Below are positions 1 through 64,000 of a stretch of DNA of 64,000 nucleotides, one piece after another (positions within the stretch are counted from its first letter, which is position 1; each line of letters opens with the position of its first letter). A program made the translations under genes and the position numbers. The stretch is taken from the IMG/VR virus record IMGVR_UViG_3300045256_000567. One strand, given 5' to 3'. The notes below the pieces were generated by a model that ran no database searches, was not told the DNA's origin, and saw only the letters and a list, made by a program, of their open reading frames with translations. The stretch comes from a virus.

Positions 1-824
1 ATGTAAGTTCTTACAAAAATACTGGATATACTCCATATGTTAAGGATTTTCAAGATGGCGGCTCAACTGCTTTTCACTCAATTGACGCAAATAACGTTAC
101 AATGATTAACACCCCAGGAAGTTTGGATGGTATATATACATATGAAGGCGATTTATATAATAATTTATATAATGCATCGGTGACTAATAGGTATTTCTAT
201 ATACCTCTTTGGCCCCTAATTAATAAAGACGCATCTGTTCCGTCTGATCTTAGAAATGCTATAGATAACTTTAATAAGTTATACATAGCATCTATAGAGC
301 AAGTATATCCAGACAGAGGAGTAAGTCTAGGGGCACCTTCTTTAGGTGGCGGTGGATATTGGGTTTATTTTTATAACCCTCTTCCAAGTCTTGCTAAATT
401 AACTAATGTTGGAAATTTCTCATCAGGTGGGGTTTCTGATTATGAAATAAACTATCAATTTAACACCGCATATTTAAGCCCTGGAGGAGACGGAGCATTA
501 TATAAAATAGATACAGACTGTAATATAATTGTAGGAAGTGATAAAAAATCTAGACTTTTATATCCGACAAACGGATTTGCTGTGCCATATTCTACTTCAA
601 AATACACAGAAACAAGCTCAAATAGAATTGAACTACATCTAAGACCATTACTTAGATTTGATATAGGCGGTGGTACAGTTAGAGATGTTTCATTATATAC
701 TGGAATAAGCGTAGTATATGCAATACAATACGGTACATCAAATAATGATGTAATACAAGTACCACCAATATATAATGCTTGCCCACCGAATAACTTTATG
801 TTTAATGTTTTTAGAAATGTTTAA
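1..824 (+). CDS. C-terminal part of a probable virion structural (tail fibre/baseplate-associated) protein, truncated by the window start
   Basis: The frame of ORF 102..824 stays open back to position 3, so the true start lies upstream. The protein is G/S/T/N/Y-rich, as is typical of tail proteins. Confidence 0.5.
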   Translation, partial: VSSYKNTGYTPYVKDFQDGGSTAFHSIDANNVTMINTPGSLDGIYTYEGDLYNNLYNASVTNRYFYIPLWPLINKDASVPSDLRNAIDNFNKLYIASIEQVYPDRGVSLGAPSLGGGGYWVYFYNPLPSLAKLTNVGNFSSGGVSDYEINYQFNTAYLSPGGDGALYKIDTDCNIIVGSDKKSRLLYPTNGFAVPYSTSKYTETSSNRIELHLRPLLRFDIGGGTVRDVSLYTGISVVYAIQYGTSNNDVIQVPPIYNACPPNNFMFNVFRNV

Positions 825-866
825 AAATAGTTACTCAAAAAATTTTTGTAAAATACTTTACACACC

Positions 867-1646
867 ATGTCAGTTTGTTATATAACACAACAAGAAATTT
901 ATAACTCATCTATTTTTAACGATAGATTAGACGTTCTACTAGCAGAATCTTCATTAACTTTAGAACAAGATTTAAATTTTATAAGAAGCGTTATTCTAGA
1001 TGTTTTTGGACAAGATAAACAAGACCCAAATGTTAAATGGTATAAAGTTCCTTTTTACAATTTAACATTTATTTATAATAGCTATCTTCAATTAAAATCA
1101 GATTTTGAAGTTGAACATTACTCGACAGATAATGATCCCGCGAATCATGGAAAACATAAAAATGTTACTGCAACAGGAAATTTAGATGTTTATGGTACTG
1201 GTATTGTTAGACAAAACTTTACTGTTTTAACTAGCCTTTCCGTAGGAACAGATGCTACTATAACTAATAATATAAATGCAGGTGGTAATGGAAATATAGG
1301 GTTGGATTTATCGGTTGGTAGAGATTTAAATGTAGGTAGAAATTCTTCGTTACAAGGAACATTAACTGTTTCTGGAGTAACAAATTTAAATAACAATACA
1401 AATGTAACCGGTACTTTATCAGTTAATGGACCAATAAATGGAAGTTCTACATTAACTATAACTGGAAATATAAATGGAAACAGCAATTTAAATATATCAG
1501 GAGACTCAACAATAAATGGAAATTTATCAGTTTTAGGTACGTCAAATTTAAATAATTTAAATGTAAGTAATACAGCAAACTTTAATGGAAATGTTGTAAT
1601 GCAAACAAATCCATATATAATATTTAATCAAATATCTAGCTTCTAG
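867..1646 (+). CDS. Putative tail-fibre-related protein with beta-helix-like repeats
   Basis: Tandem G-N/T-L-x-V-x-G repeats (GTLTVSG, GTLSVNG, GNLSVLG) in the C-terminal half. Confidence 0.55.
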   Translation: MSVCYITQQEIYNSSIFNDRLDVLLAESSLTLEQDLNFIRSVILDVFGQDKQDPNVKWYKVPFYNLTFIYNSYLQLKSDFEVEHYSTDNDPANHGKHKNVTATGNLDVYGTGIVRQNFTVLTSLSVGTDATITNNINAGGNGNIGLDLSVGRDLNVGRNSSLQGTLTVSGVTNLNNNTNVTGTLSVNGPINGSSTLTITGNINGNSNLNISGDSTINGNLSVLGTSNLNNLNVSNTANFNGNVVMQTNPYIIFNQISSF

Positions 1647-1650
1647 AATT

Positions 1651-2220
1651 ATGTTAGAAATCAAAAATAAAAAAATATTAGAATATATAAAAGAAAAATT
1701 ATCTATAAATATTGATAAGTTTTCTAGAACTTTCTCATATGAAGACAGATGGTTATATAGTGATGGTATCATCCTACCACATTTAAGACAAGATGATAAT
1801 AATTTCTACTCGTTTGTTGATGAAAAAATTATAACTACTGATAAAGATTTAAAAAACGGAAAAATTTATTTTATTGGGGAACCAGAAGGTGTTTTTAAAA
1901 ATTCAAAACAAGAATTATTTCTTCTTAGACTTGCAAAAGAATTTTGTTATGTAAACTACGCCATAGTATTAAAAAATAAAGAATTTTATGGAGTTTTCAT
2001 AGCAGACGATGAATGCTATATAGCTAATCAAATTGTGAGATTTTTTTATGAGGATTATAAACTCACTAAAAATGCCCTAAAAATACTAAAAGATGATATA
2101 CATAATTTAGATTTATTCAAACAAAAACTAATCCATATCATTAAGTTATCAATAGATGACATGAACGAAGATCTTACTGAAAAAATCTATAGTTTATTAA
2201 AAAATATAGCTAATGCCTAG
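1651..2220 (+). CDS. Hypothetical protein
   Basis: 189-aa ORF tightly packed between its neighbours. Confidence 0.7.
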   Translation: MLEIKNKKILEYIKEKLSINIDKFSRTFSYEDRWLYSDGIILPHLRQDDNNFYSFVDEKIITTDKDLKNGKIYFIGEPEGVFKNSKQELFLLRLAKEFCYVNYAIVLKNKEFYGVFIADDECYIANQIVRFFYEDYKLTKNALKILKDDIHNLDLFKQKLIHIIKLSIDDMNEDLTEKIYSLLKNIANA

Positions 2221-2704
2221 ATGGAATTCTTTACAAATAGTTAACACATATATACAGAGAGACAATGTACTTTCTGTATTCGATCCATATAAGGGACAAC
2301 TAAACTTTAAAAATCAGCAACAAACTTTACCCAATGATATCAGACTAAATTATGATGGAGATATAGATTTTAATGATAGTGATTTAATTTTTGTATATAA
2401 CTTAGAAGCTTTTGTGCAAAGATTATATTTTTATTTAATAACCCCTAGAGGAACATTACCAGGATTTCCAAATTTTGGTACAAATATTGAATTTTTTATT
2501 GGAAAAATGAATAATCAAATAGATTTAAATGCTCTAGTTAGACTGATGAATAGTAATTTGGAAGAATTTGAAGACATTGAATACGTAAATGATATAACAG
2601 CTTCTTTAATAAGAGAAAATCAATCTTATTACATAAAAATTAATTTGGATATTAAGCCTAGAAATTTTGAATATAAACTAATACTTGATATGCAGGTTTT
2701 TTAA
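2213..2704 (+). CDS. Baseplate wedge protein, gp25/GPW-like
   Basis: Motif DGDIDF..NLEAFVQRL...LITPRGTLPGFPNFGT is typical of the gp25 family. Confidence 0.75.
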   Translation: MPRWNSLQIVNTYIQRDNVLSVFDPYKGQLNFKNQQQTLPNDIRLNYDGDIDFNDSDLIFVYNLEAFVQRLYFYLITPRGTLPGFPNFGTNIEFFIGKMNNQIDLNALVRLMNSNLEEFEDIEYVNDITASLIRENQSYYIKINLDIKPRNFEYKLILDMQVF

Positions 2705-3078
2705 TTTCTTTTGCAAGTATCTAAAGTTTCTGAAAGAAAAAAGTTTTCTGTTTTTGTTTTTGTTTCTACGGCAAGCCAAAAAATTTCATCTGATATTTTT
2801 TCTTTTTTGACAAATTTAAAAATTGCCCCCCCATCATACCAAGAAAAAGTATCACCTTCGTTTAAGCACTCAAAACCCTCATAAGGAAATTCAATAAACT
2901 TTCTATTATTTTCTATATCAAATTCTTTCATTTTATTTATAATAAATCTTCTTAGAGTAGAATAAGGTAAATTAAATTGTTGAGATAATTCAAAATAATT
3001 TGTGCTTTTATTTTGAACGTACAATTCAAATGCCTTTTCTAGTAAGATAATTTTATCTTTTGAAATTTTTCTCGGCAT
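2701..3078 (-). CDS. Helix-turn-helix DNA-binding protein (start probably at MPRKISK, 3078)
   Basis: KAFELY...ELSQQFNLPYSTLRRFI is HTH-like. Starting at 3078 reduces the overlap with the upstream gene. Confidence 0.55.
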   Translation of the reverse strand: MPRKISKDKIILLEKAFELYVQNKSTNYFELSQQFNLPYSTLRRFIINKMKEFDIENNRKFIEFPYEGFECLNEGDTFSWYDGGAIFKFVKKEKISDEIFWLAVETKTKTENFFLSETLDTCKRN

Positions 3079-3658
3079 AAGATTCGAATTCTTTTGGGTT
3101 AAGTGTTTGTATATCATCATCAAGTTTTAAGAATTTAGTTTTATCTCCATAATTATTAATTATGAAGAATATTTTGTTAATTAATCTGTTTTTTTCCTTT
3201 TCTCTATTTAATGTTGCTTCTATTTCTTTGTTTTTTATTGGAAATGATTCTTGTGATTTATTTTCCCCATTGTTAAATTCATACTTTTCGCATAAAGAAT
3301 TTTTTTCTATATAATCGTTGAATTCTGTAAAATATAAAGTTTTTACTTTATCAGGTAAACTGTCAAATGTTTTAGTATTCTTACAGTGAGTATAAAAATA
3401 TGATTTATTTTGCAAAAAGTTTGTTTCATTGTTTTTTGTTGAATCAATATTTTCATTTTTTATATTATTGTTGACTTTATTTTCTTGATTAGAATTATTG
3501 TCTTTAACAGAATCGTTTTTAGGTTGTTCTTCAGCTTTGCTGTTTATTATAGCGCCATCACTTTTATGTTGAACATTTAAGTCTTTAAATATTGAAAAAA
3601 GCTTTAGTAAAGAAAATATTAATGCAACAATTTGTCCTATAATATTAATTATTAACAT
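3053..3658 (-). CDS. Hypothetical protein with N-terminal hydrophobic (membrane) segment
   Basis: MLIINIIGQIVALIFSLLKLFSIF followed by an N-rich linker; TGATATAAT lies 9 nt upstream of the ATG. Confidence 0.65.
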   Translation of the reverse strand: MLIINIIGQIVALIFSLLKLFSIFKDLNVQHKSDGAIINSKAEEQPKNDSVKDNNSNQENKVNNNIKNENIDSTKNNETNFLQNKSYFYTHCKNTKTFDSLPDKVKTLYFTEFNDYIEKNSLCEKYEFNNGENKSQESFPIKNKEIEATLNREKEKNRLINKIFFIINNYGDKTKFLKLDDDIQTLNPKEFESYAEKNFKR

Positions 3659-3683
3659 ATATATTTAATTATATCAAAAAATT

Positions 3684-3986
3684 TTGTTTTTTTGCAAACT
3701 GTTCTATAATAAAGTAGTGGAAAAACCAATAAAAGTTTTTTATATAGATAGTATAATAAGCAACAAAAAAAGAATAAAATATGTTGCTTTAGAAGGTCTT
3801 TGTGCTGATATAGAAAATGAATATGTAATAAAGTGCAGGGATGATATAGAAAGCATAATGAATTATAAAGATCATGTAATATCAAGCCCATTTACTCCAG
3901 ATAAAACAATTTTAGAGTTTTTAAAAAAATTAAAAATTTTGAGAGAAGGGTTTGATGATAAAGAAATAATTGAAAAATTTATTTAA
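3684..3986 (+). CDS. Hypothetical protein (start uncertain)
   Basis: 100-aa ORF filling the gap before the terminase genes. Confidence 0.5.
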   Translation: MFFCKLFYNKVVEKPIKVFYIDSIISNKKRIKYVALEGLCADIENEYVIKCRDDIESIMNYKDHVISSPFTPDKTILEFLKKLKILREGFDDKEIIEKFI

Positions 3987-3999
3987 AAAATTGTTTTTA

Positions 4000-4008
4000 T
4001 GTTAAAAT
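4000..4008 (+). promoter_or_regulatory. Extended -10 promoter (TGTTAAAAT) for a leaderless terminase operon transcript
   Basis: TGnTAAAAT lies 6 nt before the GTG start at 4015, and there is no Shine-Dalgarno sequence. Confidence 0.6.
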
Positions 4009-4014
4009 TATAAT

Positions 4015-4800
4015 GTGGACAAAATTAATCTAGCTGAATTTAAATCTTTAGATAAAGAAAATCTAAAAGAATCTATATTAGAGTTTTCATCTTTAGAAGA
4101 AACACAAAAAAGGCATAGATCTCTTTCACAAAAAGATATAATTACTCTTGTTTTAGAAGATTATACAATAAATAACTTAAGCATATCAGAAATATCAAAA
4201 AGACACTCTGTTTCTACTAGTATAATACATAAGCTGTTAACAGATTTTTATCTTTGGTATTTTGATGATGACAAATTACAAGAACTTATATTCGTAGAAC
4301 CTAGTTCTCATTTAGGAGTTTTATATTCTTTTTTTAATTCTGTGTCTCTTCTTTCCAAAGAAATCGCCTTTAACGCAGCATTTTCTAAAAAATTAAGAGA
4401 AGAAATTGCTAAGTCTCTAACAGAAAATGGTTTAGATAAAACTATAGATAATAAAAAATTAATGTATGCTTGGAGAGATAGTATAAGAAGAAATGAAATT
4501 TTGCTAAAATTGGCTGTAGAACAAACAAATGCATATTTATCTTTAATGGAGAAGGTTCTTGATAAGCAAAGAGAAGTAGCTTTTGTAAAAGCTATTTACG
4601 AAATTATGACAGATCTAGATCCTTCTGTTGCTGTAAAATTGTATGAAAAGCTAAATCAAGATGAATATGCAAGAGCATTATTAGAATCAACATCTTTAGA
4701 TGATTTTGTAAATTTTGTTGTTCAGGTAGCTAAAAGAAAAAATAAAATTCTTGAAGACAGAAAGGAGATCATAGATATAGATGTCAAAGAAACAGAATAA
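4015..4800 (+). CDS. Probable terminase small subunit
   Basis: N-terminal HTH (LSISEISKRHSVSTSIIHK) and helical body; overlaps the start of the large terminase. Confidence 0.55.
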   Translation: MDKINLAEFKSLDKENLKESILEFSSLEETQKRHRSLSQKDIITLVLEDYTINNLSISEISKRHSVSTSIIHKLLTDFYLWYFDDDKLQELIFVEPSSHLGVLYSFFNSVSLLSKEIAFNAAFSKKLREEIAKSLTENGLDKTIDNKKLMYAWRDSIRRNEILLKLAVEQTNAYLSLMEKVLDKQREVAFVKAIYEIMTDLDPSVAVKLYEKLNQDEYARALLESTSLDDFVNFVVQVAKRKNKILEDRKEIIDIDVKETE

Positions 4801-6643
4801 TAATTTAGACTTGGTAAACGATCTAAAGTCTATTTTAGAAAGAAAAACTTATGAAGCAGTAGATAATTCTGTATTACCGGGGTCCTCATTATATGAGGTA
4901 GAGCCTGTAGATATTTTAACTTTTGTTGAAAGTAAAGATTATTTAGGAATAAATCTTTATGGTCTTTCAAATCCGCAAAGAAAAGTATTAGAAATAGCCG
5001 ATAATTTTGAAAATTTAATAAATTATATAATACTTTGGGTAGGAAAGGGTGGCGGAAAAGATTTTATTACAAGAGTAATTTTTATGAGGCTTGTTTATAA
5101 ATTGCTTTGTATGAGAAATCCTCACAAATTCTTTGGTATACCTAGTTCCGAAATAATAACATTTCTTAATGTTGCTGCTTCTGCTGACCAAGCAACATCT
5201 GTATTTTTTGATCCTCTAAAAAATTATATAAGAAGTGCAGGATCTAAAGCATTTTTACAATTTGGATTTGACCCCTCTAAGGATATAAAAGATAGGTATA
5301 TAGTATTTCCAAAAAATATTCATCTTGTTTCTGGTCACAGTGAATCTGATTCTCTAGAAGGTAAAAATATTTTAGTTGGTGTAGTAGACGAAATTGATGC
5401 AGATACTTTTAGAAATCCCGATAAGATGTGGACTATGCTTCGCTCGTCATCTCGATCAAGATTTAATGGTAAAGAAAAAATTTTTGCTATTTCTTATATG
5501 CGTTATTCTGGTTCTAATGGAATGATAAAAAAGCTTCATAATGATTATGAAAAAGATAAAAATGCCTTTGTTGCAAAATACCCGACTTGGGAATTCAATC
5601 CAAGAAATGATATTACAAAAGATACCTTTAGAACTGAATTTGAAAGAAATCCAGTAGAAGCGGAAACAATTTATGCCTGTAATCCTCCTGAACAAGCTAT
5701 TGATGCTTGGTTTAAAGATGTAGATAGGTTAAAAAAAGCTCTAAAGTCTCAAGAATTTCATCCTCTTGATTTTTCTCTACCTTCTGATGATTTTTATAAA
5801 AACCCTAAAAGCGAGTCAATTACATACAAAAACGGAGAATATATAACATTAAATCCATATGATCTTCCATTTAAACAAAATTTTGTCGGCAAAGAAGGAG
5901 TTGATTATGTTTTAGTAGCAGACCCAGGTTTAGGAAGAGTATCTACAGAAGGGGATGCTTACGCAATTGCTTTAGGTCACCGTGAATACTATTATTCAAG
6001 AGAAGGAAAACTTATAAATAGACCAGTAATAGATTTCGTTTTTAGATTTACTGGATATATGTTTAGCGAAGAAGAAATTCAAATATCAGCAGTACATAAT
6101 TTAATAGAAAAACTAACAGATAAACTAAATTTTAAAATAAAGTATTTTTTCTTTGATATTTACAATTCTGCGTCCACCGCCCAATGGTTGCAAAGGAAAT
6201 ATACTGACTCAAAGGTTATATATAACAAATATGTTACTTATGAAAACTACTCTTTATTAAGAGAAAGAATTTTTGGGGAAGCAGCGTCAGTTTCTGGAGA
6301 TAAATTAGATAATGGAGGAATTAGTTTATACTATCACCCAATACTTTATTGGGAAATGATAAATTTAATAGAAGATAGAGAAAAGAAAAAGGTTGACCAC
6401 AAACCTGATACATCAAAAGATATGGCCGATACAGTTGCAATATTGACAAATTTGCTAGTAAATTTGCCTTTGAACACAATTTCAATAGTAGGAGCACCAA
6501 GAGGATTAATTAACGATATATCTAACCCAAATAATATATCTTTAACTAAATTTTTGTCTTCAGAATTAAATCAAATTGTAAAAGAGGAGGAATCCAAGTT
6601 TGCAAAAAAACTATTTGGAACAACATCAGTGACTGAGAATTAA
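4781..6643 (+). CDS. terL: Terminase large subunit
   Basis: Walker A-like WVGKGGGKD, Walker B VGVVDEID, nuclease acidic motifs LVADPG..GDAYA and C-terminal DHKPDTSKDMAD. Confidence 0.9.
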   Translation: MSKKQNNNLDLVNDLKSILERKTYEAVDNSVLPGSSLYEVEPVDILTFVESKDYLGINLYGLSNPQRKVLEIADNFENLINYIILWVGKGGGKDFITRVIFMRLVYKLLCMRNPHKFFGIPSSEIITFLNVAASADQATSVFFDPLKNYIRSAGSKAFLQFGFDPSKDIKDRYIVFPKNIHLVSGHSESDSLEGKNILVGVVDEIDADTFRNPDKMWTMLRSSSRSRFNGKEKIFAISYMRYSGSNGMIKKLHNDYEKDKNAFVAKYPTWEFNPRNDITKDTFRTEFERNPVEAETIYACNPPEQAIDAWFKDVDRLKKALKSQEFHPLDFSLPSDDFYKNPKSESITYKNGEYITLNPYDLPFKQNFVGKEGVDYVLVADPGLGRVSTEGDAYAIALGHREYYYSREGKLINRPVIDFVFRFTGYMFSEEEIQISAVHNLIEKLTDKLNFKIKYFFFDIYNSASTAQWLQRKYTDSKVIYNKYVTYENYSLLRERIFGEAASVSGDKLDNGGISLYYHPILYWEMINLIEDREKKKVDHKPDTSKDMADTVAILTNLLVNLPLNTISIVGAPRGLINDISNPNNISLTKFLSSELNQIVKEEESKFAKKLFGTTSVTEN

Positions 6644-6937
6644 TTTTTCTCGCAAAAACTTTTCTAAAATATCAGAATAAAAAGTTTCCTTTCCATTTGT
6701 CGTTACTATAGTAATCTTATTTTTATTATTTAATTCTTCATTTATTTTGTCTTTTATTTTTTCAAAAGCCGCCTCTAATAACTGTAAAAAATCATTTTCT
6801 AACGGTTCTTTTTTATATAAATTTCTTAAATGTGACCCAAGAGTATTTTTGTTATTTAAAAGACCGCCAAAAGAAGATAAATTAAAGTTAATGCTAGACT
6901 TGTTAGTCTCACTATTTATAGTTATTTCATTTTCCAT
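6626..6937 (-). CDS. Hypothetical protein
   Basis: 103-aa ORF at the end of the minus-strand structural operon. Confidence 0.6.
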   Translation of the reverse strand: MENEITINSETNKSSINFNLSSFGGLLNNKNTLGSHLRNLYKKEPLENDFLQLLEAAFEKIKDKINEELNNKNKITIVTTNGKETFYSDILEKFLREKLILSH

Positions 6938-6970
6938 ATTTTTATCGAGGTTTTAGAAAACCAAAACAAA

Positions 6971-7741
6971 CTACTTTCTATTAACGTAAGTATAACCAAA
7001 GCTAGGACCAGTCTCAAAGTACTCGCTAATAGATTGGAACCACCCTGTTCTAGGTAATGGTTTTGCTACAGCAGTAATATCCTCCATAATTATAGCATTA
7101 TCAGCAGAGAATGCAACATTGAAGTCTCTTATCATAGCAACATACAATCCAGTATTTCTGCTAATTTGATCTATAATTTTATCCTTTAGCGCGACAATAA
7201 ACAAAAATGGGGGTACAAAAGTTTCATTATATTCAAATTCTCTGGAAGAAATAAAACTAGTAACAGTAGAGTCATTTAAAAAATCCGTAGGAATTTCTAC
7301 AGGTCCGCCTAAAGATCTTAGTGAATATCTTCTTACCCCACTAACACTTCCGCTTTCATAAAAATATGTTTTAGGGTTATATGCAACTAATGCGTTAAGG
7401 CTGAAGGTACCACTTTTAAAAGATTGTAACAATATAGTTGCTCTATCCATTGAAATAGTACCTTCATAGAATCCAGGAACAAAAATAGGTGCAGGATTTC
7501 CTATAACAGTTGTACTTCTTGATCCAAAAGACTCGCTAATTCTTAAATTTGTAGCAAGTCCGATTTTTTCTACTTCAGCTTTATAATTTCTTCCTTCTGG
7601 ATCTGAAAAATCTATCTTTTGATTATTTAAAAAATCAGGGGTATCAGTTCCATATTCTCCTTTTGTATTAGTGTTATTCTGTGTTTTAACTCCAATTATA
7701 TATAACTCTGCAAATTGTGATGTTTTAATAGGAACTGCCAT
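6971..7741 (-). CDS. Tail tube-like protein
   Basis: IGLATNLRISESFGSRSTTVIGNP...YEGTISMDR resembles SPO1/Twort-type tube proteins; lies downstream of the sheath; AGGAGG RBS. Confidence 0.7.
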   Translation of the reverse strand: MAVPIKTSQFAELYIIGVKTQNNTNTKGEYGTDTPDFLNNQKIDFSDPEGRNYKAEVEKIGLATNLRISESFGSRSTTVIGNPAPIFVPGFYEGTISMDRATILLQSFKSGTFSLNALVAYNPKTYFYESGSVSGVRRYSLRSLGGPVEIPTDFLNDSTVTSFISSREFEYNETFVPPFLFIVALKDKIIDQISRNTGLYVAMIRDFNVAFSADNAIIMEDITAVAKPLPRTGWFQSISEYFETGPSFGYTYVNRK

Positions 7742-7752
7742 ATATCCTCCTG

Positions 7753-8409
7753 TTAAGGTTTAACTATCTCTTTCAGGGTTTCTGCTAATACTTTTAGTAG
7801 CCCTCGTATGTTTACAAGCTTACCGGTTCCTCTTACATCAGTCATTATCATAGTGTCTGTTCCGCTTATTCTGATTGAATACTCTGCTGGCATAAATGCA
7901 AACAAACTTCTTTGTATTAGTCTTGTTGCAGCATTACGTGGGTCAGGAGGAAATTCTACAGAAGTTATATATAAAAATGTATAAAATGGATAATCTAAAA
8001 CCATTCTAGCTTTTGGTATGTTATTAAAAAAGCTTTCTACAGTATTTTGAATTTTTGGAACATACCAATAATCAGGTAATGTAGTGAAATCCCTTACAGA
8101 TAGAGTATCTAATGTCATTCTTGACATTGATATAGTTGCAGAATAATTATTTGGCACCACGATAGGGTTAGTTGGTTCGCCAATCCCCCATATTGGTCTG
8201 GATTCATAACTTTCACTTACTGAAACATCATTTGCAAGTCCAACCGTTTTGAACAGTTTAAAATTATCCGATAGTGCTCCATAGATAAGTTCAGGATTAC
8301 TTAGAATATTAACTATATTATTTAAAGCGTCCTCTATGGAGCTATTTTCTAATAAAGTATTAAAACTTAATGTTTTAATGCTAGCGTATGGACTAAATCT
8401 TGGTGTCAT
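7753..8409 (-). CDS. Tail tube-like protein (paralog of 6971..7741)
   Basis: VGLANDVSVSESYESRPIWGIGEP...YSATISMSR aligns with the neighbouring gene; immediately follows the sheath. Confidence 0.7.
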   Translation of the reverse strand: MTPRFSPYASIKTLSFNTLLENSSIEDALNNIVNILSNPELIYGALSDNFKLFKTVGLANDVSVSESYESRPIWGIGEPTNPIVVPNNYSATISMSRMTLDTLSVRDFTTLPDYWYVPKIQNTVESFFNNIPKARMVLDYPFYTFLYITSVEFPPDPRNAATRLIQRSLFAFMPAEYSIRISGTDTMIMTDVRGTGKLVNIRGLLKVLAETLKEIVKP

Positions 8410-8426
8410 GTTTCCTCCATATTATT

Positions 8427-10382
8427 TTACGCTAGATCAAAGGAAACCTTCATAGTAGCAAGAATAAATTTAATTTCGGTTACAGGCTGATAGAAGAATT
8501 CTACATAATATACTGTTAAATCATCATTATGAGTTACGGTAACATCTCTAAATGCAGATATTTGCTGACCAGTAAGCCCAGATAGTAAGGTTTCTACATA
8601 TCCTTTTATTTCGTTAGCAGTTCTTTGTCCATAGCTTTCTCTACCAATAAATTGTTCTTGTACATTCTTATAAACATATACATTCAAGAAGTCGTCAATT
8701 CTACGTAACACCATTTCTTGGAAACCTTGTGTAACAGGACCAAGCCAAGAAGTTGGGTTATGATGAATTCTATAAACTGTTGCACCAAATGAATTCTTAA
8801 CTTTTTCTACAAATAAAATTCTATTAGATATTAGAGTATCTTTTTGAGAAAAGTTCCAATTATATAATGGATCTGCTCCAAGTCCACCAACTGGAAGGAA
8901 AGTTATACTTTCTTGTGGCTCTCTGTTGCAATGTAGGCCCGCAATGTAAGAAGCAAAAAACTCTCCTCCAAGGAGTTCGGTTGTTCCTGAATCATTTAAC
9001 ACAGATGAGTAAAATGGAAATATAATAACTTGCGCTCTATCGGTTCCACCAAATAATGAAGAAGCAGTGTTAAGCACTCCTTTATCATTTAGATATTCGT
9101 CAGTATTAACGCTTTCATTTGGAGATGGCGCGGGGAATCCAAAAATTCCGATTCTTGGCTTTCTTTTATTTACTTGGGACATTGTAGTTATATGAGCCAA
9201 GATGTAAGAAGAAATATTTTTAAAGAAGCTAATTCTAGTATTTATATTATCTTCTTTCTTAAATCTATACGCAGGTACAACAAAGTTAATTTCTTCTTCT
9301 TCTAAAGCACTGAGTCCGGTTAACCAGGAAGAAATAGAATTAGCTGTCGTTGTATAATATCCAGTACCATCGTCCCCATTAGATCCTCCACTTAGCGAGA
9401 AAACTCTAGTTGTTAAAATATAACTGTTAAAAGGTTGTGTCAGAGTTCTTATTGTGTATTGGGATTTTATAAATAGATTAGTTGTACTTAGATCTGTAAA
9501 GGTTTTATAATTTGTTCCATCAAAGAAAGTAGCAACAGTATTATCAAATAGTAATGGGTTAGAAAGTAAATCGGAAACAGTTCCAAATACAGTGGATACT
9601 AATCTGGATTTTTGATATCCAAAAAGACCTCCGTATACTAATTCATAAATCATTAGTCCTAGGGGTATTTGTACAGGAACATCTGGATCGTTATAGTTAG
9701 TACGTGTACTAAATATTTGTACATAATCAGTTGGTAAAAGTTGATCTTTTAGTAGATTTATTAAAGTAGTTTGCCAACTGCTTCCAGTAGCTAACGCTGC
9801 ACTAACAATAGCCTTATCTACAAAGAAAAGAGTTTGGTTTCTCTTTACTAAAACGGTTGGGTAATTGAATGTTAAAGGAAATGAATAAACTTCTTTAGTA
9901 AGCGAAAAATCCGGATGTTTTTGATATATTGTAACAATAAGCGTATCGTCGTTTGGACTGCTTGTAAAATTAGTATCTAGTTCAAAAGAAATATAAATTT
10001 GATTAGATTTGTTAGATTTTTCGTAAGATGTAAACAATAATTTATTTGTGTTTGTTGTATCCGTAGCATCTACTTGTACTGGAATTTGTATATATGATTC
10101 AGCGGCACCTAGTCCTATTCTTATAGCAGCTACTTCACCAGCACCACCTATAAAGGCTGCTTTAATATGATCTAGAAGTGGGCCTCCTTTTAGTATAGAA
10201 GCAGCTTCTTGATAAGAAGTAAATTTGTAAACTTTATTAAGTTCTCCACCTTCCGCTAATCCCAATAAAGCAGTGATTCCTGTTCCAACTCCATTTATAG
10301 TTCTAACCGCACTTAGGTCTGTTTTTACATAAGTACCTAGTTGTTTAATTAATTTTCCATCAAAGTATACTGTTACCGCCAT
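8427..10382 (-). CDS. Contractile tail sheath protein
   Basis: N-terminal ALLGLAEGGELNKVY; C-terminal RRIDDF...FIGR...VEFFYQPVTEIKFI sheath signature; AAGGAGG RBS. Confidence 0.9.
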   Translation of the reverse strand: MAVTVYFDGKLIKQLGTYVKTDLSAVRTINGVGTGITALLGLAEGGELNKVYKFTSYQEAASILKGGPLLDHIKAAFIGGAGEVAAIRIGLGAAESYIQIPVQVDATDTTNTNKLLFTSYEKSNKSNQIYISFELDTNFTSSPNDDTLIVTIYQKHPDFSLTKEVYSFPLTFNYPTVLVKRNQTLFFVDKAIVSAALATGSSWQTTLINLLKDQLLPTDYVQIFSTRTNYNDPDVPVQIPLGLMIYELVYGGLFGYQKSRLVSTVFGTVSDLLSNPLLFDNTVATFFDGTNYKTFTDLSTTNLFIKSQYTIRTLTQPFNSYILTTRVFSLSGGSNGDDGTGYYTTTANSISSWLTGLSALEEEEINFVVPAYRFKKEDNINTRISFFKNISSYILAHITTMSQVNKRKPRIGIFGFPAPSPNESVNTDEYLNDKGVLNTASSLFGGTDRAQVIIFPFYSSVLNDSGTTELLGGEFFASYIAGLHCNREPQESITFLPVGGLGADPLYNWNFSQKDTLISNRILFVEKVKNSFGATVYRIHHNPTSWLGPVTQGFQEMVLRRIDDFLNVYVYKNVQEQFIGRESYGQRTANEIKGYVETLLSGLTGQQISAFRDVTVTHNDDLTVYYVEFFYQPVTEIKFILATMKVSFDLA

Positions 10383-10450
10383 GTTATTACCTCCTTCTAA
10401 TATTTTAGAATGTTTGTTTGGTTTTTTTGAGCACCTAGATGTTCGATTTT

Positions 10451-11095
10451 TTAAATTTCTACATCAATTTGCAACATATATTCAGTAGTTATCACATCTT
10501 GTATTAATGGTATATTTGATCCTTCTGCTGGTTTTGTAGCAAATATTAACCTTTTTCCTACAACTTTAATATCTCTATAAAATAAAGCATGATTAATTAT
10601 TAATTTTTCATCTTGGTTGTCATTATAAGAATCTATATAAAAATCTGTTAAGCCCCTTTTTAAAAAATATTGCGTTTCTTGCGCCAAAAATAAAACTCTT
10701 ACTAATAAATCCCCTAAAATATCTCTATCTATAGGATCGAAAGACCATGTTAATACAGATATATTGAAATTTTCTAAATACCCGTATTTATCGCCCCTTA
10801 ATACGTTACCCAAATATTTTTGTAAGCTCTGATTATTTAATAAAACATTAACTCCTCTTTTATATTTAAACATTAAATTTGCATTATCACTATTTTGTCT
10901 AAATGCGGAGAAAAAGTTTTCAGTTGGGAAAGAAGTAGAAATGATTATAGAATCATTTAATTTTATATTCGAAAAAATATTTTTTAAATATTCAACTATT
11001 ATAAGTTTTGGATTTGCATAAGTAAAAACTTTCAAATCAGAATCTTTGTTTTCTCCAATAAATTTAAGATCGTTTAAAGAATAAGATTCAGCCAT
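10451..11095 (-). CDS. Putative tail terminator/neck protein
   Basis: Lies between the head and sheath genes; ISVLTWSFDPIDRDIL motif is like tail-completion proteins. Confidence 0.5.
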   Translation of the reverse strand: MAESYSLNDLKFIGENKDSDLKVFTYANPKLIIVEYLKNIFSNIKLNDSIIISTSFPTENFFSAFRQNSDNANLMFKYKRGVNVLLNNQSLQKYLGNVLRGDKYGYLENFNISVLTWSFDPIDRDILGDLLVRVLFLAQETQYFLKRGLTDFYIDSYNDNQDEKLIINHALFYRDIKVVGKRLIFATKPAEGSNIPLIQDVITTEYMLQIDVEI

Positions 11096-11097
11096 CC

Positions 11098-11763
11098 CTA
11101 GCCCCCGTTAACTTCTATTAGAATATTTTCTAATATTTTTTCAATATCTTCGTTTGAAGATGAGTTAATTTTATATTCTTTATTTATAGTAGATGTCACT
11201 TCAGTGTATTGTTTATCGTTAAGATTAATATCTTTATTTCCTTCCGCGACTCTGGTGGCTAAGTAGTGTGTAGATACTTTAAATGTTTTATAAAGCATTC
11301 CTGCTAACCAAATATCTTTTGGTTCGTTATCAACAAACACTATAGTAAATACTGTATTATTAGATGAAAAAATTTCAAATTTATCTCTAACTAGAAAGAT
11401 ACGATCTCCATTTTTGTATGTAAGCATTTTTACTGGAACTTCAGAAGGAACAACCATTCTAAATGTATCATACAATATGACACCTTCCCTCTGTTTTCTT
11501 GGCTCATCAGGATTATCAATTATAATTGCTCTTATTTCTTTAGGTTCATTATAAGTCACACCACTCCCTCCGCATATTGGACAGTTTATGGATGGGGTTA
11601 AGGTTCTTTCGTCTATACAAGGATTACCGTTAGGGAATTTATAATTACATACATTTGCAGAGTAATAATTTATTCTATAGCCACCCATAAAAAAGGCTTT
11701 TTCTATAATATTTTTAGAAATTTTATATAATCTTTCTGAAGGGAATTCTTTAAATTTAAACAT
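11098..11763 (-). CDS. Putative head-tail connector (neck) protein with Zn motif
   Basis: C..C..CPICGGSG motif as in Herelleviridae-type neck proteins; directly downstream of the capsid gene. Confidence 0.55.
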   Translation of the reverse strand: MFKFKEFPSERLYKISKNIIEKAFFMGGYRINYYSANVCNYKFPNGNPCIDERTLTPSINCPICGGSGVTYNEPKEIRAIIIDNPDEPRKQREGVILYDTFRMVVPSEVPVKMLTYKNGDRIFLVRDKFEIFSSNNTVFTIVFVDNEPKDIWLAGMLYKTFKVSTHYLATRVAEGNKDINLNDKQYTEVTSTINKEYKINSSSNEDIEKILENILIEVNGG

Positions 11764-11782
11764 TCTAAATATATATTAACTA

Positions 11783-11820
11783 AAAAAATAGAATAATCCG
11801 CCTATACGGGCGGATTATTC
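11783..11820 (-). terminator. Rho-independent terminator after the major capsid gene
   Basis: Plus-strand hairpin GAATAATCCGCC-TATACG-GGCGGATTATTC, followed on the minus strand by a T-tract. Confidence 0.85.
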
Positions 11821-11835
11821 ATTTGAATAACTAAT

Positions 11836-13251
11836 TTATACTATAGGTGATTGTCCTACGTTAACAATAATGAAGTTAAATTCTGGTGCTCTGGAGAATA
11901 CAGAAGCAACCTTCCATACTACATAGTCATGAGTTAGGGCAGGTGGTAGTCTATATAGCTCCATACCAATCCAGCTAGCCATTGTAGTTACATTGTAATC
12001 AAGTCCTAATACTGAACCAGTACCAGGAATCTTTTGCCATCTGTAAACTCCAGTAGGAGTAGTTACAGTTTCGTGACCATCATCAATCCAAGTAAAGTCA
12101 CCGTTAGTAGTAGATACCTTTACTCTCTTGTAAAACTTGTATTCGCTAGAATTTGGGTCTTGTCTATATACATCAAGCCACTTTACATTAGTTAGTCCGT
12201 GGAAGTCAAACTTTACAGCTTTGTTTGCGTCTGAAGTTGTAAAGCTTGCTGTAGCGTACTTTGCCGCACTCTCACCATAGAAGTTAGCGGCCTTAAATGC
12301 ATATCCATACGCAGTAGCGACGCTAGCGCTTCCTAGTCCTGTTGGGTAAGCGCTTGCTTGAAGTGATGGAGATGCGACGTCTATAGTCCAAGAAGAAGGT
12401 GGCGAAGCAAAGTCACCCACTTCAGCACCGAAGCGAGCGGGGTTAAACTTATGGAAATCACCAAGGAATTGAGAAGGATATAGAGTGTGTTCTCCACGAA
12501 TACCAATGTATGATTGAGCATCAGCACCAAGAAGACCGGCGCGTCTATCAGAAGTATTCATTACTCTTGCAATTTGATAGAAAGAAGCTTGTAGGTTTAG
12601 CTTGTCAATATAAGAAATAAATACTGCGGTTGGATTAGCGAATGCTTGAGTAGATACAACTTTAGATTCTGCTTCCCAAAGTAGGTCAATAGTTAGAGGA
12701 GCACCTTTAGCGTCAAGAACGTTTTGTGGAGCACCTCTCTTAATAATATTTACAAGTCCGTCTTGTTGTAGGTTGTTTGGAGACCCAGGAACATCGTCAC
12801 CAAGAGTGCTATCGCCATAGAAAGCTAAATATTCAAATTCGTTTGCTACAGCGATCATCTTTTCACGTTTAGCAAGTTCGTCAATTTGCATTACACCGTT
12901 TTGAGTGGTACGGGTAGCCAACTCAGTTACAGTAATACGGTGCCCAACAAGCATTGGCCTGATTCTTCTTCTTGCTACTTGTACCTCTACAGTTCTAGGT
13001 AGACCCCCCTCTCTAAAGGCAGCGAAACCAATTTTATCATGACGTGCAGTTACAACGTTGTATTCGTGCTCATAAGCACGAGCTTTTACAGAATTTTTAG
13101 AAAGCATGTCAGTAAGAGGAGTGTCTAGTACGTTTAGTTGAGTAAGCTCACCTTCTAAGTCCTCTCTTTCTAAACTTTCTGCTACTTGACCAGCGGCGTT
13201 TAGCGCCTTTAATGTTGCTTCATCTAAATGTTTTAAATGTTCATATGGCAT
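11836..13251 (-). CDS. Major capsid protein (HK97 fold, SPO1/Twort-like)
   Basis: TLKA|LNAAG..SLEREDLE, EYLAFYGDS, QDGL..II and VLDAKGAPLT motifs; strong RBS, biased codons and its own terminator. Confidence 0.88.
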   Translation of the reverse strand: MPYEHLKHLDEATLKALNAAGQVAESLEREDLEGELTQLNVLDTPLTDMLSKNSVKARAYEHEYNVVTARHDKIGFAAFREGGLPRTVEVQVARRRIRPMLVGHRITVTELATRTTQNGVMQIDELAKREKMIAVANEFEYLAFYGDSTLGDDVPGSPNNLQQDGLVNIIKRGAPQNVLDAKGAPLTIDLLWEAESKVVSTQAFANPTAVFISYIDKLNLQASFYQIARVMNTSDRRAGLLGADAQSYIGIRGEHTLYPSQFLGDFHKFNPARFGAEVGDFASPPSSWTIDVASPSLQASAYPTGLGSASVATAYGYAFKAANFYGESAAKYATASFTTSDANKAVKFDFHGLTNVKWLDVYRQDPNSSEYKFYKRVKVSTTNGDFTWIDDGHETVTTPTGVYRWQKIPGTGSVLGLDYNVTTMASWIGMELYRLPPALTHDYVVWKVASVFSRAPEFNFIIVNVGQSPIV

Positions 13252-13310
13252 ATTTCTTTATACCTCCCTTAATAAATAATAACGCATGTATTTGAATATT
13301 TTTCACAAAA

Positions 13311-14876
13311 CTACTCCGAAATCTTTTTCTTAGATTTATAGTTCCTATAAATTAACTCAAATTCATTTTGATCTAAGTCGTATGCTGATTTTACGTACTC
13401 TACAAGCTCCTTTTTCTTTTCGCTAATTTGATATGGACTTCCTTTAAAATCAAGGAATTCTTGCATTCTTCTCTCTAGATCATTTACTTTAGACTTATTT
13501 GAAATAATAGATTTCACTTTTTGTTCAAAATTTTGGTCCATTAACCCTATTTCGGGATGAGAAGAATTTACTCCTACCTTAAATGATTTTGTAGTAGGAA
13601 TATTTTTTACTTCTTCTTGTAAAGATCCTAGACTTTTTGTTACGTTAGAAACTTCCTTAGAAACAAATTCTTTTACTTCATTTAATAAAGCAGATTTTAG
13701 TGATTCAAATTTTTCATCAAGACTATTTGTATTATTATAATTTTTTGCTGATTCCAGTTGATATTCAATAAGATCAACAGCACTCTTTAATGTTTTTTCT
13801 ATAGAAAAAAGATGAGATTCTATTTTTTCCATCCTGTTTAATACAGATTTTAATTCTTCGGTACCTACAGAAGGTGTTTCTTCAATTTCTTCTGTTTCTT
13901 GTTTTTCTGGTCCTCTATTTAATACATCATTTAACTTTTCTTCAATAAAATCTAGTTTGTCCAGAATATAATTAAACATTACTTTTTCTTCTTCAGATTT
14001 TTCTAAGTCTTCTTCAACTTCAGTTTCTTCTTTATTTTCCATTTCATCTTCTGGTTTTTGATCCATATTTTCTAGTTCTCTATTTTCATTGTTTTCTTCT
14101 TCTGGAGATTCGTCAGATAGATCTAAACTTAATTTATCTTTTTCATCGAGGTTTTCTTCTTTATTTTTTAGTCTGTCCTTTAATTTTTCTTCCATGTTTT
14201 TATCCTCCAACGCTTTTTCTATAGTATTATATAAACTTTTTAAGATTTTTACATAAGTATTTATATTTATTGGTTGACCAGTAACAGACACCTCATAAAG
14301 TCTCATTTTTGGTGGTACATTTACATATGAATTACCAATTACTTTTGTAGTAGGTTTCCCCATAGGAATTGCCCCTATAGACAAACCTATTTTATTAAAA
14401 AATCTATTATCATCGTTTGTTAAATGCTTATAAACTTTTTGAGCCAATTCATGATTTTTATCTAAAAGTATCCAAACGTAAAGTTTATTTTCATGAATTT
14501 CTGCGGCTATAGGTTTACCTATTGGAACGTCTATATCAAGGTGCTTGTTTTTATCGCCAGCATGTTTGTATCCATGCTCATAAAAAATTTTTCCATTTTC
14601 TACAAACTCTCTTAAAGAATCTCCAAAAGCATATTGCATATCAAGTATTGAATCATTTACTAAATCAACATCAGGGGTAGAAGCTGTACCAAAAAGAATC
14701 CAATCTCCAGGAATTACACTAATTTTATCGTTTTTTACAAAAATGTCTCCTTTTATTGGTTTTATTTCTGGAGTAACATTGTTATATGAATTTTCTGTAA
14801 CGTTATTTTCAGAAGGAAATGATTGTAAAGCTTTAAATGAAGCGTATAAAGGTATATGAACTATGTTATTTTTCAT
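13311..14876 (-). CDS. Prohead protease fused to an acidic coiled-coil scaffold
   Basis: GTASTPDVDLVND, IFYEH, PIG, GLSIG and LYEVSVTGQPIN are HK97-type protease motifs; E/K-rich C-terminal half; directly upstream of the capsid gene. Confidence 0.85.
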   Translation of the reverse strand: MKNNIVHIPLYASFKALQSFPSENNVTENSYNNVTPEIKPIKGDIFVKNDKISVIPGDWILFGTASTPDVDLVNDSILDMQYAFGDSLREFVENGKIFYEHGYKHAGDKNKHLDIDVPIGKPIAAEIHENKLYVWILLDKNHELAQKVYKHLTNDDNRFFNKIGLSIGAIPMGKPTTKVIGNSYVNVPPKMRLYEVSVTGQPININTYVKILKSLYNTIEKALEDKNMEEKLKDRLKNKEENLDEKDKLSLDLSDESPEEENNENRELENMDQKPEDEMENKEETEVEEDLEKSEEEKVMFNYILDKLDFIEEKLNDVLNRGPEKQETEEIEETPSVGTEELKSVLNRMEKIESHLFSIEKTLKSAVDLIEYQLESAKNYNNTNSLDEKFESLKSALLNEVKEFVSKEVSNVTKSLGSLQEEVKNIPTTKSFKVGVNSSHPEIGLMDQNFEQKVKSIISNKSKVNDLERRMQEFLDFKGSPYQISEKKKELVEYVKSAYDLDQNEFELIYRNYKSKKKISE

Positions 14877-14892
14877 ATTATATATAAATTAT

Positions 14893-14915
14893 AACACACG
14901 TTTGCAGAAAACCTA
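14893..14915 (+). mobile_element. IS200/IS605 left-end scar overlapping the protease promoter (TGTTATAAT on the minus strand)
   Basis: TTAT|AACACACGTTTGCAGAAAACCTA matches the left ends at 16213, 54074 and 58036 up to the first 4 nt of the hairpin. Confidence 0.7.
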
Positions 14916-14935
14916 TGTATTTTAAAAAGAAATTT

Positions 14936-15292
14936 TTAGTCTTCTTTTAAATCCTTAAAAAAGTTCGGAAGATTATTAAACAAATCAATTAAGGGATTAT
15001 TTTTGTCTAAAAATCCTTCTAATGATAAATTACCATTAAAAGAAGATAAAGATGTAATACCAAAAGAAATTCTTGTACTTAAGGTTTCATCAAAACCATA
15101 AGTTACAACAGTAACTGTTTTAGAACAATCTCTTATGACACTAAACTGTCTATTGATAACTGACATTATTGCAATATTCCCAAGAGGAGAATCACTATTT
15201 AATAAAGTAGTTATTCCATATAAAGGAACTGTTGGATAATAATTGTTAAAAAATGATACATTTATAGCTGGCATTTTAGGCGTATGGTGCAA
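14936..15292 (-). CDS. Hypothetical protein (start possibly at the second Met, MPAINV)
   Basis: 118-aa ORF within the structural operon. Confidence 0.55.
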   Translation of the reverse strand: MHHTPKMPAINVSFFNNYYPTVPLYGITTLLNSDSPLGNIAIMSVINRQFSVIRDCSKTVTVVTYGFDETLSTRISFGITSLSSFNGNLSLEGFLDKNNPLIDLFNNLPNFFKDLKED

Positions 15293-16196
15293 ATGTGAAA
15301 TTTAGAAGTACTCTTTTTGTTGGAGCGTCCTCACTTATATATCTAAATAATAAAAATGGATAATACGTTTGGTTTCTAAATGGTGGGACATTGTTATATT
15401 GTGGTTTTAAATTGACAGGGCCATTATTTTCACTTACCGAAGTTATGCTTGTTTGACCATAATTGATTAAATTTTGTACAGCCAAAACAAAATTTCCAGT
15501 AGTGGGGTCTATATTATCCATAAAATCATTTGTATTATTTGATTGAAGAACAGAAAATCTATATTTAATAATTTGATTAAAAAATCCCAACTGATTTGAA
15601 TATGTTGGATTATTTGTAAGAAACATAGTATTGTAGGAGTTAGAGGTACCAGCTATAGCATTTAAATATGCTGGTTTAGATGGATCATTAATTACGGTTT
15701 GGTGTATTATAGGTGCTGCAATAAAAATTCCATAATCTGGTGTACACCTTGAAGTATCAACAGAAAAAATTGGATTTGAAAGTATAAAATTGTTTTCGTT
15801 ATCTACGTTTGGATCTATTACTGTTGTATTAACAAAATACAATACTATAAAATCTATGTAATATCTTTTTCCATTAATTATATAAGGCCCATATCCATTA
15901 CATGATATGTTATCTGGAGAGGTTAAGCATGCAGAACTTCCTACATATAGATTCGAATTATTAAATTGCTTTATAAATTCCAAAAATTTTATCTTATATG
16001 ATGTTGTATCTTTATAGCCTATTAATTGAACATTTACTTTTTTTGAAGGATCTGGAAGTCCAATACTATTTAATTCATTTACATACGCCCATTCATAATT
16101 TGGATTTAATTGAGATGTTGTATTTATTATTATAGACCCCATTGGATCTATTACCGTATTTTGTCCATAAAATAGTGAAAATGTTTTGTCTGGCAT
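15276..16196 (-). CDS. Hypothetical virion structural protein
   Basis: 306 aa, N/P/T-rich, in the structural cluster. Confidence 0.6.
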   Translation of the reverse strand: MPDKTFSLFYGQNTVIDPMGSIIINTTSQLNPNYEWAYVNELNSIGLPDPSKKVNVQLIGYKDTTSYKIKFLEFIKQFNNSNLYVGSSACLTSPDNISCNGYGPYIINGKRYYIDFIVLYFVNTTVIDPNVDNENNFILSNPIFSVDTSRCTPDYGIFIAAPIIHQTVINDPSKPAYLNAIAGTSNSYNTMFLTNNPTYSNQLGFFNQIIKYRFSVLQSNNTNDFMDNIDPTTGNFVLAVQNLINYGQTSITSVSENNGPVNLKPQYNNVPPFRNQTYYPFLLFRYISEDAPTKRVLLNFTFAPYA

Positions 16197-16212
16197 ATTC
16201 TAAAACAATTAT

Positions 16213-16409
16213 AGCACAGTTTGCAGAAAGCCTACACCTTTATGTGTAGGATGAATGCAAACAAATTTGGATACGTACCTATACCTGCACCAAATGCAAC
16301 ACAACCCTTCATCGGGATATTGCAGCAGCACAAAATATCTTGGCTAAGGCTCTGACAAAGTCTTCGCTTCTTGCGAGAAGCCCAATTCTTTAGAATTGGG
16401 AGTCGTCAC
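16213..16409 (+). mobile_element. Non-autonomous IS605-family miniature element: left end + 3' tip of tnpB/omegaRNA + right end
   Basis: Follows TTAT. LE hairpin CCTACAC-CTTTAT-GTGTAGG. The interior translates as IWIRTYTCTKCNTTLHRDIAAAQNILAKAL (TnpB second CxxC plus RuvC-III). RE is GAAG-CCCAATTC-TTTA-GAATTGGG-AGTCG-TCAC. Confidence 0.9.
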
Positions 16410-16410
16410 A

Positions 16411-18459
16411 TCACATGGCGCTTAAAGAAAATTTAATATTAAAATTATTTTGAGTCTCTTTATTATTTAACAAAATAAGAAGTATGTATGTAAGATATGC
16501 ATTTGTATTTAAATTTCTTATAGCTAAGCTTATAGTTGTAGAATTTGTTGAAAAGAAGTATAAATTTTCAATTTTACTTGATAAAAGTTTCATGTAGGTG
16601 TGTATATAATTTAAATAATTTGTTTTAGTAGATAAATTTGGATAAATAATAATATTCCCATATTGATTTTGTACTGCTCTAAAAATTCTAGAATCTATCT
16701 CTAAAGTCGAATTATTACTAAGGTTTGCAGTTATATATGGATATGGAAATGCGGCGACTACATTAGAACCATTTAATAAAATTTTGTTATTTATATTAGT
16801 CGGTGCAGATGAAGTAGTAAATTGTACTATATATTTTCCCTTTAAATAATCTATTACCATTGATTGATTAGTCAAACCAAATTGATTAAAAAGTGAACTT
16901 AAGTTAATGTTAAAAAGGGTATTAGTTGCAAAACTGTTCCAAAAACCGTTAATAAAAATCTTATTAAACAAAGCGTTGATATCTGTAGAAGAATTTACTA
17001 AGGATAAGGTATTTGCATTGAAATTATAAAAAACTTCGGATATATATCTTGCTAAATTTGAAAAATATGCATATAATAAAGGTGTTATAGATGTAATGTT
17101 ATTAATAGATATAAACATATCTTTACCAGATAGAGAATAAAAGATTGTAGATATAGTAAGGGTCAATATGAAATCTAATTCGTAAGAATCATCAAGATTA
17201 TTAAAGTTATTTATTTTTTCGGTCGCATCAACATAATAAGTAATATGAGAATCTAACCAATTCTCTAAAGAAGTTAGTGATGTGGGTATTGTAGATATAT
17301 ACCCTTTATTTTGTAGTTTATATACAAACTGTACAAAAAATTTAGAAATTAAATAAAAAGAAACGAAATATTTATTTTTTTCATCTTCAGAAATATTTGC
17401 GCCATAAAAAACTCCGTTTGCTAGATCTATATTTTGTTTAATTACGTTGTTAGAAAAGCCATTTGAAAGAAGACTATAAAGTAAATTTGATATTTTTTCA
17501 ACATTATTATATGCAGTTGTAGCATAATATCCAAGATTAATTAAATATGGCTTTGTAATTTCATATATGACAAAATACAAAAGATTTTTAAAATATTCTT
17601 TTGAATTTATTACTCCAAGTACTGAATTTGTCTGTAAATTTAATGTATTAAATATTATATTTGTAGAAAAGAACGGAAAAGTACCAGAAGATACTGTAGA
17701 AATTAGACAATTAGAAAGTATATTTTTTTCATAGTTTAAAACAAATGAGTTTAAAGATCCGTTTGCTTCTTTTTCTAATCCATTCGCGACTAACTGAAGA
17801 AGGAGAAGATTTTTTATATCCCAATTATTATTTTGTAATGAACCTGGATTAATTAAGAATAAAACATCCCCAAGTGCATAAGACTCATAAAACTTCGACA
17901 AATAAAAATTATAATCGCTTTCTAAAATAGAGACAAAAGATTTAGAAGAATCGTATAAAATTTTTTCTATTCTGTAAAATTTATTTCTTGAAAAATTCTC
18001 TGAAGATTCTACTTCTTGATAATAAACAGAAAAATTTATATTAGCTTCTTCTTGTGGCTTTATTGAATACGGAACCAAAAGAAATTTATTTTGTAATTCA
18101 TCGCTATTGCTAAAATTTATTATTAAATCTATATCATCAGAAAAAATAACTCCAATATATGAATCTCCAGAAATAGCATTATTATCAGAGGAGAACACTA
18201 CGGATGAGCTATTGTTTACGGTTGCATTTATATAAACAGGCTTATTATCTGATGGGAATATAGAAGGAGACATGCTAACTTTAAAGACTAAAGTTTTTGG
18301 GTATCCGGGAGAATTAATTGGCAAATTATTTTTTATGTTAATAGTAAAGTTGAGATTTGAAGTATCTTCGTCTAATGGAACAAAATATTGATAATATTCA
18401 GTATCAAAATCAAGTTCTTCGGTTACCCCATTTTCTGTTATTAATTTAAGTCTAAACAT
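16411..18459 (-). CDS. Hypothetical structural protein
   Basis: 682-aa ORF overlapping the previous gene in the baseplate-region operon. Confidence 0.7.
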   Translation of the reverse strand: MFRLKLITENGVTEELDFDTEYYQYFVPLDEDTSNLNFTINIKNNLPINSPGYPKTLVFKVSMSPSIFPSDNKPVYINATVNNSSSVVFSSDNNAISGDSYIGVIFSDDIDLIINFSNSDELQNKFLLVPYSIKPQEEANINFSVYYQEVESSENFSRNKFYRIEKILYDSSKSFVSILESDYNFYLSKFYESYALGDVLFLINPGSLQNNNWDIKNLLLLQLVANGLEKEANGSLNSFVLNYEKNILSNCLISTVSSGTFPFFSTNIIFNTLNLQTNSVLGVINSKEYFKNLLYFVIYEITKPYLINLGYYATTAYNNVEKISNLLYSLLSNGFSNNVIKQNIDLANGVFYGANISEDEKNKYFVSFYLISKFFVQFVYKLQNKGYISTIPTSLTSLENWLDSHITYYVDATEKINNFNNLDDSYELDFILTLTISTIFYSLSGKDMFISINNITSITPLLYAYFSNLARYISEVFYNFNANTLSLVNSSTDINALFNKIFINGFWNSFATNTLFNINLSSLFNQFGLTNQSMVIDYLKGKYIVQFTTSSAPTNINNKILLNGSNVVAAFPYPYITANLSNNSTLEIDSRIFRAVQNQYGNIIIYPNLSTKTNYLNYIHTYMKLLSSKIENLYFFSTNSTTISLAIRNLNTNAYLTYILLILLNNKETQNNFNIKFSLSAM

Positions 18460-20737
18460 ATATTTTGCTAAAAAGTAGGGATTGGGTGTCTATATTAGAT
18501 ACTGAAAATAAAATTGGATTGAAATTACCTGTAAAGTTCGCAATAGATAGAGTATTAGATAAATTATTATCTATTTTTATTAAGATATCTAAAGCATTTG
18601 TGGTCGTATTTTGAGAAAAATTAAGTAAAACAAAATGTAAAGAACTGGAGGAAAGAGTAAATGTAACAGAATTTGCTGGAGTAGATGCATCTGTGACTGT
18701 AAACGTTCCAGAAGAAAAAGATATATTAACAAGAGATGTGTAAGTAGGTAATAAATTTAATTTTCCATCAATAGAAATATTTGCATTAAAACTTTTTTCA
18801 CTAAAAATAAACGATAAAAAGTTAGAAAATTCAAAAACATTACCAGCGGAAGAGTTTGATGGTACTTCATATAATCCATACCCAACATCATTAGTAGAAT
18901 GAAGAGAAGGTTCTAAAGAAGTTAATACGTTGTTAATTGTGTCTTTATTGTATAGAGAAATTTTTGGGTATCTGTTTATAAAATCTTTTTTAGGTCCATT
19001 TATCGCATTTAAGGTCCAGGGTGATACTGTGGCGTTTAGGAAAAACTCAAAAGTTTCAACAGGTGAATCTACAATAAAATCTACAAAAAAATTATTTTTT
19101 GCTTTTAGGTAAGCAATAGATGCATTATTGGGAGAATTATACACATAAGGACTACTAGACGTATTCAATGTTAAATCTAAAAAAGACAGATCACTATATA
19201 GATTTGGTGTTACCGGTAGTAGATTACACAAAATATTTGTATTTGGTGGAGTACAGAATGGAGTAAGTTCATATAAATCATCAATAAACTTTATATCGTA
19301 ATAGTTTTTAAAGTCAATATTAGTTGAAGATACAGTCTTTTTCCACGCATAACGAGATGACGTTATAAGAATACTTTTATTAATTATGTCTTGAGGAAGT
19401 AAACCAAATAAACTTTCTAAGTTATAACTAAAGATAAATGTAGTTTCTTTCAATAAACCAAATATATAAATTAAATAATCCTTAATATCTTTAAAATTAA
19501 CAACAGTAGTACCATCAACTTTTAAATATGAAGATTCTATTTGGAATCCTAAATTACAAAAGGTTTCTAATTTTTCATTTAATAAATTATTGTACAACGC
19601 ATTCATTAAATTAGATAGAGAGAATGAAGAAGTATCTATATATTTGTTAAATACAATTAGAATAACCGGCTTTGGAAGATTTTTTCTAGTTGAATTTAAA
19701 TAAGAATTTTTAACAGTTTTTAAAAACGATTTTATATTTGTTATATTATTCAGGAAATTTTGAAAATCAATTGGGACTATAAAGTAATCATATCCTTTAT
19801 CTTTTATACTTTGAACTGTATATATGAAGTTTGTTATATTTTGTGTAGAATTATTGATAAATAAATTAATGAATGCTTGGCTTATTATAAATGCGGCATT
19901 ATTATCAGTTTTAGAGGAAAACAGATGTATTGGAATATTGTCTTCTATTGCGCTTAATCTAGAATTTATATCACTTAAAGTAGTAGATAGATTAGGTGGA
20001 ATATTATTTATTTGAGATGTTAGTAAAGAAATGCTACTATTTATTGGATTAAGTGCGTTATTTAAATCATTTTGAGTTATATACCCACCGTTGGCAATTC
20101 CAGTAATCGCATTTTCTAAATTATATAACCTTTGCAATATGGGAAGTCTGCTAGGATTGTTAGGATCATCAGGAGAAAAACTGCTTCCAAATATTTCAAA
20201 ATAAGATGGCGATATTTTATTTATGTTTAAATTATTTACATTGTTAATTAACCCGTTTAATTGAGATAACAAGTTATTTATATTTGTTTGTATGGTAGTA
20301 ATTGTATTTGTAGATGAAATAGCAGAATCTATATCAGAAGATGTATATGATATACCAGACCAAAGAACTTTATTAGTTGGGTCAATGAAAGACGAAAAAC
20401 TAAAAAGCTTAACCCAAGCTGCGTTTGTGTTTAATATTGCTGGGTATGTATTTGGGTTAGTTACTACGCTATAATCAATGGAGTTTGCATTTACTAATCC
20501 AGATGGTAAAGAAATTAGATTCTTCCAGTTTGTTATATCAATTTTGAATTGAGACAGACCTTGAAGGTTTTCTAGAGATGTAGTATTTATATATGAAGAA
20601 GTTCCTAAAATTCTTTTTATTACAGTTCTAATTATATTTATATCATCAGAAATAGTTTGAGAAGGAAACGGTAAAGTTAAGTTGTCATTTACCGGTACTT
20701 GATATACTTCAATTGGTTCTAAGTGTCCGATTGGCAT
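18452..20737 (-). CDS. Putative tail fibre/baseplate protein with coiled-coil segment
   Basis: 761 aa; heptad region (IQTNINNLLSQLNGL..LSDINSRLSAIE) and a beta-rich C-terminus. Confidence 0.55.
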   Translation of the reverse strand: MPIGHLEPIEVYQVPVNDNLTLPFPSQTISDDINIIRTVIKRILGTSSYINTTSLENLQGLSQFKIDITNWKNLISLPSGLVNANSIDYSVVTNPNTYPAILNTNAAWVKLFSFSSFIDPTNKVLWSGISYTSSDIDSAISSTNTITTIQTNINNLLSQLNGLINNVNNLNINKISPSYFEIFGSSFSPDDPNNPSRLPILQRLYNLENAITGIANGGYITQNDLNNALNPINSSISLLTSQINNIPPNLSTTLSDINSRLSAIEDNIPIHLFSSKTDNNAAFIISQAFINLFINNSTQNITNFIYTVQSIKDKGYDYFIVPIDFQNFLNNITNIKSFLKTVKNSYLNSTRKNLPKPVILIVFNKYIDTSSFSLSNLMNALYNNLLNEKLETFCNLGFQIESSYLKVDGTTVVNFKDIKDYLIYIFGLLKETTFIFSYNLESLFGLLPQDIINKSILITSSRYAWKKTVSSTNIDFKNYYDIKFIDDLYELTPFCTPPNTNILCNLLPVTPNLYSDLSFLDLTLNTSSSPYVYNSPNNASIAYLKAKNNFFVDFIVDSPVETFEFFLNATVSPWTLNAINGPKKDFINRYPKISLYNKDTINNVLTSLEPSLHSTNDVGYGLYEVPSNSSAGNVFEFSNFLSFIFSEKSFNANISIDGKLNLLPTYTSLVNISFSSGTFTVTDASTPANSVTFTLSSSSLHFVLLNFSQNTTTNALDILIKIDNNLSNTLSIANFTGNFNPILFSVSNIDTQSLLFSKIYV

Positions 20738-20755
20738 ATGCTACCTAAAAAAATT

Positions 20756-22675
20756 TTAATATACTTCAAAGAATATAGTAATATAATCTATATTAACAAA
20801 AATATTTGTTGTTGCACCAACAAACCTTAATATAAAATATGGACTTGGACCAGAGTTAATATTATAATTATAAGAAAGCAAAGAATTGTTGTTAAACAAA
20901 TTATTAAATCCAAAACTAAACATTTGTTGTGTAGATGTTGATGCTGGAGAAGAAATTAACGAAGTACTTGAAAAATTTACACCATCAAGCCATTCTAGAT
21001 CTAATGTAAATGGTGTATCAGAAATGTTGCTACCAGTTGTTATATATACACGAAGTTTCATGGATATTGATTTAATAGAAGTAATTCTTCCATTTTCGGT
21101 GATTATAGGAAGAATAGGAATTACTATATAATTATTTGTACTTCCACTTTGTAAAAGTGTTTTGTATATTGATACAGTTCTCCATTTAGGCGGTGGATTT
21201 ATAGCTTGTGCAATATTAATCATGTTTTGATATGGAGTAAGAGCATTCGAAGAGGGGGAGAAGTTAATGGTATTTTGATTAACAACATTTATTTGACCAA
21301 GTAATACATAATCTCCAGTAACCGATTGAGTATTAGGAACAATAAGTAAATGTGGCCTTATATTAAGAATAGATGCCTGTGATGTAACTTTAGATAATGA
21401 ATTGTAAAAAGTTTGACCAAGTTCAGGAGAATCTATGTTTTTTACATATAAGTTATATATTTGAGAAGAAGTTGGATTTGGTATTTTTAATGTACCGCCA
21501 AATTTTCCAGCAAATGTAATATTATTTGGCATATCTAAATTTACACTTATTGGTAATGGTGTAGTTAATACATAATCAAAAGCATAAACAGAAGAATCCG
21601 GTCCAGGCAAAAATCCAGAATTAATATTTATTGTTCCATCTAAACTTATTTGTAAAACATCTACGGCCAATAAAGAACTTAGATTTGATAAATTTTTTAG
21701 TGTTCCGCTTGTTTTATCTAGTGTGAGAACGTTTATATAGCTTAAAGTTTCTGAACTCAAATTTTCAAAAGGTAAAGAGAACTGAGAAATAGTTACATTA
21801 TTAGAAGAAAACTGTTTATTAGAAAGTTTTTCCAAAAAGTAGAAAGAAACTTTATCCCCATCATTTATTAACAAGCTTGATAAATATAAATATATTTTAT
21901 TTGGAGAATCATCGCTTACTTTGTATAATATTTGAGTATTATAAACAGGTACATCCTTTGGAATATGATAATAAGAAGTGTTTACATTATTGTTTACAGT
22001 TGATTCAATTTCAAGAACAAGATCTTTGTTTGTAACAGAGCAGTTCATCAATGGAAACTCTATGTAACAATTAGATGGGTCGTTATTTACGCAGAAATTA
22101 CTTTTAAAATCACTCCACAATATCTTAGTTACTATATCTTTATTAAATTTTCCGTTTATGTCCTTTGGCAATGGACTTATTTTTCCTTGTCTTATCTTAT
22201 TAAAAGATACGTCTGTATAATTTAAATTTTGATTAATATTATAATCAGATTTAATTTGTGGGTGACCATTTACGTATACAAATGAAAATAAACCACTAGA
22301 ATAAGAAACTACATTTTCTGATGATAATATGGAATTTGGAACTTGTATCGGATTTGAAACAGAACCATTTAAAGGTACGTTGTCGTCGTATATAATGCTA
22401 TAGGTTAAACATTCATTATAATCATGCTTCGTAATTCCCTCTTTATCTAAGTATATAAATTTTTTATTATTACCCAAAGAAACATCAAGGAAATAATCAT
22501 TTCCTATAACATTTATATTAAAATTAAATATATTTGTTATTGGATCGTCACCAAAATATCCCTCTCCAAATACTCTTCTTATAGAATCCAATAAATCATC
22601 TGTATTTATGTTTGCTAAATTTAAAACATCAGATGCCCTTAAAAATTTTAGTTCTGTAGGATTAAACTTTTTCAT
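20756..22675 (-). CDS. Putative baseplate/tail-associated structural protein
   Basis: 639 aa, coupled to the baseplate J-like gene; FLRASDVLNL N-terminus; beta-rich. Confidence 0.55.
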   Translation of the reverse strand: MKKFNPTELKFLRASDVLNLANINTDDLLDSIRRVFGEGYFGDDPITNIFNFNINVIGNDYFLDVSLGNNKKFIYLDKEGITKHDYNECLTYSIIYDDNVPLNGSVSNPIQVPNSILSSENVVSYSSGLFSFVYVNGHPQIKSDYNINQNLNYTDVSFNKIRQGKISPLPKDINGKFNKDIVTKILWSDFKSNFCVNNDPSNCYIEFPLMNCSVTNKDLVLEIESTVNNNVNTSYYHIPKDVPVYNTQILYKVSDDSPNKIYLYLSSLLINDGDKVSFYFLEKLSNKQFSSNNVTISQFSLPFENLSSETLSYINVLTLDKTSGTLKNLSNLSSLLAVDVLQISLDGTININSGFLPGPDSSVYAFDYVLTTPLPISVNLDMPNNITFAGKFGGTLKIPNPTSSQIYNLYVKNIDSPELGQTFYNSLSKVTSQASILNIRPHLLIVPNTQSVTGDYVLLGQINVVNQNTINFSPSSNALTPYQNMINIAQAINPPPKWRTVSIYKTLLQSGSTNNYIVIPILPIITENGRITSIKSISMKLRVYITTGSNISDTPFTLDLEWLDGVNFSSTSLISSPASTSTQQMFSFGFNNLFNNNSLLSYNYNINSGPSPYFILRFVGATTNIFVNIDYITIFFEVY

Positions 22676-24735
22676 TTCCTCCGCACCCCAATGTTGTACT
22701 TAGAGTAGAAATCTTTATTTATTATATTAGAATAAGAAATTCTGCAAACTTCTTTTTCTTTAGAAAAAGAATCCAGATCTTTGTACTGTATATATTGCAC
22801 ATCATTTAGTAAAGTATATAATAACTTTATTTCGTAAGAATTGCTTGAGCAGAATCCTGTTGTATCGTTTATTAAATTCTCACATAATTCGATATCATTG
22901 TCTGATGGTATAGGAAGAGTAAGGAATTTTATTTTTAAATAATTTGCTTCTACTGGATCAATACTTTCTACTGCTCTTAAACTCAAGCCTATTTTTGTAA
23001 AAGTGTTTAAATAATTTGATGCATTATTAAATGCTACTGAAGAAACCTCCTTAAAACATAGGTCTAAAGGCTTATTTTTACAATTAGTTTTAATTTCATT
23101 AATAAAATTAGTGTAATAATACCTATTTACACTATCTCCTAAAATATCCCCGTAAATATTGTTCAATATTTTTTCAACTATAGTTTTTTCCTGATAACGT
23201 GGTGCTTGTAAAAATAAATTACCGCCCGTTAAAGAAAATTTAGATAGGTAAGATATGTAGTTGTTGTAAGAATTAAAACCATTTTTAGAATATACGTATA
23301 ATGCCAATTTTCCTTGGTTAACAATATCTAAATATTCTGAATATGTAAAATATTGGGAGGGGTCAGAACACTTAGTAGGAATTTCGCTCAAACTGTTTGG
23401 AACAACATCATTATAGTAAGTCATGCATATAAAATTTTTATAAGTATTTTTATATAATTCAAATAATTCTGGGGTAAGGGAAAATCCCAAATATATATTA
23501 TTTACATTAAATTCATTGCTTAATATTTGCCAAATTTTTGAATAACTAATTTCTTCTCCAAGATCAAGTTTATTTAAATTATCTCCTAAGTATTGTTTTA
23601 GTCTGTTAATATCATTGTTAGATGATATGCTATCTGTTTCAAGAATTACATTAAATAAGTTGTTTTTCGCTAATCTTATGTTAATTATTGTTCCTGCCGG
23701 TTTAACGTCTTCAAGTTGCGACAAAAGCAAAGGTAAAAAGTTAGATATTGAACTAGAAGAAGTTATATATAAATCCAGTATTCCAGGATTATTTGTAGTG
23801 TATAATTGCGCTGAACTATTAGGAAGAAGTGTATATATTTTTGTTTGTATTGCTTGCAGAGTGCCTTTTGTTAAAGATCCTAAAAAGCTCCAATACCTTT
23901 GCCTATATGATTCATCGCTTTCCTCATCTATGCCTCCATTAATTTCAGAGCTATAGGCTAAAGTAAGCATCCCTCCTTCTACTTTTGCTATGGAATCAAT
24001 ATCTACAACAAGCTCGTTTGTAGGTAAGGAAGTATTTAATACATAATCAAAATTATTTTCTACTAAAAATTTAAAGTTTCCAGCATTTACAAAAGTATTA
24101 ACAACTCCACTACTAATATTTTTATTGCTTCCAGTATCAATAGAAATTAAAGGAAATACTAAATATTTGATATAAGAATTTGGATTTTGCTGTAATATAG
24201 ATATTGTATAGTTAGCTATCAATTCTGCTATTTTTTGATTTCCAGTGTCTGGATTTACTTCAAAAAATGATTCATCTGTTGCTTGTAAAAGTTTTATTGG
24301 AGGAAGTAATGCATAATCAAATATTCCATTAGTTGTAGATACTTTTATTGTAGAAGCTAAAGGTGGAGTATAAAGAACTCCAGAGTTCACGTCAAGTCTA
24401 CTAAATACTAACTTTGATAAAGAACTTGAAGTTATAGAATCAGATATATTAAAGCTTACAGGCATTAGGGTTACATATCCTAATGCTCTTGTTCCTTTTA
24501 TTCTTTCAATTTTAGATAATCCATAAATTAATTGATCTAAGTAAGATCCTGTAGCAGTATGCACATAACTATTATTTTTTATTTCATCTATAGATGAATA
24601 TACCTCTTCTAAAGCAGTTGAAACACTATAAAACATTGATTTTATAACGCTTCCATTTCTTAGAGCGTTAATTTTATTTTGTATAGTTAAAAATAAACTC
24701 TCTATAGAAGAAAGTATTTCAAATCTATCTGGCAC
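22672..24735 (-). CDS. Baseplate J-like wedge protein
   Basis: GSVIKSMF, TATGSYLDQL...IERIKGTRALG, GGIDEESDESYRQR, KGTLQAI and KPAGT motifs. Confidence 0.88.
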   Translation of the reverse strand: MPDRFEILSSIESLFLTIQNKINALRNGSVIKSMFYSVSTALEEVYSSIDEIKNNSYVHTATGSYLDQLIYGLSKIERIKGTRALGYVTLMPVSFNISDSITSSSLSKLVFSRLDVNSGVLYTPPLASTIKVSTTNGIFDYALLPPIKLLQATDESFFEVNPDTGNQKIAELIANYTISILQQNPNSYIKYLVFPLISIDTGSNKNISSGVVNTFVNAGNFKFLVENNFDYVLNTSLPTNELVVDIDSIAKVEGGMLTLAYSSEINGGIDEESDESYRQRYWSFLGSLTKGTLQAIQTKIYTLLPNSSAQLYTTNNPGILDLYITSSSSISNFLPLLLSQLEDVKPAGTIINIRLAKNNLFNVILETDSISSNNDINRLKQYLGDNLNKLDLGEEISYSKIWQILSNEFNVNNIYLGFSLTPELFELYKNTYKNFICMTYYNDVVPNSLSEIPTKCSDPSQYFTYSEYLDIVNQGKLALYVYSKNGFNSYNNYISYLSKFSLTGGNLFLQAPRYQEKTIVEKILNNIYGDILGDSVNRYYYTNFINEIKTNCKNKPLDLCFKEVSSVAFNNASNYLNTFTKIGLSLRAVESIDPVEANYLKIKFLTLPIPSDNDIELCENLINDTTGFCSSNSYEIKLLYTLLNDVQYIQYKDLDSFSKEKEVCRISYSNIINKDFYSKYNIGVRRK

Positions 24736-24746
24736 AAATAGATTAT

Positions 24747-24768
24747 AGCATAGCTTGCAGAAAACCTA
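24747..24768 (+). mobile_element. IS200/IS605 left-end scar forming the baseplate-J promoter (TGCTATAAT, 6 nt before GTG)
   Basis: TTAT|AGCATAGCTTGCAGAAAACCTA. Its last CTA is also the TAG stop codon of ORF 24766..25266. Confidence 0.75.
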
Positions 24769-25266
24769 ACTTTTGCAAATATTATAGGATCTATCTCCAG
24801 AGTCAAAAGAATTTACAGTTAAAGAATTAGAAAAAGTTCTACTTAAAGCATAAGCCTCTATTTCGTCAAATAAAAAATTAACTTTTATCACATACGGAAA
24901 ATTACTTAAATATTTTACAAAATTATCTATCGTATAACTTTTTATATAAAAATTTACTTCGTTATCTGTAATATTTTTTAAACTATATATAATTTTATTT
25001 TGATCAAAATTTAAAAAATATAATTTGTTTACTATTTCATTTTTTGCTGATAAAACATCTACAGATAAATTTTTAAATTTTAAAAATAAATACTCATTAC
25101 TAGAGTAATATTGATATGCAGAAGAGAAAAATGATATTTCAGTATTACCAGAATTCACGCTATATGAAGTAAATATTAAAAAATTTGAATAAGAAGTAGG
25201 AAGTTGTATATTCTGGTCTACAGAAAAATTTACAACTCTTCCTTGTGAGCTAGATATTGTAAACAT
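24766..25266 (-). CDS. Hypothetical protein
   Basis: 166-aa ORF in the operon. Confidence 0.65.
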   Translation of the reverse strand: MFTISSSQGRVVNFSVDQNIQLPTSYSNFLIFTSYSVNSGNTEISFFSSAYQYYSSNEYLFLKFKNLSVDVLSAKNEIVNKLYFLNFDQNKIIYSLKNITDNEVNFYIKSYTIDNFVKYLSNFPYVIKVNFLFDEIEAYALSRTFSNSLTVNSFDSGDRSYNICKS

Positions 25267-25271
25267 AAAAA

Positions 25272-25640
25272 TTATTTGTCATTTTTCTTTGTGACTTTTT
25301 TTGATTTTTTGGAGTCAGAATTGTTGTTATCTTTGCTATCTTCAGGAGAAGGTTCTATATTTTCAGATTTTACGTTTTCAGTATCTGTTTCTTGGTTATT
25401 ACTAGTATCACTTTGATTTGTGGTGTCTATTTTTTGAGTTTGTTCTTCTTCATTTATTACTTCGTATTGAGTAATAAATTTCATGCTTTTTAAGTTTTCT
25501 AAGAAATTAACTAAATCTTGTTCGGTTGCTGGGTCTGCTTCCAAATAAAGATCTTCATTTTCTTTGTAGACTTTGTATACCAGTCCTTTATAAAACATTC
25601 TTAGTTGAACGTAAGGATTTAACTTTACTTTCTTTCTCAT
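25272..25640 (-). CDS. Hypothetical protein with acidic/low-complexity tail
   Basis: 122 aa; TATAAT and GAGGG upstream. Confidence 0.7.
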   Translation of the reverse strand: MRKKVKLNPYVQLRMFYKGLVYKVYKENEDLYLEADPATEQDLVNFLENLKSMKFITQYEVINEEEQTQKIDTTNQSDTSNNQETDTENVKSENIEPSPEDSKDNNNSDSKKSKKVTKKNDK

Positions 25641-25662
25641 ATTTTCCCTCTTTTGTATTATA

Positions 25663-25842
25663 CTACATTTTCGATTTTTTTCTGTACTTTTTGTACTCTT
25701 CGTTCCAATCTTTTACACTGTACTCACTGTTTTCTGTTTTCTTTTGTAAGTAAAAACTTATTAAGTTCTGCACTTCCTTTAAATCTTTTTTATTTTGTAA
25801 AATTTCTAATTTTCTTGAATACCAACTTTTTAAAGATTCCAT
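25663..25842 (-). CDS. Small hypothetical protein (59 aa, not in ORF track)
   Basis: MESLKSWYSRKLEILQNKKDLKEVQNLISFYLQKKTENSEYSVKDWNEEYKKYRKKSKM*. AGGTG upstream; fills the operon gap exactly. Confidence 0.65.
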   Translation of the reverse strand: MESLKSWYSRKLEILQNKKDLKEVQNLISFYLQKKTENSEYSVKDWNEEYKKYRKKSKM

Positions 25843-25849
25843 ATCACAC

Positions 25850-27754
25850 CTAAAGAAGAGTATACAACTCTATTGAATAATTTGATGAATTTATAGCAGT
25901 TGAAGAAAACTGTACGGTATGGGTAGTAGAAGGAACTAGAGAAGTCACATAAGATATTATACTACTACCGATTTTTAATATTGCAAGTATTTTCACAGGT
26001 TCAGAAAATTCAATTGTTGAAATTAAAAGGTTTCCGGCAAGTCTAGTGTCATGTTGTATTAAAGATATAGCGTTTGATTCTTTAATTGCTTCTGTTTTGT
26101 AACTAGAAATTAATGAAAGATTGTAAAGTGTTATAGTAGAACGCAAAGATGGAAGTATTAATTTGTAACTTGTTGGTACATAAGTCAAGGAATCTAAAAC
26201 TGTACCATCAACCCCAAGGGTTAAATATTTTTGTAAGTCTTCTCCAAGAAAGAAAGATATAAAAATATTTTTATAAATATCATTTGTATATATGCGGATA
26301 TAATTTGGAGACAAACTATATATTGGATTATATGAATTAGATGTTACGTCTCCATTTATTGATACAGAACTTAGTGAATAGTAGTTAGAAATAAGAAAAT
26401 TATTAGCTTGTGATATTAAGCTATTTATCTGTGTTAAATACGAAGCATCAAAATTATTTTTATAAATATTTAGATAGGTTTTTATTAATGCAGCTTGTAA
26501 AGGATCAGAAATGTTAGAATATTTTGTATTTACGTCCCACCCTACTGCATTTTCATCAAAAAATACTCTTTCTATTTCTTTAATCCAAGGATTTATATTT
26601 TCATTTGAAATATCTAGAATATTTATGAAAAATAAGTTAGTGCCCAAGGAATATATAGAAGGAAGAGTAAAAGTATTTTGATTGTAAATAATAGAATCAG
26701 GAAGCAAAGAAGCATTAGTATTTGGTATAGGAAGTTTTGGATAAAAAACACCAGAAGAAAGAGAAAAAGTTTTTAAAAAAATTAATATATCACTATAAAT
26801 GTTATAAGAAATAGTTAATAAATAAGGAATTTTTGTTGCTGTATATATAGATAATAATATATCTAGTATACTTACTTCTGCGCTTATTGGCTCATATTGT
26901 AAATTATTTTCATTATAATAGTATTCTTTATAAAGTAATTTATTTGCTGCTTTAGGCAATGAATTATATGTAGAAAATTCAGTAAAAGTAGATTCATTTA
27001 AAGAAGAAAGTATATTTGTTGAAAATAAATAAGATAAAATAGAATATCCAGATAAATAATATTTGTTTGTATTTGGTAAAAATCTATATTGCGAAGGGAA
27101 TTTAAAGTCGGTTAAAATTTGCAACTTATTACTTCCTATGCCTCTCCCAAGATAGAATAAAGTAATGTTGTTAGAAACAATAGATGATATAGATTTATAG
27201 ATAGATGTTTGCCTATAATTAGGATTACTAAAATATAAACCGCTAAAAATTTCTCTAAATAAGTAAGTTTCTCCTACCACCTGGTTCAATGGATTATAAT
27301 AAGTAGCTGTATATCTTTGATCTAGTGGTATATATCCAAGTTTTAAATCTTCAGTAGAATAAATAAATTTACTGTTTGCAGTTAATGCTATATACGAAAC
27401 GGTTTGGTTTACAGATTGGTAAGACAATTCTAATCCATCTAAATTAGAGGGCAAAAAAGTTTCATATAATAATTGATCATTAGAATTATAAATTCTAATT
27501 GAATAATTATTGGAAACTTGAATAGAGTTTGGATTTTTTATTTTTATTACAAATGTTTGGTTTAAATTATTTGTATCATTTAAATTGCCGGAAAGTAATT
27601 CAAAATAAATTCCGTCAGACAACACGCTAGTGCACAATGAGTTGTTTATAGAATAGTTTTTATTTAAATAAAACTTATTATTTTTATTTGTTAAAATAAA
27701 GCACTCATCAGATCCATATGAGCTAAAGAAATTTATAGCTTTAACCAAAGACAT
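25850..27754 (-). CDS. Hypothetical structural protein
   Basis: 634-aa N/S/Y/I-rich ORF at the head of the minus-strand block. Confidence 0.65.
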   Translation of the reverse strand: MSLVKAINFFSSYGSDECFILTNKNNKFYLNKNYSINNSLCTSVLSDGIYFELLSGNLNDTNNLNQTFVIKIKNPNSIQVSNNYSIRIYNSNDQLLYETFLPSNLDGLELSYQSVNQTVSYIALTANSKFIYSTEDLKLGYIPLDQRYTATYYNPLNQVVGETYLFREIFSGLYFSNPNYRQTSIYKSISSIVSNNITLFYLGRGIGSNKLQILTDFKFPSQYRFLPNTNKYYLSGYSILSYLFSTNILSSLNESTFTEFSTYNSLPKAANKLLYKEYYYNENNLQYEPISAEVSILDILLSIYTATKIPYLLTISYNIYSDILIFLKTFSLSSGVFYPKLPIPNTNASLLPDSIIYNQNTFTLPSIYSLGTNLFFINILDISNENINPWIKEIERVFFDENAVGWDVNTKYSNISDPLQAALIKTYLNIYKNNFDASYLTQINSLISQANNFLISNYYSLSSVSINGDVTSNSYNPIYSLSPNYIRIYTNDIYKNIFISFFLGEDLQKYLTLGVDGTVLDSLTYVPTSYKLILPSLRSTITLYNLSLISSYKTEAIKESNAISLIQHDTRLAGNLLISTIEFSEPVKILAILKIGSSIISYVTSLVPSTTHTVQFSSTAINSSNYSIELYTLL

Positions 27755-27768
27755 AATTGTATTATATA

Positions 27769-28254
27769 ATGAAGAAGAGAAATATGGTAGACTTAATAGG
27801 AGTTTTATTATTAATTTACAATTTATTTACATTTGGTCAGCCAAATGATATTAAATATTCTTTTTCTATATCTTTAGATATTCAATATCAAACAGATATA
27901 TCAGCTAGCTTAGGATTAAAGGTTGATCCCGTTCTTATTTACGAAATAAATGATAAAAATAAACCATATTGCGGAATGTTTTTTTATAATGCAATTGTTT
28001 TAAATGATGCTTCCATGGGTAAATGTGAAGATACTCTATCTCATGAATTAAACCATTGGAAACAAAGGCAAGCAGTAGGGCCTTTTATGTTTTTAGGAAA
28101 TTATTTGCCTTGCAACAATAATCTTCCTCACGATATAGATGGAATTTGGTGTGCACATCCAAATTTCACTGATAGAAACATGCTACTTCCAAAAGGTTTA
28201 AATTACCCACTTTTTGAAATAAAGATACCACTTTTTTGGGATACATCTAAATAG
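27769..28254 (+). CDS. Small exported/membrane-anchored zincin metalloprotease-like protein
   Basis: Basic-then-hydrophobic N-terminus MKKRNMVDLIGVLLLIYNLF; DTLSHELNHWKQ (HExxH); ATG at 27769. Confidence 0.65.
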   Translation: MKKRNMVDLIGVLLLIYNLFTFGQPNDIKYSFSISLDIQYQTDISASLGLKVDPVLIYEINDKNKPYCGMFFYNAIVLNDASMGKCEDTLSHELNHWKQRQAVGPFMFLGNYLPCNNNLPHDIDGIWCAHPNFTDRNMLLPKGLNYPLFEIKIPLFWDTSK

Positions 28255-28259
28255 ATATT

Positions 28260-28447
28260 ATGGGAACATTCTACTCCAAAGACGGTCCAATACAAACTGA
28301 AAAAGACTACGATGTCGTGAAAAGGGTTCCAGAAGGGCAGGTAGTCTATAACTCTAAATTTCCTAACCTTGTTTTTTATCAAAACCAAGTACTTCCAATG
28401 AGAAATGGAGTAATTGTAAACTACCAAGATTCTGATTGGGTAATGGA
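28260..28447 (+). repeat. Left arm of a 188-bp inverted repeat (partner 37828..38015)
   Basis: Base-by-base identical except for one synonymous mismatch (28355 vs 37920). Confidence 0.95.
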
Positions 28448-31400
28448 AAATTATCAAAATTATTTAAGCAAATATAGTCAAAAGCAGCCTACTACACCAA
28501 TTAAACAAACCGAAGCTCCTTTATCAGAAGAAAATACTAGTAAAAAACTAATAGACCTTATTAGAGAAATAAATGCAATGCAGGACTTAGAAGATGTTAT
28601 ATCTCTAAATAATGAATTTTCTGATGCAGATTTAAAAAAATTAGAAGAAAAATATGGTATATATACTTCTTCTAAAGGAGAACTACTGATAAAAGAAAAC
28701 GCAAGTTTTGAACAAATTAAAAGCTTAGTCACCCTTTTACTTAGATATGAAGCTTATTTATTTACAGGAAACAAGGATATTTTTAAAAAAGATTCAGAAT
28801 TAGGACATTCTGATATATCCTTATTGGCGAAAAAAGAACTTAAAAAACTATTACATATTCCTATTCCTATTATTTATGAAAAATCAGGAAATACAAATGA
28901 AGCTATTAGTTATGCTATTAGCTCTATATATGATAAAAATATGGAATTTGATGAACTTGATATTGAATTAGCATCTATTATTTCAGAAAAAGGAAAAGAA
29001 TATTATAAATCTAAAAATAAACCATATTTTTCTATAAACCTAGAAAAAAATCAGCTTTCTATTGAAGCTGCTTCAAATTTAATGAAGTTTATACCATTTT
29101 ACTTTAAAGATTATTTAGGATTTGAAGGGGAAGATGATTTTATTGAAATAGAACAAATGATTAGTGCTATCCCTTCAGCAATATTTGGAAAAGACTTAAT
29201 TGATTTTTTATATAGCAAAAAACCAGAAATATCAAGATTACTTAAAAACTTTTTCTCCGACCAGAGTACAGGATTAATATATTCAACATGGGAATCTCTA
29301 AGAAAGTATGAATTTAGTAAATATGATAAAACTACTTTTTTGCTTAGTCTTTATGATTCTATGTTAGAGCAAATTGATAGAGAAATAAGAAAACTGTCTT
29401 TTATAAGTACAAATGCAGATGGAAAAAGCGATGCAATGTTTAATGCAGTTAAAGGAATTTTATCAGCATATTTATCAAACTCTGTTATGTATATAATGAA
29501 AAATCAAGATCTTCTTGATGACTTGAGATCAGTTAGACCAGACGAAGGATATAGCATTTTATCAGATAAGTTGATAGAATTTGAAAAAAATAACAATTTC
29601 CTATTCTTATCACGAGCACTCTCGCCTAGAAATCAAAGTACATTAGAAGCTAAAATTCTATTAGGATTTTTTTCAAATGAAAATTTAGATAACCAAAAAA
29701 TTAAAGATTTTCTACAAAAAGATATAAAAGATATAAAAGCTAAAAAAGATATAAAAAACTATGATCTATATTTACAAGATATAGAAAAAATATTTACCGA
29801 TATATTAAATCCAAGCTACAGGTTAAGAGATGAAATACAACAAAGAATAGAAGATTCTTTTGGAAAGGCGCACCCATATGTTAAAAATAAAGAAATTATT
29901 AGCGTACTTCCTTTTATTTTTTCAAATTTAAATAATCCTGTAATTTCTTCTGGCATAGACAAAGATTTTTTGAAGGGAGTTATGAACATTATAACTGAGG
30001 AAATAAGTAAGACACTACAAAATCCTTCTTTTAGTGATGACCTTAAAGAATATTTTGAATCTTTATTAGAAGAGACTTCAAACTATTTTAAAGATGAAGA
30101 TATAAAAAGCATGTCAAAGTTTCTGGTAAGTATATTACTTTCTACTAACGAAACAAATACTCCGGAAAATACAGAAAAAGTTAACGAATTGTTTAAAAAA
30201 ATGATGCAAAAACTTAAAAATTCAACATCAACTACAGAATTTGTCGAAAATTCTGAATTCATTTCTGAAACAGTAAAAATGTTTGAAGATTTATTTCATC
30301 CTCAATACAACGCTTACATAGGTTTTATTGAAATGAAACAAAGCTTGAATATATTGCATCTAAAAAAAGAGTTATATCAAGAATTGGTTGATTTAGAAGA
30401 ATCAAACTATACCTTGGCTTCAGCATTACAAGAATCACTGCTACAAAGAAAAGATAGTTTAATCTATCCTACAGGATATGAAAATTTCCAAAGCGATCAA
30501 GATAAAAATATAGCCGCAAAAAAAGAAAGAAAAGAATTTATAGATAATGCTAAACTTCGTTCAGTAGAAGTACTGAAGGAGGCAATAGATAAATTAAAAA
30601 ATAAAGATTTTACTACAACAGAAAGGTACGTTGGTGAGGAATTAGAAAAAAGAAAAAAAGAGCTGATAGGACAACTGTCTTATATTGCAAATTTTATAAA
30701 TTCAGAATATAAAACAGAACCTTTATATAAACTTAATGAAGCATTTTATAATGCACTCGATATTATAAAAAGTATGTATCAATTTTCATCTGATAAAAAA
30801 ACTAGAGATACTTTAATAAGCATTGGTGCTGAAGTTTTTTATTCCAAGTTTTCTATTTCGGATATATTGATGGAAAATAAAAACAATACAAACTTTACTA
30901 TATCTGTTTCAAGTGGTTCTCCAAGCACACATATTTCTGGGCATATATTTCTTATGAAATTAGTAAAAGATTTAGATAGATACAAAGAAATAGCAGTTAG
31001 TTTTACGAGTAAATATTCAGCGATACCATTACTGACCATATCTAAATATAATCAAAAAAGGACTCCTATAATTAATATTTCCAGAGATTCAGAAAACAAA
31101 CTATATATAGATTTTGCGCACTCCATATTTTATCCTTATTATGGAACGTCAAGCTCTAGCGATCAATTTGCAGTTAGTGAATCGGTAATAAAACCAAATA
31201 TTATTTCTTCTCAAAATATTCCTAGTAACTTATCGAATAGAATTTCTTCAACAAATTTTTATGATAATATACCAAGACCGCTACTTTCATCAACAAAAAC
31301 ACAGGAAATTTCTTTAGATTCTTTAAAAGAACTTTTGTTTTCAGGCCCAAAAACATTAGAAAGAATGTCATACGCAGAATCAATGGTTTGTAATTTTCCT

Positions 31401-33155
31401 CTACTTGTTTCTAATGAGAAATTTATGGGGCCAATAAGACCGGTTATTGATAATATATATAATTTTAAAGATTTAAGAGATAAAGGAACAAGAGCAAGGC
31501 CAATCGTTGTTATTAAAAGATCTTTATCTAAGTATGCTAGGGAATCTATAAAAAAATTAAAACTTTCCACATCTCCTTTAGAATTAGAAGAACATAAAAG
31601 AAGTTTAAACGAATACTTAGGAGCGAGCACACTCGATAATTTTAATGTAAATTCTTTTGATCATTTAATTGATGATGAGAGGGGAATGTTTAGAGAAACG
31701 TTCGGAGAAATAACAGGTTCCGAATACAAAAGAAATAAAGAAAGTTCGTTTACCAGTAACTATACAATACAGGTAACAACAAAATCTAAAGAAGGAATTT
31801 CAAAAAATTTTACTATTGTTCCTTCTTATATAAGTATCAATTCTTTCAAAAGAATTTCTTCTAAATTTTTGAATAATCTATTAAATCAATATATAGAGAA
31901 AAAAACAAAATCTCTGCAACAAAACCTAAATGAGGAAGAAAGAAAATTAATAGAAGTAGATGCAAAGGAAATTGAAGGAAAGATAAATGATTTTACAGTT
32001 TTCTTGGAAATGGTTAATGTAGATGATTACAAATTAACAACTGGTATGTTAAATGCACTATTTGATTCGTTAGGAAATTTAGGCAGAGCAGAAAAAGATT
32101 TTTCTAATTTTCTTGCCGAACAACTACTTTTTGACTCGTCTTTAGGATTAGCTCCAGCATTTGTATATGATGAAGATAGTATAGTATTTGCTCCTCATAC
32201 ATACAATTCTAACAAAATAGAAGACACTTATCACGCCCACATGCATCCGTTGTACTTGTTAGGAAACATCTCACCTAGATTCATGTATAAAATTGGTAAA
32301 TTTACGAAAAAATTTATAGATAAAACAACTGATGAAAAATTTTCCAGTATTTTAAAAAATTTATCAAAAGGAGGTGTTTTGAAGTTAGTACCAGGATTTT
32401 TTAGAGCTTATCATTTTCAAGGAAATGTACTTCATGATATATTAGATGCATTTAAAAGAATTCCCCTAGCTAACGCTTTACAGGAAAGTAACGAATCAGA
32501 TCTTGATGAATTAGAAAGACAAGTAGATTTAGGTTTCTTTGATAAAGAAAAAGAAGAATTTATAAAACTGGGCGGAGGTTACACATTTGGGTTTGACCCA
32601 GGTAAAAAAGATACTCCTACCTATCAAAGACGTATTTTATATGAGTTTATAAAAGATTTTAAAACTACGCTATTTCATGAAATTGGGCATCAATTAGATT
32701 TTGAGGAAGACGAACAGACAAGAAATTCTGTATATAAAAAATTTAATGACACGCTAAAAGAGGTACTTAAAGAACTGAAAAGTTCTATAGCTTCAGATAG
32801 TAGTATAAGAGAAGATTTAAAGGGGTCTTTATATAGGTATATAGATGAATATACTCAAAAATTGCTGACATCTACTATGAACAGAGCTGATTATAAGGTA
32901 TATGAATCTTTTTTATCCTTTATCTACACTACAGATAAGCCTGTTAGAGAAGAATTATATAAAATATTTGAAAGAAAACAGTCAGAGGGGTTGTTATTAA
33001 ACACATACGCTCTTTTTAACTCTGTTGAGATCCCATCAACCGTACTGGAATACGCCTCTATTTTGGGGGAAGAGGAATTTAAGAAAAGATTTCCAAAATA
33101 CATAGAAGTGCTAGACTACCTATTAGAAATTGCGAAAAATGGAGGTTATCTATAG
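28260..33155 (+). CDS. Giant protein (1631 aa) with C-terminal zincin metallopeptidase domain; probable virion-internal protein
   Basis: TTLFHEIGHQLD (HExxH at 32676-32690) plus downstream NTYALFNSVE third-ligand motif; paralog of 33150..38015. Confidence 0.75.
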   Translation: MGTFYSKDGPIQTEKDYDVVKRVPEGQVVYNSKFPNLVFYQNQVLPMRNGVIVNYQDSDWVMENYQNYLSKYSQKQPTTPIKQTEAPLSEENTSKKLIDLIREINAMQDLEDVISLNNEFSDADLKKLEEKYGIYTSSKGELLIKENASFEQIKSLVTLLLRYEAYLFTGNKDIFKKDSELGHSDISLLAKKELKKLLHIPIPIIYEKSGNTNEAISYAISSIYDKNMEFDELDIELASIISEKGKEYYKSKNKPYFSINLEKNQLSIEAASNLMKFIPFYFKDYLGFEGEDDFIEIEQMISAIPSAIFGKDLIDFLYSKKPEISRLLKNFFSDQSTGLIYSTWESLRKYEFSKYDKTTFLLSLYDSMLEQIDREIRKLSFISTNADGKSDAMFNAVKGILSAYLSNSVMYIMKNQDLLDDLRSVRPDEGYSILSDKLIEFEKNNNFLFLSRALSPRNQSTLEAKILLGFFSNENLDNQKIKDFLQKDIKDIKAKKDIKNYDLYLQDIEKIFTDILNPSYRLRDEIQQRIEDSFGKAHPYVKNKEIISVLPFIFSNLNNPVISSGIDKDFLKGVMNIITEEISKTLQNPSFSDDLKEYFESLLEETSNYFKDEDIKSMSKFLVSILLSTNETNTPENTEKVNELFKKMMQKLKNSTSTTEFVENSEFISETVKMFEDLFHPQYNAYIGFIEMKQSLNILHLKKELYQELVDLEESNYTLASALQESLLQRKDSLIYPTGYENFQSDQDKNIAAKKERKEFIDNAKLRSVEVLKEAIDKLKNKDFTTTERYVGEELEKRKKELIGQLSYIANFINSEYKTEPLYKLNEAFYNALDIIKSMYQFSSDKKTRDTLISIGAEVFYSKFSISDILMENKNNTNFTISVSSGSPSTHISGHIFLMKLVKDLDRYKEIAVSFTSKYSAIPLLTISKYNQKRTPIINISRDSENKLYIDFAHSIFYPYYGTSSSSDQFAVSESVIKPNIISSQNIPSNLSNRISSTNFYDNIPRPLLSSTKTQEISLDSLKELLFSGPKTLERMSYAESMVCNFPLLVSNEKFMGPIRPVIDNIYNFKDLRDKGTRARPIVVIKRSLSKYARESIKKLKLSTSPLELEEHKRSLNEYLGASTLDNFNVNSFDHLIDDERGMFRETFGEITGSEYKRNKESSFTSNYTIQVTTKSKEGISKNFTIVPSYISINSFKRISSKFLNNLLNQYIEKKTKSLQQNLNEEERKLIEVDAKEIEGKINDFTVFLEMVNVDDYKLTTGMLNALFDSLGNLGRAEKDFSNFLAEQLLFDSSLGLAPAFVYDEDSIVFAPHTYNSNKIEDTYHAHMHPLYLLGNISPRFMYKIGKFTKKFIDKTTDEKFSSILKNLSKGGVLKLVPGFFRAYHFQGNVLHDILDAFKRIPLANALQESNESDLDELERQVDLGFFDKEKEEFIKLGGGYTFGFDPGKKDTPTYQRRILYEFIKDFKTTLFHEIGHQLDFEEDEQTRNSVYKKFNDTLKEVLKELKSSIASDSSIREDLKGSLYRYIDEYTQKLLTSTMNRADYKVYESFLSFIYTTDKPVREELYKIFERKQSEGLLLNTYALFNSVEIPSTVLEYASILGEEEFKKRFPKYIEVLDYLLEIAKNGGYL

Positions 33156-36100
33156 ATATCCGCGTGATTTTGCTACACTAAGTAAATAGTCTAAAACTGT
33201 TTCATATTCTTTAAATCTTTTTCTAAATTCTTCTTCTCCTAAAACCGAAGCAAACTCCAGTACAGTTGAAGGTATTTCATTACCATTAAAAAGAGCATAA
33301 GTATTTAATAATACACCGCTGTCTACATATTTAGATAGAATTTTAATAAATTCATTTTTCTCTTTAACATCTACAGATAAATCAGAAAAGAATTCTCTAA
33401 ATTTTTCATATATGCTGTAATCGATAATATTAATATCTCCATTAATTACTCGGTTTATATATGCATCTACAAGATCGATAATTGTGTGTTTTTTTGATTT
33501 ACCTAAACTGCTTAATTCAATATCCTCTTTAAGTTTTCCTATATATTTTTTAATAGTTGGTGATATAGATTTGTAAAATTTTTTCCTTTCGTTATATCCC
33601 GCCAAATAATCTAATTTATGACCAAGTTCGTGAAATAAAATAGTTTTTAAACTTCCTATATATTCGTTAATATTTTCATCCAAAATATTTTTAGGATAGT
33701 CATTTGATTGGTCTTCTGTATTTGATATTTCAGTTTCTGTGCTTAATCTCTGTTTTTTAGAAATTTCACCATATTCCAATTCTTTTTCTAGCAAATCAAA
33801 TTCTGTACTTACACCTAATAAATTTGTAGATATACCAAACTTTCTTAATGAATCTAGGACATCATGAAATATATGCTCACCTCTTCTATAAAAAGATCTG
33901 AAAATGCCTGGAACCATTTTTATTGAACCTTCTTTTGAAACATTTTCTAATATTTTAGAAAATTTTTCATCAGTTGTTTTTTCTACTATCTTTTTTGAAA
34001 GTCTTGAAATTTTATACATAAATCTAGAAGATATGTTTCCTAGGGTGTATAAAGGAAACATCTCAAAATGAAATGTACTTTCTAAATTATTAGATTTTGG
34101 AATATATGGGGAAAAGCTTATACCATTTTCATCATAAAAAAATACAGGACTTATCCCTAAAGATCCTTCAAGTATTAGCTGTTCAGCGAGAAAGTTACCA
34201 AAATCTTGATAATCTTCCCCTGTATATACTAGCTTATCCAATATACTTTCTAACATTCCAATTGATGAAATATAATTACTAGTTTCAATTTCTCTTAGAA
34301 AATTTTTAAATTTTATTATTTTTCCCTTTATTTGTTCTAACTCATCTGATCCTAATCCTAGTTTTTCTTTTTTATTTGCATATTCCTCAAATAACTTATT
34401 TATATATTTATAAGAAATTCTTTTAAAAGAATCAATTCTTATAAAAGACGGTATAATAATAAGTTTTTTCTCTTCTCCACGTTTAGATCTTGTTGTTATT
34501 TCTATTTGGTAATTATTTGAAGTTGTATCCGTATAAGTTTTTTTATACTCGGCTTTAATTATATCTCCAAATGTTTCTTTAAACGAACCATTTTGATCGT
34601 CAAAAAAATGATCAAACGCATCAACAGAAAAATCTTTTAATATAGATGATCCAATATTTTCATCTAATTCTCTTTTCCATTCTTGTGTTCTACCACTATG
34701 TGAAGAAATTAATAAATATAGGTCAATGTTATTACGCATTGACATGATAATACTATTTATTGTATTGATTGCGTCCACGTTATTACGATCTTTATAATGA
34801 TACAAATTATCCATAAACGGCCTTATTGGACCTAAAAACTTTTCATTTGAAACAATTAATGGAAAACTGTAGGCCATTGATTCAGCATAAGATAAATCAT
34901 CTAATGTTTTTGGAACTCCCCAAAAAATATCTTTTAATGAACCTAAAGAAATTCTCTGATGCTTTGCTCCTGCAATTTGTGGTCTTGGTATTTTGTTGTT
35001 TTCAACTAAAATATTTACTCTACCATAAAAATTAGGATTTATAGCACTAAACATAGGGCTAACTCTTTCAATTACTTTTTCCGACAACGAAAAATTATTA
35101 TCTTTTCCTGGAGATGTATATGGATAATATACAGTACTCGCAAAATCTATATATAAATTATTATCATGTTGCAATGAAATTTTTAGTATTGGTATTCTTT
35201 TTTGGTTATATTTAGAAATAGTAAGTATTGTAAATGATCTATCAGGAGCATTATTTGTAAAATTAAATGCAAACTCTCTATATTTTTCTAAATCTTTTAC
35301 AAGTTTCATAAAAAATATATGCCCAGAAATATGGTGACTTGGAGAACCACTAGAAATAGAAACCGTAAAATTAGAGTTGCTATTAGATTCCATTAATATA
35401 TCTGATAAAAGAAATTTTGCTGATAAAATTTTTCCACCAATTCTTATAAGATTTCTTCTTAATTTAAAACCAGTAGATAAGTTGCTTAAATTATTTACGG
35501 CATCAAGCATTCTATAAAAAGCTTCATTAAATTTATAAATTGGTTCTGTTTTGTATTCCGAATCTATGAATTTAACCATATAATCCATGTATTTTGCTAT
35601 TTCTTTTATTCCTTGATTATACATTCCTAAAAACAATTCATCTTCTTCTGTAAGATCACCATCTTTTAATTGCTCAATGGCCTCTTTTAATGCATTTATT
35701 GCTTTTAATTTATTTTCATTTATAAAATTTATGCGTTCCAATCTTAAAGTTTTATTTTTACTATGAAGATCAGAAAAATTTCCATAATTATAATCGTAAA
35801 GAAAGCTATCTATTCTTTGCAATAAAGATTCTTGTAAAGAAGCCGCCAACGCATAATCATATTTTTCAAAATCTACTAATTGTTCATATAATTCTTTTTT
35901 TAAATTCAAAATATTTAAATTTTGTTTCATTAAAATATACCCTATATGTGCATCATATTGGGGGTGATATAAATCCTCGAACATCTTTACTGTATCAGAT
36001 ATAAAATTAGCGACTATTGTAAATTTTTTTAAATCTTCTTTTGATTCTTCCAATTTTTTTAACATTTTCTTAAAAATTTCGTTTATTTTATTTGAATTTG

Positions 36101-38015
36101 ATAATGCATTTTTATCATTAGTAGACATTATTATGTCTATTAAATCTTTTGACATTTCTTTTATTTCAGGATCATCAAAATCTTTCGATTCTGTTTCCAA
36201 TAAAGATTCTAGCTGCTGTAAAAATTTGTCTGTAGATATTTCATCAAGATTTATTTCTGGTAGAAAAATATTTCTAGAAGAAGTTGTTGCACCTTTTAGT
36301 TTATCAAAATGATCTATAATCATGGGCATAACTTTTCTTAAAAATTCTTTATCCACTCCAGAATAAATAGAACGATTGTTTAAATGCGATAAAACAAAAT
36401 GAATTGCAAAAAAGATTGCTGGATTACTAGCATATGTATAAGAAGATAATTCTTCAGTTATTTTTTTGTGCAAACCGAGAGAATAATCTCCTCTAGACAA
36501 TGATAGCAACATAGTATTTAAATCTTCTAGATATTTTCCATAATTCCCCTCTCCTAATTTTCTTTTCATGGTATTTATTTCTTCTGATCTTAAAATATCT
36601 TTAATTTTTTTGTCATCAATATGTTCTCCGTTTAAAATTCCCAATAAAACCTTAGCTTGCATTACATTTTCTTCTGAAGGAGAAAAAGATTCTAAAAAAA
36701 GATCGGAGTCGTTTTCTGAATGAAATTTTTTTAATTTATTTAAAATAATTGAAGCTCCGTCATTTAATGAACTTGATTTTAATTCTTCAAAAATATTTAT
36801 GTCTTCTAATAAAGACAATATAAATCTAGAAAAATAAATAGATAAAACTCCTTTAACAGCACTAAACATTGGATCATTTGTTTCATCTGCGTATTCATCT
36901 ATAAATGAGAGTTTCGATATTTTTTTATCTAGTTCAATTGATATATTTTTATATAATGTATTTATAAGTTCTACTTCATCATAATTATTGACTATATACT
37001 CTTCTAAAGCGTATTGAATAGCAAAATGAAGTTTATTGGATGAAATAAAATCTTCAATAAATTTTTCTATTTCTCTCCTCTCTGAGAGCAATAATTTTAT
37101 TAAATCGTTGCCAAAAATCGCAGCAGGTAAAGCATGTAATATTGGCTCCATATCATATATGTAAGATTTTTCTCCACCCAAAGAATTTTTAAAATAAAAT
37201 GTTACAAATTTCATTAGGTTTGAGGCATCTTCTATAGAATAATTATGCCTATTTAAGTCAATAAAAAAATATGGTGTGCCATGTAAAGAGTAATATTCAT
37301 TACCCTTTTTAAAGATAAGTTCTGACAATTGTATATCCATTTCATCAAATTCAATATTTTTATCATACATACCAATTAAAAGTCCGCCGATCAATTTTGA
37401 AACATCCATGTTACCAAAATTAATTAATTTCAGAATTGCTTTTGCCGCCATTCTCCCTAATTCTTCTTTTGAAAGTGAATCTTCACCTATAAAAGTTCCT
37501 TTTTGATTTGTGTATATTTCATGTTTAATTAATAATGTGAAAAGGTTTTTTAATTGCTGAAAATTTACGTCATCTTTTAAAATAAGTTCTTTTTTATCAG
37601 AAATATAAAATCCGTATTTTTTTTCTAAATTTTTTATATCTGGATCAGAAAAACTAGTATGTAAAATTATTCTATCCTCTACATCCATTGACCCATCTAT
37701 TTCTTGTATGGTCTCTATTAATTTTTCTTTAATTTTTTCTGTTGTTTCAGAAGTTTGAGATTCATCAATTATTTCTTGTTGGGCAGTTTGTTGTGGATGA
37801 TATTTATTTATAAAGTTTTGGTAAGACTCCATTACCCAATCAGAATCTTGGTAGTTTACAATTACTCCATTTCTCATTGGAAGTACTTGGTTTTGATAAA
37901 AAACAAGGTTAGGAAATTTCGAGTTATAGACTACCTGCCCTTCTGGAACCCTTTTCACGACATCGTAGTCTTTTTCAGTTTGTATTGGACCGTCTTTGGA
38001 GTAGAATGTTCCCAT
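33150..38015 (-). CDS. Giant protein (1621 aa) with C-terminal zincin metallopeptidase domain; paralog of 28260..33155
   Basis: TILFHELGHKLD (33618-33632), NTYALFNGNE; collinear similarity over the full length. Confidence 0.75.
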   Translation of the reverse strand: MGTFYSKDGPIQTEKDYDVVKRVPEGQVVYNSKFPNLVFYQNQVLPMRNGVIVNYQDSDWVMESYQNFINKYHPQQTAQQEIIDESQTSETTEKIKEKLIETIQEIDGSMDVEDRIILHTSFSDPDIKNLEKKYGFYISDKKELILKDDVNFQQLKNLFTLLIKHEIYTNQKGTFIGEDSLSKEELGRMAAKAILKLINFGNMDVSKLIGGLLIGMYDKNIEFDEMDIQLSELIFKKGNEYYSLHGTPYFFIDLNRHNYSIEDASNLMKFVTFYFKNSLGGEKSYIYDMEPILHALPAAIFGNDLIKLLLSERREIEKFIEDFISSNKLHFAIQYALEEYIVNNYDEVELINTLYKNISIELDKKISKLSFIDEYADETNDPMFSAVKGVLSIYFSRFILSLLEDINIFEELKSSSLNDGASIILNKLKKFHSENDSDLFLESFSPSEENVMQAKVLLGILNGEHIDDKKIKDILRSEEINTMKRKLGEGNYGKYLEDLNTMLLSLSRGDYSLGLHKKITEELSSYTYASNPAIFFAIHFVLSHLNNRSIYSGVDKEFLRKVMPMIIDHFDKLKGATTSSRNIFLPEINLDEISTDKFLQQLESLLETESKDFDDPEIKEMSKDLIDIIMSTNDKNALSNSNKINEIFKKMLKKLEESKEDLKKFTIVANFISDTVKMFEDLYHPQYDAHIGYILMKQNLNILNLKKELYEQLVDFEKYDYALAASLQESLLQRIDSFLYDYNYGNFSDLHSKNKTLRLERINFINENKLKAINALKEAIEQLKDGDLTEEDELFLGMYNQGIKEIAKYMDYMVKFIDSEYKTEPIYKFNEAFYRMLDAVNNLSNLSTGFKLRRNLIRIGGKILSAKFLLSDILMESNSNSNFTVSISSGSPSHHISGHIFFMKLVKDLEKYREFAFNFTNNAPDRSFTILTISKYNQKRIPILKISLQHDNNLYIDFASTVYYPYTSPGKDNNFSLSEKVIERVSPMFSAINPNFYGRVNILVENNKIPRPQIAGAKHQRISLGSLKDIFWGVPKTLDDLSYAESMAYSFPLIVSNEKFLGPIRPFMDNLYHYKDRNNVDAINTINSIIMSMRNNIDLYLLISSHSGRTQEWKRELDENIGSSILKDFSVDAFDHFFDDQNGSFKETFGDIIKAEYKKTYTDTTSNNYQIEITTRSKRGEEKKLIIIPSFIRIDSFKRISYKYINKLFEEYANKKEKLGLGSDELEQIKGKIIKFKNFLREIETSNYISSIGMLESILDKLVYTGEDYQDFGNFLAEQLILEGSLGISPVFFYDENGISFSPYIPKSNNLESTFHFEMFPLYTLGNISSRFMYKISRLSKKIVEKTTDEKFSKILENVSKEGSIKMVPGIFRSFYRRGEHIFHDVLDSLRKFGISTNLLGVSTEFDLLEKELEYGEISKKQRLSTETEISNTEDQSNDYPKNILDENINEYIGSLKTILFHELGHKLDYLAGYNERKKFYKSISPTIKKYIGKLKEDIELSSLGKSKKHTIIDLVDAYINRVINGDINIIDYSIYEKFREFFSDLSVDVKEKNEFIKILSKYVDSGVLLNTYALFNGNEIPSTVLEFASVLGEEEFRKRFKEYETVLDYLLSVAKSRGYL
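37828..38015 (-). repeat. Right arm of the 188-bp inverted repeat
   Basis: Reverse complement of 28260..28447. Confidence 0.95.
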
Positions 38016-38123
38016 AGTTTAAAACCAAAAAATATATTTATTATATTATACAATTTTTTGCATCGACAAACAAATTAATATATTTGTGTTTAATTTTTCT
38101 TTTTTTGTGATACAATCTACTTG

Positions 38124-38618
38124 ATGGAAACGTTAACTTTTTATATAAAAAATTACAAAGATGAAACACTAAAAAACATAAACCCAGATTTAGTTCTGGA
38201 AAAAAACATAGAAGCTCTTAGGGCTTCTGGTGAACTGTGGAATAAAGAAGAATTAGAGCAAATGATAAGAGAAAAATACAAAAACGAAAAACAAAATATT
38301 CTATCTTCTACAGATAGCTATTTGAATGATTTAATTGGATTTACTTATACATATGAAGAAGGAAGAGAAGATTTAAATATTGAAAAGAATCTGTGTAGTC
38401 CAGAAAAATTGTATTTAGGGTTAAAAGATAAAAATACTATATATCTAGATTGTAATAGAATTTTAAGAACTAATGATCCACTTGTTCTAGAAAGTAAGAT
38501 AAAAGATAGCGCAAGAAAACTTGCAGAAAATTATATTGTTAATTTAATAAACAATATATTTGGAGAAATATATAGTAAAAACGCAGTAATTAATTCAGAA
38601 TTTTATGCGAAAATATAA
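38124..38618 (+). CDS. Hypothetical protein (leaderless)
   Basis: TGATACAAT (38108-38116) lies 7 nt before the ATG. Confidence 0.7.
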   Translation: METLTFYIKNYKDETLKNINPDLVLEKNIEALRASGELWNKEELEQMIREKYKNEKQNILSSTDSYLNDLIGFTYTYEEGREDLNIEKNLCSPEKLYLGLKDKNTIYLDCNRILRTNDPLVLESKIKDSARKLAENYIVNLINNIFGEIYSKNAVINSEFYAKI

Positions 38619-38868
38619 AATTATAGGAGAATTTGATTCATATATTGATGACGATTATTTACTAGTTTCGTCATTAGAAAACGATTGTTCTTCTCATAAA
38701 GTATATAGAATTTCTCAAGGCATAAATTTCTTTTTAGAAAAAGATATTTTTTGCGGCGCAAAAGTAAATTTATCAAAACTAGATGACGAAAAACTTTCTT
38801 ATTTTGTATTAGTAGACGAAGATGGATACGAAATAGAGTTAAGTATGTTTCTTTCGGACTTTCTTTAA
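38605..38868 (+). CDS. Hypothetical protein
   Basis: 87 aa, overlapping the upstream stop codon. Confidence 0.65.
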   Translation: MRKYKIIGEFDSYIDDDYLLVSSLENDCSSHKVYRISQGINFFLEKDIFCGAKVNLSKLDDEKLSYFVLVDEDGYEIELSMFLSDFL

Positions 38869-38905
38869 AAATTGGATTTTGAGAAATTTTTTGTATAATA
38901 CAATC

Positions 38906-39211
38906 ATGGAAACCATATCAAACGCAGAAAGATATAAATTTTTAATAATGGTACAAAATTTATTCTATCCACAGATGGATGTTGGATTTTACGAAGAAAT
39001 ATCAAAACGTTTACCAAAAGCGGAAAAAGATAAAGATAATTCTGCTTTAAAAGAATTTTTAGCTGGAGTAGCACTTATTGGAGAATATATAGCAAAAGGC
39101 GATATTGAAGAAAAATGTAAAGCAGGACTGAATTCAGTAAATATACTTAAAAAGTACGGAGTTCAGTCGAATCGTTACTTTGACGATGTAATTTCTTTTT
39201 GCAAGAAATAA
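38906..39211 (+). CDS. Hypothetical protein (leaderless; start revised to ATG 38906)
   Basis: TATAAT (38894-38899) lies 6 nt before the ATG of METISNAER. Confidence 0.7.
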   Translation: METISNAERYKFLIMVQNLFYPQMDVGFYEEISKRLPKAEKDKDNSALKEFLAGVALIGEYIAKGDIEEKCKAGLNSVNILKKYGVQSNRYFDDVISFCKK

Positions 39212-39244
39212 CACTACTAAAAATTTTTTCTTTTGGGGCATTTA

Positions 39245-42200
39245 ATGGGTGTTCGATACTTACAAAACGGACAAACAGAACCAATACTAGATCGTAATGG
39301 AAATCCTGTAGATTATGATGTAGTTGTTTATGTTCCTGAAGGTTATGTATTAGTAAATAAAGATAATTCTAACAATTTTTACAAATCTGGAACTAGAGTA
39401 AATCCAAAATCAGCTCCTAAAGGTGTAAAAGTAAATTATCCTGATGCTAAGTGGGAGCTAGTAAGCGAAGCATCATTTTCTTCTGTATTACAACAAGCGC
39501 AACAGCAACAACAGCCTCAACAACAACAGCAACAAGAACTACTATCTTCAAGAGAAAAAGAGCTTGATGAACTAGTAGAAGACCCAAATCTCAAAAAAAC
39601 CTTAGAGTCTTATTTAAGTAATGAAGAGATTTCTAAAATCCTGAATAAAAAGCTTTCAGAAATACAAGATGCGTATCAGAAAATTTCTGAAAAATCTTCA
39701 GAAGAAGAAATAAATGATTTCTATGAACAGGTAAAAAGTATTACAAATGATATGCTGTATTTAGTAGCAAGCTCACTGGAGCTACAGGCTGAAGGAAAAA
39801 ATGAACGTCAATTATATCCAATTAGTAATGAAGAATACTTAGAAAAATTTAAAGATTCTATAACTAAATTATCGCTTTTACTTTTAGGAAAACAATTAAC
39901 TGAAATAGATTTAAAAGATCTTAAAGATATAATCTCTTCTACTTTTGAAGATATAAACATACAGGATTTTTTATCATCTAGAAATTCCCGTATTCTAATA
40001 AAGAAAGATTTTGATCCCAAGTTTGAAGATTTTGTAGACAAACTTATTTCTTCTAGTATAACTCAAGAAGAAAAAGAACAAGAATTAAATAGATTAGAAT
40101 TAGAAGTAGCAGGACTGCTAACAAATGTAACTGATTATTTAACAGAACACGATCTAAATGAGCTTGGAACTGCTATATCTAAACAAATAAATGAATTTAG
40201 AGAAATGTTAAAGGAAGGTCAGCTTTCTGATCAAGATGTAGAAAAAGTAAAAGAAAAAAATCTGATAGAACTTTTGAGAAATAAGAAAGATGTTTCACAG
40301 CTTACTGAAGGAGAATTAAAAGAACTAATAGAATCTGTACCTGAAAAAGAATATACAGAGATAGAAGAAGTAAAAGAAATTACATCTGAAGAGGAGCTAA
40401 AAGATGAAGAAGCATATACAAGAGGATTAGGAGTTTTCTTTGACCGTTCTTTAGAAGATGTAGAAAAATACATTGACCACATAGAAGGAACCTTTTTATC
40501 TCTAAAAGCGATAGACTCTTTCACCAAACAAGACCTATTAGATATGTATATAGGTCAATTGGGTGGTATGGAGTTTAGTGGTGCTGTAAAAATGCTTAAT
40601 TTTGTTTATGCACTCATGGAGCTTGACAAAAAATTTTCTGGAATGAGTAACGTACAGAAATTCATGGAATTGAAAAAAGACCCAACTTTGTTTAAAGAAA
40701 TGCTAGTAGGCGCGTGTGTATCGAAAAAAATTTCTTCATTTCATAAAAAATCCAGAATAGACAGTAGTTCTACTAATGTAGGTTCTCCAAATAAAGATGT
40801 AATTACAAAAGCAACTAGTGAATGTGAACAGAAGTTGGATCCTGTAGCCAACGCGGTCATTGATTATATGCGAGAATACGAAACTTCTTATATATATGGA
40901 ATTTTGGATATTACAGATAAAGTGCATCAATCAATGATAAAAACTATTTTTAGAGAAGAAATAAAAAATAAAGACGATCCTTTAATAAATCTAAAAGCAA
41001 GAAACATTGCTGCAAGAAATATTATTAATAGAGTACAAGAAATAAAAAGATTCAAAGGAGTAAAAGAAGAAGAAGCAAAAGTAAAGGCGGAACTTGAAGG
41101 GCTAGAAAAAGATTTATCTGATGAAAATACGGATGCAGAATCACAAGCTCTTTCTGAAGAAATACTAGACGAAAAGGTAAAAATTATACAAAAAATTTTT
41201 GGACTTAAAGACAAAACAATACATGCTTTAAGGCAAAAATTTGGTTTATTTAAAACAGAAAACGAAAAACTTTTTGGTCATATTCTTTTAAATATACCTC
41301 TATATGCTGTACCTGAAAATTTAGATGAGTTACGAAATAAACTTTCAGAAGAAGAATTTAGTGAAATACTAGAAAATTCACCAACTGCACAATCTCTGTC
41401 ATTAACCTTAAGCGCGTTTTCTTCTGATTCTGCTAATGTAAATAATTTTACAAACTTGACACCTAATAGAGACTTTAATATTTTACTTTCTAACTATATA
41501 GAAAGATTTATAGTGTCTTTAGCACAACGAAGATATAATGGAGAGTTTATAAAAGAAGATGAAGTAGAAAATCTGTTTCTTGATTTACAAACTGAAACAC
41601 AAACATCTATAAGAGATTCATTAGAAATGATTGTAGAATTTTCTGCTAATACTGATTTTATCAATTTAGATGAAGAACAAGTATATAAAAAGATACTTGA
41701 AATGTTTTTACCAAAAATAAAAACTGCTTTGATTAACCTTGGGAAAAGTGAAAATAGGTATGGAAATCACGGATATGAATATTTATACTTTATAAATTAC
41801 GATAACCCAAAAGATAACTTACCAGAAAAAGAATTTATTCCAAGCGAAGATAGTTATAAAGGTTTGGTAAGAGATCTATCTTATATAGCGGTTTTTAGTA
41901 CTATGTTAAAAACCTTTGAGTTGTTTTACAAAAAGAAACTTTCTTTGCCTGATGGTAGAACTGGAATTATTAGCCTTATGTCTAACATACAAGAAAATAT
42001 ACCAAATGCTTTAAGCTCCATAGAGCCTAATAATGAAAATGCAGGTAGAGATGTAATCTATTATTATGATAACAATGATGGAAGATACAATTTTGTTTTT
42101 GATTTGTTCTTTCCATTTATACACCCTAACAATCAAAGATCGTTTGAAGGAGAATATATAGGCAGTATTAAAGGTTTTGTTAGTCAATTACATTTATTTG

Positions 42201-45061
42201 ATACTATACTAGAAAAATTGTCAGAAGTTGTAGAAAATGAAGAAGAAAAGACATTTTTTGATATATTAAAATCGTCATTTTTTTCTTATGGAACACCAGG
42301 GGAAGAGTTTAGTACCTGGCGTTATATTCGCTCGTACAATAAAATAAGCGGTGCAACTGTTTTTATACCTAATGATTTAGAAGCTGAAAAAAATAAGGAG
42401 GCTTCTTCATCTTTATCATCACAGGGGTACAGTTATTCTTTTAGGGCTGTACCTTTTATTAAATATTTGAGAGAAAAGGCCGGAATTAATGTAGATATTG
42501 ATGACGTAGAATCATTAGAAAAAATTTTGGGAAAGGCTTTTTTATCTTCTATTAAGTACTTACCAGTAAAAGAAGGTAAAAGTATTGATGGATCTGAAGA
42601 TTTAAAGGTAGTTTTTGAAAAAGGCACAAATACAGAAGAAGTTGGACAACAAGAACAAAGCGTAGAGCAGGATATACAACAAACACAAGAATCAGAACAA
42701 AAAAAGGAACAACAAGAATCAAATAATCAAGAAGCTGAAGAAAATAATATTCAACAAAGCCAACAAACTGAAACACAAGAAAAAGAAAAGGCTTCTAACG
42801 AATCCATTAGTTCACAACCCACACAAGAGAAGATTGAAGAAACTGAAAATGAAGAAAAAATAACCCAAGAAGTTGGACAAGCGGAATCAAAAGAAACAAG
42901 TTCAACTATTAGAAACGATATAGAAACTGAACTTAATCAAGGTCAAGTTACAGAAACAAGTGAGATTAAACAACCTGAAACCGTTGCAAAAGAACCTAAA
43001 AGACGGCCTTATTATAAAGATTTAGCAAAACCACCTAAAAAAGCATCTACTAAAAAAGAAAAACCAGAAAAAGCTCCTGAAAAAGAAGTTGAATCACAAC
43101 CTTTACAAGAAACAAGTCCGGCTATTAAGAACAATATAGAATCTAAACCTGAACAAGATCAAGTTTCTGGAACAAGTGAAATTAAACAAACTGAAACTGC
43201 AACACAGCAACCTAAAGAAGAAAAACCAAAAGAAATTTCGGAGAAAACAGAACCGAAAACAGAAGAAAAAAACATTGAAGAAAGATTAAAATATCTATAT
43301 TTAAATTATCCTTCAATTTATAACGATTTTAATACAACGCTAAAAGATTATGTTACAGACGAAGATGCTGCCGAATCATTAAGAAGAGAGTTTTATAACT
43401 TTATACAGTACGGAGTAATAGACCCCGATACACTGGAGGATTTTAGTAAATATATAAATATTTCTCTAGACAGTATTGGAAAAGAAAAAAGAAAAGATAT
43501 TACTTCTTTTTTAGACGAATATAGACAGGCAATTAGAACAAATAGGGATTTTGGTGTATTTGTAAAAGACGTTTCAACCTTAATAAGAGATGGAAAAATA
43601 AATGAACTTACTAGACAAGAAATTGTACAAAAAGCAGAACAATTTTCTAAAAGTTCTTCACCAATAATAAGAGCCTTTGCTAAGAAATTTGCTTCTTCTG
43701 TACAAAAATCAGAACAGTTAAGTAATAAGTATAAAGAAATATCAAGATCTGTTTCAGCTCCTATTAAAGATACTGCAATGTCTATATTAGGAAATCCATA
43801 CAATGAAGGTACTTGGGAAATAGTTCCAGAAGATGATAAAGGAAGAAAAATAACCGTTTCAACAGATTTTTTCGATGGTAATCGTTTGCATATAGATGAT
43901 GTTGCGATACCTATACCAAGTGAAAGCAATATAATTTCAGATACGCCAAATGAGTTTTCTCAAAATGTATTTATAAATTTTATAAGTCTTTTAACAAGCA
44001 ATGACTATGTAAAAGAAAAAATAAAACAGCTACATGGAAATCTAGAAGATAGCAAAGAAATTCCTGAAATGAATATAAAAATAACTGATAGCATAGAAGT
44101 AAGAAAAGCAGCTTTTGGAAAAGCATACTTTTTAAAAGTAAAAGGTCAAACAGAACCAAATGTATATCTAGACCCTTTAAGTTTGTATCAAGCCGTTGCT
44201 TTCACTCTTTATGAGCCAAAAGAAAAGATAGATGAAAGAACAACACAACAAGTACCTGAAGAAAACAAACAAGGCAAAAAACCTTCAAGTGTAAAAAAAC
44301 CTAAAAAGACAAAAGAAAAACAAGAAACTACACCACCTCAACAAACAGAAAAAACAGAGTCACAACAATACCCACAACCTGATATAGAACTACAAGAAAG
44401 TAACGAATCTTCGAGAAGAAATAAAGCCAAACAAGCAGGAAAACCAAAAAAGATTAAAGAAGAGCAAACAAAAATACAAGAAAATTCATCACAGGAGACT
44501 AAAGGATTAGAAACAAAAGATTCTCTCTTTACCATTAATGAAAAAGAAAGAAACAGAATTGCTAAGGCAACAAAAGTAGATCCTGAAAAAGTAGACCTTA
44601 AAAAAGCTTATCAAGCTCAACTTACTAAATATCCCGACAGTATAGATGAAGCATACAAAGACTTCGACGATATAGAAGAATCAGATATTATGGGAGAATA
44701 TTTAGTAGGCTATGATATAAAGCCCTCTAAATATGATGATAATTCTTCTACAAAATCGGTTAAAGCAAAAGACATAATAGAAAAATATGATGAAAAGAAA
44801 GCAAAAGAATCTTTTGGAAAATATATTCTTCCAAAAATGTCTACAGCATTTACTACTATAAGTAAAGAAAAGTTATTAGAGTTTTATGACAGTATAAAAT
44901 TCCCCACCAAAGAAGAACTAATGAAAAATAAACAAACTATTAATAAAAAAGTATTATTAGATTTAGCGAAAAGGATACAAGAAGAAGCAAAAGACAAACT
45001 TAATGTGAACCTTAACGAAGGCTCTCTCTATTGGTACGTATTGTATTCCTTGGCAAGTTAG
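39245..45061 (+). CDS. Giant acidic protein (~1938 aa); probable virion-internal protein
   Basis: The ATG at 39245 (MGVRY) matches MGTFY of the zincin paralogs. It has the shared DYDVV..VPEG leader, a poly-Q linker and E/K/Q-rich disordered tracts. Confidence 0.7.
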   Translation: MGVRYLQNGQTEPILDRNGNPVDYDVVVYVPEGYVLVNKDNSNNFYKSGTRVNPKSAPKGVKVNYPDAKWELVSEASFSSVLQQAQQQQQPQQQQQQELLSSREKELDELVEDPNLKKTLESYLSNEEISKILNKKLSEIQDAYQKISEKSSEEEINDFYEQVKSITNDMLYLVASSLELQAEGKNERQLYPISNEEYLEKFKDSITKLSLLLLGKQLTEIDLKDLKDIISSTFEDINIQDFLSSRNSRILIKKDFDPKFEDFVDKLISSSITQEEKEQELNRLELEVAGLLTNVTDYLTEHDLNELGTAISKQINEFREMLKEGQLSDQDVEKVKEKNLIELLRNKKDVSQLTEGELKELIESVPEKEYTEIEEVKEITSEEELKDEEAYTRGLGVFFDRSLEDVEKYIDHIEGTFLSLKAIDSFTKQDLLDMYIGQLGGMEFSGAVKMLNFVYALMELDKKFSGMSNVQKFMELKKDPTLFKEMLVGACVSKKISSFHKKSRIDSSSTNVGSPNKDVITKATSECEQKLDPVANAVIDYMREYETSYIYGILDITDKVHQSMIKTIFREEIKNKDDPLINLKARNIAARNIINRVQEIKRFKGVKEEEAKVKAELEGLEKDLSDENTDAESQALSEEILDEKVKIIQKIFGLKDKTIHALRQKFGLFKTENEKLFGHILLNIPLYAVPENLDELRNKLSEEEFSEILENSPTAQSLSLTLSAFSSDSANVNNFTNLTPNRDFNILLSNYIERFIVSLAQRRYNGEFIKEDEVENLFLDLQTETQTSIRDSLEMIVEFSANTDFINLDEEQVYKKILEMFLPKIKTALINLGKSENRYGNHGYEYLYFINYDNPKDNLPEKEFIPSEDSYKGLVRDLSYIAVFSTMLKTFELFYKKKLSLPDGRTGIISLMSNIQENIPNALSSIEPNNENAGRDVIYYYDNNDGRYNFVFDLFFPFIHPNNQRSFEGEYIGSIKGFVSQLHLFDTILEKLSEVVENEEEKTFFDILKSSFFSYGTPGEEFSTWRYIRSYNKISGATVFIPNDLEAEKNKEASSSLSSQGYSYSFRAVPFIKYLREKAGINVDIDDVESLEKILGKAFLSSIKYLPVKEGKSIDGSEDLKVVFEKGTNTEEVGQQEQSVEQDIQQTQESEQKKEQQESNNQEAEENNIQQSQQTETQEKEKASNESISSQPTQEKIEETENEEKITQEVGQAESKETSSTIRNDIETELNQGQVTETSEIKQPETVAKEPKRRPYYKDLAKPPKKASTKKEKPEKAPEKEVESQPLQETSPAIKNNIESKPEQDQVSGTSEIKQTETATQQPKEEKPKEISEKTEPKTEEKNIEERLKYLYLNYPSIYNDFNTTLKDYVTDEDAAESLRREFYNFIQYGVIDPDTLEDFSKYINISLDSIGKEKRKDITSFLDEYRQAIRTNRDFGVFVKDVSTLIRDGKINELTRQEIVQKAEQFSKSSSPIIRAFAKKFASSVQKSEQLSNKYKEISRSVSAPIKDTAMSILGNPYNEGTWEIVPEDDKGRKITVSTDFFDGNRLHIDDVAIPIPSESNIISDTPNEFSQNVFINFISLLTSNDYVKEKIKQLHGNLEDSKEIPEMNIKITDSIEVRKAAFGKAYFLKVKGQTEPNVYLDPLSLYQAVAFTLYEPKEKIDERTTQQVPEENKQGKKPSSVKKPKKTKEKQETTPPQQTEKTESQQYPQPDIELQESNESSRRNKAKQAGKPKKIKEEQTKIQENSSQETKGLETKDSLFTINEKERNRIAKATKVDPEKVDLKKAYQAQLTKYPDSIDEAYKDFDDIEESDIMGEYLVGYDIKPSKYDDNSSTKSVKAKDIIEKYDEKKAKESFGKYILPKMSTAFTTISKEKLLEFYDSIKFPTKEELMKNKQTINKKVLLDLAKRIQEEAKDKLNVNLNEGSLYWYVLYSLAS
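42869..43216 (+). repeat. Intragenic degenerate direct repeat (~130-bp units, 216-bp period)
   Basis: EVGQAESKETSSTIRNDIETELNQGQVTETSEIKQPET vs EVESQPLQETSPAIKNNIESKPEQDQVSGTSEIKQTET. Confidence 0.8.
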
Positions 45062-45390
45062 CTCTTTTTGTTTTTGTCCATAACTCTAAAAAACTCATAA
45101 ACAATAGGATCACTAAAATCTTCTTCAGAAAATTTTACTTTTTCAGAATTTAAATAATCAACTATACTGTAAGCTTCTTCTGGAGAGAATCTTAACATTA
45201 GTAGGGTGTCTATAAGATCTTCTTCTTTTCCCTCTAAAAAATTTAAATCTTTTAGCATTAGGGCGATTACTTTAAGTCCCCTATCTAGTCTATTTTTGTC
45301 TTTTTCTACTTCATTTCTGATAGAAACAATTATTGGAGATAAAAAAGACAATATCAAGTGCTCTTCTGGAGATATGCGAGAATTTTCCAT
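45058..45390 (-). CDS. Hypothetical protein
   Basis: 110 aa, 5 nt downstream of the helicase stop codon. Confidence 0.7.
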   Translation of the reverse strand: MENSRISPEEHLILSFLSPIIVSIRNEVEKDKNRLDRGLKVIALMLKDLNFLEGKEEDLIDTLLMLRFSPEEAYSIVDYLNSEKVKFSEEDFSDPIVYEFFRVMDKNKKS

Positions 45391-45395
45391 CTCTT

Positions 45396-48300
45396 CTATT
45401 CTACTACAAATTTCGCGGGGATGAAAATTAAATTTTCTAGGGAATTTAATTCTTTATTCTCAAACGACTTTTTCGTTAATGACAAAATTGATTTAGTCTT
45501 TTGGGGATCTGCACCGAAGGTGAGTGATAGTTCTGGTATAGGTAAGTTATATAATTGATGAAGTCTTTGTATTGCATACATTAATGCTACTCTATTAGCC
45601 ATTGCTTCTTCTCTTACTTCAGTCTTTTTTTCTAGCTTAGGTTTTGTTTCTTTATTTAACACGTCCATCACGTCTGTGAACTCTTTCGGTTGTGCACTTG
45701 GATCAACAGAAAGAATTTTAGGATCTAATACTTCTGTTACTACTGTATCTTTCAAATCAAGTACAGGCAATGATATTGGTGGAACAAGAATATTTAAAGA
45801 AACATTTTTTTGTTTTTCAGATCCTGGTCTAAAAAATCTACCGCTCATTTGAGAAATTTGTTCTCTGGAGAATGTAGATGCGATTACGTATCCAAGATCT
45901 GAAGGCAAATCAAGCCCCCTGGATCCAGCAGTAGTAATTACAGAAATAGATGATTTAGGGGTGTCTCTATGTGATGACACAATTCTTTGTCTATCAGGTA
46001 ATTTTGTGTCTTTATTTATATACTTAGGAGTATTTCCAACCATGTAAGCCTCGTATAATTGGGGCATAGTTTTTCGTACATGTCCATCTACTTGTTTTAA
46101 AGTGTAGTTAACTCCATACTCATCTCTTAAAGTATCTCTTATTTTTGTCACCAAAGCTTTGTATAACTTTGGATATTTGGACTTTACTGGATTTCCTGTT
46201 TTTGATGCAGATTTTGTAGACTCATAAAAAACTTCTTTTAATAAATAATCCATCGAATCAGCAATCAATCTTGATGCAACTGTTACACCCATTTTATTTT
46301 CTTTACCAGGGTTTGTTATCATTTTTGCAAACATACCTGCAATAGGGGTCAAAACTGCTGGTGAATACATAGATGCTCTTTTTCCATAATTATCAACAGT
46401 TTGTCCTATATCAGATCCTATAGAATATAAAGTTATATCTTTTCCTGCTCTGAGAACTTTAGTGTCTTTTTCAATAAATTTACCAAAGTCATCGCCGTTT
46501 GTTACTAAAAATCCATTTGAAACAAGTTGTCTTACAATTGGATTTCTAGATTTACCTAATCTAGAAGGTACAGCTATAGGATTTGGTAAACCACCAGTTT
46601 TTTGTAATCTTTTATTTCCTGCTGAATATTTTCCCTCATATAATTTCATAACAAAACCTTTTTCACCTTCATAAGTTAAAACAGGAAAAGCAACTTCTTC
46701 AGTACTAGGGTCAATATTACCTAAATATTGAGCTAAAGCTAAGGTTAATGATAAATTCTTAAGTTTGTTTCTATGTTCAATCGTAACTTTTCTTTCTGAA
46801 CCAGTATGTCCAGGAGTTCCAGTACCTTCTGCTAATCCAGTAGTTTGTGGTGCACCTGTTCCAGATTCCTCCTCATCTATATCTATTTTATTACCTTCCC
46901 AATTTTTTCCAAAACCAGGTAAGTATAGTTTTCTAGGTGGTACTGGTAAATTGGTAGTTGAAGATTTTCCAGAAGAAGATAGTTGTCCAGAAGAAGACGT
47001 TAGTTGTTCTTGTTCTTCTTCATAATCAGAGTTTTCTTCTGTGTCTTCTGAATTTATTGCATTTTCTGTATAACTATCAGTTGATTCATTAAATGTATTC
47101 TCTATATTGGAAAGCTCTTCTCTAACTTGTTCTACTAATTTTTTCTTTTCCTCATCAGTTTGCGCAAAAGAGTCTAAACCCTGTTCTGATAATATGCTTG
47201 TGTCTACTGTTAAATCTAGTAATCCAGCTTGTACATATCCTTCATTTTCTCTTATATTATCTAATAAATCTATTTCAAGTGATCCTAATCCATATGTTCT
47301 TGTAAGCTGCTGCACTTCATCATATATTGACAAAAATCTTTCTACTTCTTTTTTGTATTCACTTTCTATTTTTTTTCTTTCTTCAGGTGAAATATTTTCT
47401 TCTTTAAGTTTCTTAACTAATTCTATAAAGTTTCCTTGCCTAACTACAGGTCCATTATCTCCCGATTTTCTTGGAAGAACAAATAATTCCAAGAATTCTG
47501 TAAGTTTTGGGTTTGAAGTTACTTCCTCTATTGTAGCTGAAACTACCGCAGTTTCTAAATTTGCCGCCTGTTCTTTATTATTGGGTTCCAAAGGATCATT
47601 TTTAATAATGAATGGTTTATATTCATTAGGCCCAGTATCTAGAAATCCATACTCCCAAAGTCTTCTCCAAGATACAGCGCCAATATTCATGTCTTTTAAC
47701 ATAGAAATAAAACCTGGTAAGTAATCTGAAAAAACTTCTTTAGGAACTAACTTTCCGCTATCTTCTGGAGTAGAAGATTTTGGAGAATATACAGAACCAG
47801 TTATAACAGCGCCTTTTTTACCAGAAAGAGCGGCAAAACTTAAAAAAGTTTTTGTTAGTCTATCTTCTAGTAAAATCATTCCAACCTTATTTGGAGCTTG
47901 ATTTGTAACATTACCGAATACGGGTTTAACTTTTGTGTTTATTTGAACTTTTTCAAGTCTAAGATTTTGTAATCCTACAATATCTACAGATTGCTCCATG
48001 GCACGAAGTGCATCTATATTGAGAGATATATTACTTCGTGTAGGTTTTGCACCACCTTTACCACCATCATCTAATATTTTTAAATATCTACCTACTCTTG
48101 AATCATATTGAACTAAAGAATACATAGATAATAAATCATCAGTAGAGTTTGCAGCAGCATTTGCATTGAACACATATACAGATCCTTGTCCTCTATCAGA
48201 TTTTATTCCTTGTATTATACTATCAACTGCAAGCCTTCTTTGAGAAGATGGATCAAACACCATAGATGCTTCGTCAATAATTACGTTTCCAAACATACCC

Positions 48301-50819
48301 CTTTCTATATCAGCAGTATTTTGTTTTCCAGTTTTTTCATCAGTATAGTTGTATCTGCCACCCGTCCCCAAAAGACTCAAATAAAACCTATCTAAAGATT
48401 GAGATGCAAAAGTATCTCCTTCTCTAAAAAGACTTCCCATGTTTGAAGTTTTTCTTGCTTTTTGTAATGTACTTGTTTTTAGTATAACAAATTTGGGAAG
48501 ACTTACAGTTTCTTTAGGATTTTGTTTTTTTGCCCAAACTTCTTTTAACTTTTCATATACACTATATCTTTCAGATGGGTTCCCACTAATTTTTATTACA
48601 TCTGATTGTGTAAGATCTTTAGTTTCGCCACCAAACCCTTTTAATATTAGCGAAGCGTCTTGAATCCATCTATCTGCTATTTGTTCTGGAGCTATAATTA
48701 AAGTAGGTCTATCTTCTAATCCTAAATCTCTTCTAAGTGCTGTTGTAGCTAAGCCAGTAATTGTTTTTCCTGTGCCAGTAGAGTGCGCAAAAAACATTCC
48801 TACTCTACCTGCGCTTATATTGTCTTCTTCAGATATTAATTTTCTGTCACCAACTATAGCTTTTACCATTGCTTTTACTTGGTGAGGGTGAAAAGTTGCG
48901 TCTTCTTTAAATGAAGGTAAGTTATTAGGAGTTTTTATTCCAAAATGTTCTAAAAATTTAGGGATTACCTGTACTGGTATTACAAACCCAAAAGATTTAC
49001 TCTTATATTTTTTTCCAGTATATTTTTCTATTTCTTTATCACTCAGTCCAATTTCTTTGTAAATACGTTTCATGTCATCTTCGCTCCAGGAAATTTTATA
49101 TATAGGACCTATGTTACCTAATTGTGACATGTTTGGATCTGAAGTTTGAGATTCAAACAGCAAATCAACTTCACGCATTTTTTGCTCTAAGTTTCTGTCA
49201 ATAAGGTTTCCTGTATTTGGAGAAGGAGTAGATAATCCAGGATGCAAATTCCTTTGTGTTCCAAAAGAATATATTGTATCTAAACCACTTATATTAGAGT
49301 ATTGACTAATCACTTCCTTTGCTTGGGAAGCATCAAGAACTGAATACTCTTCAATTCCTTCAGGAGTATCGGGGGTATAAAAGAATTTTCTTAAATCTTC
49401 AGGTATTTCTGTAATAAAACCAGTAGTAGCATTTATCATAGAAAGTTTTAGTTTTGAATTTTCATGTGCATCAATAAATTTTTCGGCATTATCTATTATT
49501 GTTTGAGGGATTCCTAAACCAAATCTATAATAATCTGAATTTAGCTCATTCAAAAGCGGCATTATTAAAGATAACTCGTTATTCAAATCTATACTGTCAT
49601 AGTCCTCATCCTGAATTTTTTTCATTAAATATAGTTGTATGTTTTCTGAAAGTAATTTTTCAGCCTGTTTAGCTGCTCTAGAATCTCTTTTTGTCCCACT
49701 CTTTGTAAGACCAGATTGAGCTTTAGCAGCATATTCAGTAAGATCATCGTGTATCACATATATTTGACTAGAAAATTTATCTTTATTTGCTACATATGTT
49801 GGAAGATCTGCTAAAAGACCTTTTTCGGCATCATATACGTAGTACTTCCTACCTTCGTCTAAGTTGGTATTTGGTTGTGCTATTTTTTGTGTAGCTTCTT
49901 GTTCTTTTTCTACGGAAAAAAGCTCTTTTCTTAAAATATCTAGAAGCGGCTTTTTTCTGTCATCTGGTAAAGCTTGCTCAATTATCTCAGCTATTTTTTC
50001 TAAAGTTATACCTTCTTCAGGAATCTGTATATTACGGGAATTAAGTATTTTAGGAAGAACATATAAAACGTCTTCTATATTTTGTGGATTTTTAAGTTTT
50101 TCTAGAAGAAGTTTATTTTCTTCTGTAGTAGGATTTCTAGAAGTGTTATATGCAGGAATGAATTCCCAAGGATCCCCTCGTTCTACTTGATCCTTAGTTA
50201 GCTTTCCTACAAATTGCCCACCTAAAAGTATCTTACCATCTTTGTTTTTGGCTATATATCCGCCAGGAACTTTACCATTCTTTAGTACTTCTTCACCACG
50301 TTCATTGGTTTCCCATTCAAAGTTTTTTAGAAACTTTTCGTCCAAACCAGCTTTTAGAATTATTCTAGAAAAATTCGCTGTAGACTTATTATATAAGTTT
50401 TCTTCTATATCAAGTTTACTTTCTATTAAAAGAACATCATCATTAGATGAATGATTAGTATCTTCGATTACTAGTTCGTTTATATCTATTAAGCTTAGAG
50501 TTTTTAATGTTTCTTTATTACTCATGCTTAACACTCCTTCTACTTTGTATCCATGCCATGCCAACAAAGAAGGTAATATATATAGATACTCTTCAATGCT
50601 AGGCGGAATCTCTATGTACAATTTTACTTTACCGAAAAAATTATTTTTCTTTATAGTAGCAATATAATTTGCGTATCTTTCGAGAAGAATTTCCAAAGAA
50701 AACTTTAAATCTTCGTATTCCGTAACTACTTTAGTTTCTTCTATTTTTCCCTTAGAAACAATAAAGTGTATTTCCCCGGTTTTTTCTTTTTGTGATAGTT
50801 TGTATACTAACTTTTTCAT
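45396..50819 (-). CDS. Giant SF2 (SNF2-like) helicase/ATPase-domain protein, 1807 aa
   Basis: Q-motif FHPHQ, Walker A FAHSTGTGKT, Ia TLIIAP, Walker B VIIDEAS, V TAGSRGLDL, VI QMSGRFFRPG; very large inserts. Confidence 0.85.
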   Translation of the reverse strand: MKKLVYKLSQKEKTGEIHFIVSKGKIEETKVVTEYEDLKFSLEILLERYANYIATIKKNNFFGKVKLYIEIPPSIEEYLYILPSLLAWHGYKVEGVLSMSNKETLKTLSLIDINELVIEDTNHSSNDDVLLIESKLDIEENLYNKSTANFSRIILKAGLDEKFLKNFEWETNERGEEVLKNGKVPGGYIAKNKDGKILLGGQFVGKLTKDQVERGDPWEFIPAYNTSRNPTTEENKLLLEKLKNPQNIEDVLYVLPKILNSRNIQIPEEGITLEKIAEIIEQALPDDRKKPLLDILRKELFSVEKEQEATQKIAQPNTNLDEGRKYYVYDAEKGLLADLPTYVANKDKFSSQIYVIHDDLTEYAAKAQSGLTKSGTKRDSRAAKQAEKLLSENIQLYLMKKIQDEDYDSIDLNNELSLIMPLLNELNSDYYRFGLGIPQTIIDNAEKFIDAHENSKLKLSMINATTGFITEIPEDLRKFFYTPDTPEGIEEYSVLDASQAKEVISQYSNISGLDTIYSFGTQRNLHPGLSTPSPNTGNLIDRNLEQKMREVDLLFESQTSDPNMSQLGNIGPIYKISWSEDDMKRIYKEIGLSDKEIEKYTGKKYKSKSFGFVIPVQVIPKFLEHFGIKTPNNLPSFKEDATFHPHQVKAMVKAIVGDRKLISEEDNISAGRVGMFFAHSTGTGKTITGLATTALRRDLGLEDRPTLIIAPEQIADRWIQDASLILKGFGGETKDLTQSDVIKISGNPSERYSVYEKLKEVWAKKQNPKETVSLPKFVILKTSTLQKARKTSNMGSLFREGDTFASQSLDRFYLSLLGTGGRYNYTDEKTGKQNTADIERGMFGNVIIDEASMVFDPSSQRRLAVDSIIQGIKSDRGQGSVYVFNANAAANSTDDLLSMYSLVQYDSRVGRYLKILDDGGKGGAKPTRSNISLNIDALRAMEQSVDIVGLQNLRLEKVQINTKVKPVFGNVTNQAPNKVGMILLEDRLTKTFLSFAALSGKKGAVITGSVYSPKSSTPEDSGKLVPKEVFSDYLPGFISMLKDMNIGAVSWRRLWEYGFLDTGPNEYKPFIIKNDPLEPNNKEQAANLETAVVSATIEEVTSNPKLTEFLELFVLPRKSGDNGPVVRQGNFIELVKKLKEENISPEERKKIESEYKKEVERFLSIYDEVQQLTRTYGLGSLEIDLLDNIRENEGYVQAGLLDLTVDTSILSEQGLDSFAQTDEEKKKLVEQVREELSNIENTFNESTDSYTENAINSEDTEENSDYEEEQEQLTSSSGQLSSSGKSSTTNLPVPPRKLYLPGFGKNWEGNKIDIDEEESGTGAPQTTGLAEGTGTPGHTGSERKVTIEHRNKLKNLSLTLALAQYLGNIDPSTEEVAFPVLTYEGEKGFVMKLYEGKYSAGNKRLQKTGGLPNPIAVPSRLGKSRNPIVRQLVSNGFLVTNGDDFGKFIEKDTKVLRAGKDITLYSIGSDIGQTVDNYGKRASMYSPAVLTPIAGMFAKMITNPGKENKMGVTVASRLIADSMDYLLKEVFYESTKSASKTGNPVKSKYPKLYKALVTKIRDTLRDEYGVNYTLKQVDGHVRKTMPQLYEAYMVGNTPKYINKDTKLPDRQRIVSSHRDTPKSSISVITTAGSRGLDLPSDLGYVIASTFSREQISQMSGRFFRPGSEKQKNVSLNILVPPISLPVLDLKDTVVTEVLDPKILSVDPSAQPKEFTDVMDVLNKETKPKLEKKTEVREEAMANRVALMYAIQRLHQLYNLPIPELSLTFGADPQKTKSILSLTKKSFENKELNSLENLIFIPAKFVVE

Positions 50820-50841
50820 TTTTCGCCCGAAAAAATATTAA

Positions 50842-51726
50842 TTATATCTTTTTAATGAATTTATCCAGTTTGTCAAAAAATGAATATAGTTTTGGATATT
50901 GTTCTAAAAATTCGCGGTGAAAGTAAAAAAATACAAAAGACTCTACAAAATCATCTTTAGGAGAAAGGACAGTATTGATAGAAAATCTTTCATTATCATC
51001 ATAATGATACCATGCGTTTGAAGTTTTTATATTATACAATTCTCCAGATTTTATATATCTATATGTGCTTTGATTTTCAGGGATTTCTTTTGTCCACCCT
51101 CTGACTTTTAAAAATTCAGAAATATATTCAGGAAAAACCTTTAAGATTCTACTAAAGGAGATTTCAGCTATTGTTTCTGCTGTAGCTACCGATGCTACTG
51201 AAATTCCTGGAGTTACATTTGGAACCATTCTAACTACAGGAACAGTAATGTATATATAGTAAGGTTGAAAAATATTTATTTCAAAAAACGTTCCTTCCAT
51301 TTTGTGAGAAATCACATACAAATCGTAGTTCTGTTGATCTATTTTGGCGGTTTGGTACCTTAGTATCCAATTAAGAGATTTTATTTTTAGTATTTTATAC
51401 AAATTTTCAGGAAACTGTTTCATCACGGCCCTTATGTTGAAAAGGGCATAATAAGGTGCGTTTTCATCTACTACAGGAATTGCGAAATCTAACAAAGTAC
51501 TTTTGTTGTATCTTTTTACTTTTTTTTCTGAAACATTTCCTTCTTCATCATATATGTCAACAGTAGGATCTAAAAAGAGTCCTAAAGAGTGCGCTTCTGC
51601 TAATCGAAGTGCAGAAATGGAAGAATCTGAGGGAGCATATTGACCAACTTCATAACGTGAAGTGGAAAAAGGAATGGGGTAGTTTGGGGGTATTACATAG
51701 TAGTCTGGATCACCAATTCGCGCCAT
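50842..51726 (-). CDS. Hypothetical protein, possibly a degenerate zincin-like fold
   Basis: C-terminal SPKDDFVESFVFFYFHREFLEQYPKLYSFF resembles the E(D/Y)FAESF..Y...P..Y tail of lethal-factor-like zincins, but there is no HExxH. Confidence 0.55.
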   Translation of the reverse strand: MARIGDPDYYVIPPNYPIPFSTSRYEVGQYAPSDSSISALRLAEAHSLGLFLDPTVDIYDEEGNVSEKKVKRYNKSTLLDFAIPVVDENAPYYALFNIRAVMKQFPENLYKILKIKSLNWILRYQTAKIDQQNYDLYVISHKMEGTFFEINIFQPYYIYITVPVVRMVPNVTPGISVASVATAETIAEISFSRILKVFPEYISEFLKVRGWTKEIPENQSTYRYIKSGELYNIKTSNAWYHYDDNERFSINTVLSPKDDFVESFVFFYFHREFLEQYPKLYSFFDKLDKFIKKI

Positions 51727-51784
51727 AAAAGTTTCTATAAAAAGAGAAAATAATTATTCTTAGAATATTATAGCATATTTCGCT

Positions 51785-51810
51785 GTGACGACTCCCAATT
51801 CTAAAGAATT
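51785..51810 (-). mobile_element. Truncated IS605 right end
   Basis: AATTCTTTAGAATTGGGAGTCGTCAC is identical to the right ends at 16409 and 53417; the GAAGCCC foot is lost. Confidence 0.85.
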
Positions 51811-51836
51811 TCAAGAAATACTATTTATTTTTTGCA

Positions 51837-52358
51837 TCACGAAACTTTTTCAAAAATTAGCTGCTTTGTAAGTATTTGGTATGTGAACCAGCTTGTGTTA
51901 AACCAAACATTTTTCTCGGTTTTAGAAAAGTTAACTCTTCTATCGAGAATCAATACTTCAATTCCAAACTTTCTAAAAAGTTCTCCTCTCTCGATTCCCT
52001 CCAAAGCAGTGATTGGAAGCAAGAGCGCGAAAGGTTTTTGGTATTCATAGCATTTTTTTAAAAATTCAGTTTTCAGAGAGTAGGGCGGATTTGTTATTAT
52101 TACGTCAAACTCAAAATTCGGCGAATCGTTAAAAAAATCAAATCCATCTTTGATATGTGTAGAAATCACTTTAAAATCAAACTCTTTAAGAACTTTCACA
52201 ATTTCACTTTTGCCGAAATCAGTCGGTTCCCAATAGATTTTTTCTTTGGGCAGATATTGGAGAATCGGTAATATAGCTTCCCTTGGCGTGTAGTATTCAT
52301 CGTTTTTTTCGTTTTTAACGTAACTTATAAGAGAATTTTTCAAAAAGACCACCCCCAA
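51837..52358 (-). CDS. Small N6-adenine methyltransferase-like protein (phage type)
   Basis: NDEYYTP, GFDFF and ITNPPYS catalytic motif IV. Confidence 0.8.
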   Translation of the reverse strand: MGVVFLKNSLISYVKNEKNDEYYTPREAILPILQYLPKEKIYWEPTDFGKSEIVKVLKEFDFKVISTHIKDGFDFFNDSPNFEFDVIITNPPYSLKTEFLKKCYEYQKPFALLLPITALEGIERGELFRKFGIEVLILDRRVNFSKTEKNVWFNTSWFTYQILTKQLIFEKVS

Positions 52359-52364
52359 AAAACA

Positions 52365-53330
52365 TTAATCGGTAGCAGAAAAAAGCGTATGTTCACTTTT
52401 AACATTGTAGTTGATCCAAATACTTTCAACTCTTTGTGCAAAAGAATGTACAGCCCCCTTTCCTTGTAGTTTACTTGATCTTGTTCTACCTGCTGCATGG
52501 CTTACAGTAGTTTTGTCAAACCTTGTCCATCCTTCGTTTTCTAACTTATCATAAATTTTATTTTTGTATCCTGAAAGCATTACTTTTCCTTTTACGTTTA
52601 ATAGCAAATCTACTAGTTTTTCGTGATAGTCATCTGATAATTCATACTTGTATTCTCCTTGTTTTCTTGTGGAATTTACATAAGGTGGATCAATATAAAA
52701 AAATGTTTTTGAAGAGTCCCAATACTCTATTGCTTTTAAAGCGTCTACTTTATCAATTTGTACTCTAGATAGGCGTTCATGCCACCAATAAAGCATTTTT
52801 AAATGACTGCGCCAATTATTTACATTAGATGCCATCCCTCGGTTTATTTCAGATAAAATACGCCCCCAATCACCTTCTGTACTTGCTTTACCTCCAAAAC
52901 CTTGATTTTGTGTTACGAAAAATGCCCAAGCTTTATCAATATCGTTATAATTTTCAGGGCATTCTAGAATTTTTAAAGCGCATACAAATTCCGATCTTGA
53001 ATATGGTGTCCACAATAGCTTGTGTAGAAGATCGTCAAATGTATCTTTGTTCTGTAACACACGAAAAATATTTACAATTCTGTCGTCTATGTCGTTCAGC
53101 ACTTCTACTTTGTAAGGTTTTTCTAAATTCCAGAACAAGTTTGCCGCTCCTGCAAATGGTTCTACATATATTTCAACATCATCATTAAAGGGTATGTAGT
53201 TTAGTATAAATTTCACCAAATTTCCTTTCCCCCCAAACCATCTAAAAGGCGCCATAATTCTGTTGGGTTTTTCTATGCTGTCAAGAATTTCTTTTGCTAA
53301 TAGAGATTTGAATGCTAAAGTTTTGTCCAA
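52365..53330 (-). CDS. Dam/D12-class DNA adenine methyltransferase (start revised to TTG 53330)
   Basis: PFRWFGGKG, YVEPFAGAA, EVLNDID, FYIDPPY, VMLSGY; TGATATACT lies 8 nt upstream of the TTG. Confidence 0.9.
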   Translation of the reverse strand: MDKTLAFKSLLAKEILDSIEKPNRIMAPFRWFGGKGNLVKFILNYIPFNDDVEIYVEPFAGAANLFWNLEKPYKVEVLNDIDDRIVNIFRVLQNKDTFDDLLHKLLWTPYSRSEFVCALKILECPENYNDIDKAWAFFVTQNQGFGGKASTEGDWGRILSEINRGMASNVNNWRSHLKMLYWWHERLSRVQIDKVDALKAIEYWDSSKTFFYIDPPYVNSTRKQGEYKYELSDDYHEKLVDLLLNVKGKVMLSGYKNKIYDKLENEGWTRFDKTTVSHAAGRTRSSKLQGKGAVHSFAQRVESIWINYNVKSEHTLFSATD

Positions 53331-53416
53331 TTTTCTAAAGTATATCACAAAAATTTTTCTATGGAGTGTTTTTCTCACCAAACCCACCACAGCAAGGGCC
53401 ACTACTACCAAACCCA

Positions 53417-53535
53417 GTGACGACTCCCAATTCTAAAGAATTGGGCTTCTCGCAAGAAGCGAAGACTTTGTCAGAGCCTTAGCCAAGATATTTTGTTCTG
53501 CTGCGATATTCCGATGAAGGGTTGTATTGCATTTG
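53417..53535 (-). mobile_element. IS605 tnpB 3' remnant/omegaRNA scaffold + intact right end
   Basis: Nearly identical to 16291-16409. It translates as KCNTTLHRNIAAEQNILAKAL (RuvC-III D to N) and ends GGGAGTCGTCAC. Confidence 0.9.
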
Positions 53536-53695
53536 TCATGTGGGAAATTACATGTATCCCCGCTTTGAAAAGCGGGGAATTATAGCTCCCCCACACCCCC
53601 TCAATTTTTTAACCGTACAACACACCAAGCAATGGCGTTTACTTTTGAAAGTCAAAAAAATAAAAACCTCCCAATAGGGAGGTTACTTTGGGAGG

Positions 53696-53848
53696 TTACT
53701 TTACTCGAAACATCCAAGTATCTTCCTCTAAAGTACCGAAAAAGAACCAAGTTTCCTTTCCATCCGTGACATGATGCATGTCGCTGTATCGCCATTTATC
53801 AGCTGACTTGATATCCTTCCAACGCTTAGCTTCGATGTACCACTTCAT
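53696..53848 (-). CDS. Small early protein (50 aa, Trp-rich; not in ORF track)
   Basis: MKWYIEAKRWKDIKSADKWRYSDMHHVTDGKETWFFFGTLEEDTWMFRVK*. AAGGAGG RBS, own promoter, and terminator at 53665-53684. Confidence 0.8.
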   Translation of the reverse strand: MKWYIEAKRWKDIKSADKWRYSDMHHVTDGKETWFFFGTLEEDTWMFRVK

Positions 53849-53892
53849 TATTACCTCCTTTACACAGAAAGGACATCCCTTCCTGTGACTTC

Positions 53893-53921
53893 ATAATACC
53901 ACAATACAACAACCTTGTCAA
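53893..53921 (-). promoter_or_regulatory. Sigma70-type early promoter
   Basis: TTGACA-17 nt-TATTAT with TG extension. Confidence 0.85.
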
Positions 53922-54001
53922 TACCCTTACGACCAATCGGCGGCTAGCGGGTATTGCGAGTATTGCTGTAGCGAGTAGGATGTGTTAGCGAGTTCATTAT
54001 G

Positions 54002-54074
54002 ATTATACCATATACAGGAAGTTTAGTTGCATTCATCCTACACCTAAAGGTGTAGGTTTTCTGCAAACTGTTCT
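54002..54074 (-). mobile_element. IS605 left end with internal TGGTATAAT promoter
   Basis: TTAT|AGAACAGTTTGCAGAAAA-CCTACACC-TTTA-GGTGTAGG-ATGAATGCAA. Confidence 0.85.
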
Positions 54075-54162
54075 ATAAGATTACCGATCCTCCCTGTGAA
54101 TGAGGCGTTTACTTTTGAAAATAGCAAGAAAAAAAAGAAACCCCCTTATTAGGGGGTAAAAT

Positions 54163-54369
54163 TCACTTTACCTGGAAGACAGCGGTGTTCAGGTATGGCA
54201 GGCCGAAACCTCCCCACACTTCTACGTATTCTCCTTCCTTGATCTTTACGATCAAGAAGGAGTAATCTTCCTGAACACCCTCTGCTTTCAAAATTTCTTG
54301 AATGTTTACTGAATCTTTCTCCAGAAAATAGCTATCATCCTGGAAATCTTTGACCCTAGGTATTATCAT
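54163..54369 (-). CDS. Small early protein (68 aa)
   Basis: AAGGAGG RBS, promoter at 54411-54439, terminator at 54140-54157. Confidence 0.85.
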   Translation of the reverse strand: MIIPRVKDFQDDSYFLEKDSVNIQEILKAEGVQEDYSFLIVKIKEGEYVEVWGGFGLPYLNTAVFQVK

Positions 54370-54410
54370 GATTACCTCCTTCCAGGAAGGGTCACCCTTC
54401 CTGTGACTTC

Positions 54411-54439
54411 ATAATACCACAATACAACAATCTTGTCAA
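54411..54439 (-). promoter_or_regulatory. Sigma70-type early promoter
   Basis: TTGACA-17-TATTAT. Confidence 0.85.
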
Positions 54440-54628
54440 TAACATTACAACCAATCAGCAGTTAGCATGTATTGTTGATGCTAATGTAGCGAGTAAAGTT
54501 TGCTAGCGAGTGCATTAGAAGAAACGCACCCATAAACGCAAGACCAAAATACGCAAAATCACTAATACCCCTTCCAAAAAGAGGGGCAAAGCGTTTACTT
54601 TTGAAAGGCGGAAAAAATAAAAATCCCC

Positions 54629-54769
54629 CTATTCGGGGGATTTTTCGGATTCCTCGGATTCTTTGTATTTAGAATCCTTGTATCCTTCTTGCTTCAATTC
54701 CTTGATAATTTCCTTAACCTCTGCGATAGAAATTCCGGATTCCATGATTTCGTAAAACAGGTCTTTCAT
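54629..54769 (-). CDS. Small acidic early protein (46 aa; not in ORF track)
   Basis: MKDLFYEIMESGISIAEVKEIIKELKQEGYKDSKYKESEESEKSPE*. AAGGAGG RBS; the stop codon lies in the terminator hairpin at 54619-54645. Confidence 0.8.
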   Translation of the reverse strand: MKDLFYEIMESGISIAEVKEIIKELKQEGYKDSKYKESEESEKSPE

Positions 54770-54810
54770 TTTTACCTCCTTCACAAGAAGACTATTCTTC
54801 CTGTAATTTC

Positions 54811-54839
54811 ATATTACCACAATACAGCAATACTGTCAA
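54811..54839 (-). promoter_or_regulatory. Sigma70-type early promoter
   Basis: TTGACA-17-TAATAT. Confidence 0.8.
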
Positions 54840-55028
54840 TACCCACAACACACACACACAATCAACGGCTAGCGTGTATTGCAAGTATTGCTGTAGCGAG
54901 TGGAGTGTGTTAGCGAGTGCATTAGGGTAAACTCACTCATAAACGCAGGACCAAGCAACATAAAATCGCTAATACCCCCCTGAGCGGGAAGCGTTTACTT
55001 TTAAAAACAGCAAGAAAAAAATCCCCCC

Positions 55029-55217
55029 CTATTTAGGGGGATCTTGATTGAAATAATCGCTATCTAAATACCTAATAACAACGTCAGGGTACTCCTCCGA
55101 AACCTTCTTTAGAACATCATCAATCCGTTCAGCAGAAAGGACGCACTTATAACGGAACCCCTCAATTCTCTCCAGAATTGACCAGCCATCTGAACAGGGA
55201 ACTAGATAAAGATTCAT
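55029..55217 (-). CDS. Small early protein (62 aa; start revised to ATG 55217)
   Basis: AAGGAGG precedes MNLYLVPCSDGW. The longer track ORF runs through the promoter. Confidence 0.8.
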   Translation of the reverse strand: MNLYLVPCSDGWSILERIEGFRYKCVLSAERIDDVLKKVSEEYPDVVIRYLDSDYFNQDPPK

Positions 55218-55257
55218 TACTTCCTCCTTACAGGAAGGCTGTCCTTCCTGTGACTTA

Positions 55258-55286
55258 ATAATACAACAATTCAGCAATGTTGTCAA
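55258..55286 (-). promoter_or_regulatory. Sigma70-type early promoter
   Basis: TTGACA-17-TATTAT. Confidence 0.85.
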
Positions 55287-55499
55287 TACCCTTACGACCA
55301 ATCGGCGGCTAGCGTGTATTGTTTATGCTCATTTAGCGAGTAAAGTTTGCTAGCGAGTGCATTAGAATAAACGCACCAATAAACGCAACGCAAAGAATAC
55401 CAAAATACAAAATCCCCCTATTGAACAGAGGGGGGGTGAAAAGCGTTTACTTTTGAAAGCCGATAAACAAATAATCCCCCCAATTCGGGGGGATTTTGT

Positions 55500-55703
55500 C
55501 TAATCCTCGATCCTCTGCAAAACCTCCTTACCAGTTTTAGGGTACTTGAACACCTTATACCGGATCTTGTTGTACTCTACAACCTTACCGGTATCCTGGG
55601 GTCCACTTGAAGCGCGACAATTAGGGCAAAGATCAGGAACCCGACCGACGCCTTTGTACTCAAAAATCGCGCCGCACTTCTTGCACTTCACTAGTTTTTC
55701 CAT
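55500..55703 (-). CDS. Small zinc-ribbon early protein, copy 1
   Basis: CKKC...CPNC; promoter TTGACA-17-TATTAT at 55738-55766; terminator at 55473-55495. Confidence 0.85.
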   Translation of the reverse strand: MEKLVKCKKCGAIFEYKGVGRVPDLCPNCRASSGPQDTGKVVEYNKIRYKVFKYPKTGKEVLQRIED

Positions 55704-55911
55704 AACAACCCCCTTTGTAGGTTCTTCCTACACCTTTATAATAGCATAATAAGTCATAGTTGTCAATAGGTATAATTTAGGTATACTTGAGGCATACTTG
55801 AGCGCGTATGCATTTACAAAAGGTTGATAACCTAGAAACTAAAAAATGAGTAAACGCTTGGGGTACACAGATTTACAATACCCCCTGTATTAAAAAATAC
55901 CCCCTTTTAAA

Positions 55912-56373
55912 TCAATCCAAAAACTCTAAATACCCGTCAAATACACCTAATGAAAAAGCTTTCTTTCTAGAGGATACCAAGATATCTGCTGTATTACTGT
56001 ATCTAGAGTGCATGGTATCGTAAACGATTCCTTCTATTACAGATTCATTAGAAAGATATATTTTTACTTTTTTCCCGCAAATCTTTTTGCCGTTTGAGAA
56101 AAATAGATCTCTAGAGAGTGCGATAACTGTTTCTTTTACTTCTTTTAATTTCCCACAAGAAGTAGTTAATGGATCATTATCGGTTTCTTGCGAAGAAAGA
56201 GTATAGAAAGAAATTCTATTGAGAGGAATTTTATTATTTTCTATTTCGCGCGATTTTTCTTTAATAAAAAGCATTTTTCCTATTTCTTTTGAGAATTCTA
56301 AATATTCATGAGAAGAAGGCGAACTCGAGATTGCACTAGTTAACATCAAAGTTAAAATCAGAGTTTTTTTCAT
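55912..56373 (-). CDS. 3D-domain (MltA-like double-psi barrel) cell-wall-acting protein with signal peptide
   Basis: FYT...ETDNDPLTTSCG, IALSRDL, VYDTM...ADIL; hydrophobic N-terminus; GGAGG RBS. Confidence 0.75.
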   Translation of the reverse strand: MKKTLILTLMLTSAISSSPSSHEYLEFSKEIGKMLFIKEKSREIENNKIPLNRISFYTLSSQETDNDPLTTSCGKLKEVKETVIALSRDLFFSNGKKICGKKVKIYLSNESVIEGIVYDTMHSRYSNTADILVSSRKKAFSLGVFDGYLEFLD

Positions 56374-56489
56374 TTATACCTCCGCTACGTTCTACAGTAC
56401 TAATACACGACAGTCTAACACATATGAAACAATACTACAAACTAAAGCGTTTATTTTGATTTGTGCATTTTTTGCACAAATCAAAAAAT

Positions 56490-57014
56490 TCAAAACACTT
56501 CAAAAAAATTAAAATGACTATAACTGTAGAATTTAATTTCTTTTATGTATTTATTTTCCTGAAAATTTATTTTTTTATTACTAAAAAGTAAAAATGAAGA
56601 TCTAATAACACATCTTGTTTTTCCTTTGTATAGTTCTATAGTTTCATTAAAGTCTATAGAATCTGCTATTTTGTTTAAATCATAGTTATATTCTTTTAAA
56701 TCAAAAAAGGCGTTTTTTGTAACTTCACTATTTGGACTTTTATAGATAGGTTTTTCATTATAAAATTTTATTTTCAAATCAATGTTTATTCCCGAAAAAT
56801 CAAGAAAAAACTTTTCTAATAATTTAGAAAATTCGTTTTCGTGTATCTCATAATAATTTGTAGTTTCTTTAATATTTGGGGCGTTTTTTTCTACATATAC
56901 ATAATAGATATTAGAATCTTTCCTGCATGTATTTATTGCGTAGAAATTTCCAAATTTGGAAACGATTTTATCTAATAAAGTTTTTTTTAATTCAAGTAGC
57001 GAGTTTTTGCGCAT
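56490..57014 (-). CDS. Hypothetical protein, C-terminal [LIV]F family (paralog of 59210..59731)
   Basis: Ends FFEVF; TGTATACT lies 6 nt before the ATG. Confidence 0.75.
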   Translation of the reverse strand: MRKNSLLELKKTLLDKIVSKFGNFYAINTCRKDSNIYYVYVEKNAPNIKETTNYYEIHENEFSKLLEKFFLDFSGINIDLKIKFYNEKPIYKSPNSEVTKNAFFDLKEYNYDLNKIADSIDFNETIELYKGKTRCVIRSSFLLFSNKKINFQENKYIKEIKFYSYSHFNFFEVF

Positions 57015-57063
57015 AGTTTCAGTATACAGCGTTTACTTTTAGAAAAATTTTTCAAACCAAAAA

Positions 57064-57579
57064 TCAAAATATACTAACAACGTTAGCGGAGCGAAAGATA
57101 GAAAATTCAATAAAGTTTAAAATGTAGTCATCATTTAACTCACATCTACCGTTTGGGTACAAAAGTATAGATATTTTTACTAACAAATTTTTTACTTCTT
57201 TTATATCTTCCGGTTTTTTGAAGTTAATAGTTTTTAATCCATACAGAAGCTTTTCTAAATCTTTTCCAAAATCGGCGAAATTTAAAGATAGAATAGTATA
57301 TTCCAACAAGGCATCATCGCAATATGGGTAAATAAATACTTTTGTTGTACCCAATCGATCTTTAATATTTTCTGTGTTAATAATTTCATTAAACCTGTCT
57401 GTACTTAATGGATAGTTTTCTGAATGACCGTCTGAATAGGTTACTGTAATACCGCGAATATAATTTGAGAAAAAATTATTTAAGTAGTTAGCTTCTAATG
57501 AATAATTTTTAACAATTTGAAGTAAAAAATAATCAGCAACTTCATCAAAAATATCATCAAAAGTTGTGTAGGTAAGCAT
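57064..57579 (-). CDS. Hypothetical protein, C-terminal [LIV]F family
   Basis: Ends VVSIF; TTGACC-18-TACACT lies 5 nt before the ATG. Confidence 0.75.
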   Translation of the reverse strand: MLTYTTFDDIFDEVADYFLLQIVKNYSLEANYLNNFFSNYIRGITVTYSDGHSENYPLSTDRFNEIINTENIKDRLGTTKVFIYPYCDDALLEYTILSLNFADFGKDLEKLLYGLKTINFKKPEDIKEVKNLLVKISILLYPNGRCELNDDYILNFIEFSIFRSANVVSIF

Positions 57580-57672
57580 GCTTTAGTGTACCACGACACA
57601 TACTAGCAGGTCAAGTACACATATAGAGGAATAGCGTTTACTTTTGAAAAGTGGGAAAAAATAAAAACCCCC

Positions 57673-57792
57673 TTATTCGGGGGTTTTAGAATCCTTGGAT
57701 TCAGAATTCTTTGATTCTGCATATCCTTCTTCCTTCAATTCCTTTAAAATCCATCTCGAATCTTCAATTGAGATACCAGATTCCATCAAATC
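57673..57792 (-). pseudogene. 5'-truncated paralog of the 46-aa gene at 54629..54769, disrupted by IS605 insertion
   Basis: DLMESGISIEDSRWILKELKEEGYAESKNSESKDSKTPE* begins immediately after the IS right end. Promoter, RBS and first codons are missing; the terminator at 57664-57687 is retained. Confidence 0.75.
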
Positions 57793-58036
57793 GTGACGAC
57801 TCCTAATTCTAAAGAATTAGGCTTCTCGCATTTAGCGAAGGCTCCGTCCAAGCCATTATCGGTATTTTCTTATTTTCCCGATAATTACCTTGAATCTTAT
57901 GATTCAAGTACCTACCAGCATTTTCAGCTTTGTAGGATTTGGTGTGCTTATCTTGCACAAGTTCATTATACCATAGAATTTCAATTTTTGCATTCATCCT
58001 ACGCCTAAAGGCGTAGGTTTTCTGCAAATCAATGTT
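57793..58036 (-). mobile_element. Non-autonomous IS605-family miniature element (second subtype) with internal promoter and omegaRNA-like scaffold
   Basis: TTAT|AACATTGATTTGCAGAAAA-CCTACGCC-TTTA-GGCGTAGG; TGGTATAAT; four internal hairpins; RE GAAG-CCTAATTC-TTTA-GAATTAGG-AGTCG-TCAC. Confidence 0.9.
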
Positions 58037-58200
58037 ATAAATGTAAAGTCAGTTAGCGGGTGTTATTGTGGTAAACGCACCAATAAACGCACCGAGAAGA
58101 ATACCAAAACACAAAACCCCCCAATCCAAAAAGAGGATGAGCGTTTACTTTTGAACACCCATAAACAAATAATCCCCCCAATTCGGGGGGATTTTGACTA

Positions 58201-58407
58201 CTAGTCAATACGCTGCAAAACCTCCTTACCAGTTTTAGGGTACTTGAGTACCCTATATGTAACGCCGTTATGTTCTATCACCCTTCCAGTATCTTGAGGA
58301 CCGCTTGCCGCTCTACAATTAGGGCAGAGATCAGGCACCCTGCCGACACCGGCATACTCGAAGATTGCCCCACACTTCTTGCACTTCACGAACTTTACAT
58401 TAGGCAT
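58201..58407 (-). CDS. Small zinc-ribbon early protein, copy 2
   Basis: Close paralog of 55500..55703; promoter at 58443-58471; terminator at 58171-58193. Confidence 0.85.
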   Translation of the reverse strand: MPNVKFVKCKKCGAIFEYAGVGRVPDLCPNCRAASGPQDTGRVIEHNGVTYRVLKYPKTGKEVLQRID

Positions 58408-58645
58408 GACTCACCTCTCTTGTAGGTTCTCCCTACACCTTTATAATAGCATAATAAGTCATAGTTGTCAATAGGTATACTTGAGGCATACTTGAACGCG
58501 TATGCATTTACAAAAGGTTGCTAACCTAGAAACTAAAAAATGAGTAAACGCTTGGGGGGGTGAATTTAAACTAATACCCCCATTCGCTAAAATGGGGGTA
58601 ACTAATAGCGTTTACTTTTTAGGCGCGGATTTAAAAAAATTTAAT

Positions 58646-59152
58646 CTAAAAAAGTTGTACAACTGAAAATGTCCTATTTATGCGTATACTTATTCCAAGT
58701 ACTTTACAGTCTTTGTCTTTCTTTAATATTTCATTTAGTGATATATCTTTTTTAATACTGTAAAACATAGAAACTCTTATATTTATTTCCCCGTTATGTA
58801 TTTTTTCTATTTCTCTTTTAGCTTCCGAAAATCTATCTACTAGAAAGAAATCAAATAATCTTTCTTCATTATGAGAAAAAAAGTTATTTAGAGTATTTAC
58901 GTATGTGTCTTCCTTTGTGTAAGAAACAACAATATCTACAGATTCAAATTTTATGTATTTTTTATATTTTCTTTCTATCATTTCTATTGTTTTTTTATCT
59001 ACTAAAGTAAACGGCATTGATACGTCATCTAGTCTCTCCAATTCCAATAAATATAAATCCTTTTCCTCCTTAGAAAATAGTTTAATAAATTCGCTTTCAA
59101 GTTCATAGTTAATTACCTCCACTAGTAAATTTGCTTTATTTATTATATTCAT
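58646..59152 (-). CDS. Hypothetical protein, C-terminal [LIV]F family
   Basis: Ends VVQLF; purine-rich RBS. Confidence 0.75.
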   Translation of the reverse strand: MNIINKANLLVEVINYELESEFIKLFSKEEKDLYLLELERLDDVSMPFTLVDKKTIEMIERKYKKYIKFESVDIVVSYTKEDTYVNTLNNFFSHNEERLFDFFLVDRFSEAKREIEKIHNGEINIRVSMFYSIKKDISLNEILKKDKDCKVLGISIRINRTFSVVQLF

Positions 59153-59209
59153 TTTTCCCCCCTTCTAGTTTTGGTACACTATATATACTATAGATATATG
59201 GAGCAGTGG

Positions 59210-59731
59210 CTAGAATAAGGTTGCTGTATCTATAAACCTGTACATATAATAAGATAAATTTTTTATATACTCATTTTCCATTATTCTTATACCGGCGTCG
59301 CTGTAAAAAATAAATGAATACCTTACAGTGAGTTTATTTTTGCTAGTTACAGACTCTGTAATATCTAAAGGTTCAAAGGATTCAAATACTTGTTCTATGT
59401 TATAGTCATAATCTTCTAAACTAAATTCTGAATATGATTTGTATAAAGGAAAATGTGCCTGTGTGAATGGATTACTATCGTATATTTGTATTCCAACTTC
59501 TACTGCCTCAAAATCAAAAAGATATTTATCTAATAGCTGTAAAAATTCTTCTTTATCAATATCATGTTCAAGTTCTTCTGTTTCCTCAAAGCGAAAATGA
59601 ATGAATTCTGTAAAAAGTTTAAATAATTCTTTATTTTTATTATTAATATTTAAAATTTGATTTTCAGTAATTGCAGATTTAATACTTTTTAAAACTTTGC
59701 TTTCTAGCATATCAGTGGCTTCAGGCATCAT
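59210..59731 (-). CDS. Hypothetical protein, C-terminal [LIV]F family
   Basis: Ends TATLF; aligns with 56490..57014 (EFxxLLxK..xDF, FxLxxYxYxI, ENxYIK). Confidence 0.75.
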   Translation of the reverse strand: MMPEATDMLESKVLKSIKSAITENQILNINNKNKELFKLFTEFIHFRFEETEELEHDIDKEEFLQLLDKYLFDFEAVEVGIQIYDSNPFTQAHFPLYKSYSEFSLEDYDYNIEQVFESFEPLDITESVTSKNKLTVRYSFIFYSDAGIRIMENEYIKNLSYYMYRFIDTATLF

Positions 59732-59747
59732 ACAGTTTTTCCTCCCT

Positions 59748-60155
59748 TTAAAACAGCTCTCTAGTAAGTATAATTATATTAAAACTCACAAATACTTTTT
59801 TACAGGGTACATCTTCAAAAATTTTTTTATCATTTTTAACTTCACATGAAAAATGAAAAATAGTTTTAAAATAATTTTCTTTAATCATTTTTAAAGTATG
59901 CAAATGAACAAAGTCATTTAGTGTTTTTAATTTTTTAGTTGATGAAAACGTGGATAAGGTTTTTGTTAATTCAGTTTCGTCAATAACATAATTTCTAAAG
60001 GATATTTTTTTTACAATAGCATCATTGGCGTTATTTCTATATTTAACGTCGGGAATATATATAACTTCGTGTACGTAGGTGCTATAATTTTGATAAATAG
60101 TAGATTTAGCAGTGTTAATTAACTCATTTTTTATCTCTTCTATAGTTCTGTTCAT
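59748..60155 (-). CDS. Hypothetical protein, C-terminal [LIV]F family
   Basis: Ends TRELF; GGAGG RBS. Confidence 0.75.
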   Translation of the reverse strand: MNRTIEEIKNELINTAKSTIYQNYSTYVHEVIYIPDVKYRNNANDAIVKKISFRNYVIDETELTKTLSTFSSTKKLKTLNDFVHLHTLKMIKENYFKTIFHFSCEVKNDKKIFEDVPCKKVFVSFNIIILTRELF

Positions 60156-60169
60156 TTTTATCCTCCCTC

Positions 60170-60754
60170 TTAAAACAGTTCTTTTACATCTACGAGATAC
60201 GTGAACATAACTTCTATGGGCAGTGTTTTTATGTGTTTTATTTCTATGTTATTAATTGGGTACCAAGTAACACTTGTTTTGTGGTTTTTTAAAATAGAAT
60301 ACAGCTCAAATACATCTTCTTTATTTCCTATCAAAGGAAATTCTATATCTAATCTAAAAAAATGACAATTAAGAAAATCTTGTAATGAAAATACATATCT
60401 TGTCTTATACACTTCAATTATTCTATAAAATGCTTCCCTTAACTTAAAGTTAGCAAGATTTGTTTTTTTATCAAATACAGTAAAGTCTCTGAAATATGAC
60501 ATTATATCAACAAAAATATTATTTTCTATTACCTCAAATCTATTTAATATATCTGTTAGTTTTTCGTATTCGTTATTTTTTATAACCGCCCACAATAAAG
60601 ATCTATTATCTCTTTTTTTATCAATAAATTCTATAGTAATTTTTTCAGATATAGAGTTGGGAACTAAATAAAAATCTCTAAAATATTCTTCCGTTAAACA
60701 CACCAAATCATTTCTTAGTGTTTCGGATATTTTTTTTGTTTCATCAAGCTTCAT
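60170..60754 (-). CDS. Hypothetical protein, C-terminal [LIV]F family (paralog of 60779..61384)
   Basis: Ends VKELF; GGAGG RBS. Confidence 0.75.
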   Translation of the reverse strand: MKLDETKKISETLRNDLVCLTEEYFRDFYLVPNSISEKITIEFIDKKRDNRSLLWAVIKNNEYEKLTDILNRFEVIENNIFVDIMSYFRDFTVFDKKTNLANFKLREAFYRIIEVYKTRYVFSLQDFLNCHFFRLDIEFPLIGNKEDVFELYSILKNHKTSVTWYPINNIEIKHIKTLPIEVMFTYLVDVKELF

Positions 60755-60778
60755 TTACACACCTCCCCCTACAAACTT

Positions 60779-61384
60779 CTAAAATAATTTGTTTATTTTT
60801 GCTCCGAATAAAAACTCTATTTCTACAAAAACATTGTTGCTATTATTGAAAGTTATTTCTTTATATGGAAACCAGGACGATTTTATAGTGTTGTTTCTAA
60901 GAACGTTAAACAATTCAATCATGTAATTTGTGTTAGTTCTTTCTAAGAATACAGATTCTAAGCGCAATTGAAAAAATTGTTTTTCTAGATAATCTTCACT
61001 TAGAATATGTATACTTTTGTAACTGTCCATTAGTTCGAAAAAACTTTTATTTATATCAAAATTATGGATTGGCTTAATTAAATCATCAAAAAATATGTAA
61101 TTGCTGTAATATGTATTTAATTTAGTGTTAACATTTTTTTGTACTTCAAGTTCATTTAAAATATCTTCAGCTAATAACAAAATATCTTTACAGGTAACTA
61201 ATTTTGTTATAGTTCTATCAATCCCGCTTCCTAAAAGACGATCTCCATTGTCAATAAATGTTACAAAAATATTTTCTTGGCACAAGCTAACACAATTATT
61301 AAAATTATCAAAATATTTTTCAATAGCGTAACAAAATTCATTTTTAAAATGATAAGCTTGATTTTTTATTTCGCTAAAGTTCAT
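60779..61384 (-). CDS. Hypothetical protein, C-terminal [LIV]F family
   Basis: Ends INKLF; AGGAGG RBS. Confidence 0.75.
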   Translation of the reverse strand: MNFSEIKNQAYHFKNEFCYAIEKYFDNFNNCVSLCQENIFVTFIDNGDRLLGSGIDRTITKLVTCKDILLLAEDILNELEVQKNVNTKLNTYYSNYIFFDDLIKPIHNFDINKSFFELMDSYKSIHILSEDYLEKQFFQLRLESVFLERTNTNYMIELFNVLRNNTIKSSWFPYKEITFNNSNNVFVEIEFLFGAKINKLF

Positions 61385-61398
61385 GGTTTACCTCCTGT

Positions 61399-61827
61399 TT
61401 AAAACAAAGGTAAAATATTAAACAAATGTTCTTCAAACACATGATAATTTTCATCATGAATGTCTAAAGAAATTTTAATTTTTCCAACTTTTTGAACTTC
61501 AGAAATTTCTTTATAAATTTTTTCAATGAATTTATAAAAGTCATTTATTTTATAATCAAAGTAAATGCTAGAAATATAAAATGATTCTCCGCTTTTAGCG
61601 AAATTAGACGTACCATCCCAAAGTACAAAGCTAATATTATAAGAAATGTGCAAGTCTTTTAAATTCTTTTTTTCTTTTCTTGGACTTACATATTCGTCTA
61701 TTTTTTTTAGAAAGTGAGTATTTACATATTTATTTAAATCAAATAATTGAATTCTATAAGGTTCAACTATATCTTTTAATCTTTTTACTTCTTTTAAGAT
61801 TTCCTGGTTTTTGTTAGGCTTGTACAT
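61399..61827 (-). CDS. Hypothetical protein, C-terminal [LIV]F family (leaderless; start revised to ATG 61827)
   Basis: TTGACT-17-TATCCT lies 6 nt before MYKPNK; ends ILPLF. Confidence 0.75.
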   Translation of the reverse strand: MYKPNKNQEILKEVKRLKDIVEPYRIQLFDLNKYVNTHFLKKIDEYVSPRKEKKNLKDLHISYNISFVLWDGTSNFAKSGESFYISSIYFDYKINDFYKFIEKIYKEISEVQKVGKIKISLDIHDENYHVFEEHLFNILPLF

Positions 61828-61906
61828 GACTATAGGATACACCCACAGCAGTCTACAGTCAAGCCTGCTGCTACTTAGCGTTTATTTTTTTCGCCTAAAA
61901 CTAGTA

Positions 61907-62527
61907 TTAAAAAATATTTTGTAAAGTAATGTTTTTATAAAAAATACAAGTTACTAAAAGATTCCCCGCTTCAAGTATTTCAATCATCATACTTTTGTCA
62001 AATTCATTAAATGAATCCGTGGAAAAAAATATATCTTTATTGTTTTCTATAAAGTTTTTTATTTTATTTTTTTCATTTTTTAGTTCAAAGTCTACGTGAG
62101 ATTGTATAAAGTTTATATTTATATTTGATTTTATACAATCATTGATTGATTTATTTATTTTTAAAAGAATATTCTTTTCGTTTCTATGTAATTCCTCATT
62201 TAAATAATTAAAGTTATTTTGTACGTCTAGGGGTCCCTCTTCAACAGATATGTATGTGTATATTTTTGAATAATCTACTTTTATTTTTCCTATAGAATTT
62301 AGTACTTTTCTGTATAGAGGATTGTTTGCATCTACTGAAGCTATAAACAATTCTCCGTAATCTCTTCTATTTATATCATTTCTATTTTCTACTTCATCGA
62401 AGAAAATATAAAAAATATCTTCTTCATTTAAAATTACTGATGGAAGGTTTTTATTAATTATTTTTTTAAGGGATAAGTGAAATCTTTCAGCAATTCTTTC
62501 TAATTTTGTTAACATAACTAACCCCAC
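61907..62527 (-). CDS. Hypothetical protein, C-terminal [LIV]F family
   Basis: Ends LQNIF; the true start is probably the internal ATG (MLTKLE). Confidence 0.75.
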   Translation of the reverse strand: MGLVMLTKLERIAERFHLSLKKIINKNLPSVILNEEDIFYIFFDEVENRNDINRRDYGELFIASVDANNPLYRKVLNSIGKIKVDYSKIYTYISVEEGPLDVQNNFNYLNEELHRNEKNILLKINKSINDCIKSNININFIQSHVDFELKNEKNKIKNFIENNKDIFFSTDSFNEFDKSMMIEILEAGNLLVTCIFYKNITLQNIF

Positions 62528-62533
62528 AAAAAA

Positions 62534-63094
62534 TTAAAAAATCTCATCTAATTTTACCGTTATATAACCAGTAAATTTTACAATACTTGAATCATTAAAG
62601 TTAGTATTAAAAATTTCATTACGAATTTCGTACCACACTTCATTATTTATTTTATCATTAATAGACAGAATGTATTTTCTGAAAGATTCAACGAGGATTG
62701 AATCAATAGTTATATCTTTATATTCATTAGAAAATGAACATAACACTCCTTTACTAGTAGAATTAGATAGATGTTTTGCTAATTTATTTAACCCCCTATA
62801 ATAAATTCCGGTAGGTCTGGTTACTTTGTTCAATCTATAGTGCATGTATTTAGTACCATTTAATATCCTAACTGAAACACTTTTTTTGCTGAAAAGAAAG
62901 TTGTTGAAAAAAGACAGTAGTAAATAAAACTCTTTAGTTCCCAAATCAACAGAAATACACCCATTTAGTCCACTAAAATTTTTTCTTTTATAGAAGCATA
63001 GCGATAATGTTTTTTCTAAAGTTATAATTAAAAATCTTGGAAGTGTTTTTTTGAATTTTTCTACAACAATCTCTATATCCGTTTCTTTTATCAT
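62534..63094 (-). CDS. Hypothetical protein, C-terminal [LIV]F family (paralog of 63108..63665)
   Basis: Ends LDEIF; shares DIEIVxEKFK, LGTxEF, IRILxG and YYRG with the next gene. Confidence 0.8.
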   Translation of the reverse strand: MIKETDIEIVVEKFKKTLPRFLIITLEKTLSLCFYKRKNFSGLNGCISVDLGTKEFYLLLSFFNNFLFSKKSVSVRILNGTKYMHYRLNKVTRPTGIYYRGLNKLAKHLSNSTSKGVLCSFSNEYKDITIDSILVESFRKYILSINDKINNEVWYEIRNEIFNTNFNDSSIVKFTGYITVKLDEIF

Positions 63095-63107
63095 TATCCC
63101 CCCTAAT

Positions 63108-63665
63108 TTAAAAAAGTTGTTCTAGTTTTAATGATATGTAACTAGTACAAAACATATCACTTGAATTTATAAAGTAAGGTCGCAAAATTTCTTCATTAAG
63201 GTCTCTAAATAAATCGTCACTTATCTCTCCCTTTAAAGAAGAAACATAATTTACAAATGAATTAACAATTATTGGATCCAGGTCTATGTGTGAATATTTA
63301 TGAGAAAGTGTGCAAACTAATTGTTCATTACTTATACTAGATAAATTTTCTACTAATTTTTTTATACCTCTATAATAAACCTTATTATTGTTTCTCACAA
63401 TATCGATTCGCTCATATGAAAAATCATGTCCCTTTAAAATTCTTATATTTATACTTTGTTTGCTAAAAAGACGTTCCTTAAAAAATGATTGTATTAAATC
63501 AAATTCTCTGGTTCCTAAAGTTACAACAATAATTCCTGTAACATCATTTATATATCTTTTTCTGTAAAAATTAAAAACCATTACTTTTTCTAATTCAGTA
63601 ATCAAAAAATTAGAAAACCTGATTTTAAACTTCTCTGCTACTATTTCTATATCACTATTATTCAT
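63108..63665 (-). CDS. Hypothetical protein, C-terminal [LIV]F family
   Basis: Ends LEQLF; GGAGG RBS. Confidence 0.8.
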   Translation of the reverse strand: MNNSDIEIVAEKFKIRFSNFLITELEKVMVFNFYRKRYINDVTGIIVVTLGTREFDLIQSFFKERLFSKQSINIRILKGHDFSYERIDIVRNNNKVYYRGIKKLVENLSSISNEQLVCTLSHKYSHIDLDPIIVNSFVNYVSSLKGEISDDLFRDLNEEILRPYFINSSDMFCTSYISLKLEQLF

Positions 63666-63706
63666 TTTGTCCTCCCTTTTTAGAGAAGTTCTTCTAAGCT
63701 TTTCTT

Positions 63707-64000
63707 TTAAAATAGCGGAGAAAAAGAAAATTGTACTTTCATAAAATAAAGAACTTTTTTTGCCTCTTCAATATTTTCTGAAGGAAATAAATTCTTCAGT
63801 TCTTTTAATTTTTTCTCGTCAATAAAAAAATGAGATGTAAGATAAAAATTTACTAATATAGCAGTATCGGCACTATTATAAAGAAAAAATCTAATGGTAT
63901 CAAAAAATCCAGTTTCAGAATTGAAACATTTTATCTTTGATTTATTTTCTTTGTGAGAAACAGAAAAATCATAATATGAAGGAGGTACATTAGAAAATAA
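63707..64000 (-). CDS. C-terminal part of a further [LIV]F-family protein (truncated by the window end)
   Basis: Frame open from 64000: LFSNVPPSYYDF...LYFMKVQFSFSPLF*. Confidence 0.7.
   Translation of the reverse strand, partial: LFSNVPPSYYDFSVSHKENKSKIKCFNSETGFFDTIRFFLYNSADTAILVNFYLTSHFFIDEKKLKELKNLFPSENIEEAKKVLYFMKVQFSFSPLF

Follow-up and report, generated by a model that had tools for sequence, protein, structure and literature searches.

In IS608 of Helicobacter pylori, a single-strand transposon of the IS200/IS605 family, guide tetranucleotides pair with the target and the cleavage site under a position-by-position scheme, the right-end guide being GAAT. Miniature or PATE-like IS200/IS605 elements have reportedly been described in a study of Geobacillus stearothermophilus as keeping only their ends and the guide-RNA region. 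Other insertion sequences, among them IS1, IS2, and IS10, form hybrid or outward promoters by supplying a −35 element or a full promoter, and they usually activate silent genes. A further system of relevance is the Thermus phage phiYS40, for which −10 boxes lying directly before open reading frames and leaderless mRNAs are said to have been established by Sevostyanova et al. in 2007. The same arrangement, with −10 boxes right before the open reading frames and leaderless mRNAs, is established for the Deinococcus-Thermus bacteria (PMC12340547). In IS608, the left guide reads AAAG, the target TTAC, and the right cleavage site TCAA, the linker to the left hairpin measures 19 nt, and the tail past the right hairpin 10 nt (PMC3201880).

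The DNA analysed here—a stretch of 64,000 nucleotides referred to throughout as the window—belongs to a distant phiYS40/TMA-like phage, a relative of phage phiYS40, and about 5.7% of it is intergenic. Its closest relative shares only 77% protein identity with it, so that the comparisons below do not involve a true empty-site allele. Coordinates and letters of all parts were checked by direct extraction from the sequence.

Transposon ends in the window

Three non-autonomous IS200/IS605 derivatives, one right-end fragment, and three hairpin-less left-end stubs lie within the window. The features are:

3686..3705, minus strand: left-end stub 3, 20 nt, degenerate, before gene 3717..3986; first recognised here
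14893..14915, plus strand: left-end stub 1, 23 nt, hairpin-less, upstream of the head maturation protease gene 13311..14876
16208..16216, minus strand: rebuilt predicted extended −10 (TGCTATAAT), 11 nt before the ATG at 16196
16213..16409, plus strand: copy A, a 197-nt non-autonomous derivative; left end with extended hairpin, TnpB C-terminal remnant, right end with hairpin
24747..24768, plus strand: left-end stub 2, 22 nt, hairpin-less, upstream of the baseplate gene 22672..24735
51785..51810, minus strand: right-end stub D, 26 nt, half a hairpin plus the terminal GTCGTCAC; identical to the copy B end
53417..54074, minus strand: copy B, left and right ends of the same family, preceded by TTAT; no gene-proximal −10 box
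57793..58036, minus strand: copy C, 244 nt long, gene-less, both ends present, an TGGTATAAT promoter pointing inward, preceded by TTAT; no gene-proximal −10 box

Stubs 3 and D are additions to the list of a first-pass annotation of this DNA. The former matches the left end of copy B at 20 of 21 nt (E 2.5e-4), and the latter precedes the TGCTATAAT box of gene 50842..51726 by 9 nt. Enclosed between the ends of copy B are an early-type promoter, a gene of 50 aa, and a terminator, as well as another hairpin, of a different type, and a C-terminal remnant of TnpB. An exact 14-mer is common to stubs 1 and 2 and to the left ends of copies B and C; with up to two mismatches allowed, it matches seven times in the window against 1.04 expected, a number reached by none of 100 shuffles. 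In stubs 1 and 2 alike, the match ends with CCTA, the opening four nucleotides of the 8-nt hairpin stem, which confirms the earlier claim that the same stub, cut at the same position of the hairpin, is present at the two promoters. A short TGCAAA match after stub 2 was considered as the retained 3′ half of the outer left-end stem and rejected, these bases being the conserved Cys codon of the upstream gene.

On sequence criteria, the IS200/IS605-type ends are real, and the motif that recurs in the window represents the left end of a transposon of this family resembling IS608. TTAT stands directly 5′ of all six left ends (three copies and three stubs), and the flanks of the copies show no target duplication. 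In copy A, TTAT occupies positions 16209-16212, and the element opens with AGCACA and closes with GTCGTCAC; extraction of these letters bears out the first-pass annotation, according to which insertion occurs after TTAT and the element starts A-G/A-C-A. Both hairpins of copy A fold better than shuffled sequences (left, −11.6 kcal/mol, z −3.2; right, −10.5 kcal/mol, z −2.6). The same left and right hairpin arms are present in copies B and C, the left hairpin carries an extra outer stem, and terminal inverted repeats are absent. From the left terminus to the hairpin foot the linker spans 18-19 nt, and the tail past the right hairpin is 9 nt long. The guide tetranucleotides are AAAA on the left (AAAG in copy A) and GAAG on the right. 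Under the IS608 pairing scheme AAAA fits TTAT and GAAG fits TCAC, as had been proposed, the AAAG of copy A giving a G-T pair.

The TnpB remnants of copies A and B comprise only the last 25-30 codons, and the zinc ribbon scores 29.8 bits against PF07282 (cut-off 26.3). Neither an intact tnpB nor a tnpA is found inside the copies in the window, no open reading frame adjoining any copy there could encode a Y1 (HUH) transposase TnpA, and an Rfam search returned no family match. The label IS605, given in the first-pass annotation, is apt for the type of the ends, but a complete IS605 is absent from the window, where every copy is a deleted and gene-less derivative (copy B encloses the 50-aa phage gene). 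Mobility is indicated by occupied and empty sites among distant relatives: no insertion is present at the copy A junction of L131, phiYS40, L185, L186, or L187, which at 77% protein identity or less are not alleles of the window. Neither the phage collection nor five IMG/VR relatives gave a BLAST match to copy A. Exact and degenerate left- and right-end patterns, used to look for the parent element or other carriers, found nothing in the genome, viral, and metagenome contig collections, and a transposase-bearing parent element was found in none of the collections searched.

Junctions with predicted promoter boxes

Since every left end begins with A after TTAT, each junction reads TATAA on the other strand. 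At four of the six left ends, TATAAT lies 6-11 nt before a start codon. The remaining two, those of copies B and C, follow TTAT away from gene-proximal boxes, and the preference for promoter boxes is therefore not absolute. The window holds 1680 TTAT sites, of which 77 are intergenic and about ten lie within start-proximal hexamers; that four of six left ends fall in these about ten hexamers has a binomial P of 0.003 even if only intergenic insertions survive. Six of the ten TGNTATAAT sites in the window are transposon-associated. A two-hexamer sigma-70 scan of the window found 74 candidates versus 89.8 expected, signal not being separable from noise in this AT-rich DNA.

Copy A lies 1 nt past the stop codon of gene 16411..18459 and within the −10 box of gene 15276..16196. 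On the minus strand, its site reads TGATATAAT after removal of the element in silico and TGCTATAAT with the element in place. In the rebuilt box, the −12 T and the TG are transposon bases and ATAAT is phage DNA. The earlier claim that this gene has a predicted extended −10 both with and without copy A holds to the letter. The minus-strand junction of stub 1, TGTTATAAT (14888-14896), stands 11 nt before the ATG of the protease gene, and that of stub 2, TGCTATAAT (24742-24750), 6 nt before the GTG of the baseplate gene. The last three nucleotides of stub 2 are the TAG of gene 24766..25266, so that, as previously noted, the stub provides the stop codon of the adjoining gene. At stub 3, TATAAT on the plus strand (3705-3710) is followed after 6 nt by the GTG at 3717 that opens gene 3717..3986. 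Altogether, the first bases of the transposon supply the extended −10 TG at three of the four promoter sites.

The comparison with related phages that the first-pass annotation had proposed found the orthologous junctions unoccupied and, at the copy A locus, a box present beforehand. Upstream of the orthologue YS40_154, which marks this locus, a −10-like hexamer occurs in five element-free relatives: TATAAT in L131, TATATT in phiYS40, and TATACT in L185, each 11 nt before the ATG, and TATAAT nearby in L186 and L187, with a spacing of 7 nt in one and of 14 nt together with a Shine-Dalgarno sequence in the other. The baseplate gene is preceded by TAAAAT 6 nt before a GTG in L186 and 8 nt before an ATG in phiYS40, the phiYS40 orthologue of gene 3717 (YS40_066) by TAAAAT 6 nt before a GTG, and the protease gene of L131 by TAAAAT 6 nt before an ATG; all of these junctions lack the stub. 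Element-free relatives that share the motif were looked for as evidence against the first-pass reading. The 14-mer and the element are both missing from phiYS40, TMA, YS40_Isch, and one 157-kb IMG/VR relative (four complete relatives), and the 14-mer is missing from every orthologous junction retrieved, which leaves that reading unrefuted. A one-mismatch match to the 14-mer in the L131 contig was set aside as a coding chance within the capsid gene. The bare 14-mer is too frequent in IMG/VR to be informative.

Because one or more relatives have a −10-like hexamer at each of these junctions, at an equal or similar distance from the start, and lack both element and 14-mer, the predicted promoters are older than the insertions, and the motif is transposon rather than native DNA. 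The hexamer of the relatives is TAAAAT at three of the four sites, and since this has no TTAT on its other strand, the ancestral TTAT target in the lineage of the window is assumed, not seen. At the sequence level, there is support for insertion of the element into −10 boxes that were rebuilt in the process, and we infer that the rebuilt boxes are active.

Origin and persistence of the stubs

Probably, IS608-like left ends landed in existing −10 boxes and restored them, and three of the insertions later shrank to stubs. Coincidence of target and box, together with the survival of promoter-preserving insertions only in a genome with so little intergenic DNA, explains most of the pattern. Insertion occurs 3′ of TTAT, and TTAT plus A, read on the opposite strand, yields the TATAA core of the −10 hexamer; the middle and late genes of the phage appear to run on predicted −10-only boxes situated a few bases before the start codon. 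Since TTAT-A matches the complement of the box and intergenic DNA is scarce, a −10 box is one of the few gene-sparing landing places. As the left end begins with A, followed by (G/A)CA, it restores the first T of the hexamer and, in most copies, places TG at the extended −10. The downstream gene would most likely still be transcribed, and the insertion would survive. Later events at three sites may then have deleted the DNA from the left-end hairpin through beyond the right end, leaving immobile stubs of 20-23 nt that now take up roughly −13 to −34 in the predicted promoters. They would persist because a clean removal has little chance of occurring and the opening bases of each stub now belong to the box. 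The term scar, used for them in the first-pass annotation, is a misnomer: IS200/IS605 excision is seamless and leaves no trace (PMC3201880), and the stubs must therefore stem from deletion or another secondary event.

The first-pass annotation had proposed an adaptive scenario, in which the left end evolved a promoter-restoring "safe landing" and the stubs were exapted, the 14-mer being selected as a promoter module or regulator site. In its favour are the enrichment at start-proximal boxes beyond the intergenic-only null, the transposon-derived TG, and the fact that the 14-mer is perfect in stubs 1 and 2 and identical in copies B and C while the neighbouring 8-9 nt beside the box differ in every copy. 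This constancy and the end nucleotide shared by stubs 1 and 2 are not obviously predicted by neutral decay. However, stub 3 has three changes within the 14-mer, which is thus not constant everywhere; copies B and C lie away from gene promoters; and the linker varies among the mobile copies as well, so that recent origins independent of one another account for the pattern just as well. A −35 contribution by the 14-mer was rejected, the best match judged by eye reaching two of six positions, and in the absence of a −35-like hexamer a −10-only promoter would not need the 14-mer. We know of no regulator for it. Taken together, we consider adaptation of this kind unlikely. Slightly more doubtful still is the proposal that the 22-nt linker was exapted, after hairpin loss, as a portable late-promoter or operator module of virion operons, or that the end points record repair synthesis stopping at the left-end hairpin in nuclease-driven homing; if true, either would constitute a novel way for a single-strand transposon to give rise to regulatory DNA of a virus.

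It is improbable that the stubs arose other than by insertion and in-place deletion, either because a stub-TATAAT block was copied between promoters by recombination, or because repair copying of an occupied allele into a cut empty site broke off at the hairpin of the left end and joining of the ends followed. Such an origin would account for the identical end point of stubs 1 and 2 at the hairpin foot and for the occurrence of TATAAT in the window versus TAAAAT in the relatives, as if the box had arrived together with the stub. In contrast, the box-adjacent linker differs between the stubs at about five of nine positions, which argues that the stubs are not recent copies of each other. That the motif represents a native promoter or operator element of the phage group with a secondary likeness to transposon ends would agree with the constant distance of 7-8 nt between 14-mer and TATAAT in all copies, but is highly improbable and largely refuted by its absence from the relatives, by its continuity with a hairpin and a matching right end in three copies (with a TnpB remnant in A and B), by an AAAA tetranucleotide and flanking TTAT that obey the transposase guide rule, and by searches for stub-plus-box patterns in genome, virus, and metagenome collections, in which the matches were coding or unrelated and none had a hairpin.

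Comparison with known systems

No new mechanism of transposition or regulation is shown here. The window provides a concrete, testable case in which the target of a transposon is the mirror image of the −10 core of a promoter. As the target mirrors this core, insertion and survival of the promoter would be coupled in a phage predicted to run on −10-only leaderless promoters, and the stubs illustrate how transposon DNA can turn into a physical part of viral promoters.

The window elements resemble IS608 in their subterminal hairpins, in insertion 3′ of a tetranucleotide that is not duplicated, in predicted cleavage at a similar distance 5′ of the left hairpin (18-19 nt) and 3′ of the right one (9 nt), and in the same guide pairing. 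Despite this likeness, several differences exist. For example, the target in the window is TTAT (TTAC in IS608) and the right cut TCAC (TCAA in IS608), the copies carry neither tnpA nor an intact tnpB, the left hairpin has its additional outer stem, and the elements reside in a lytic-type jumbo phage. Copies A and C are gene-less and retain both ends along with what would be the 3′ TnpB/guide-RNA region, as PATE-like elements reportedly do. In contrast to the latter, window copies have further decayed to hairpin-less left-end stubs on promoter boxes, and copy B carries a phage early gene.

As in hybrid promoters formed by insertion sequences, a transposon end contributes promoter bases to a neighbouring gene. 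In the window, however, an existing −10 hexamer is split and its first base and the extended −10 TG are restored, so that predicted expression is preserved, not created. The boxes share with the −10-only leaderless middle and late promoters of phiYS40 and with those of Deinococcus-Thermus a hexamer 6-11 nt before the start codon and the lack of a −35 element and of a Shine-Dalgarno sequence, but four of them are chimeric, transposon DNA forming their upstream part. Four natural constructs, namely an occupied site, an empty site that can be reconstructed, and stubs with two spacings, are available with which the contribution of the bases upstream of −12 could be gauged in −10-only promoters of the Thermus type.

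Element copies and left-end stubs beside predicted -10 boxes

The first-pass annotation wrote of an IS605 left end; no complete IS605 is present in the window, which holds three copies of a single IS200/IS605-type element, all with deletions (A, B, and C), and a fragment of a right end (D):

16213-16409, plus strand: copy A, deleted IS200/IS605-type copy
53417-54074, minus strand: copy B, deleted IS200/IS605-type copy
57793-58036, minus strand: copy C, deleted IS200/IS605-type copy
51785-51810, minus strand: right-end fragment D, 26 nt

The two hairpin-less left-end remnants that it had placed at 14893-14915 (stub 1) and 24747-24768 (stub 2) are as described: each follows TTAT and carries an exact 14-mer common to copies B and C, which is far above chance within the window, and gene 24766..25266 indeed takes its stop codon from the final three bases of stub 2. 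On the opposite strand, at 3686-3705, lies another stub (stub 3), more degenerate than these two, with a 20/21 nt match to the left end of copy B. Four of the six left ends adjoin a perfect TATAAT near a start codon, read on the neighbouring gene's strand:

Predicted TATAAT of the protease gene (13311..14876): 11 nt before ATG
Predicted TATAAT of the YS40_154-like gene (15276..16196): 11 nt before ATG
Predicted TATAAT of the baseplate gene (22672..24735): 6 nt before GTG
Predicted TATAAT of the gene at 3717 (3717..3986): 6 nt before GTG

At all four sites the hexamer opens with a T complementary to the first base of the element, and at three of them the next bases provide a TG at the extended -10 position. 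The claim that an extended -10 also existed before insertion is borne out by in silico removal of copy A, which gives TGATATAAT, its TG belonging to the TGA stop codon of the upstream gene. A two-hexamer scan is of no use in the window's AT-rich DNA; the 14-mer itself contains no -35-like hexamer, and a -10-only promoter should therefore not need it. Judged from sequence, the embedding of IS200/IS605 miniatures and left-end remnants in pre-existing, predicted -10-only phage promoters is real and well documented.

Age of the promoters in a phiYS40-like phage

The PHROG families matched by the window's structural genes contain few proteins, and megablast of the window returned no match. Since in tblastn searches the phage relatives of the 306-aa protein of 15276..16196 are limited to the Thermus phages phiYS40, TMA, and YS40_Isch (~61% identity), and the best match overall comes from a 15-kb IMG/VR contig (L131, 77%), the window is a distant phiYS40-like phage.

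For all four genes, at least one element-free relative has a -10-like hexamer near the start, and for three of the genes its distance from the start equals that in the window. Upstream of the YS40_154-like gene, L131, phiYS40, and a further relative, L185, have the hexamer 11 nt ahead of the ATG, and two others (L186 and L187) have it nearby. TAAAAT is followed after 6 nt by the GTG of the baseplate gene in L186 (with a similar box in phiYS40), by the GTG of the gene at 3717 in phiYS40, and by the ATG of the protease gene in L131. The stub is absent from every one of these junctions. Within the limits of a comparison with distant relatives, the predicted promoters are thus older than the insertions; an ancestral TTAT target in this lineage is an assumption, because TAAAAT, the relatives' hexamer at three sites, lacks TTAT.

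If the motif were a native promoter element, relatives free of the element might be expected to carry it. The 14-mer has no exact match in phiYS40, TMA, or YS40_Isch, where at two mismatches it is about as frequent as a reversed control, and a complete IMG/VR relative of 157 kb lacks it as well; searches with copy A matched nothing in the phage collection or among five IMG/VR relatives. These element-free relatives thus lack the motif, which is transposon DNA.

Synteny with phiYS40 breaks at stub 1 (window 13311-15292). In the window and L131, the protease and capsid genes come after a YS40_155-like gene, whereas in phiYS40 that position is taken by YS40_156-158 and the protease lies ~75 kb away. 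Because L131 has the new order without the stub, the rearrangement is older than stub 1.

Placement and persistence of the left ends

The pattern is best explained by target coincidence combined with survivorship. The hexamer core, read on the other strand, is TTAT plus a following A. The window contains 1680 TTAT sites, 77 of them intergenic (intergenic DNA makes up 5.7% by rough gene calls); hexamers 4-12 nt before a start hold about 10; finding four of six left ends among these has P ~0.003 even if only intergenic insertions survive. Some of this excess is to be expected: between co-directional genes, an insertion that left no promoter downstream of it would be polar, so that only promoter-preserving insertions persist. 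The element lands at other sites too, as copies B and C demonstrate.

Exaptation of the stubs is possible. The perfect 14-mer in stubs 1 and 2 could reflect selection or recent origin, yet stub 3 has three changes within it. The 8-9 nt adjoining the box are no less variable in the mobile copies than in the stubs, and this fits independent, recent derivation from different copies. In alignment, stubs 1 and 2 both cease to match four bases into the hairpin stem, and this identical end point suggests a hairpin-directed process; as it also falls at about -34, where a core promoter has its upstream edge, mechanism and selection are inseparable here. The stubs, first described as 'scars', are not scars of excision, because IS200/IS605 excision is seamless (PMC3201880).

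Family membership and likeness to IS608

Two identical 26-nt right ends (51785-51810 and 53417-53442) enclose DNA methyltransferase genes 51837..52358 (PF13651) and 52365..53411 (PF02086). With a GC content of ~37% at 51785-53442 versus ~27% in the structural region, the segment has the look of a foreign cassette, one that either came in at a right end or duplicated it. Copy B encloses a complete early-type unit (TTGACA-type promoter, 5′ hairpin, 50-aa gene 53696..53848, terminator) and, near 53558-53577, another hairpin of a different type; it is a miniature that carries cargo, or else a phage gene between two half elements. Small early genes form an array at 53600-58650, and every one comes with a hairpin, a G/C-run terminator, a promoter block that is repeated, and the conserved GCGTTTAC box (8 copies; repeat families D1-D12).

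In searches for a parent element, degenerate end patterns found no match in genome, virus, or metagenome collections, and stub-plus-box patterns matched only coding or unrelated sequences. Four metagenome contigs of GC ~0.56-0.58 (L190, L197, L209, L214) have in common a conserved intergenic block with the 14-mer and then a TATAAT-like box, and Candidatus Acidoferrum (L144) has a similar one; this block has no relation to the phage element and probably represents a small RNA locus or a conserved promoter.

For the ends, membership in the IS200/IS605 family is well supported by sequence features. TTAT precedes each of copies A, B, and C, their last eight bases are identical, and both hairpins fold better than shuffled controls. 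The last TnpB codons are kept in copies A and B, the remnant in A matching PF07282 above cut-off; neither a target duplication nor an adjacent transposase gene was seen at any copy in the window. The left hairpin loop of copy A (16236-16256) contains TTAT and those of B and C read TTTAGG; therefore, a site for nested insertion or a TnpB recognition motif is available only in the A-type hairpin.

The four bases 5′ of each hairpin are AAAA or AAAG at the left and GAAG at the right. The guide rule invoked for these ends holds, AAAA/AAAG fitting TTAT and GAAG fitting TCAC by the same scheme as in IS608, in which AAAG pairs with TTAC and the right-end guide GAAT with TCAA. IS608 has AAAG at its left end and TTAC and TCAA as cleavage tetranucleotides (PMC3201880). 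In the window copies, the left hairpin begins 18-19 nt past the cut and 9 nt separate the right hairpin from the cut, compared with 19 and 10 nt in IS608 (PMC3201880).

Follow-up and report, generated by a model that had tools for sequence, protein, structure and literature searches.

The window, as we call the whole 64-kb stretch of DNA analysed here, comes from a phage genome with a G+C content of 29%, on a source contig recorded as 153 kb; among known phages, the Thermus myophages phiYS40 and TMA are its relatives. Close relatives of this phage were found neither in IMG/VR nor in the GTDB genomes; a search of phage DNA gave no matches, and a scan of metagenomes returned a Thermus-type locus only. 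The region studied holds two giant genes, ORF A and ORF B, whose outer ends form the arms of an inverted repeat, together with their neighbours:

27757..28254, plus strand: 165L, a 165-aa gene (phrog_19616) upstream of ORF A, with HELNH at 28042-28056
28259..28447, plus strand: left arm, a T plus the first 188 nt (codons 1-63) of ORF A, encoding the N-terminal module
28260..33155, plus strand: ORF A, 1631 aa; N-terminal module, Q-rich linker, long helical body and C-terminal HEXXH
32676-32690: HEIGH of ORF A (residues 1473-1477)
33147..33158: perfect 12-nt palindrome TATCTATAGATA at the overlap of A and B
33150..38015, minus strand: ORF B, 1621 aa, paralog of ORF A
33618-33632: HELGH of ORF B (residues 1462-1466)
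37828..38016, minus strand: right arm, a T plus codons 1-63 of ORF B
38016..38120: intergenic region between the divergent ORF B and 165R
38121..38618, plus strand: 165R (phrog_38083), ortholog of a 168-aa gene of L003, the nearest relative of this phage
39245..45061, plus strand: gene C, a third giant gene of about 1938 aa, without HEXXH

ORFs A and B are convergent, overlap by 6 nt and share 44% amino acid identity in an end-to-end alignment. Both match phrog_28821 (E values of 2e-27 for A and 1e-25 for B) and display the traits of the phiYS40/TMA_075 giant-protein family which this group represents, namely an N-terminal MGTFYS..DYDVVKRVPEG at residue 1 and a C-terminal HEXXH followed by E[VI]PST. 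The assignment draws on the phrog_28821 match, on tblastn to TMA and phiYS40, on two alignments (A5 and A6) and on a profile search.

A previous sequence-only reading of this DNA had stressed that the upstream contexts of the two copies differ, and the flanks are indeed unrelated. On the left, the stop codon of 165L sits 5 nt before the ATG of ORF A, and this small gene, which had been called a zincin, does carry an HEXXH motif. On the right, the promoter proposed for ORF B is present as a promoter-like sequence, TTGTCG-18-TATAAT with a TG (TGTATAAT, 38047-38040, minus strand), about 30 nt before the start. The implication that only the right copy bears a promoter did not hold, however, since the 165L-A operon is likewise provided with a promoter-like sequence (TTAACC-18-TATAAT, 27741-27770).

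Structure and reality of the inverted repeat

The two arms differ at a single site, coding position 96 in codon 32, where ORF A has TCT and ORF B has TCG, both serine. The identical runs within the arms measure 95 and 92 nt, compared with 23 nt for the longest run elsewhere in the A/B pair. In a direct alignment, mismatches between A and B become as dense from coding position 189 onwards as in the rest of the pair, and the sequences upstream of the arms are unrelated. Nucleotide identity beyond the arms is about 60%, and GC3 in the arms is approximately twice that of the gene bodies. The alignment therefore bears out the initial description of two convergent paralogs of 1631 and 1621 aa with diverged bodies, whose first 188 nt match with one synonymous mismatch. 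The abrupt stop of the identity is equally real, but its position had been misplaced at the Q-rich linker: it ends at codon 63, about 10 codons earlier, where conservation across the whole family also drops.

An inverted repeat of this kind could result from assembly, with a repeat that is collapsed or chimeric, or with an interior whose orientation was picked arbitrarily. The arms exceed typical k-mer lengths, so an assembler could set the interior orientation at random. Nevertheless, an independent JGI contig of 68.9 kb (L002) shows no difference from the window along 16,297 bases, in the same orientation and with the arm mismatch included, and the two contigs thus agree base for base over 16.3 kb. 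Samples with this phage include JGI 3300045107, and further contigs came from Logan assemblies (k=31) of two other sequencing runs (SRR35364766 and SRR35386017); these contigs are 100% identical to the window, and by their nature cannot link across the arms. One of them (L019) terminates at 28288 and the other (L010) begins at 37987, each 30 nt (k-1) within the left and the right arm, respectively, which is what is expected at both outer borders of a true repeat. De Bruijn assembly, moreover, leaves diverged copies unhomogenised. Taken together, the Logan breaks and the matching JGI contig make an assembly artefact very unlikely, and they contradict the collapse that had been named as a possible refutation of the arm identity.

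Synonymous divergence and origin of the pair

The sequence-only reading had asked for the synonymous divergence between the paralogs, which we calculated as pS for codons 1-63 and for the rest of the pair. Codons 1-63 contain 2 synonymous differences in 37.7 synonymous sites (pS 0.053) and no nonsynonymous change (pN 0), whereas the other 1525 aligned codons present a pS of 0.554 and a pN of 0.354 (P=5e-11 for the contrast). A tract of near-identity with collapsed synonymous divergence thus lies inside otherwise diverged paralogs, and the same sites vary freely between orthologs. In the comparison of ORF A with its homolog in L003, 53 of the 63 residues are kept, 23 of these 53 conserved codons differ synonymously, and the orthologous stretch is 78-79% identical at the nucleotide level. 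Similarly, TMA and the metagenomic Thermus-type phage L004 differ by synonymous changes in 14 of 62 module codons. The 23 synonymous changes in L003 indicate that the nucleotides of the arms are free to drift and under no constraint of their own.

This result bears directly on the proposal that the identity is preserved by selection on the nucleotide sequence, whether for an RNA element, for a binding site or for an antisense gene that overlaps the arms. An antisense frame is open through each arm (28203-28457 on the minus strand and 37755-38078 on the plus strand), and the doubled GC3 would also be in line with such selection. The antisense frame, however, is closed by stops in three relatives (L003, phiYS40 and L017), so a conserved antisense ORF was rejected, and an RNA structure was rejected as well, with a fold z-score of +0.43 and 130 of 200 shuffled sequences folding equally well or better. 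Together with the divergence of the L003 ortholog, these observations largely refute nucleotide-level selection, to which we give hardly any weight. The only reading left for the arm identity, judged from these sequence comparisons, is recent recombination between the two copies, which supports the earlier suggestion that gene conversion keeps the leader identical.

How the pair arose is suggested by its axis. Both ORFs end in Gly-Tyr-Leu-stop, and they overlap in CTATAG, within the palindrome TATCTATAGATA, so that each CTA (Leu) is the TAG stop of the other. The interval 28259-38016 can accordingly be viewed as a palindrome of 9.76 kb with zero spacer and TATCTATAGATA as its axis, which has since diverged and whose layout would fit an inverted duplication by fold-back. 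Between A and B the bodies share 42% identity, against 30% and 28% in the comparisons with the one homolog in L003, and the duplication is accordingly dated after the split from the L003 lineage. ORF B is the positional counterpart of the single L003 copy; in both phages the 165R/168-aa gene is divergent from a giant HEXXH gene, and ORF B has thus retained the ancestral neighbour. In the match to L003, ORF A scores slightly closer (601 bits) than ORF B (483 bits); given that A and B are sisters, these scores cannot reveal a past body swap.

The previous analysis leads to a scenario in which a giant gene of the phiYS40/TMA_075 family would have been duplicated in inverted, probably fold-back, form after the L003 split, and saturating divergence of the two gene bodies would have followed. 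Codons 1-63, whose protein module is under extreme purifying selection throughout the family, would have remained as the only stretch with enough similarity left for homologous recombination; beyond the arms no identical run exceeds 23 nt, a length at or below the typical minimal homology for that process. One or a few recent events of gene conversion, perhaps associated with a crossover, may then have made one arm a copy of the other. The tract would stop outwards at ATG-1, where homology ends, and inwards where the conservation of the protein breaks down. We give a probability of about 70% to this reading, an old fold-back duplication whose sole still recombinable segment has been homogenised by gene conversion.

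Some details of the tract speak about the type of event. In the simple double-strand-break model of conversion, tracts that reach the end of homology abort (PMC5485169). The tract described here extends to the end of homology at ATG-1, a counterpoint to simple conversion, and an event resolved at the border fits better, possibly a template switch, or else a crossover and hence an inversion. With its very sharp inner border, the tract looks more like the product of one event, or of a fixed end, than of many random ones. Both the recombination mechanism and the fold-back origin are inferred from the present sequences, and in that sense we describe the locus as a phage paralog pair that has decayed everywhere but in the segment that purifying selection kept recombinable.

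The N-terminal module and the HEXXH bodies

The segment that the arms encode is itself a conserved module, with the pattern MG[TVI]xY...DYDVVK.VPEG...NG..V...W. A profile of this module retrieved 27 proteins among 1.84 billion representatives, and 23 of the 27 match from residue 1. These 23 are phage proteins, mostly 1.3-2.0 kaa in length and none longer than 2.0 kaa, with a few short and probably truncated ones; the remaining four matches are weak and internal and fall in proteins that are unrelated or repetitive. Weak matches of the profile to P0021, P0025 and P0026 were discarded as spurious or low-complexity. The module is found on bodies of the HEXXH type (TMA_075, A, B, P0003 and P0018) and also on bodies without this motif (P0024, P0029, P0031 and gene C). 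Gene C carries a diverged copy with 36% amino acid identity, followed by a poly-Q linker.

Structure prediction yielded a beta-rich domain over residues 1-70, with block-mean pLDDT of 79-87, and behind it a disordered linker that is Q-rich or acidic. A fold search of the module model in BFVD returned its own family only, and the rows of a PDB search with the N-terminal model were dominated by the helical part of the linker, not by the module. TMA, L004 and L017 share a conserved gene order: helicase, small gene, 076-type gene, 075-type gene, small gene, head protease and major capsid protein. On the basis of this synteny with head genes, we propose that the giant proteins are head-associated cargo and that the module is their common address; the module may direct them into the virion head. 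With its strict N-terminal position, its length of about 70 residues and its presence on two unrelated kinds of giant protein encoded near the head genes in phiYS40-like phages, the module is a candidate address tag for the loading of very large proteins into capsids, and it is the more promising lead of this locus.

The label of giant zincins given to A and B is best read as putative. HEXXH is present in A, in B and in the 165-aa gene, while the identity as zincins rests on this motif and on profile matches below threshold. In alignment A5 the residues H102, E103, H106 and E219 are invariant, with a long spacing of about 113 residues between HEXXH and the glutamate. A Pfam search gave no match at E<=0.01, and no family passed its cut-off; profile matches below threshold were DUF4344 (7.7e-4), Peptidase_M3 (0.0055) and MPTase-PolyVal (0.026), and a language model provided one weak lead. 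The model of the C-terminal domain is all-helical (pLDDT 67). Foldseek returned no match with it, and with VIA-align a putative metal-dependent hydrolase scored Z 4.8 and the catalytic centre of lethal factor Z 4.5, both within noise, so that these searches yielded no convincing match of the domain to a solved zincin. The motif and the synteny would nonetheless be consistent with giant internal metalloproteases.

Possible inversion of the interval and comparison with known systems

The original interpretation of the locus was an invertible effector switch of 9.4 kb, which our results do not support. We did not find the elements that such a switch would use: no ORF of the window matches a recombinase family, the arms have no hix/gix-like site above background, and both genes are complete in either orientation. 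The absence of a visible invertase had been pointed out from the start, and it was corroborated here, as the window, which covers 64 of the 153 kb, contains 47 ORFs that reach 100 aa, and none of them matches the Resolvase, Recombinase or integrase families. The best match to the hix consensus within the arms is 15/24, versus a maximum of 17/24 in the window, and hix-like sites were accordingly rejected as not above window background. There is also no dyad-symmetric crossover site in the arms, where the best 12-2-12 dyad scores 8/12. Finally, in place of a single outside promoter with one constant 5' part, the two arms bring a separate ATG each and lie behind unrelated upstream regions, both with a promoter-like site; consequently, a flip would alter neither protein and would turn nothing on or off.

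A programmed site-specific inversion of the Mu G, P1 C or Hin type, for which the invertase gene would have to lie in the part of the genome outside the window, would account for the sharp inner border of the identity, and the geometry is reminiscent of the P1 C segment, with its repeats in 5' coding regions. The lack of a recombinase family among the window ORFs and of a crossover site in the arms stands against it, and so does the duplication of constant part and start codon, which makes both genes expressible in either state. TMA does encode a serine recombinase, but its gene adjoins one annotated as a transposase, an IS607-like arrangement. We regard programmed inversion as most improbable.

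A passive process deserves more consideration, in which homologous recombination would flip the 9.4-kb interior often enough to generate a mixed population, and would change when or how strongly the two paralogs are expressed relative to each other; each flip would exchange the bodies between the 165L operon and the TGTATAAT promoter. Near-perfect arms of 188 bp should suffice for homologous recombination, the arms are identical at the protein level, and inversion keeps both ORFs whole. That the identity extends to the border of homology suggests resolution at that border, which is compatible with crossovers. The region has also been prone to inversion over evolutionary time, its order differing both from L003 and from the canonical helicase-076-075-protease arrangement of TMA, L004 and L017. 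Relative to L003 at least two inversions are needed; their breakpoints, however, do not coincide with the arms. The two long contigs that cross both arms (the window and L002) do so in one orientation, which argues against a balanced mixture, and with promoter-like sites in both upstream contexts there may be little to switch. Passive flipping, including the exchange of bodies between the two expression contexts, therefore seems unlikely to us, albeit well ahead of a programmed device. If it were real, the locus would be a switch without a dedicated recombinase. A bolder version is that the arms form a recombinase-free device for swapping contexts, in which the phage's own homologous recombination would flip the interior at an appreciable rate and virions of one lineage would differ in the ratio of two rapidly diverging giant cargo paralogs, as bet-hedging for injected effectors; selection would keep the N-terminal address the same in both copies, and with it the capacity to flip. 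Both parts of this proposal are speculative, and we find them less probable still than passive flipping itself.

Concerted evolution of a shared address domain, rather than a programmed switch, thus remains our probable explanation of the A/B repeat, as a new example of a known process. It also carries a practical warning: a short perfect inverted repeat left over in this way can fool assemblers and mimic a programmed switch.

Invertible segments are well known from Mu (G), P1 (C) and Salmonella (Hin), and systems of the Gin/Cin/Hin type depend on a serine invertase encoded at or near the segment, on short (26-bp) dyad-symmetric crossover sites at the repeat borders, and on one promoter with a constant 5' part outside the segment, so that of the alternative 3' parts inside it only one is expressed; both orientations occur in a population. 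In the P1 C segment, inverted repeats of 0.6 kb are located in 5' coding regions. The A/B locus resembles Mu G and P1 C in having inverted repeats at the 5' coding ends of large virion-associated genes, where a flip would re-pair 5' contexts with 3' bodies. It departs from Mu G, P1 C and Hin in that no invertase was found in the 64-kb window and no hix/gix/cix-like site in the arms, and in the duplication of constant part, start codon and promoter, which leaves both genes complete in both states.

The N-terminal module has a possible counterpart in the internal proteins of T4, which carry N-terminal capsid-targeting sequences of about 10 residues. In both cases a short N-terminal element is found on otherwise unrelated proteins encoded beside head genes, and a targeting role like that in T4 would explain the extreme conservation of the module. 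Unlike the T4 peptide, the module is a predicted folded beta domain of about 70 residues.

The closest parallels to the recombination itself are found in cellular genomes. The tufA and tufB genes of Salmonella undergo RecA-dependent gene conversion and concerted evolution, which is sometimes linked to inversion (PMC5485169; Hughes and colleagues, cited there), and conversion between these inverted paralogs is processive and blocked by heterology (PMC5485169). As with tufA/tufB, ORFs A and B are inversely oriented paralogs in one genome, with probable non-reciprocal homogenisation, a tract halted by heterology, and inversion of the interval as a possible by-product. They differ from the tuf genes, which lie 762 kb apart, in that the arms are separated by 9.4 kb, the genes abut tail to tail and the genome is that of a phage; moreover, A and B are homogenised over 188 nt of about 4.9 kb only, the rest having diverged beyond recombination. 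Arm-to-arm gene conversion is likewise described for Y-chromosome palindromes (PMC3403216) and for inverted gene pairs of C. elegans (PMC1803023). The A/B pair would resemble them in being an inverted duplication with arm identity maintained by conversion within the molecule; while the arms in these systems are identical over their full length, the A/B palindrome has decayed except for its outermost 188 bp.

Overlap and composition of the paired giant genes

The two convergent giant genes, A on the plus strand and B on the minus strand, overlap in a perfect palindrome, TATCTATAGATA (33147-33158), in which a leucine codon of each gene forms the stop of the other. Because the overlap is palindromic, with these reciprocal leucine and stop codons, its sequence suggests that the pair arose by fold-back duplication around an axis that falls within the stop codon.

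At the opposite ends of the pair, the inverted-repeat arms (28259-28447 and 37828-38016) present a third-position G+C of 0.33-0.37, compared with 0.15-0.17 in the gene bodies, and the orthologous stretch of the nearest relative, L003, lies below the arms at 0.22. Either GC-biased conversion or codon selection at the 5' end may have left this raised value behind.

The N-terminal module and the small gene before A

The giant proteins begin with a module of about 70 residues, predicted to be beta-rich, strictly N-terminal and with the consensus MG[TVI]xY..DYDVVK.VPEG. Copies are also found at loci L003, L004, L005 and L017.

Features of the window
28260-28478, N-terminal module copy
37797-38015, N-terminal module copy
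39245-39470, N-terminal module copy
27757-28254, plus strand, 165L, small gene before A, with a hydrophobic N-terminus
28042-28056, HELNH motif of 165L

The module is common to two unrelated kinds of giant proteins encoded beside head genes, and a search of 1.84 billion representative proteins returned only 27 matches; it is a candidate head-loading address. For 165L, no Pfam family match was found, while phrog_19616 matched, and similarity to the equally long gene beside B (38121-38618) was not detectable.

Contig ends, a phage recombinase and gene order

Logan contigs from two sequencing runs (L012 1-115 and L015 1-136) both end just upstream of the gene preceding a ribonucleotide reductase gene, at a distance of about 7.7 kb from the left edge of the window; a repeat at this shared stop would explain the break. 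Thermus phage TMA encodes a 196-aa serine recombinase directly adjoining a gene annotated as a transposase (L016, TMA 112650-114672), an IS607-like pair with no link to the giant genes.

The helicase-to-protease region (25850-45390) is rearranged relative to L003 and to L001/L004/L017, with at least two inversions required against L003. The starts of the 634-aa gene (minus strand) and 165L (plus strand) lie merely 2-14 nt apart, and the promoter of each must therefore be inside the coding sequence of the other. This junction (27754-27770) marks an inversion breakpoint, since the 636-aa homolog in L003 has different upstream neighbours, being preceded in the same operon by 87- and 168-aa genes. 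Compared with the Thermus-type phages (L001/L004/L017), gene C is inverted together with its small upstream genes, and a baseplate block (14936-27754) separates the giant genes from the head protease.

Follow-up and report, generated by a model that had tools for sequence, protein, structure and literature searches.

The tip of SSB, DDD[IL]PF-COOH, and the acidic tails of T7 gp2.5 and gp4 have phenylalanine as their final residue, whose ring and free carboxylate serve as a recognition site for many partners. The beta-clamp motif QL[SD]LF and the gp45-binding tails of phage T4 finish in Leu-Phe and are often, in the clamp motif not always, located at the carboxy-terminus. In the OMP beta-signal, the terminal phenylalanine closes the last strand and is read by BamA/BamD and by the PDZ domain of DegS, which makes it a fold element and a trans-read signal at once. 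For PDZ binding in general, a free, extended stretch of four to five residues is required. At the level of gene organization, fast-evolving multigene arrays are found in large viruses, such as the host-takeover module of SPO1 and the multigene families of poxviruses and ASFV. We know of no array that is defined by its last residue.

The window analysed here (64,000 nucleotides of IMG/VR record IMGVR_UViG_3300045256_000567) belongs to a phiYS40-like Thermus myophage, with about 33–35 neighbouring small proteins per genome that end in phenylalanine. Positions 56490-64000 are the downstream end of this array, which continues beyond the window edge. A Phe-ended array is also present in phiYS40 and in metagenomic relatives, and in phiYS40-type Thermus phages about one gene in five belongs to the set. 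Like the viral arrays mentioned above, it consists of tandem, small genes of similar size that turn over almost completely between relatives while structural genes are conserved: across lineages, the array proteins have almost nothing alignable in common, against 84% identity for the capsid protein. Unlike in those arrays, one position, the terminal phenylalanine, is fixed in all subfamilies. A literature search, which did not extend to the primary phiYS40 and TMA papers, found no description of a Phe-ended family.

Composition of the array

The twelve members in the window, all on the minus strand, are:

63707..64000, minus strand, 3' portion of a member truncated at the window edge, 157 aa in full (gene L002:9486-9959); end FSPLF
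63108..63665, minus strand, 185-aa member of a subfamily made up of seven paralogs from the window phage and six metagenomic homologs; end LEQLF
62534..63094, minus strand, 186-aa member, 38% identical to the 63108 protein; end LDEIF
61907..62527, minus strand, 202-206-aa member, probable start 62515, no paralog detected; end LQNIF
61399..61842, minus strand, 142-147-aa member, probable start 61827, whose ortholog from a related phage (52% identity) ends in IIPLF; end ILPLF
60779..61384, minus strand, 201-aa member, paralog of the 60170 protein; end INKLF
60170..60754, minus strand, 194-aa member; end VKELF
59748..60155, minus strand, 135-aa member whose ortholog from a related phage (39% identity) ends in KSLF; end TRELF
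59210..59731, minus strand, 173-aa member, pI 4.5, paralog of the 56490 protein; end TATLF
58646..59152, minus strand, 168-aa member weakly linked by hhalign to L002:3298-3756 (probability 59%); end VVQLF
57064..57579, minus strand, 171-aa member; end VVSIF
56490..57014, minus strand, 174-aa member, last gene of the array, with a promoter-like motif ending 13 nt upstream of the ATG; end FFEVF

The better, downstream starts of two of these ORFs (61399-61827 and 61907-62515) agree with the metagenome gene calls. By BLASTP, only the three pairs reported in the initial annotation can be aligned (56490/59210, 60170/60779 and 62534/63108), and the 60170/60779 pair has no further homolog among 5.8e9 proteins. 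A signal peptide is absent from every member, as also reported, and so is a membrane segment; no amino-terminus in the window is hydrophobic, and the array members are cytoplasmic proteins. Their isoelectric points spread from 4.5 to 9.6. The label 'early' for these genes is only an inference. Array members gave no match above threshold in Pfam or PHROGs and none among PDB sequences, and word-based homolog searches recovered the queries alone. The annotation of YS40_112-114 as glycosyltransferases receives no support from Pfam. At the nucleotide level, blastn of the array region against phage genomes gave no match, and tRNA and Rfam searches of the window gave none either.

Embedded in the array, and conserved in both lineages, is a gene pair for a MoxR-like AAA+ ATPase and a DUF2201 zincin/VWA protein. 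An IMG/VR scan with the ATPase as query gave no matches, and a scan with the VWA alignment recovered phiYS40 only.

Conservation of the terminal phenylalanine

All twelve endings are as initially listed; each is [LIV]F, and ten of them match hydrophobic-x-x-[LIV]-F. When stop-to-stop ORFs of at least 100 aa are counted within the window, the [LIV]F end occurs in 11 of 11 ORFs of the region, and in the truncated one, versus 1 of 51 elsewhere (Fisher p = 5e-12 for the array region against the rest of the window). The single outside case, at 2213-2704, is a gp25-like sheath initiator, the phiYS40 ortholog of which ends in Ile. In a wider set of 121 proteins from four phage genomes, comprising 51 clusters mutually unrelated by phmmer, phenylalanine is terminal in 115; the six others end in Ile (four), Ser or Arg, and never in Tyr, Trp, Leu or Met. 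No protein of the 121 extends past the tail, free C-terminal extensions in orthologs being what the initial annotation had named as evidence against its proposal. Such extensions are mutationally easy and still absent, since loss of the stop codon would add only 1–14 residues in 10 of the 12 window genes.

The terminus was also said to be kept far better than the protein bodies, and this is borne out by the homologous pairs, in which the last residue is identical at a frequency of 0.82, compared to a body identity of 0.34. Controls from the same phages differ: among 33 pairs of non-family orthologs, the ends coincide in only 11 and the last residue in only 5, and the zincin-VWA protein inside the array ends in Phe, His or Glu among its orthologs, so that the terminal phenylalanine of the window phage's copy is attributed to chance.

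We considered whether the ending might arise by chance from AT-rich composition, or be a nucleotide signal reflecting the termination context or the promoter or ribosome-binding site of the next gene. Phenylalanine has an 8% share of the residues, and a genome of 25–30% GC favours TTT, but the ending is found in 12 of 12 array members versus 1 of 51 others. Eight penultimate codons (CTA, CTT, ATT, TTG, TTA, CTG, ATA and GTG) and all three stop codons (TAA, TAG and TGA) are used by the window members, and the distance to the next gene ranges from about 10 to more than 200 nt. This variety of codons, stops and spacings, together with the count, refutes such an origin, which we regard as extremely improbable; the variable penultimate codons and stops place the constraint on the protein, at the amino-acid level. 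Judged from these comparisons, the strictly terminal phenylalanine is clearly held by strong purifying selection and is the one invariant feature of the array.

Ahead of the tail, hydrophobic residues alternate family-wide at positions -13, -11, -9, -7 and -5, in agreement with the beta-strand proposed initially. Position -3 is Glu or Asp in 65 of 115 proteins, generally as one acidic residue alone. The extreme end is shown to keep the form [D/E or polar]-[L/I/V]-Phe-COOH, right behind an amphipathic beta-strand. At position -2, the preference differs between lineages, with Val in 2 and Leu or Ile in 19 clusters of the window phage, and Val in 12 and Leu or Ile in 6 clusters of phiYS40 (p = 5e-4). 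It moves together across unrelated subfamilies, and body composition does not account for it, because Val makes up 18% versus 25% of Val, Leu and Ile combined.

Structure prediction and fold relationships

The AF2 model of the 63108 protein (pLDDT 91.2, pTM 0.84) is an alpha/beta structure with five helices, in which the first strand (residues 20-35) and the last strand (residues 170-183) are both unusually long. The terminal phenylalanine comes behind the 14-residue strand 170-183, the last five residues having a pLDDT of 83, and no disordered linker is present ahead of the tail. In the alignment of its subfamily, F185 is the sole invariant column. No matching fold was found in the PDB (Foldseek TM-score at most 0.20, best VIA Z-score 5.7), and comparison with the ESM Atlas gave TM-scores of at most 0.32. 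The best BFVD matches, named via accession order and length, are TMA_110, 114 and 091 and YS40_114 and 116, which are array proteins of other subfamilies; their probabilities reach 1.0, yet the TM-scores are low (0.26–0.38). This suggests that all array members may share one fold. The 60170 protein, modelled from a two-sequence alignment, was not confidently predicted (pLDDT 43), and its succession of helices and strands resembles that of the 63108 protein only in rough outline. ESM Atlas models were poor (pLDDT 0.37 for 60170 and 0.35 for 63108), making their structural neighbours meaningless. Comparisons by phmmer, iterated HMMs and hhalign revealed no similarity between subfamilies outside small clusters, except in the tail; 86-aa proteins bearing the tail gave no significant hhalign link to the longer members.

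The terminal phenylalanine could pack into a hydrophobic pocket, either within the same chain or in an adjacent subunit of a homo- or hetero-oligomer, with the carboxylate hydrogen-bonded there; there would then be one scaffold with its last strand locked at 65–75 °C, and the tail would be a family signature rather than an address. In favour of this, the tail runs straight on from a terminal strand that is long and predicted with confidence, strand periodicity places F185 on the face of I177, L179 and L181, and the hydrophobic alternation is family-wide. The BFVD matches, in suggesting one fold, point the same way, weakened by their low TM-scores, and strands as long as 20-35 and 170-183 would fit sheet extension between subunits. 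Nevertheless, a residue filling a core should exchange with Leu, Met, Tyr or Trp at such divergence, as happens at the remaining hydrophobic sites of that strand, and dangling extensions would be expected now and then. No conserved basic residue is available to grip the carboxylate, F185 being the only invariant column, and position -3, in register with the core face, is acidic in about half of the members. A shift at position -2 across unrelated subfamilies would also be unexpected from independent cores. If the phenylalanine does have this structural role, which we consider nearly as likely as the reading in trans favoured below, the family still provides a fold that is both new and predicted with confidence, as well as an unusual example of selection on the last residue of a protein.

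Comparison with known carboxy-terminal signals

The array tail shares the Leu-Phe end of the clamp-binding tails, is always terminal whereas the clamp motif also works internally, and was likened initially to QLxLF and to free tails docking on the gp45 and beta clamps. Neither parallel is supported: Gln at -5 is found in 0 of 12 window proteins and is outside the eight commonest residues at that position in either lineage, and the confident 63108 model has no flexible segment before the phenylalanine. With the OMP beta-signal, the array has in common an invariant phenylalanine that directly ends an amphipathic last strand; it differs in having neither signal peptide nor barrel, and in being acidic instead of aromatic at -3. 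The consensus E-[VLI]-F-COOH agrees with class III PDZ ligands ([D/E]-x-hydrophobic-COOH) in about half of the members, and no PDZ protein was found in the window. With the SSB and T7 tips, the array shares the order of acidic residue, aliphatic residue and strictly terminal phenylalanine with free carboxylate (115 of 121). In those tips, the end is preceded by a long disordered linker and carries either an acidic run or Pro at -2, while the tail of the 63108 model is linker-free, Pro at -2 occurs in 7 of 115 proteins and the acidic residue is usually single. In proline, acidic run and linker, the array tail departs from the definition of the SSB-tail motif. The carboxy-terminal phenylalanine of the T7 SSB has been discussed (PMC12339929).

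Possible reading of the tail by a partner

We tentatively favour the view that the phenylalanine side chain and the free carboxylate form a plug recognised in trans by a single partner, shared by all members and specific to the lineage. [D/E]-[VLI]-Phe-COOH may then be an address tag, linking about 35 proteins per genome with variable surfaces to one reader encoded by the phage or the host. The strict terminality without extensions, set against control ends that shift, supports such a role, as do the concerted change at -2, the frequent acidic residue at -3, the ATPase and zincin-VWA pair inside the array, the lack of similarity between subfamily profiles outside the tail, and the wide pI range of the members. 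It is weakened by the location of the phenylalanine on a strand, with no linker of the kind preceding clamp-, SSB- and ssrA-type tails; a partner approaching a two-residue stub would also contact surfaces that vary between paralogs. If the fold is common to all members, the tail could be a mere family signature, and the lineage shift at -2 could stem from different founder genes.

Repeated tandem duplication of a single alpha/beta scaffold is the probable origin of the array; the bodies and surfaces of its proteins have drifted past sequence recognition, while the extreme end stayed fixed. Its members would form a library of variable surfaces, adaptors or clients, all joining the same machine, and the set may be exchangeable for host takeover or counter-defence. 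Because a flexible linker is lacking, the partner would have to read the tail by beta-augmentation or strand insertion, or else before the chain has folded, as for the OMP beta-signal. Candidate readers are the embedded MoxR-like AAA+ and zincin-VWA pair, a protease ring of host or phage, and a replisome protein recognising acidic, Phe-ended tails; tag and reader might co-evolve between phage lineages, with Leu/Ile-Phe in one and Val-Phe in the other. The searches yielded no reader of the tail, and genes for PDZ, TPR or clamp-like proteins are absent from the window. Co-folding of the zincin-VWA protein with the 63108 protein scored 0.00, which carries no weight for or against an interaction. 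Of the adaptor library proposed in the initial annotation, the hypervariable set thus stands, and the common hub was not found; that the array proteins neutralise host defence proteins is pure conjecture. If one partner does read the phenylalanine, a single pull-down (wild type versus Phe deletion) could reveal the hub and make about 35 effectors per phage accessible in a thermophile that is amenable to genetics and whose proteins are suited to structural work.

Alternatively, the tail may be a C-terminal degron or timer: a protease or unfoldase would recognise it and clear the host-takeover proteins at the switch to the middle and late programme, the proposed agents being a phage ClpP, a host AAA+ protease or the embedded AAA+/zincin pair. 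Known bacterial C-degrons require a non-polar end and a free carboxylate (LAA in ssrA), which counts for this explanation; the strict terminality is compatible with it, ClpP is annotated in phiYS40, and an AAA+ ATPase lies inside the array together with a putative metallopeptidase-VWA protein. We consider it unlikely, as in the 63108 model an unfoldase would have no free tail to grip, and the tail sequence is unlike known degrons.

The array of phenylalanine-ended proteins

The window derives from a myophage related to the Thermus phages phiYS40 and TMA. Its PHROG matches include terminase, sheath, major head protein, protease and baseplate genes, and its major head protein is 84–85% identical to the counterparts in phiYS40, TMA and YS40_Isch. 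The same phage is represented in metagenomes by contigs as long as 153 kb; one of its loci (L002), read in reverse complement, is identical to the window end.

The phage carries a very large, hypervariable gene array. The twelve minus-strand ORFs at 56490-64000 have exactly the endings listed in the initial annotation, and every ORF of at least 100 aa in this region ends in [LIV]F, versus 1 of 51 elsewhere in the window (p = 5e-12). The only long ORF outside the array with such an end, 2213-2704, encodes a gp25-like sheath initiator; judging from its phiYS40 ortholog, which ends in ...LELI, this ending is coincidental. The three pairs previously named as alignable are indeed the only ones aligned by BLASTP among the window members, and the claimed lack of signal peptides holds for all of them; no membrane segment was found in any of them either.

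The array runs past the window edge, where L002 and L008 (loci of the same phage) contain 21 further genes of 86–246 aa ending in [LIVMA]F, surrounding an AAA+ gene and a DUF2201 zincin/VWA gene. The phage thus has 33 F-ending proteins of 80–260 aa. Tabulating terminal residues beyond the window, as had been proposed, revealed that the block recurs in phiYS40, where 34 of the 47 ORFs between 88.6 and 118 kb end in F, mostly as E-V-F, versus 9 of 116 elsewhere (p = 2e-16). The pattern is also seen in two phiYS40-like metagenome contigs and in a phage more closely related to that of the window.

Pooling of 146 block proteins gave 64 phmmer clusters, 51 of which carry the terminal Phe; inside these, the last residue is F in 115 of 121 members. 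The six others end in Ile (four), Ser or Arg, never in Tyr, Trp, Leu or Met. Tyrosine makes up 6% of residues, yet is absent as last residue among the 121. Members from the window phage have almost no detectable similarity to those of phiYS40 (a single cluster spans both lineages), and neither iterated HMMs nor hhalign, with subfamily profiles of 3–12 sequences, linked one subfamily to another. Searching 1.84 billion representatives with the profile of the largest subfamily returned 13 proteins, all ending in F; Phe185 is the sole invariant column of their alignment. Isoelectric points of members range from 4.5 to 9.6. A literature search outside the primary phiYS40 and TMA papers turned up no published account of this family.

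Three phiYS40 array proteins without the Phe end (YS40_126, 129 and 134) have a C-terminal motif in common, LPD-x-x-NSVP[ST]. YS40_112-114 (L001:2532-4108, a phiYS40 locus) and TMA_110-111 are annotated as 'glycosyltransferase', a label for which no Pfam support was found; two of these genes end in E-V-I rather than E-V-F.

Selection on the carboxy-terminus

Selection at the protein level for a strictly terminal Phe is strong. The window members use eight different penultimate codons, all three stop codons and variable downstream spacing, which excludes a DNA-level or termination-context cause. Homologous pairs of less than 60% identity agree at the final residue in 82% of cases, versus 34% for the body, with positions −2 to −16 (−1 being the last residue) only slightly above the body value. 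Extensions past the Phe, which the initial annotation took as evidence against its proposal, are absent from full-length homologs; where ends seem offset, a fragment at a contig end or an artefact of alignment is responsible. Orthologs from a related phage retain the flush Phe at 37–52% identity. As a control, 33 ordinary window genes were paired with their phiYS40 orthologs: 11 of 33 pairs have flush ends (a shifted example is ...NFKR versus ...KKNF) and 5 of 33 the same last residue. Orthologs of the VWA protein inside the array end in F, H or E. For 10 of the 12 window genes, loss of the stop codon would lengthen the protein by just 1–14 residues; extensions therefore arise readily by mutation and are removed by selection.

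Structure and possible roles of the tail

The 185-aa protein encoded at 63108-63665 (minus strand, largest subfamily, ending LEQLF) was modelled confidently by AF2 from the 13-sequence alignment (pLDDT 91.2, pTM 0.84), with the element order H-E-E-H-E-E-E-H-E-H-H-E and long first (20-35) and last (170-183) strands. In this model, Leu184 and Phe185 directly follow the last strand (mean pLDDT 83 over the final five residues), making the tail contiguous with the terminal beta-strand of a predicted fold without known match: Foldseek TM-scores are at most 0.20 against the PDB and 0.32 against the ESM Atlas, the best VIA Z-score is 5.7, and there is no PDB sequence match. In BFVD, 10 of the 11 best matches have accessions from series characteristic of proteins of phiYS40-type phages (probabilities up to 1.0, but TM-scores of only 0.26–0.38). 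Those identifiable by accession order and length are TMA_110 (the best), TMA_114, TMA_091, YS40_114 and YS40_116, all from other subfamilies. These matches suggest that the array subfamilies may share a fold. The model of the 194-aa protein at 60170-60754 (minus strand) is not confident (pLDDT 43).

At −13, −11, −9, −7 and −5 of the window-phage tails, the fraction of hydrophobic residues is 0.83, 0.71, 0.54, 0.96 and 0.88, and it is 1.0 at both −2 and −1; acidic or polar residues predominate at −3 and −4. At −2, the clusters of the window phage prefer Leu/Ile (19, versus 2 with Val) and those of phiYS40 prefer Val (12, versus 6 with Leu/Ile; p = 5e-4). This difference spans unrelated clusters, and protein-body composition does not account for it.

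Unlike the array, the selection and the strand contiguity, the function of the tail is something we infer. We tentatively favour a plug read in trans by a partner: the Phe is strictly terminal, Tyr, Trp, Leu and Met never replace it, the residue at −3 tends to be acidic, −2 shifts in concert between lineages, and the members share no other sequence. It is nearly as likely that the Phe acts as a keystone, either inside its own protein or where subunits meet, a reading favoured by the missing linker before the tail and the probable common fold; a degron, the third possibility, seems unlikely. The tails depart from the definition of the clamp motif raised initially and from that of the SSB motif. 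The closest mechanistic analogy is the beta-signal of outer-membrane proteins, in which a terminal Phe ending the last strand serves the fold and is also recognised in trans.

Genes and signals around the array

Within the hypervariable array, conservation is limited to two genes, one for an AAA+ ATPase and one for a putative metallopeptidase-VWA protein with DUF2201_N and VWA domains joined by a Q/N-rich linker. The pair is 33% identical across the two lineages, in which the genes stand in opposite order.

L002:82-2704, immediately past the end of the window (YS40_107/108 in phiYS40): AAA+ ATPase and DUF2201_N/VWA pair
54590-61884: 11 motif sites, 9 on the minus strand
55500-55703 and 58201-58407, minus strand: two zinc-ribbon ORFs of 67–68 aa (Pfam zf-FPG_IleRS), closely similar in sequence

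A 12-nt motif, AAAGTAAACGCT, also written (t)tcAAAAGTAAACGCT, precedes operon starts, lying upstream of operon-first array genes and of small ORFs. Its 8-nt core occurs 11 times versus 1.65 expected, always within 54.5–61.9 kb of the window; the motif is common in the loci of the window phage and rare in TMA and phiYS40-like loci. It is likely a promoter for the array's transcription class. Strong Shine-Dalgarno sites precede the internal genes of the array; in many structural genes, TATAAT adjoins the ATG instead, in keeping with the published leaderless middle and late gene class of phiYS40 (PMC3594737). From this contrast and the motif, the array would form a separate transcription class, probably early.

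The zinc-ribbon ORFs sit in GC-richer cassettes that break up the array. Near these, ORFs 57809-58027 and L002:8396-8653 look like IS605/TnpB-derived remnants, since they end in ...TEPSLNARSLIL, similar to the carboxy-terminus encoded by an intact TnpB gene (L008:3514-4542).

The C-terminus of the phiYS40 primase (19944-21620 of L005, another phiYS40 locus), ...GEESEFTF, is acidic, closes with Phe and recalls the T7 gp4 tail, a hint that the replisome might include a reader of Phe-ended tails. The window also contains three giant ORFs, each matching only the N-terminal ~100–200 residues of phiYS40 YS40_076:

28260-33155: 1631 aa, no Pfam domain
33150-38015: 1621 aa, no Pfam domain
39233-45061: 1942 aa, no Pfam domain

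Follow-up and report, generated by a model that had tools for sequence, protein, structure and literature searches.

The locus studied here raises the question of what a guide-RNA-like unit does in a phage genome when no nuclease gene lies beside it. The window, a stretch of 64,000 nt from IMG/VR record IMGVR_UViG_3300045256_000567 with a G+C content of ~28%, is assigned to a phiYS40-like Thermus myovirus because its predicted major capsid protein (11836-13251, minus strand) shares 84-85% identity with the phiYS40, TMA and YS40_Isch counterparts. A JGI hot-spring contig (3300045107, 68.9 kb) shows 100% identity to window positions 53108-64000 and extends 31.7 kb beyond. The original prediction had described the locus as a stand-alone omegaRNA-like expression cassette without TnpB; a sequence check found every feature it had listed in place on the minus strand, and its core idea of a TnpB-type right end with an omegaRNA scaffold, an own promoter and a flank-derived guide is supported. 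We propose that this segment, named copy C, is probably an omegaRNA gene that would be served in trans by the phage's TnpB, which would cut element-free alleles.

Organization of copy C

On its sequence, copy C (58036-57793, minus strand) is securely placed as a 244-nt non-autonomous, PATE-type IS200/IS605 element, an internally deleted copy of an ISDra2-like IS. Its features are as follows.

58037..58040, minus strand: TTAT target and transposon-adjacent motif (TAM), directly 5' of the left end
57987..58036, minus strand: left end of type LE2 with a hairpin at 58017-57998 (8 bp, TTTA loop), as in the full-length element L190:3328-3375 and copies A, B1, C2 and F
57965..57973, minus strand: predicted extended -10 promoter TGGTATAAT, equal to the parent's tnpB promoter; identical motif in L190
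57855..57958, minus strand: 5' extension of the RNA with three or four hairpins, made of decayed and internally deleted tnpB 3' coding sequence
57793..57854, minus strand: omegaRNA core, 62 nt (covariance-model match 57868-57793)
57854-57840, minus strand: stem 1 with GGACG loop
57838-57826, minus strand: short stem 3
57821-57802, minus strand: right-end hairpin or stem 4, 8-bp stem with UUUA loop
57801-57793, minus strand: tail ending in TCAC
57773..57792, minus strand: flank, putative guide of 16-20 nt; also the start (TTG/ATG) of a truncated small gene, 57789-57673

Copy C keeps what transposition needs, namely the left- and right-end hairpins, the TTAY target and the TCAC end, and the subterminal hairpins at its two ends are alike, with 8-bp stems and a TTTA loop. 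The tnpB promoter of the parent and the 62-nt omegaRNA core in its entirety are retained as well. Upstream of the core, hairpins occupy 57908-57889 and 57885-57855, and within the 109-nt interior (57963-57855), positions 28-53 (~57936-57911) show an 88% match to the codons for AYKAEEAGR found in several TnpB genes. A folding energy of -55.5 kcal/mol was computed for the predicted transcript 57958-57793, which is much more structured than shuffled sequences (z = -6.9). The sole reading frame through the element (72 aa in copy C, 85 aa in its twin C2) consists of left end and tnpB scraps, and its 85-aa version in C2 gave no Pfam match. Two other origins for the left end were rejected: its hairpin is not a remnant of TnpB N-terminal coding sequence, as the tnpB ATG of the full-length element comes after the promoter, and its motif is not a native late promoter of the phiYS40 type, having zero copies in phiYS40.

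The parent element and its TnpB

No intact tnpB was found within the window. On the 3300045107 contig, ~21 kb from copy C in the same phage genome, lies a full-length element (L190:3328-4558) that is preceded by TTAT, encodes a 375-aa TnpB and shares its left end, TGGTATAAT and right end with copy C; the TGGTATAAT motif is identical to that of copy C and stands 22 nt before the tnpB ATG. The gene product (L190:3415-4542) contains all three Pfam TnpB domains, aligns with ISDra2 TnpB over residues 3-362 (E 4e-56), has a zinc finger as well as the D, E and D motifs of RuvC, and shares 64% identity with the TnpB of Thermus phages phiLo and T72, in both of which TnpB genes are annotated. By these sequence features the phage TnpB is intact and catalytically complete. 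The IS parent thus lives in this phage, and its sequence has drifted to the phage's low G+C.

The description of the locus as being without TnpB therefore holds within the window and fails for the genome as a whole, where an intact TnpB with matching ends is available ~21 kb away. Likewise, a supply of TnpB in trans now has a natural partner, and an outside source is unneeded with the cognate gene on the same phage genome. The lack of any cognate TnpB, which had been named beforehand among the findings that would make the copies inert relics, is thereby contradicted.

The omegaRNA scaffold

A covariance model, R1, was built from an alignment of 21 TnpB-linked right ends. RNAalifold predicted stem 1 and the terminal hairpin on this alignment, with double changes in 11 of the 16 pairs, and stems 1 and 4 covary among the 21 relatives. 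R1 scored 77.8 bits for the phage's full-length element, 68.7 bits for copy C (E 4e-15, full model length) and for its twin C2, 58.1 bits for copies A and B2, 41.2 bits for the degenerate copy F and 13.4 bits for a solo right end. In stems 3 and 4, copy C and the full-length copy differ by compensated pairs only, and the covariation of the right-end stem between subtypes, which had been noted before, was confirmed as a compensated pair. Copies A, B2 and F have a common variant of the stem-1 loop. An Rfam search at gathering and permissive thresholds yielded no family at threshold, the best being RAGATH-30 (22.5 bits versus a gathering score of 59.5).

The layout of copy C recurs in the tnpB 3' ends of phiLo and T72, which consist of a GGACG-loop stem, a variable stem, AAGCC, an 8-bp hairpin and a TCAC or TCAT tail. 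A pattern scan retrieved such right ends, whose hairpins covary freely, from Thermus, Meiothermus, Calidithermus, Deinococcus, Bacillota, Chloroflexota, Planctomycetota, haloarchaea and many IMG/VR contigs; 16 of these right ends come after a full TnpB gene. The form found after TnpB genes (phiLo, T72, Thermus, Meiothermus, Calidithermus, Deinococcus and others) is AAGCC, an 8-bp hairpin and a TCAC-ending tail. Independent minis in phiLo and Thermus retain a promoter together with the sequence from stem 1 onward, which may reflect selection on the RNA.

In the ISDra2 omegaRNA structure a UUUA tetraloop is located at -20 to -17, and a pseudoknot joins the stem-1 loop with nucleotides -6 to -2 (PMC10097598). 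Copy C has UUUA at -21 to -18 and a GGACG loop that can pair with the tail, so the pseudoknot proposed earlier between the GACG loop and CGUC fits the ISDra2 topology and would be possible as a pairing. Both partners are nearly invariant across the family and show no covariation. With a stem-1 loop of 5 nt here versus 19 nt in ISDra2, the fold may differ.

Other copies and remnants

Related copies in the window were located by a repeat search and local BLAST, and the 3300045107 contig contributed the twin C2 and an older mini, copy F.

16213..16409, plus strand: copy A, LE2 joined to the final ~45 tnpB codons and the right end; no promoter; stem-1 loop variant
53417..53613, minus strand: copy B2, a 197-nt mini that combines a left end of the canonical Thermus type (LE1) with the final ~34 tnpB codons and the right end
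54000..54077, minus strand: B1, a solo LE2 with TGGTATAAT; native intergenic sequence resumes after it, as judged against paralogous intergenic regions
51784..51810, minus strand: solo right-end remnant, half hairpin and tail
L187:8427-8669 (3300045107 contig): twin C2, at a TTAC site, with flanks unlike those of copy C

The frames preceding the right ends of copies A and B2 correspond to the TnpB C-terminus, with the zinc-finger CxxC and the RuvC-III motif HRDxAAxQNIL. In tblastn, copies A and B2 matched phiLo TnpB with E values of 4e-12 and 3e-5, respectively, and copy A matched the phage TnpB with 79% over 47 aa. The LE1 of B2 matches elements of Calidithermus, Meiothermus, phiLo and T72 at 90-94%. 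Copies A, B2 and F and the solo right end are decaying and promoterless; the term expression cassette is thus apt for copy C and inapt for copies A and B2, which lack TGGTATAAT. The right ends and flanks of these two copies (16409/16410 and 53417/53416) are as originally described, but what had been taken as one element at 53417 is two things, a solo left end with promoter (54077 to ~54000) and a separate mini (~53613-53417). A single cargo-carrying transposon spanning 54081-53417 was ruled out, as the right part possesses a left end of its own and the DNA in between runs colinear with the native array.

Between a point immediately 3' of the left-end hairpin and TCAC, C2 and C are 100% identical. 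As judged from the two sequences, this identity shows recent copying, not selection. A third C-type RNA unit was found starting at one end of a Logan contig, where it is preceded by a different -10 context. At L202:1-110, ~7.7 kb before the window start, two head-to-head left-end stubs form a long palindrome, which is followed by TGTGCTATAAT and then by the start of a C-type RNA unit, inside which the contig ends.

Left-end stubs also occur in the window at 3709-3688 (minus strand) and 14889-14915 (plus strand). The first ~20 nt of the element's left end stand alone at these two places, and are found also at 16208-16225; on the opposite strand the stubs read as an extended -10 promoter located 6-11 nt before gene starts. 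Since this left-end-derived motif is absent from phiYS40 and has 5 matches in the window, three of them being left-end-derived sites, the stubs look like they now serve as promoters, and one such promoter appears to serve the head protease-capsid operon (start 14876). Window 14877-16410 is a synteny break relative to phiYS40, with a left-end stub at the junction: the orthologs of YS40_153-155, located at 136 kb in phiYS40, are here directly upstream of the head protease and capsid genes. Elsewhere, right-end copies flank two adjoining methyltransferase-like frames in window 51837-53411 (minus strand), a D12-class Dam-like frame (52365-53411) and a short EcoRI/Eco57I-like fragment (51837-52358); the copy at 53417 is directly upstream of the first and that at 51810 is downstream of the second.

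Neither copy A nor copy C found a match by blastn among 50,697 phage records, and the exact right-end pattern was absent from viral, genome and metagenome contig collections, which do not contain this phage.

Insertion sites and the position of copy C

Left ends are preceded by TTAT or TTAC in 8 of the 9 copies or stubs, and the right ends of all copies finish in TCAC. The TTAT target inferred earlier is thereby supported in the broader form TTAY, the paralog having TTAC directly before the position that matches the right flank of copy C. The reconstructed empty site did not survive in two respects: TTT TAT had been expected and the left flank of copy C reads ATT TAT, and this flank, which had been derived from paralog coding sequence, is instead homologous to intergenic DNA of the paralogous array (~55345). 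The right flank matches about codon 10 of the paralog 54769-54629, and ~590 nt of the array are missing between the two flanking homologies. With its left flank intergenic and its right flank within a paralog's coding sequence, copy C therefore sits at a ~590-nt deletion, which removed the promoter and the start of the gene downstream of it. In the simplest reading, two copies would have recombined or the array would have suffered a deletion adjacent to one of them.

The array in question, window 53400-58600 (minus strand), is composed of small-gene cassettes with a G+C content of ~40%, well above that of the rest of the phage. Each cassette has a near-consensus promoter (TTGACA, 17 nt, TATTAT), a gene of 50-90 aa, a strong terminator and a conserved box, AAAAGTAAACGC, of which three consecutive copies are present at L187:8760-8850.

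Copy A, 197 nt long, has inserted cleanly and with no target duplication between the orthologs of YS40_153 and YS40_154; in phiYS40 a distance of 23 nt separates these two genes. It is inserted into the -10 box in the promoter of gene 16196-15276 (window 16196-16213). The site reads TGATATAAT without the element, and with it the left-end bases give TGCTATAAT; the left end supplies these bases, and an extended -10 is therefore present before and after insertion.

Transposase and targets

A search of ~103 kb of phage sequence and of phiLo returned no Y1 TnpA, and TnpA is present in all four Thermaceae genomes searched (Thermus, Calidithermus, Meiothermus). The tnpA-tnpB element of T. parvatiensis has the same right-end tail but a canonical LE1 left end, and mobility of copy C with a host TnpA acting on LE2 is putative.

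A search for the TAM plus guide with up to 3 mismatches gave no target in phiYS40, phiLo, T72 or two Thermus genomes. Within the phage, the closest match is that in the paralog, at 54755, where the first 16 nt contain 4 mismatches and 3 of these fall in the TAM-proximal 6 nt. Apart from the presumed empty site, no target emerged from the phage, the three Thermus phages or the two Thermus genomes. Element-free alleles were sought in assemblies by means of the flanking proteins, and none was found, the contigs breaking inside the copies; a scan of metagenome contigs, in a collection that does not contain this phage, likewise returned none.

Proposed function and alternative readings

We propose that transcription from TGGTATAAT would run through the scaffold into the flank to yield an omegaRNA with the guide 57792-57773. 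The phage's own TnpB would bind this RNA in trans and cut DNA reading TTAY plus the flank, the target being the element-free allele that arises after excision or is present in a co-infecting relative. Recombinational repair from an element-bearing genome would then restore or spread the element. Moves to new TTAY sites would need Y1 TnpA, which the phage apparently lacks and the Thermus host encodes. Use in trans by the phage TnpB is suggested by what TnpB is established to do (PMC10055086), and agrees with the retention of the promoter, an intact scaffold and the presence of a cognate nuclease. Because copy C sits at the ~590-nt deletion, the allele matching its guide may be gone from the population.

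This proposal has to be weighed against the reading of copy C as a purely selfish or inert mini transposon, which the host TnpA would copy via both ends and whose omegaRNA part would persist only by its overlap with the right end and by its youth, with no RNA-guided activity. We regard such an element as somewhat unlikely. In its favor, C and C2 are identical and too young to show purifying selection, the older copies A, B2, F and the solo right end are decaying and promoterless, and the retention of stem 1 among TnpB-less relatives gives a mixed picture (12 of 28, a rough count from a crude regular expression with limited TnpB detection). By analogy with IS608, however, the hairpin and about 10 nt next to it should suffice for TnpA, and stems 1 and 3, which it would not be expected to need, are intact with compensated changes. 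The parent's promoter is moreover retained base for base, another unit of the C type has the RNA preserved downstream of a different promoter context, and an intact cognate TnpB is present. A use other than guiding would be that of promoter and 5' leader for the truncated small gene 57789-57673, the structured RNA being the leader. The gene's native promoter and start are missing in comparison with the paralogous array, TGGTATAAT is directed into the gene, a GGAG in the right-end tail stands ~10 nt before the TTG start and a terminator (57687-57664) follows. Twin C2, however, has a different downstream context and the 38-aa remnant may be a pseudogene, so that co-option as a leader appears improbable; it would in any case be compatible with an omegaRNA being processed out of that transcript, just as TnpB processes its own mRNA.

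The suggestion that the copies guide a nuclease-dead regulator, a TldR-like TnpB relative repressing a phage or host gene, draws solely on the general TldR precedent (PMC10705468). It found no support: the phage TnpB retains the RuvC D, E and D residues and the zinc finger, no TAM-plus-guide match with at most 3 mismatches was found in the two Thermus genomes and three Thermus phages, and the phage itself contains a single near match, in which 4 positions disagree, 3 of them within the TAM-proximal 6 nt. We consider a regulator of this type highly improbable. Trans-acting guidance of the phage TnpB by copy C could also be part of something larger, a dispersed multi-guide system in which one or a few TnpB genes would serve at least 3-4 promoter-driven omegaRNA genes that are selected as RNA genes (-10 box plus RNA) and not as transposons, and with which the phage would cut and convert, or exclude, co-infecting relatives without the insertions. 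This extension seems unlikely to us at present.

Comparison with known systems

To our knowledge, TnpB transposon derivatives reduced to the guide RNA are on record from bacterial chromosomes, and their use in trans has hardly been tested. The phage described here offers a compact natural test system, with a thermophilic phage, one intact TnpB, several minis with different guides and a TnpA-supplying host. It could show whether minis bias their own inheritance or aid the phage against relatives, and how multi-guide nuclease systems originate from transposons. Groups working on genome editing, too, may take an interest in a thermostable TnpB whose core scaffold measures only ~62-76 nt and whose motif is TTAY.

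As in the ISDra2 TnpB-omegaRNA of Deinococcus radiodurans (PDB 8BF8/8EXA/8H1J; PMC10097598), the omegaRNA consists of the tnpB 3' end and the right end with the flank as guide, a terminal UUUA-loop hairpin lies ~20 nt from the guide, and the guide-adjacent tail can pair with the stem-1 loop. The omegaRNA here has a core of ~62-76 nt where that of ISDra2 measures 116 nt, its stem-1 loop comprises 5 nt and its stem 3 is very short; TTAY takes the place of TTGAT as the target, and copy C is without any tnpB.

Meers et al. 2023 reported that PATEs often encode omegaRNAs needing TnpB from other elements in trans (PMC10055086). Copy C is for this reason a well-resolved phage example and not a new kind of system. 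Like the PATEs of Geobacillus stearothermophilus (PMC10055086), it has both ends, no protein gene and, putatively, mobilization in trans; unlike those chromosomal elements, it is found on a lytic-type phage genome, keeps the parent's promoter and is accompanied by at least two further copies of the RNA unit.

The elements of the phiLo and T72 phages and of Thermus and Meiothermus have the right-end tail, stem 1, AAGCC motif and hairpin form in common with those described here. They are G+C-rich with a canonical LE1, whereas the phage copies have a diverged, A+T-rich LE2 found only in this phage among the sequences compared. In phiLo (MH673673; L001-L016) there are 9 right ends of the family versus 3 TnpB places; several of these right ends belong to minis of ~130-200 nt comprising the left end, TGGTATAAT and the last ~65 nt, which are unannotated or annotated as small hypothetical proteins.

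Thermus Lalka phages encode a Cas12r-CRISPR system, in which a TnpB-derived RNA-guided nuclease uses several guides and interference was shown (bioRxiv 10.64898/2026.04.20.719267). The Cas12r guides are crRNAs from an array next to the gene, whereas the putative guides here are dispersed transposon right ends. If the multi-guide reading were true, these right ends would represent a natural intermediate on the way from a transposon guide RNA to a CRISPR-like phage arsenal such as that of Cas12r in other Thermus phages.
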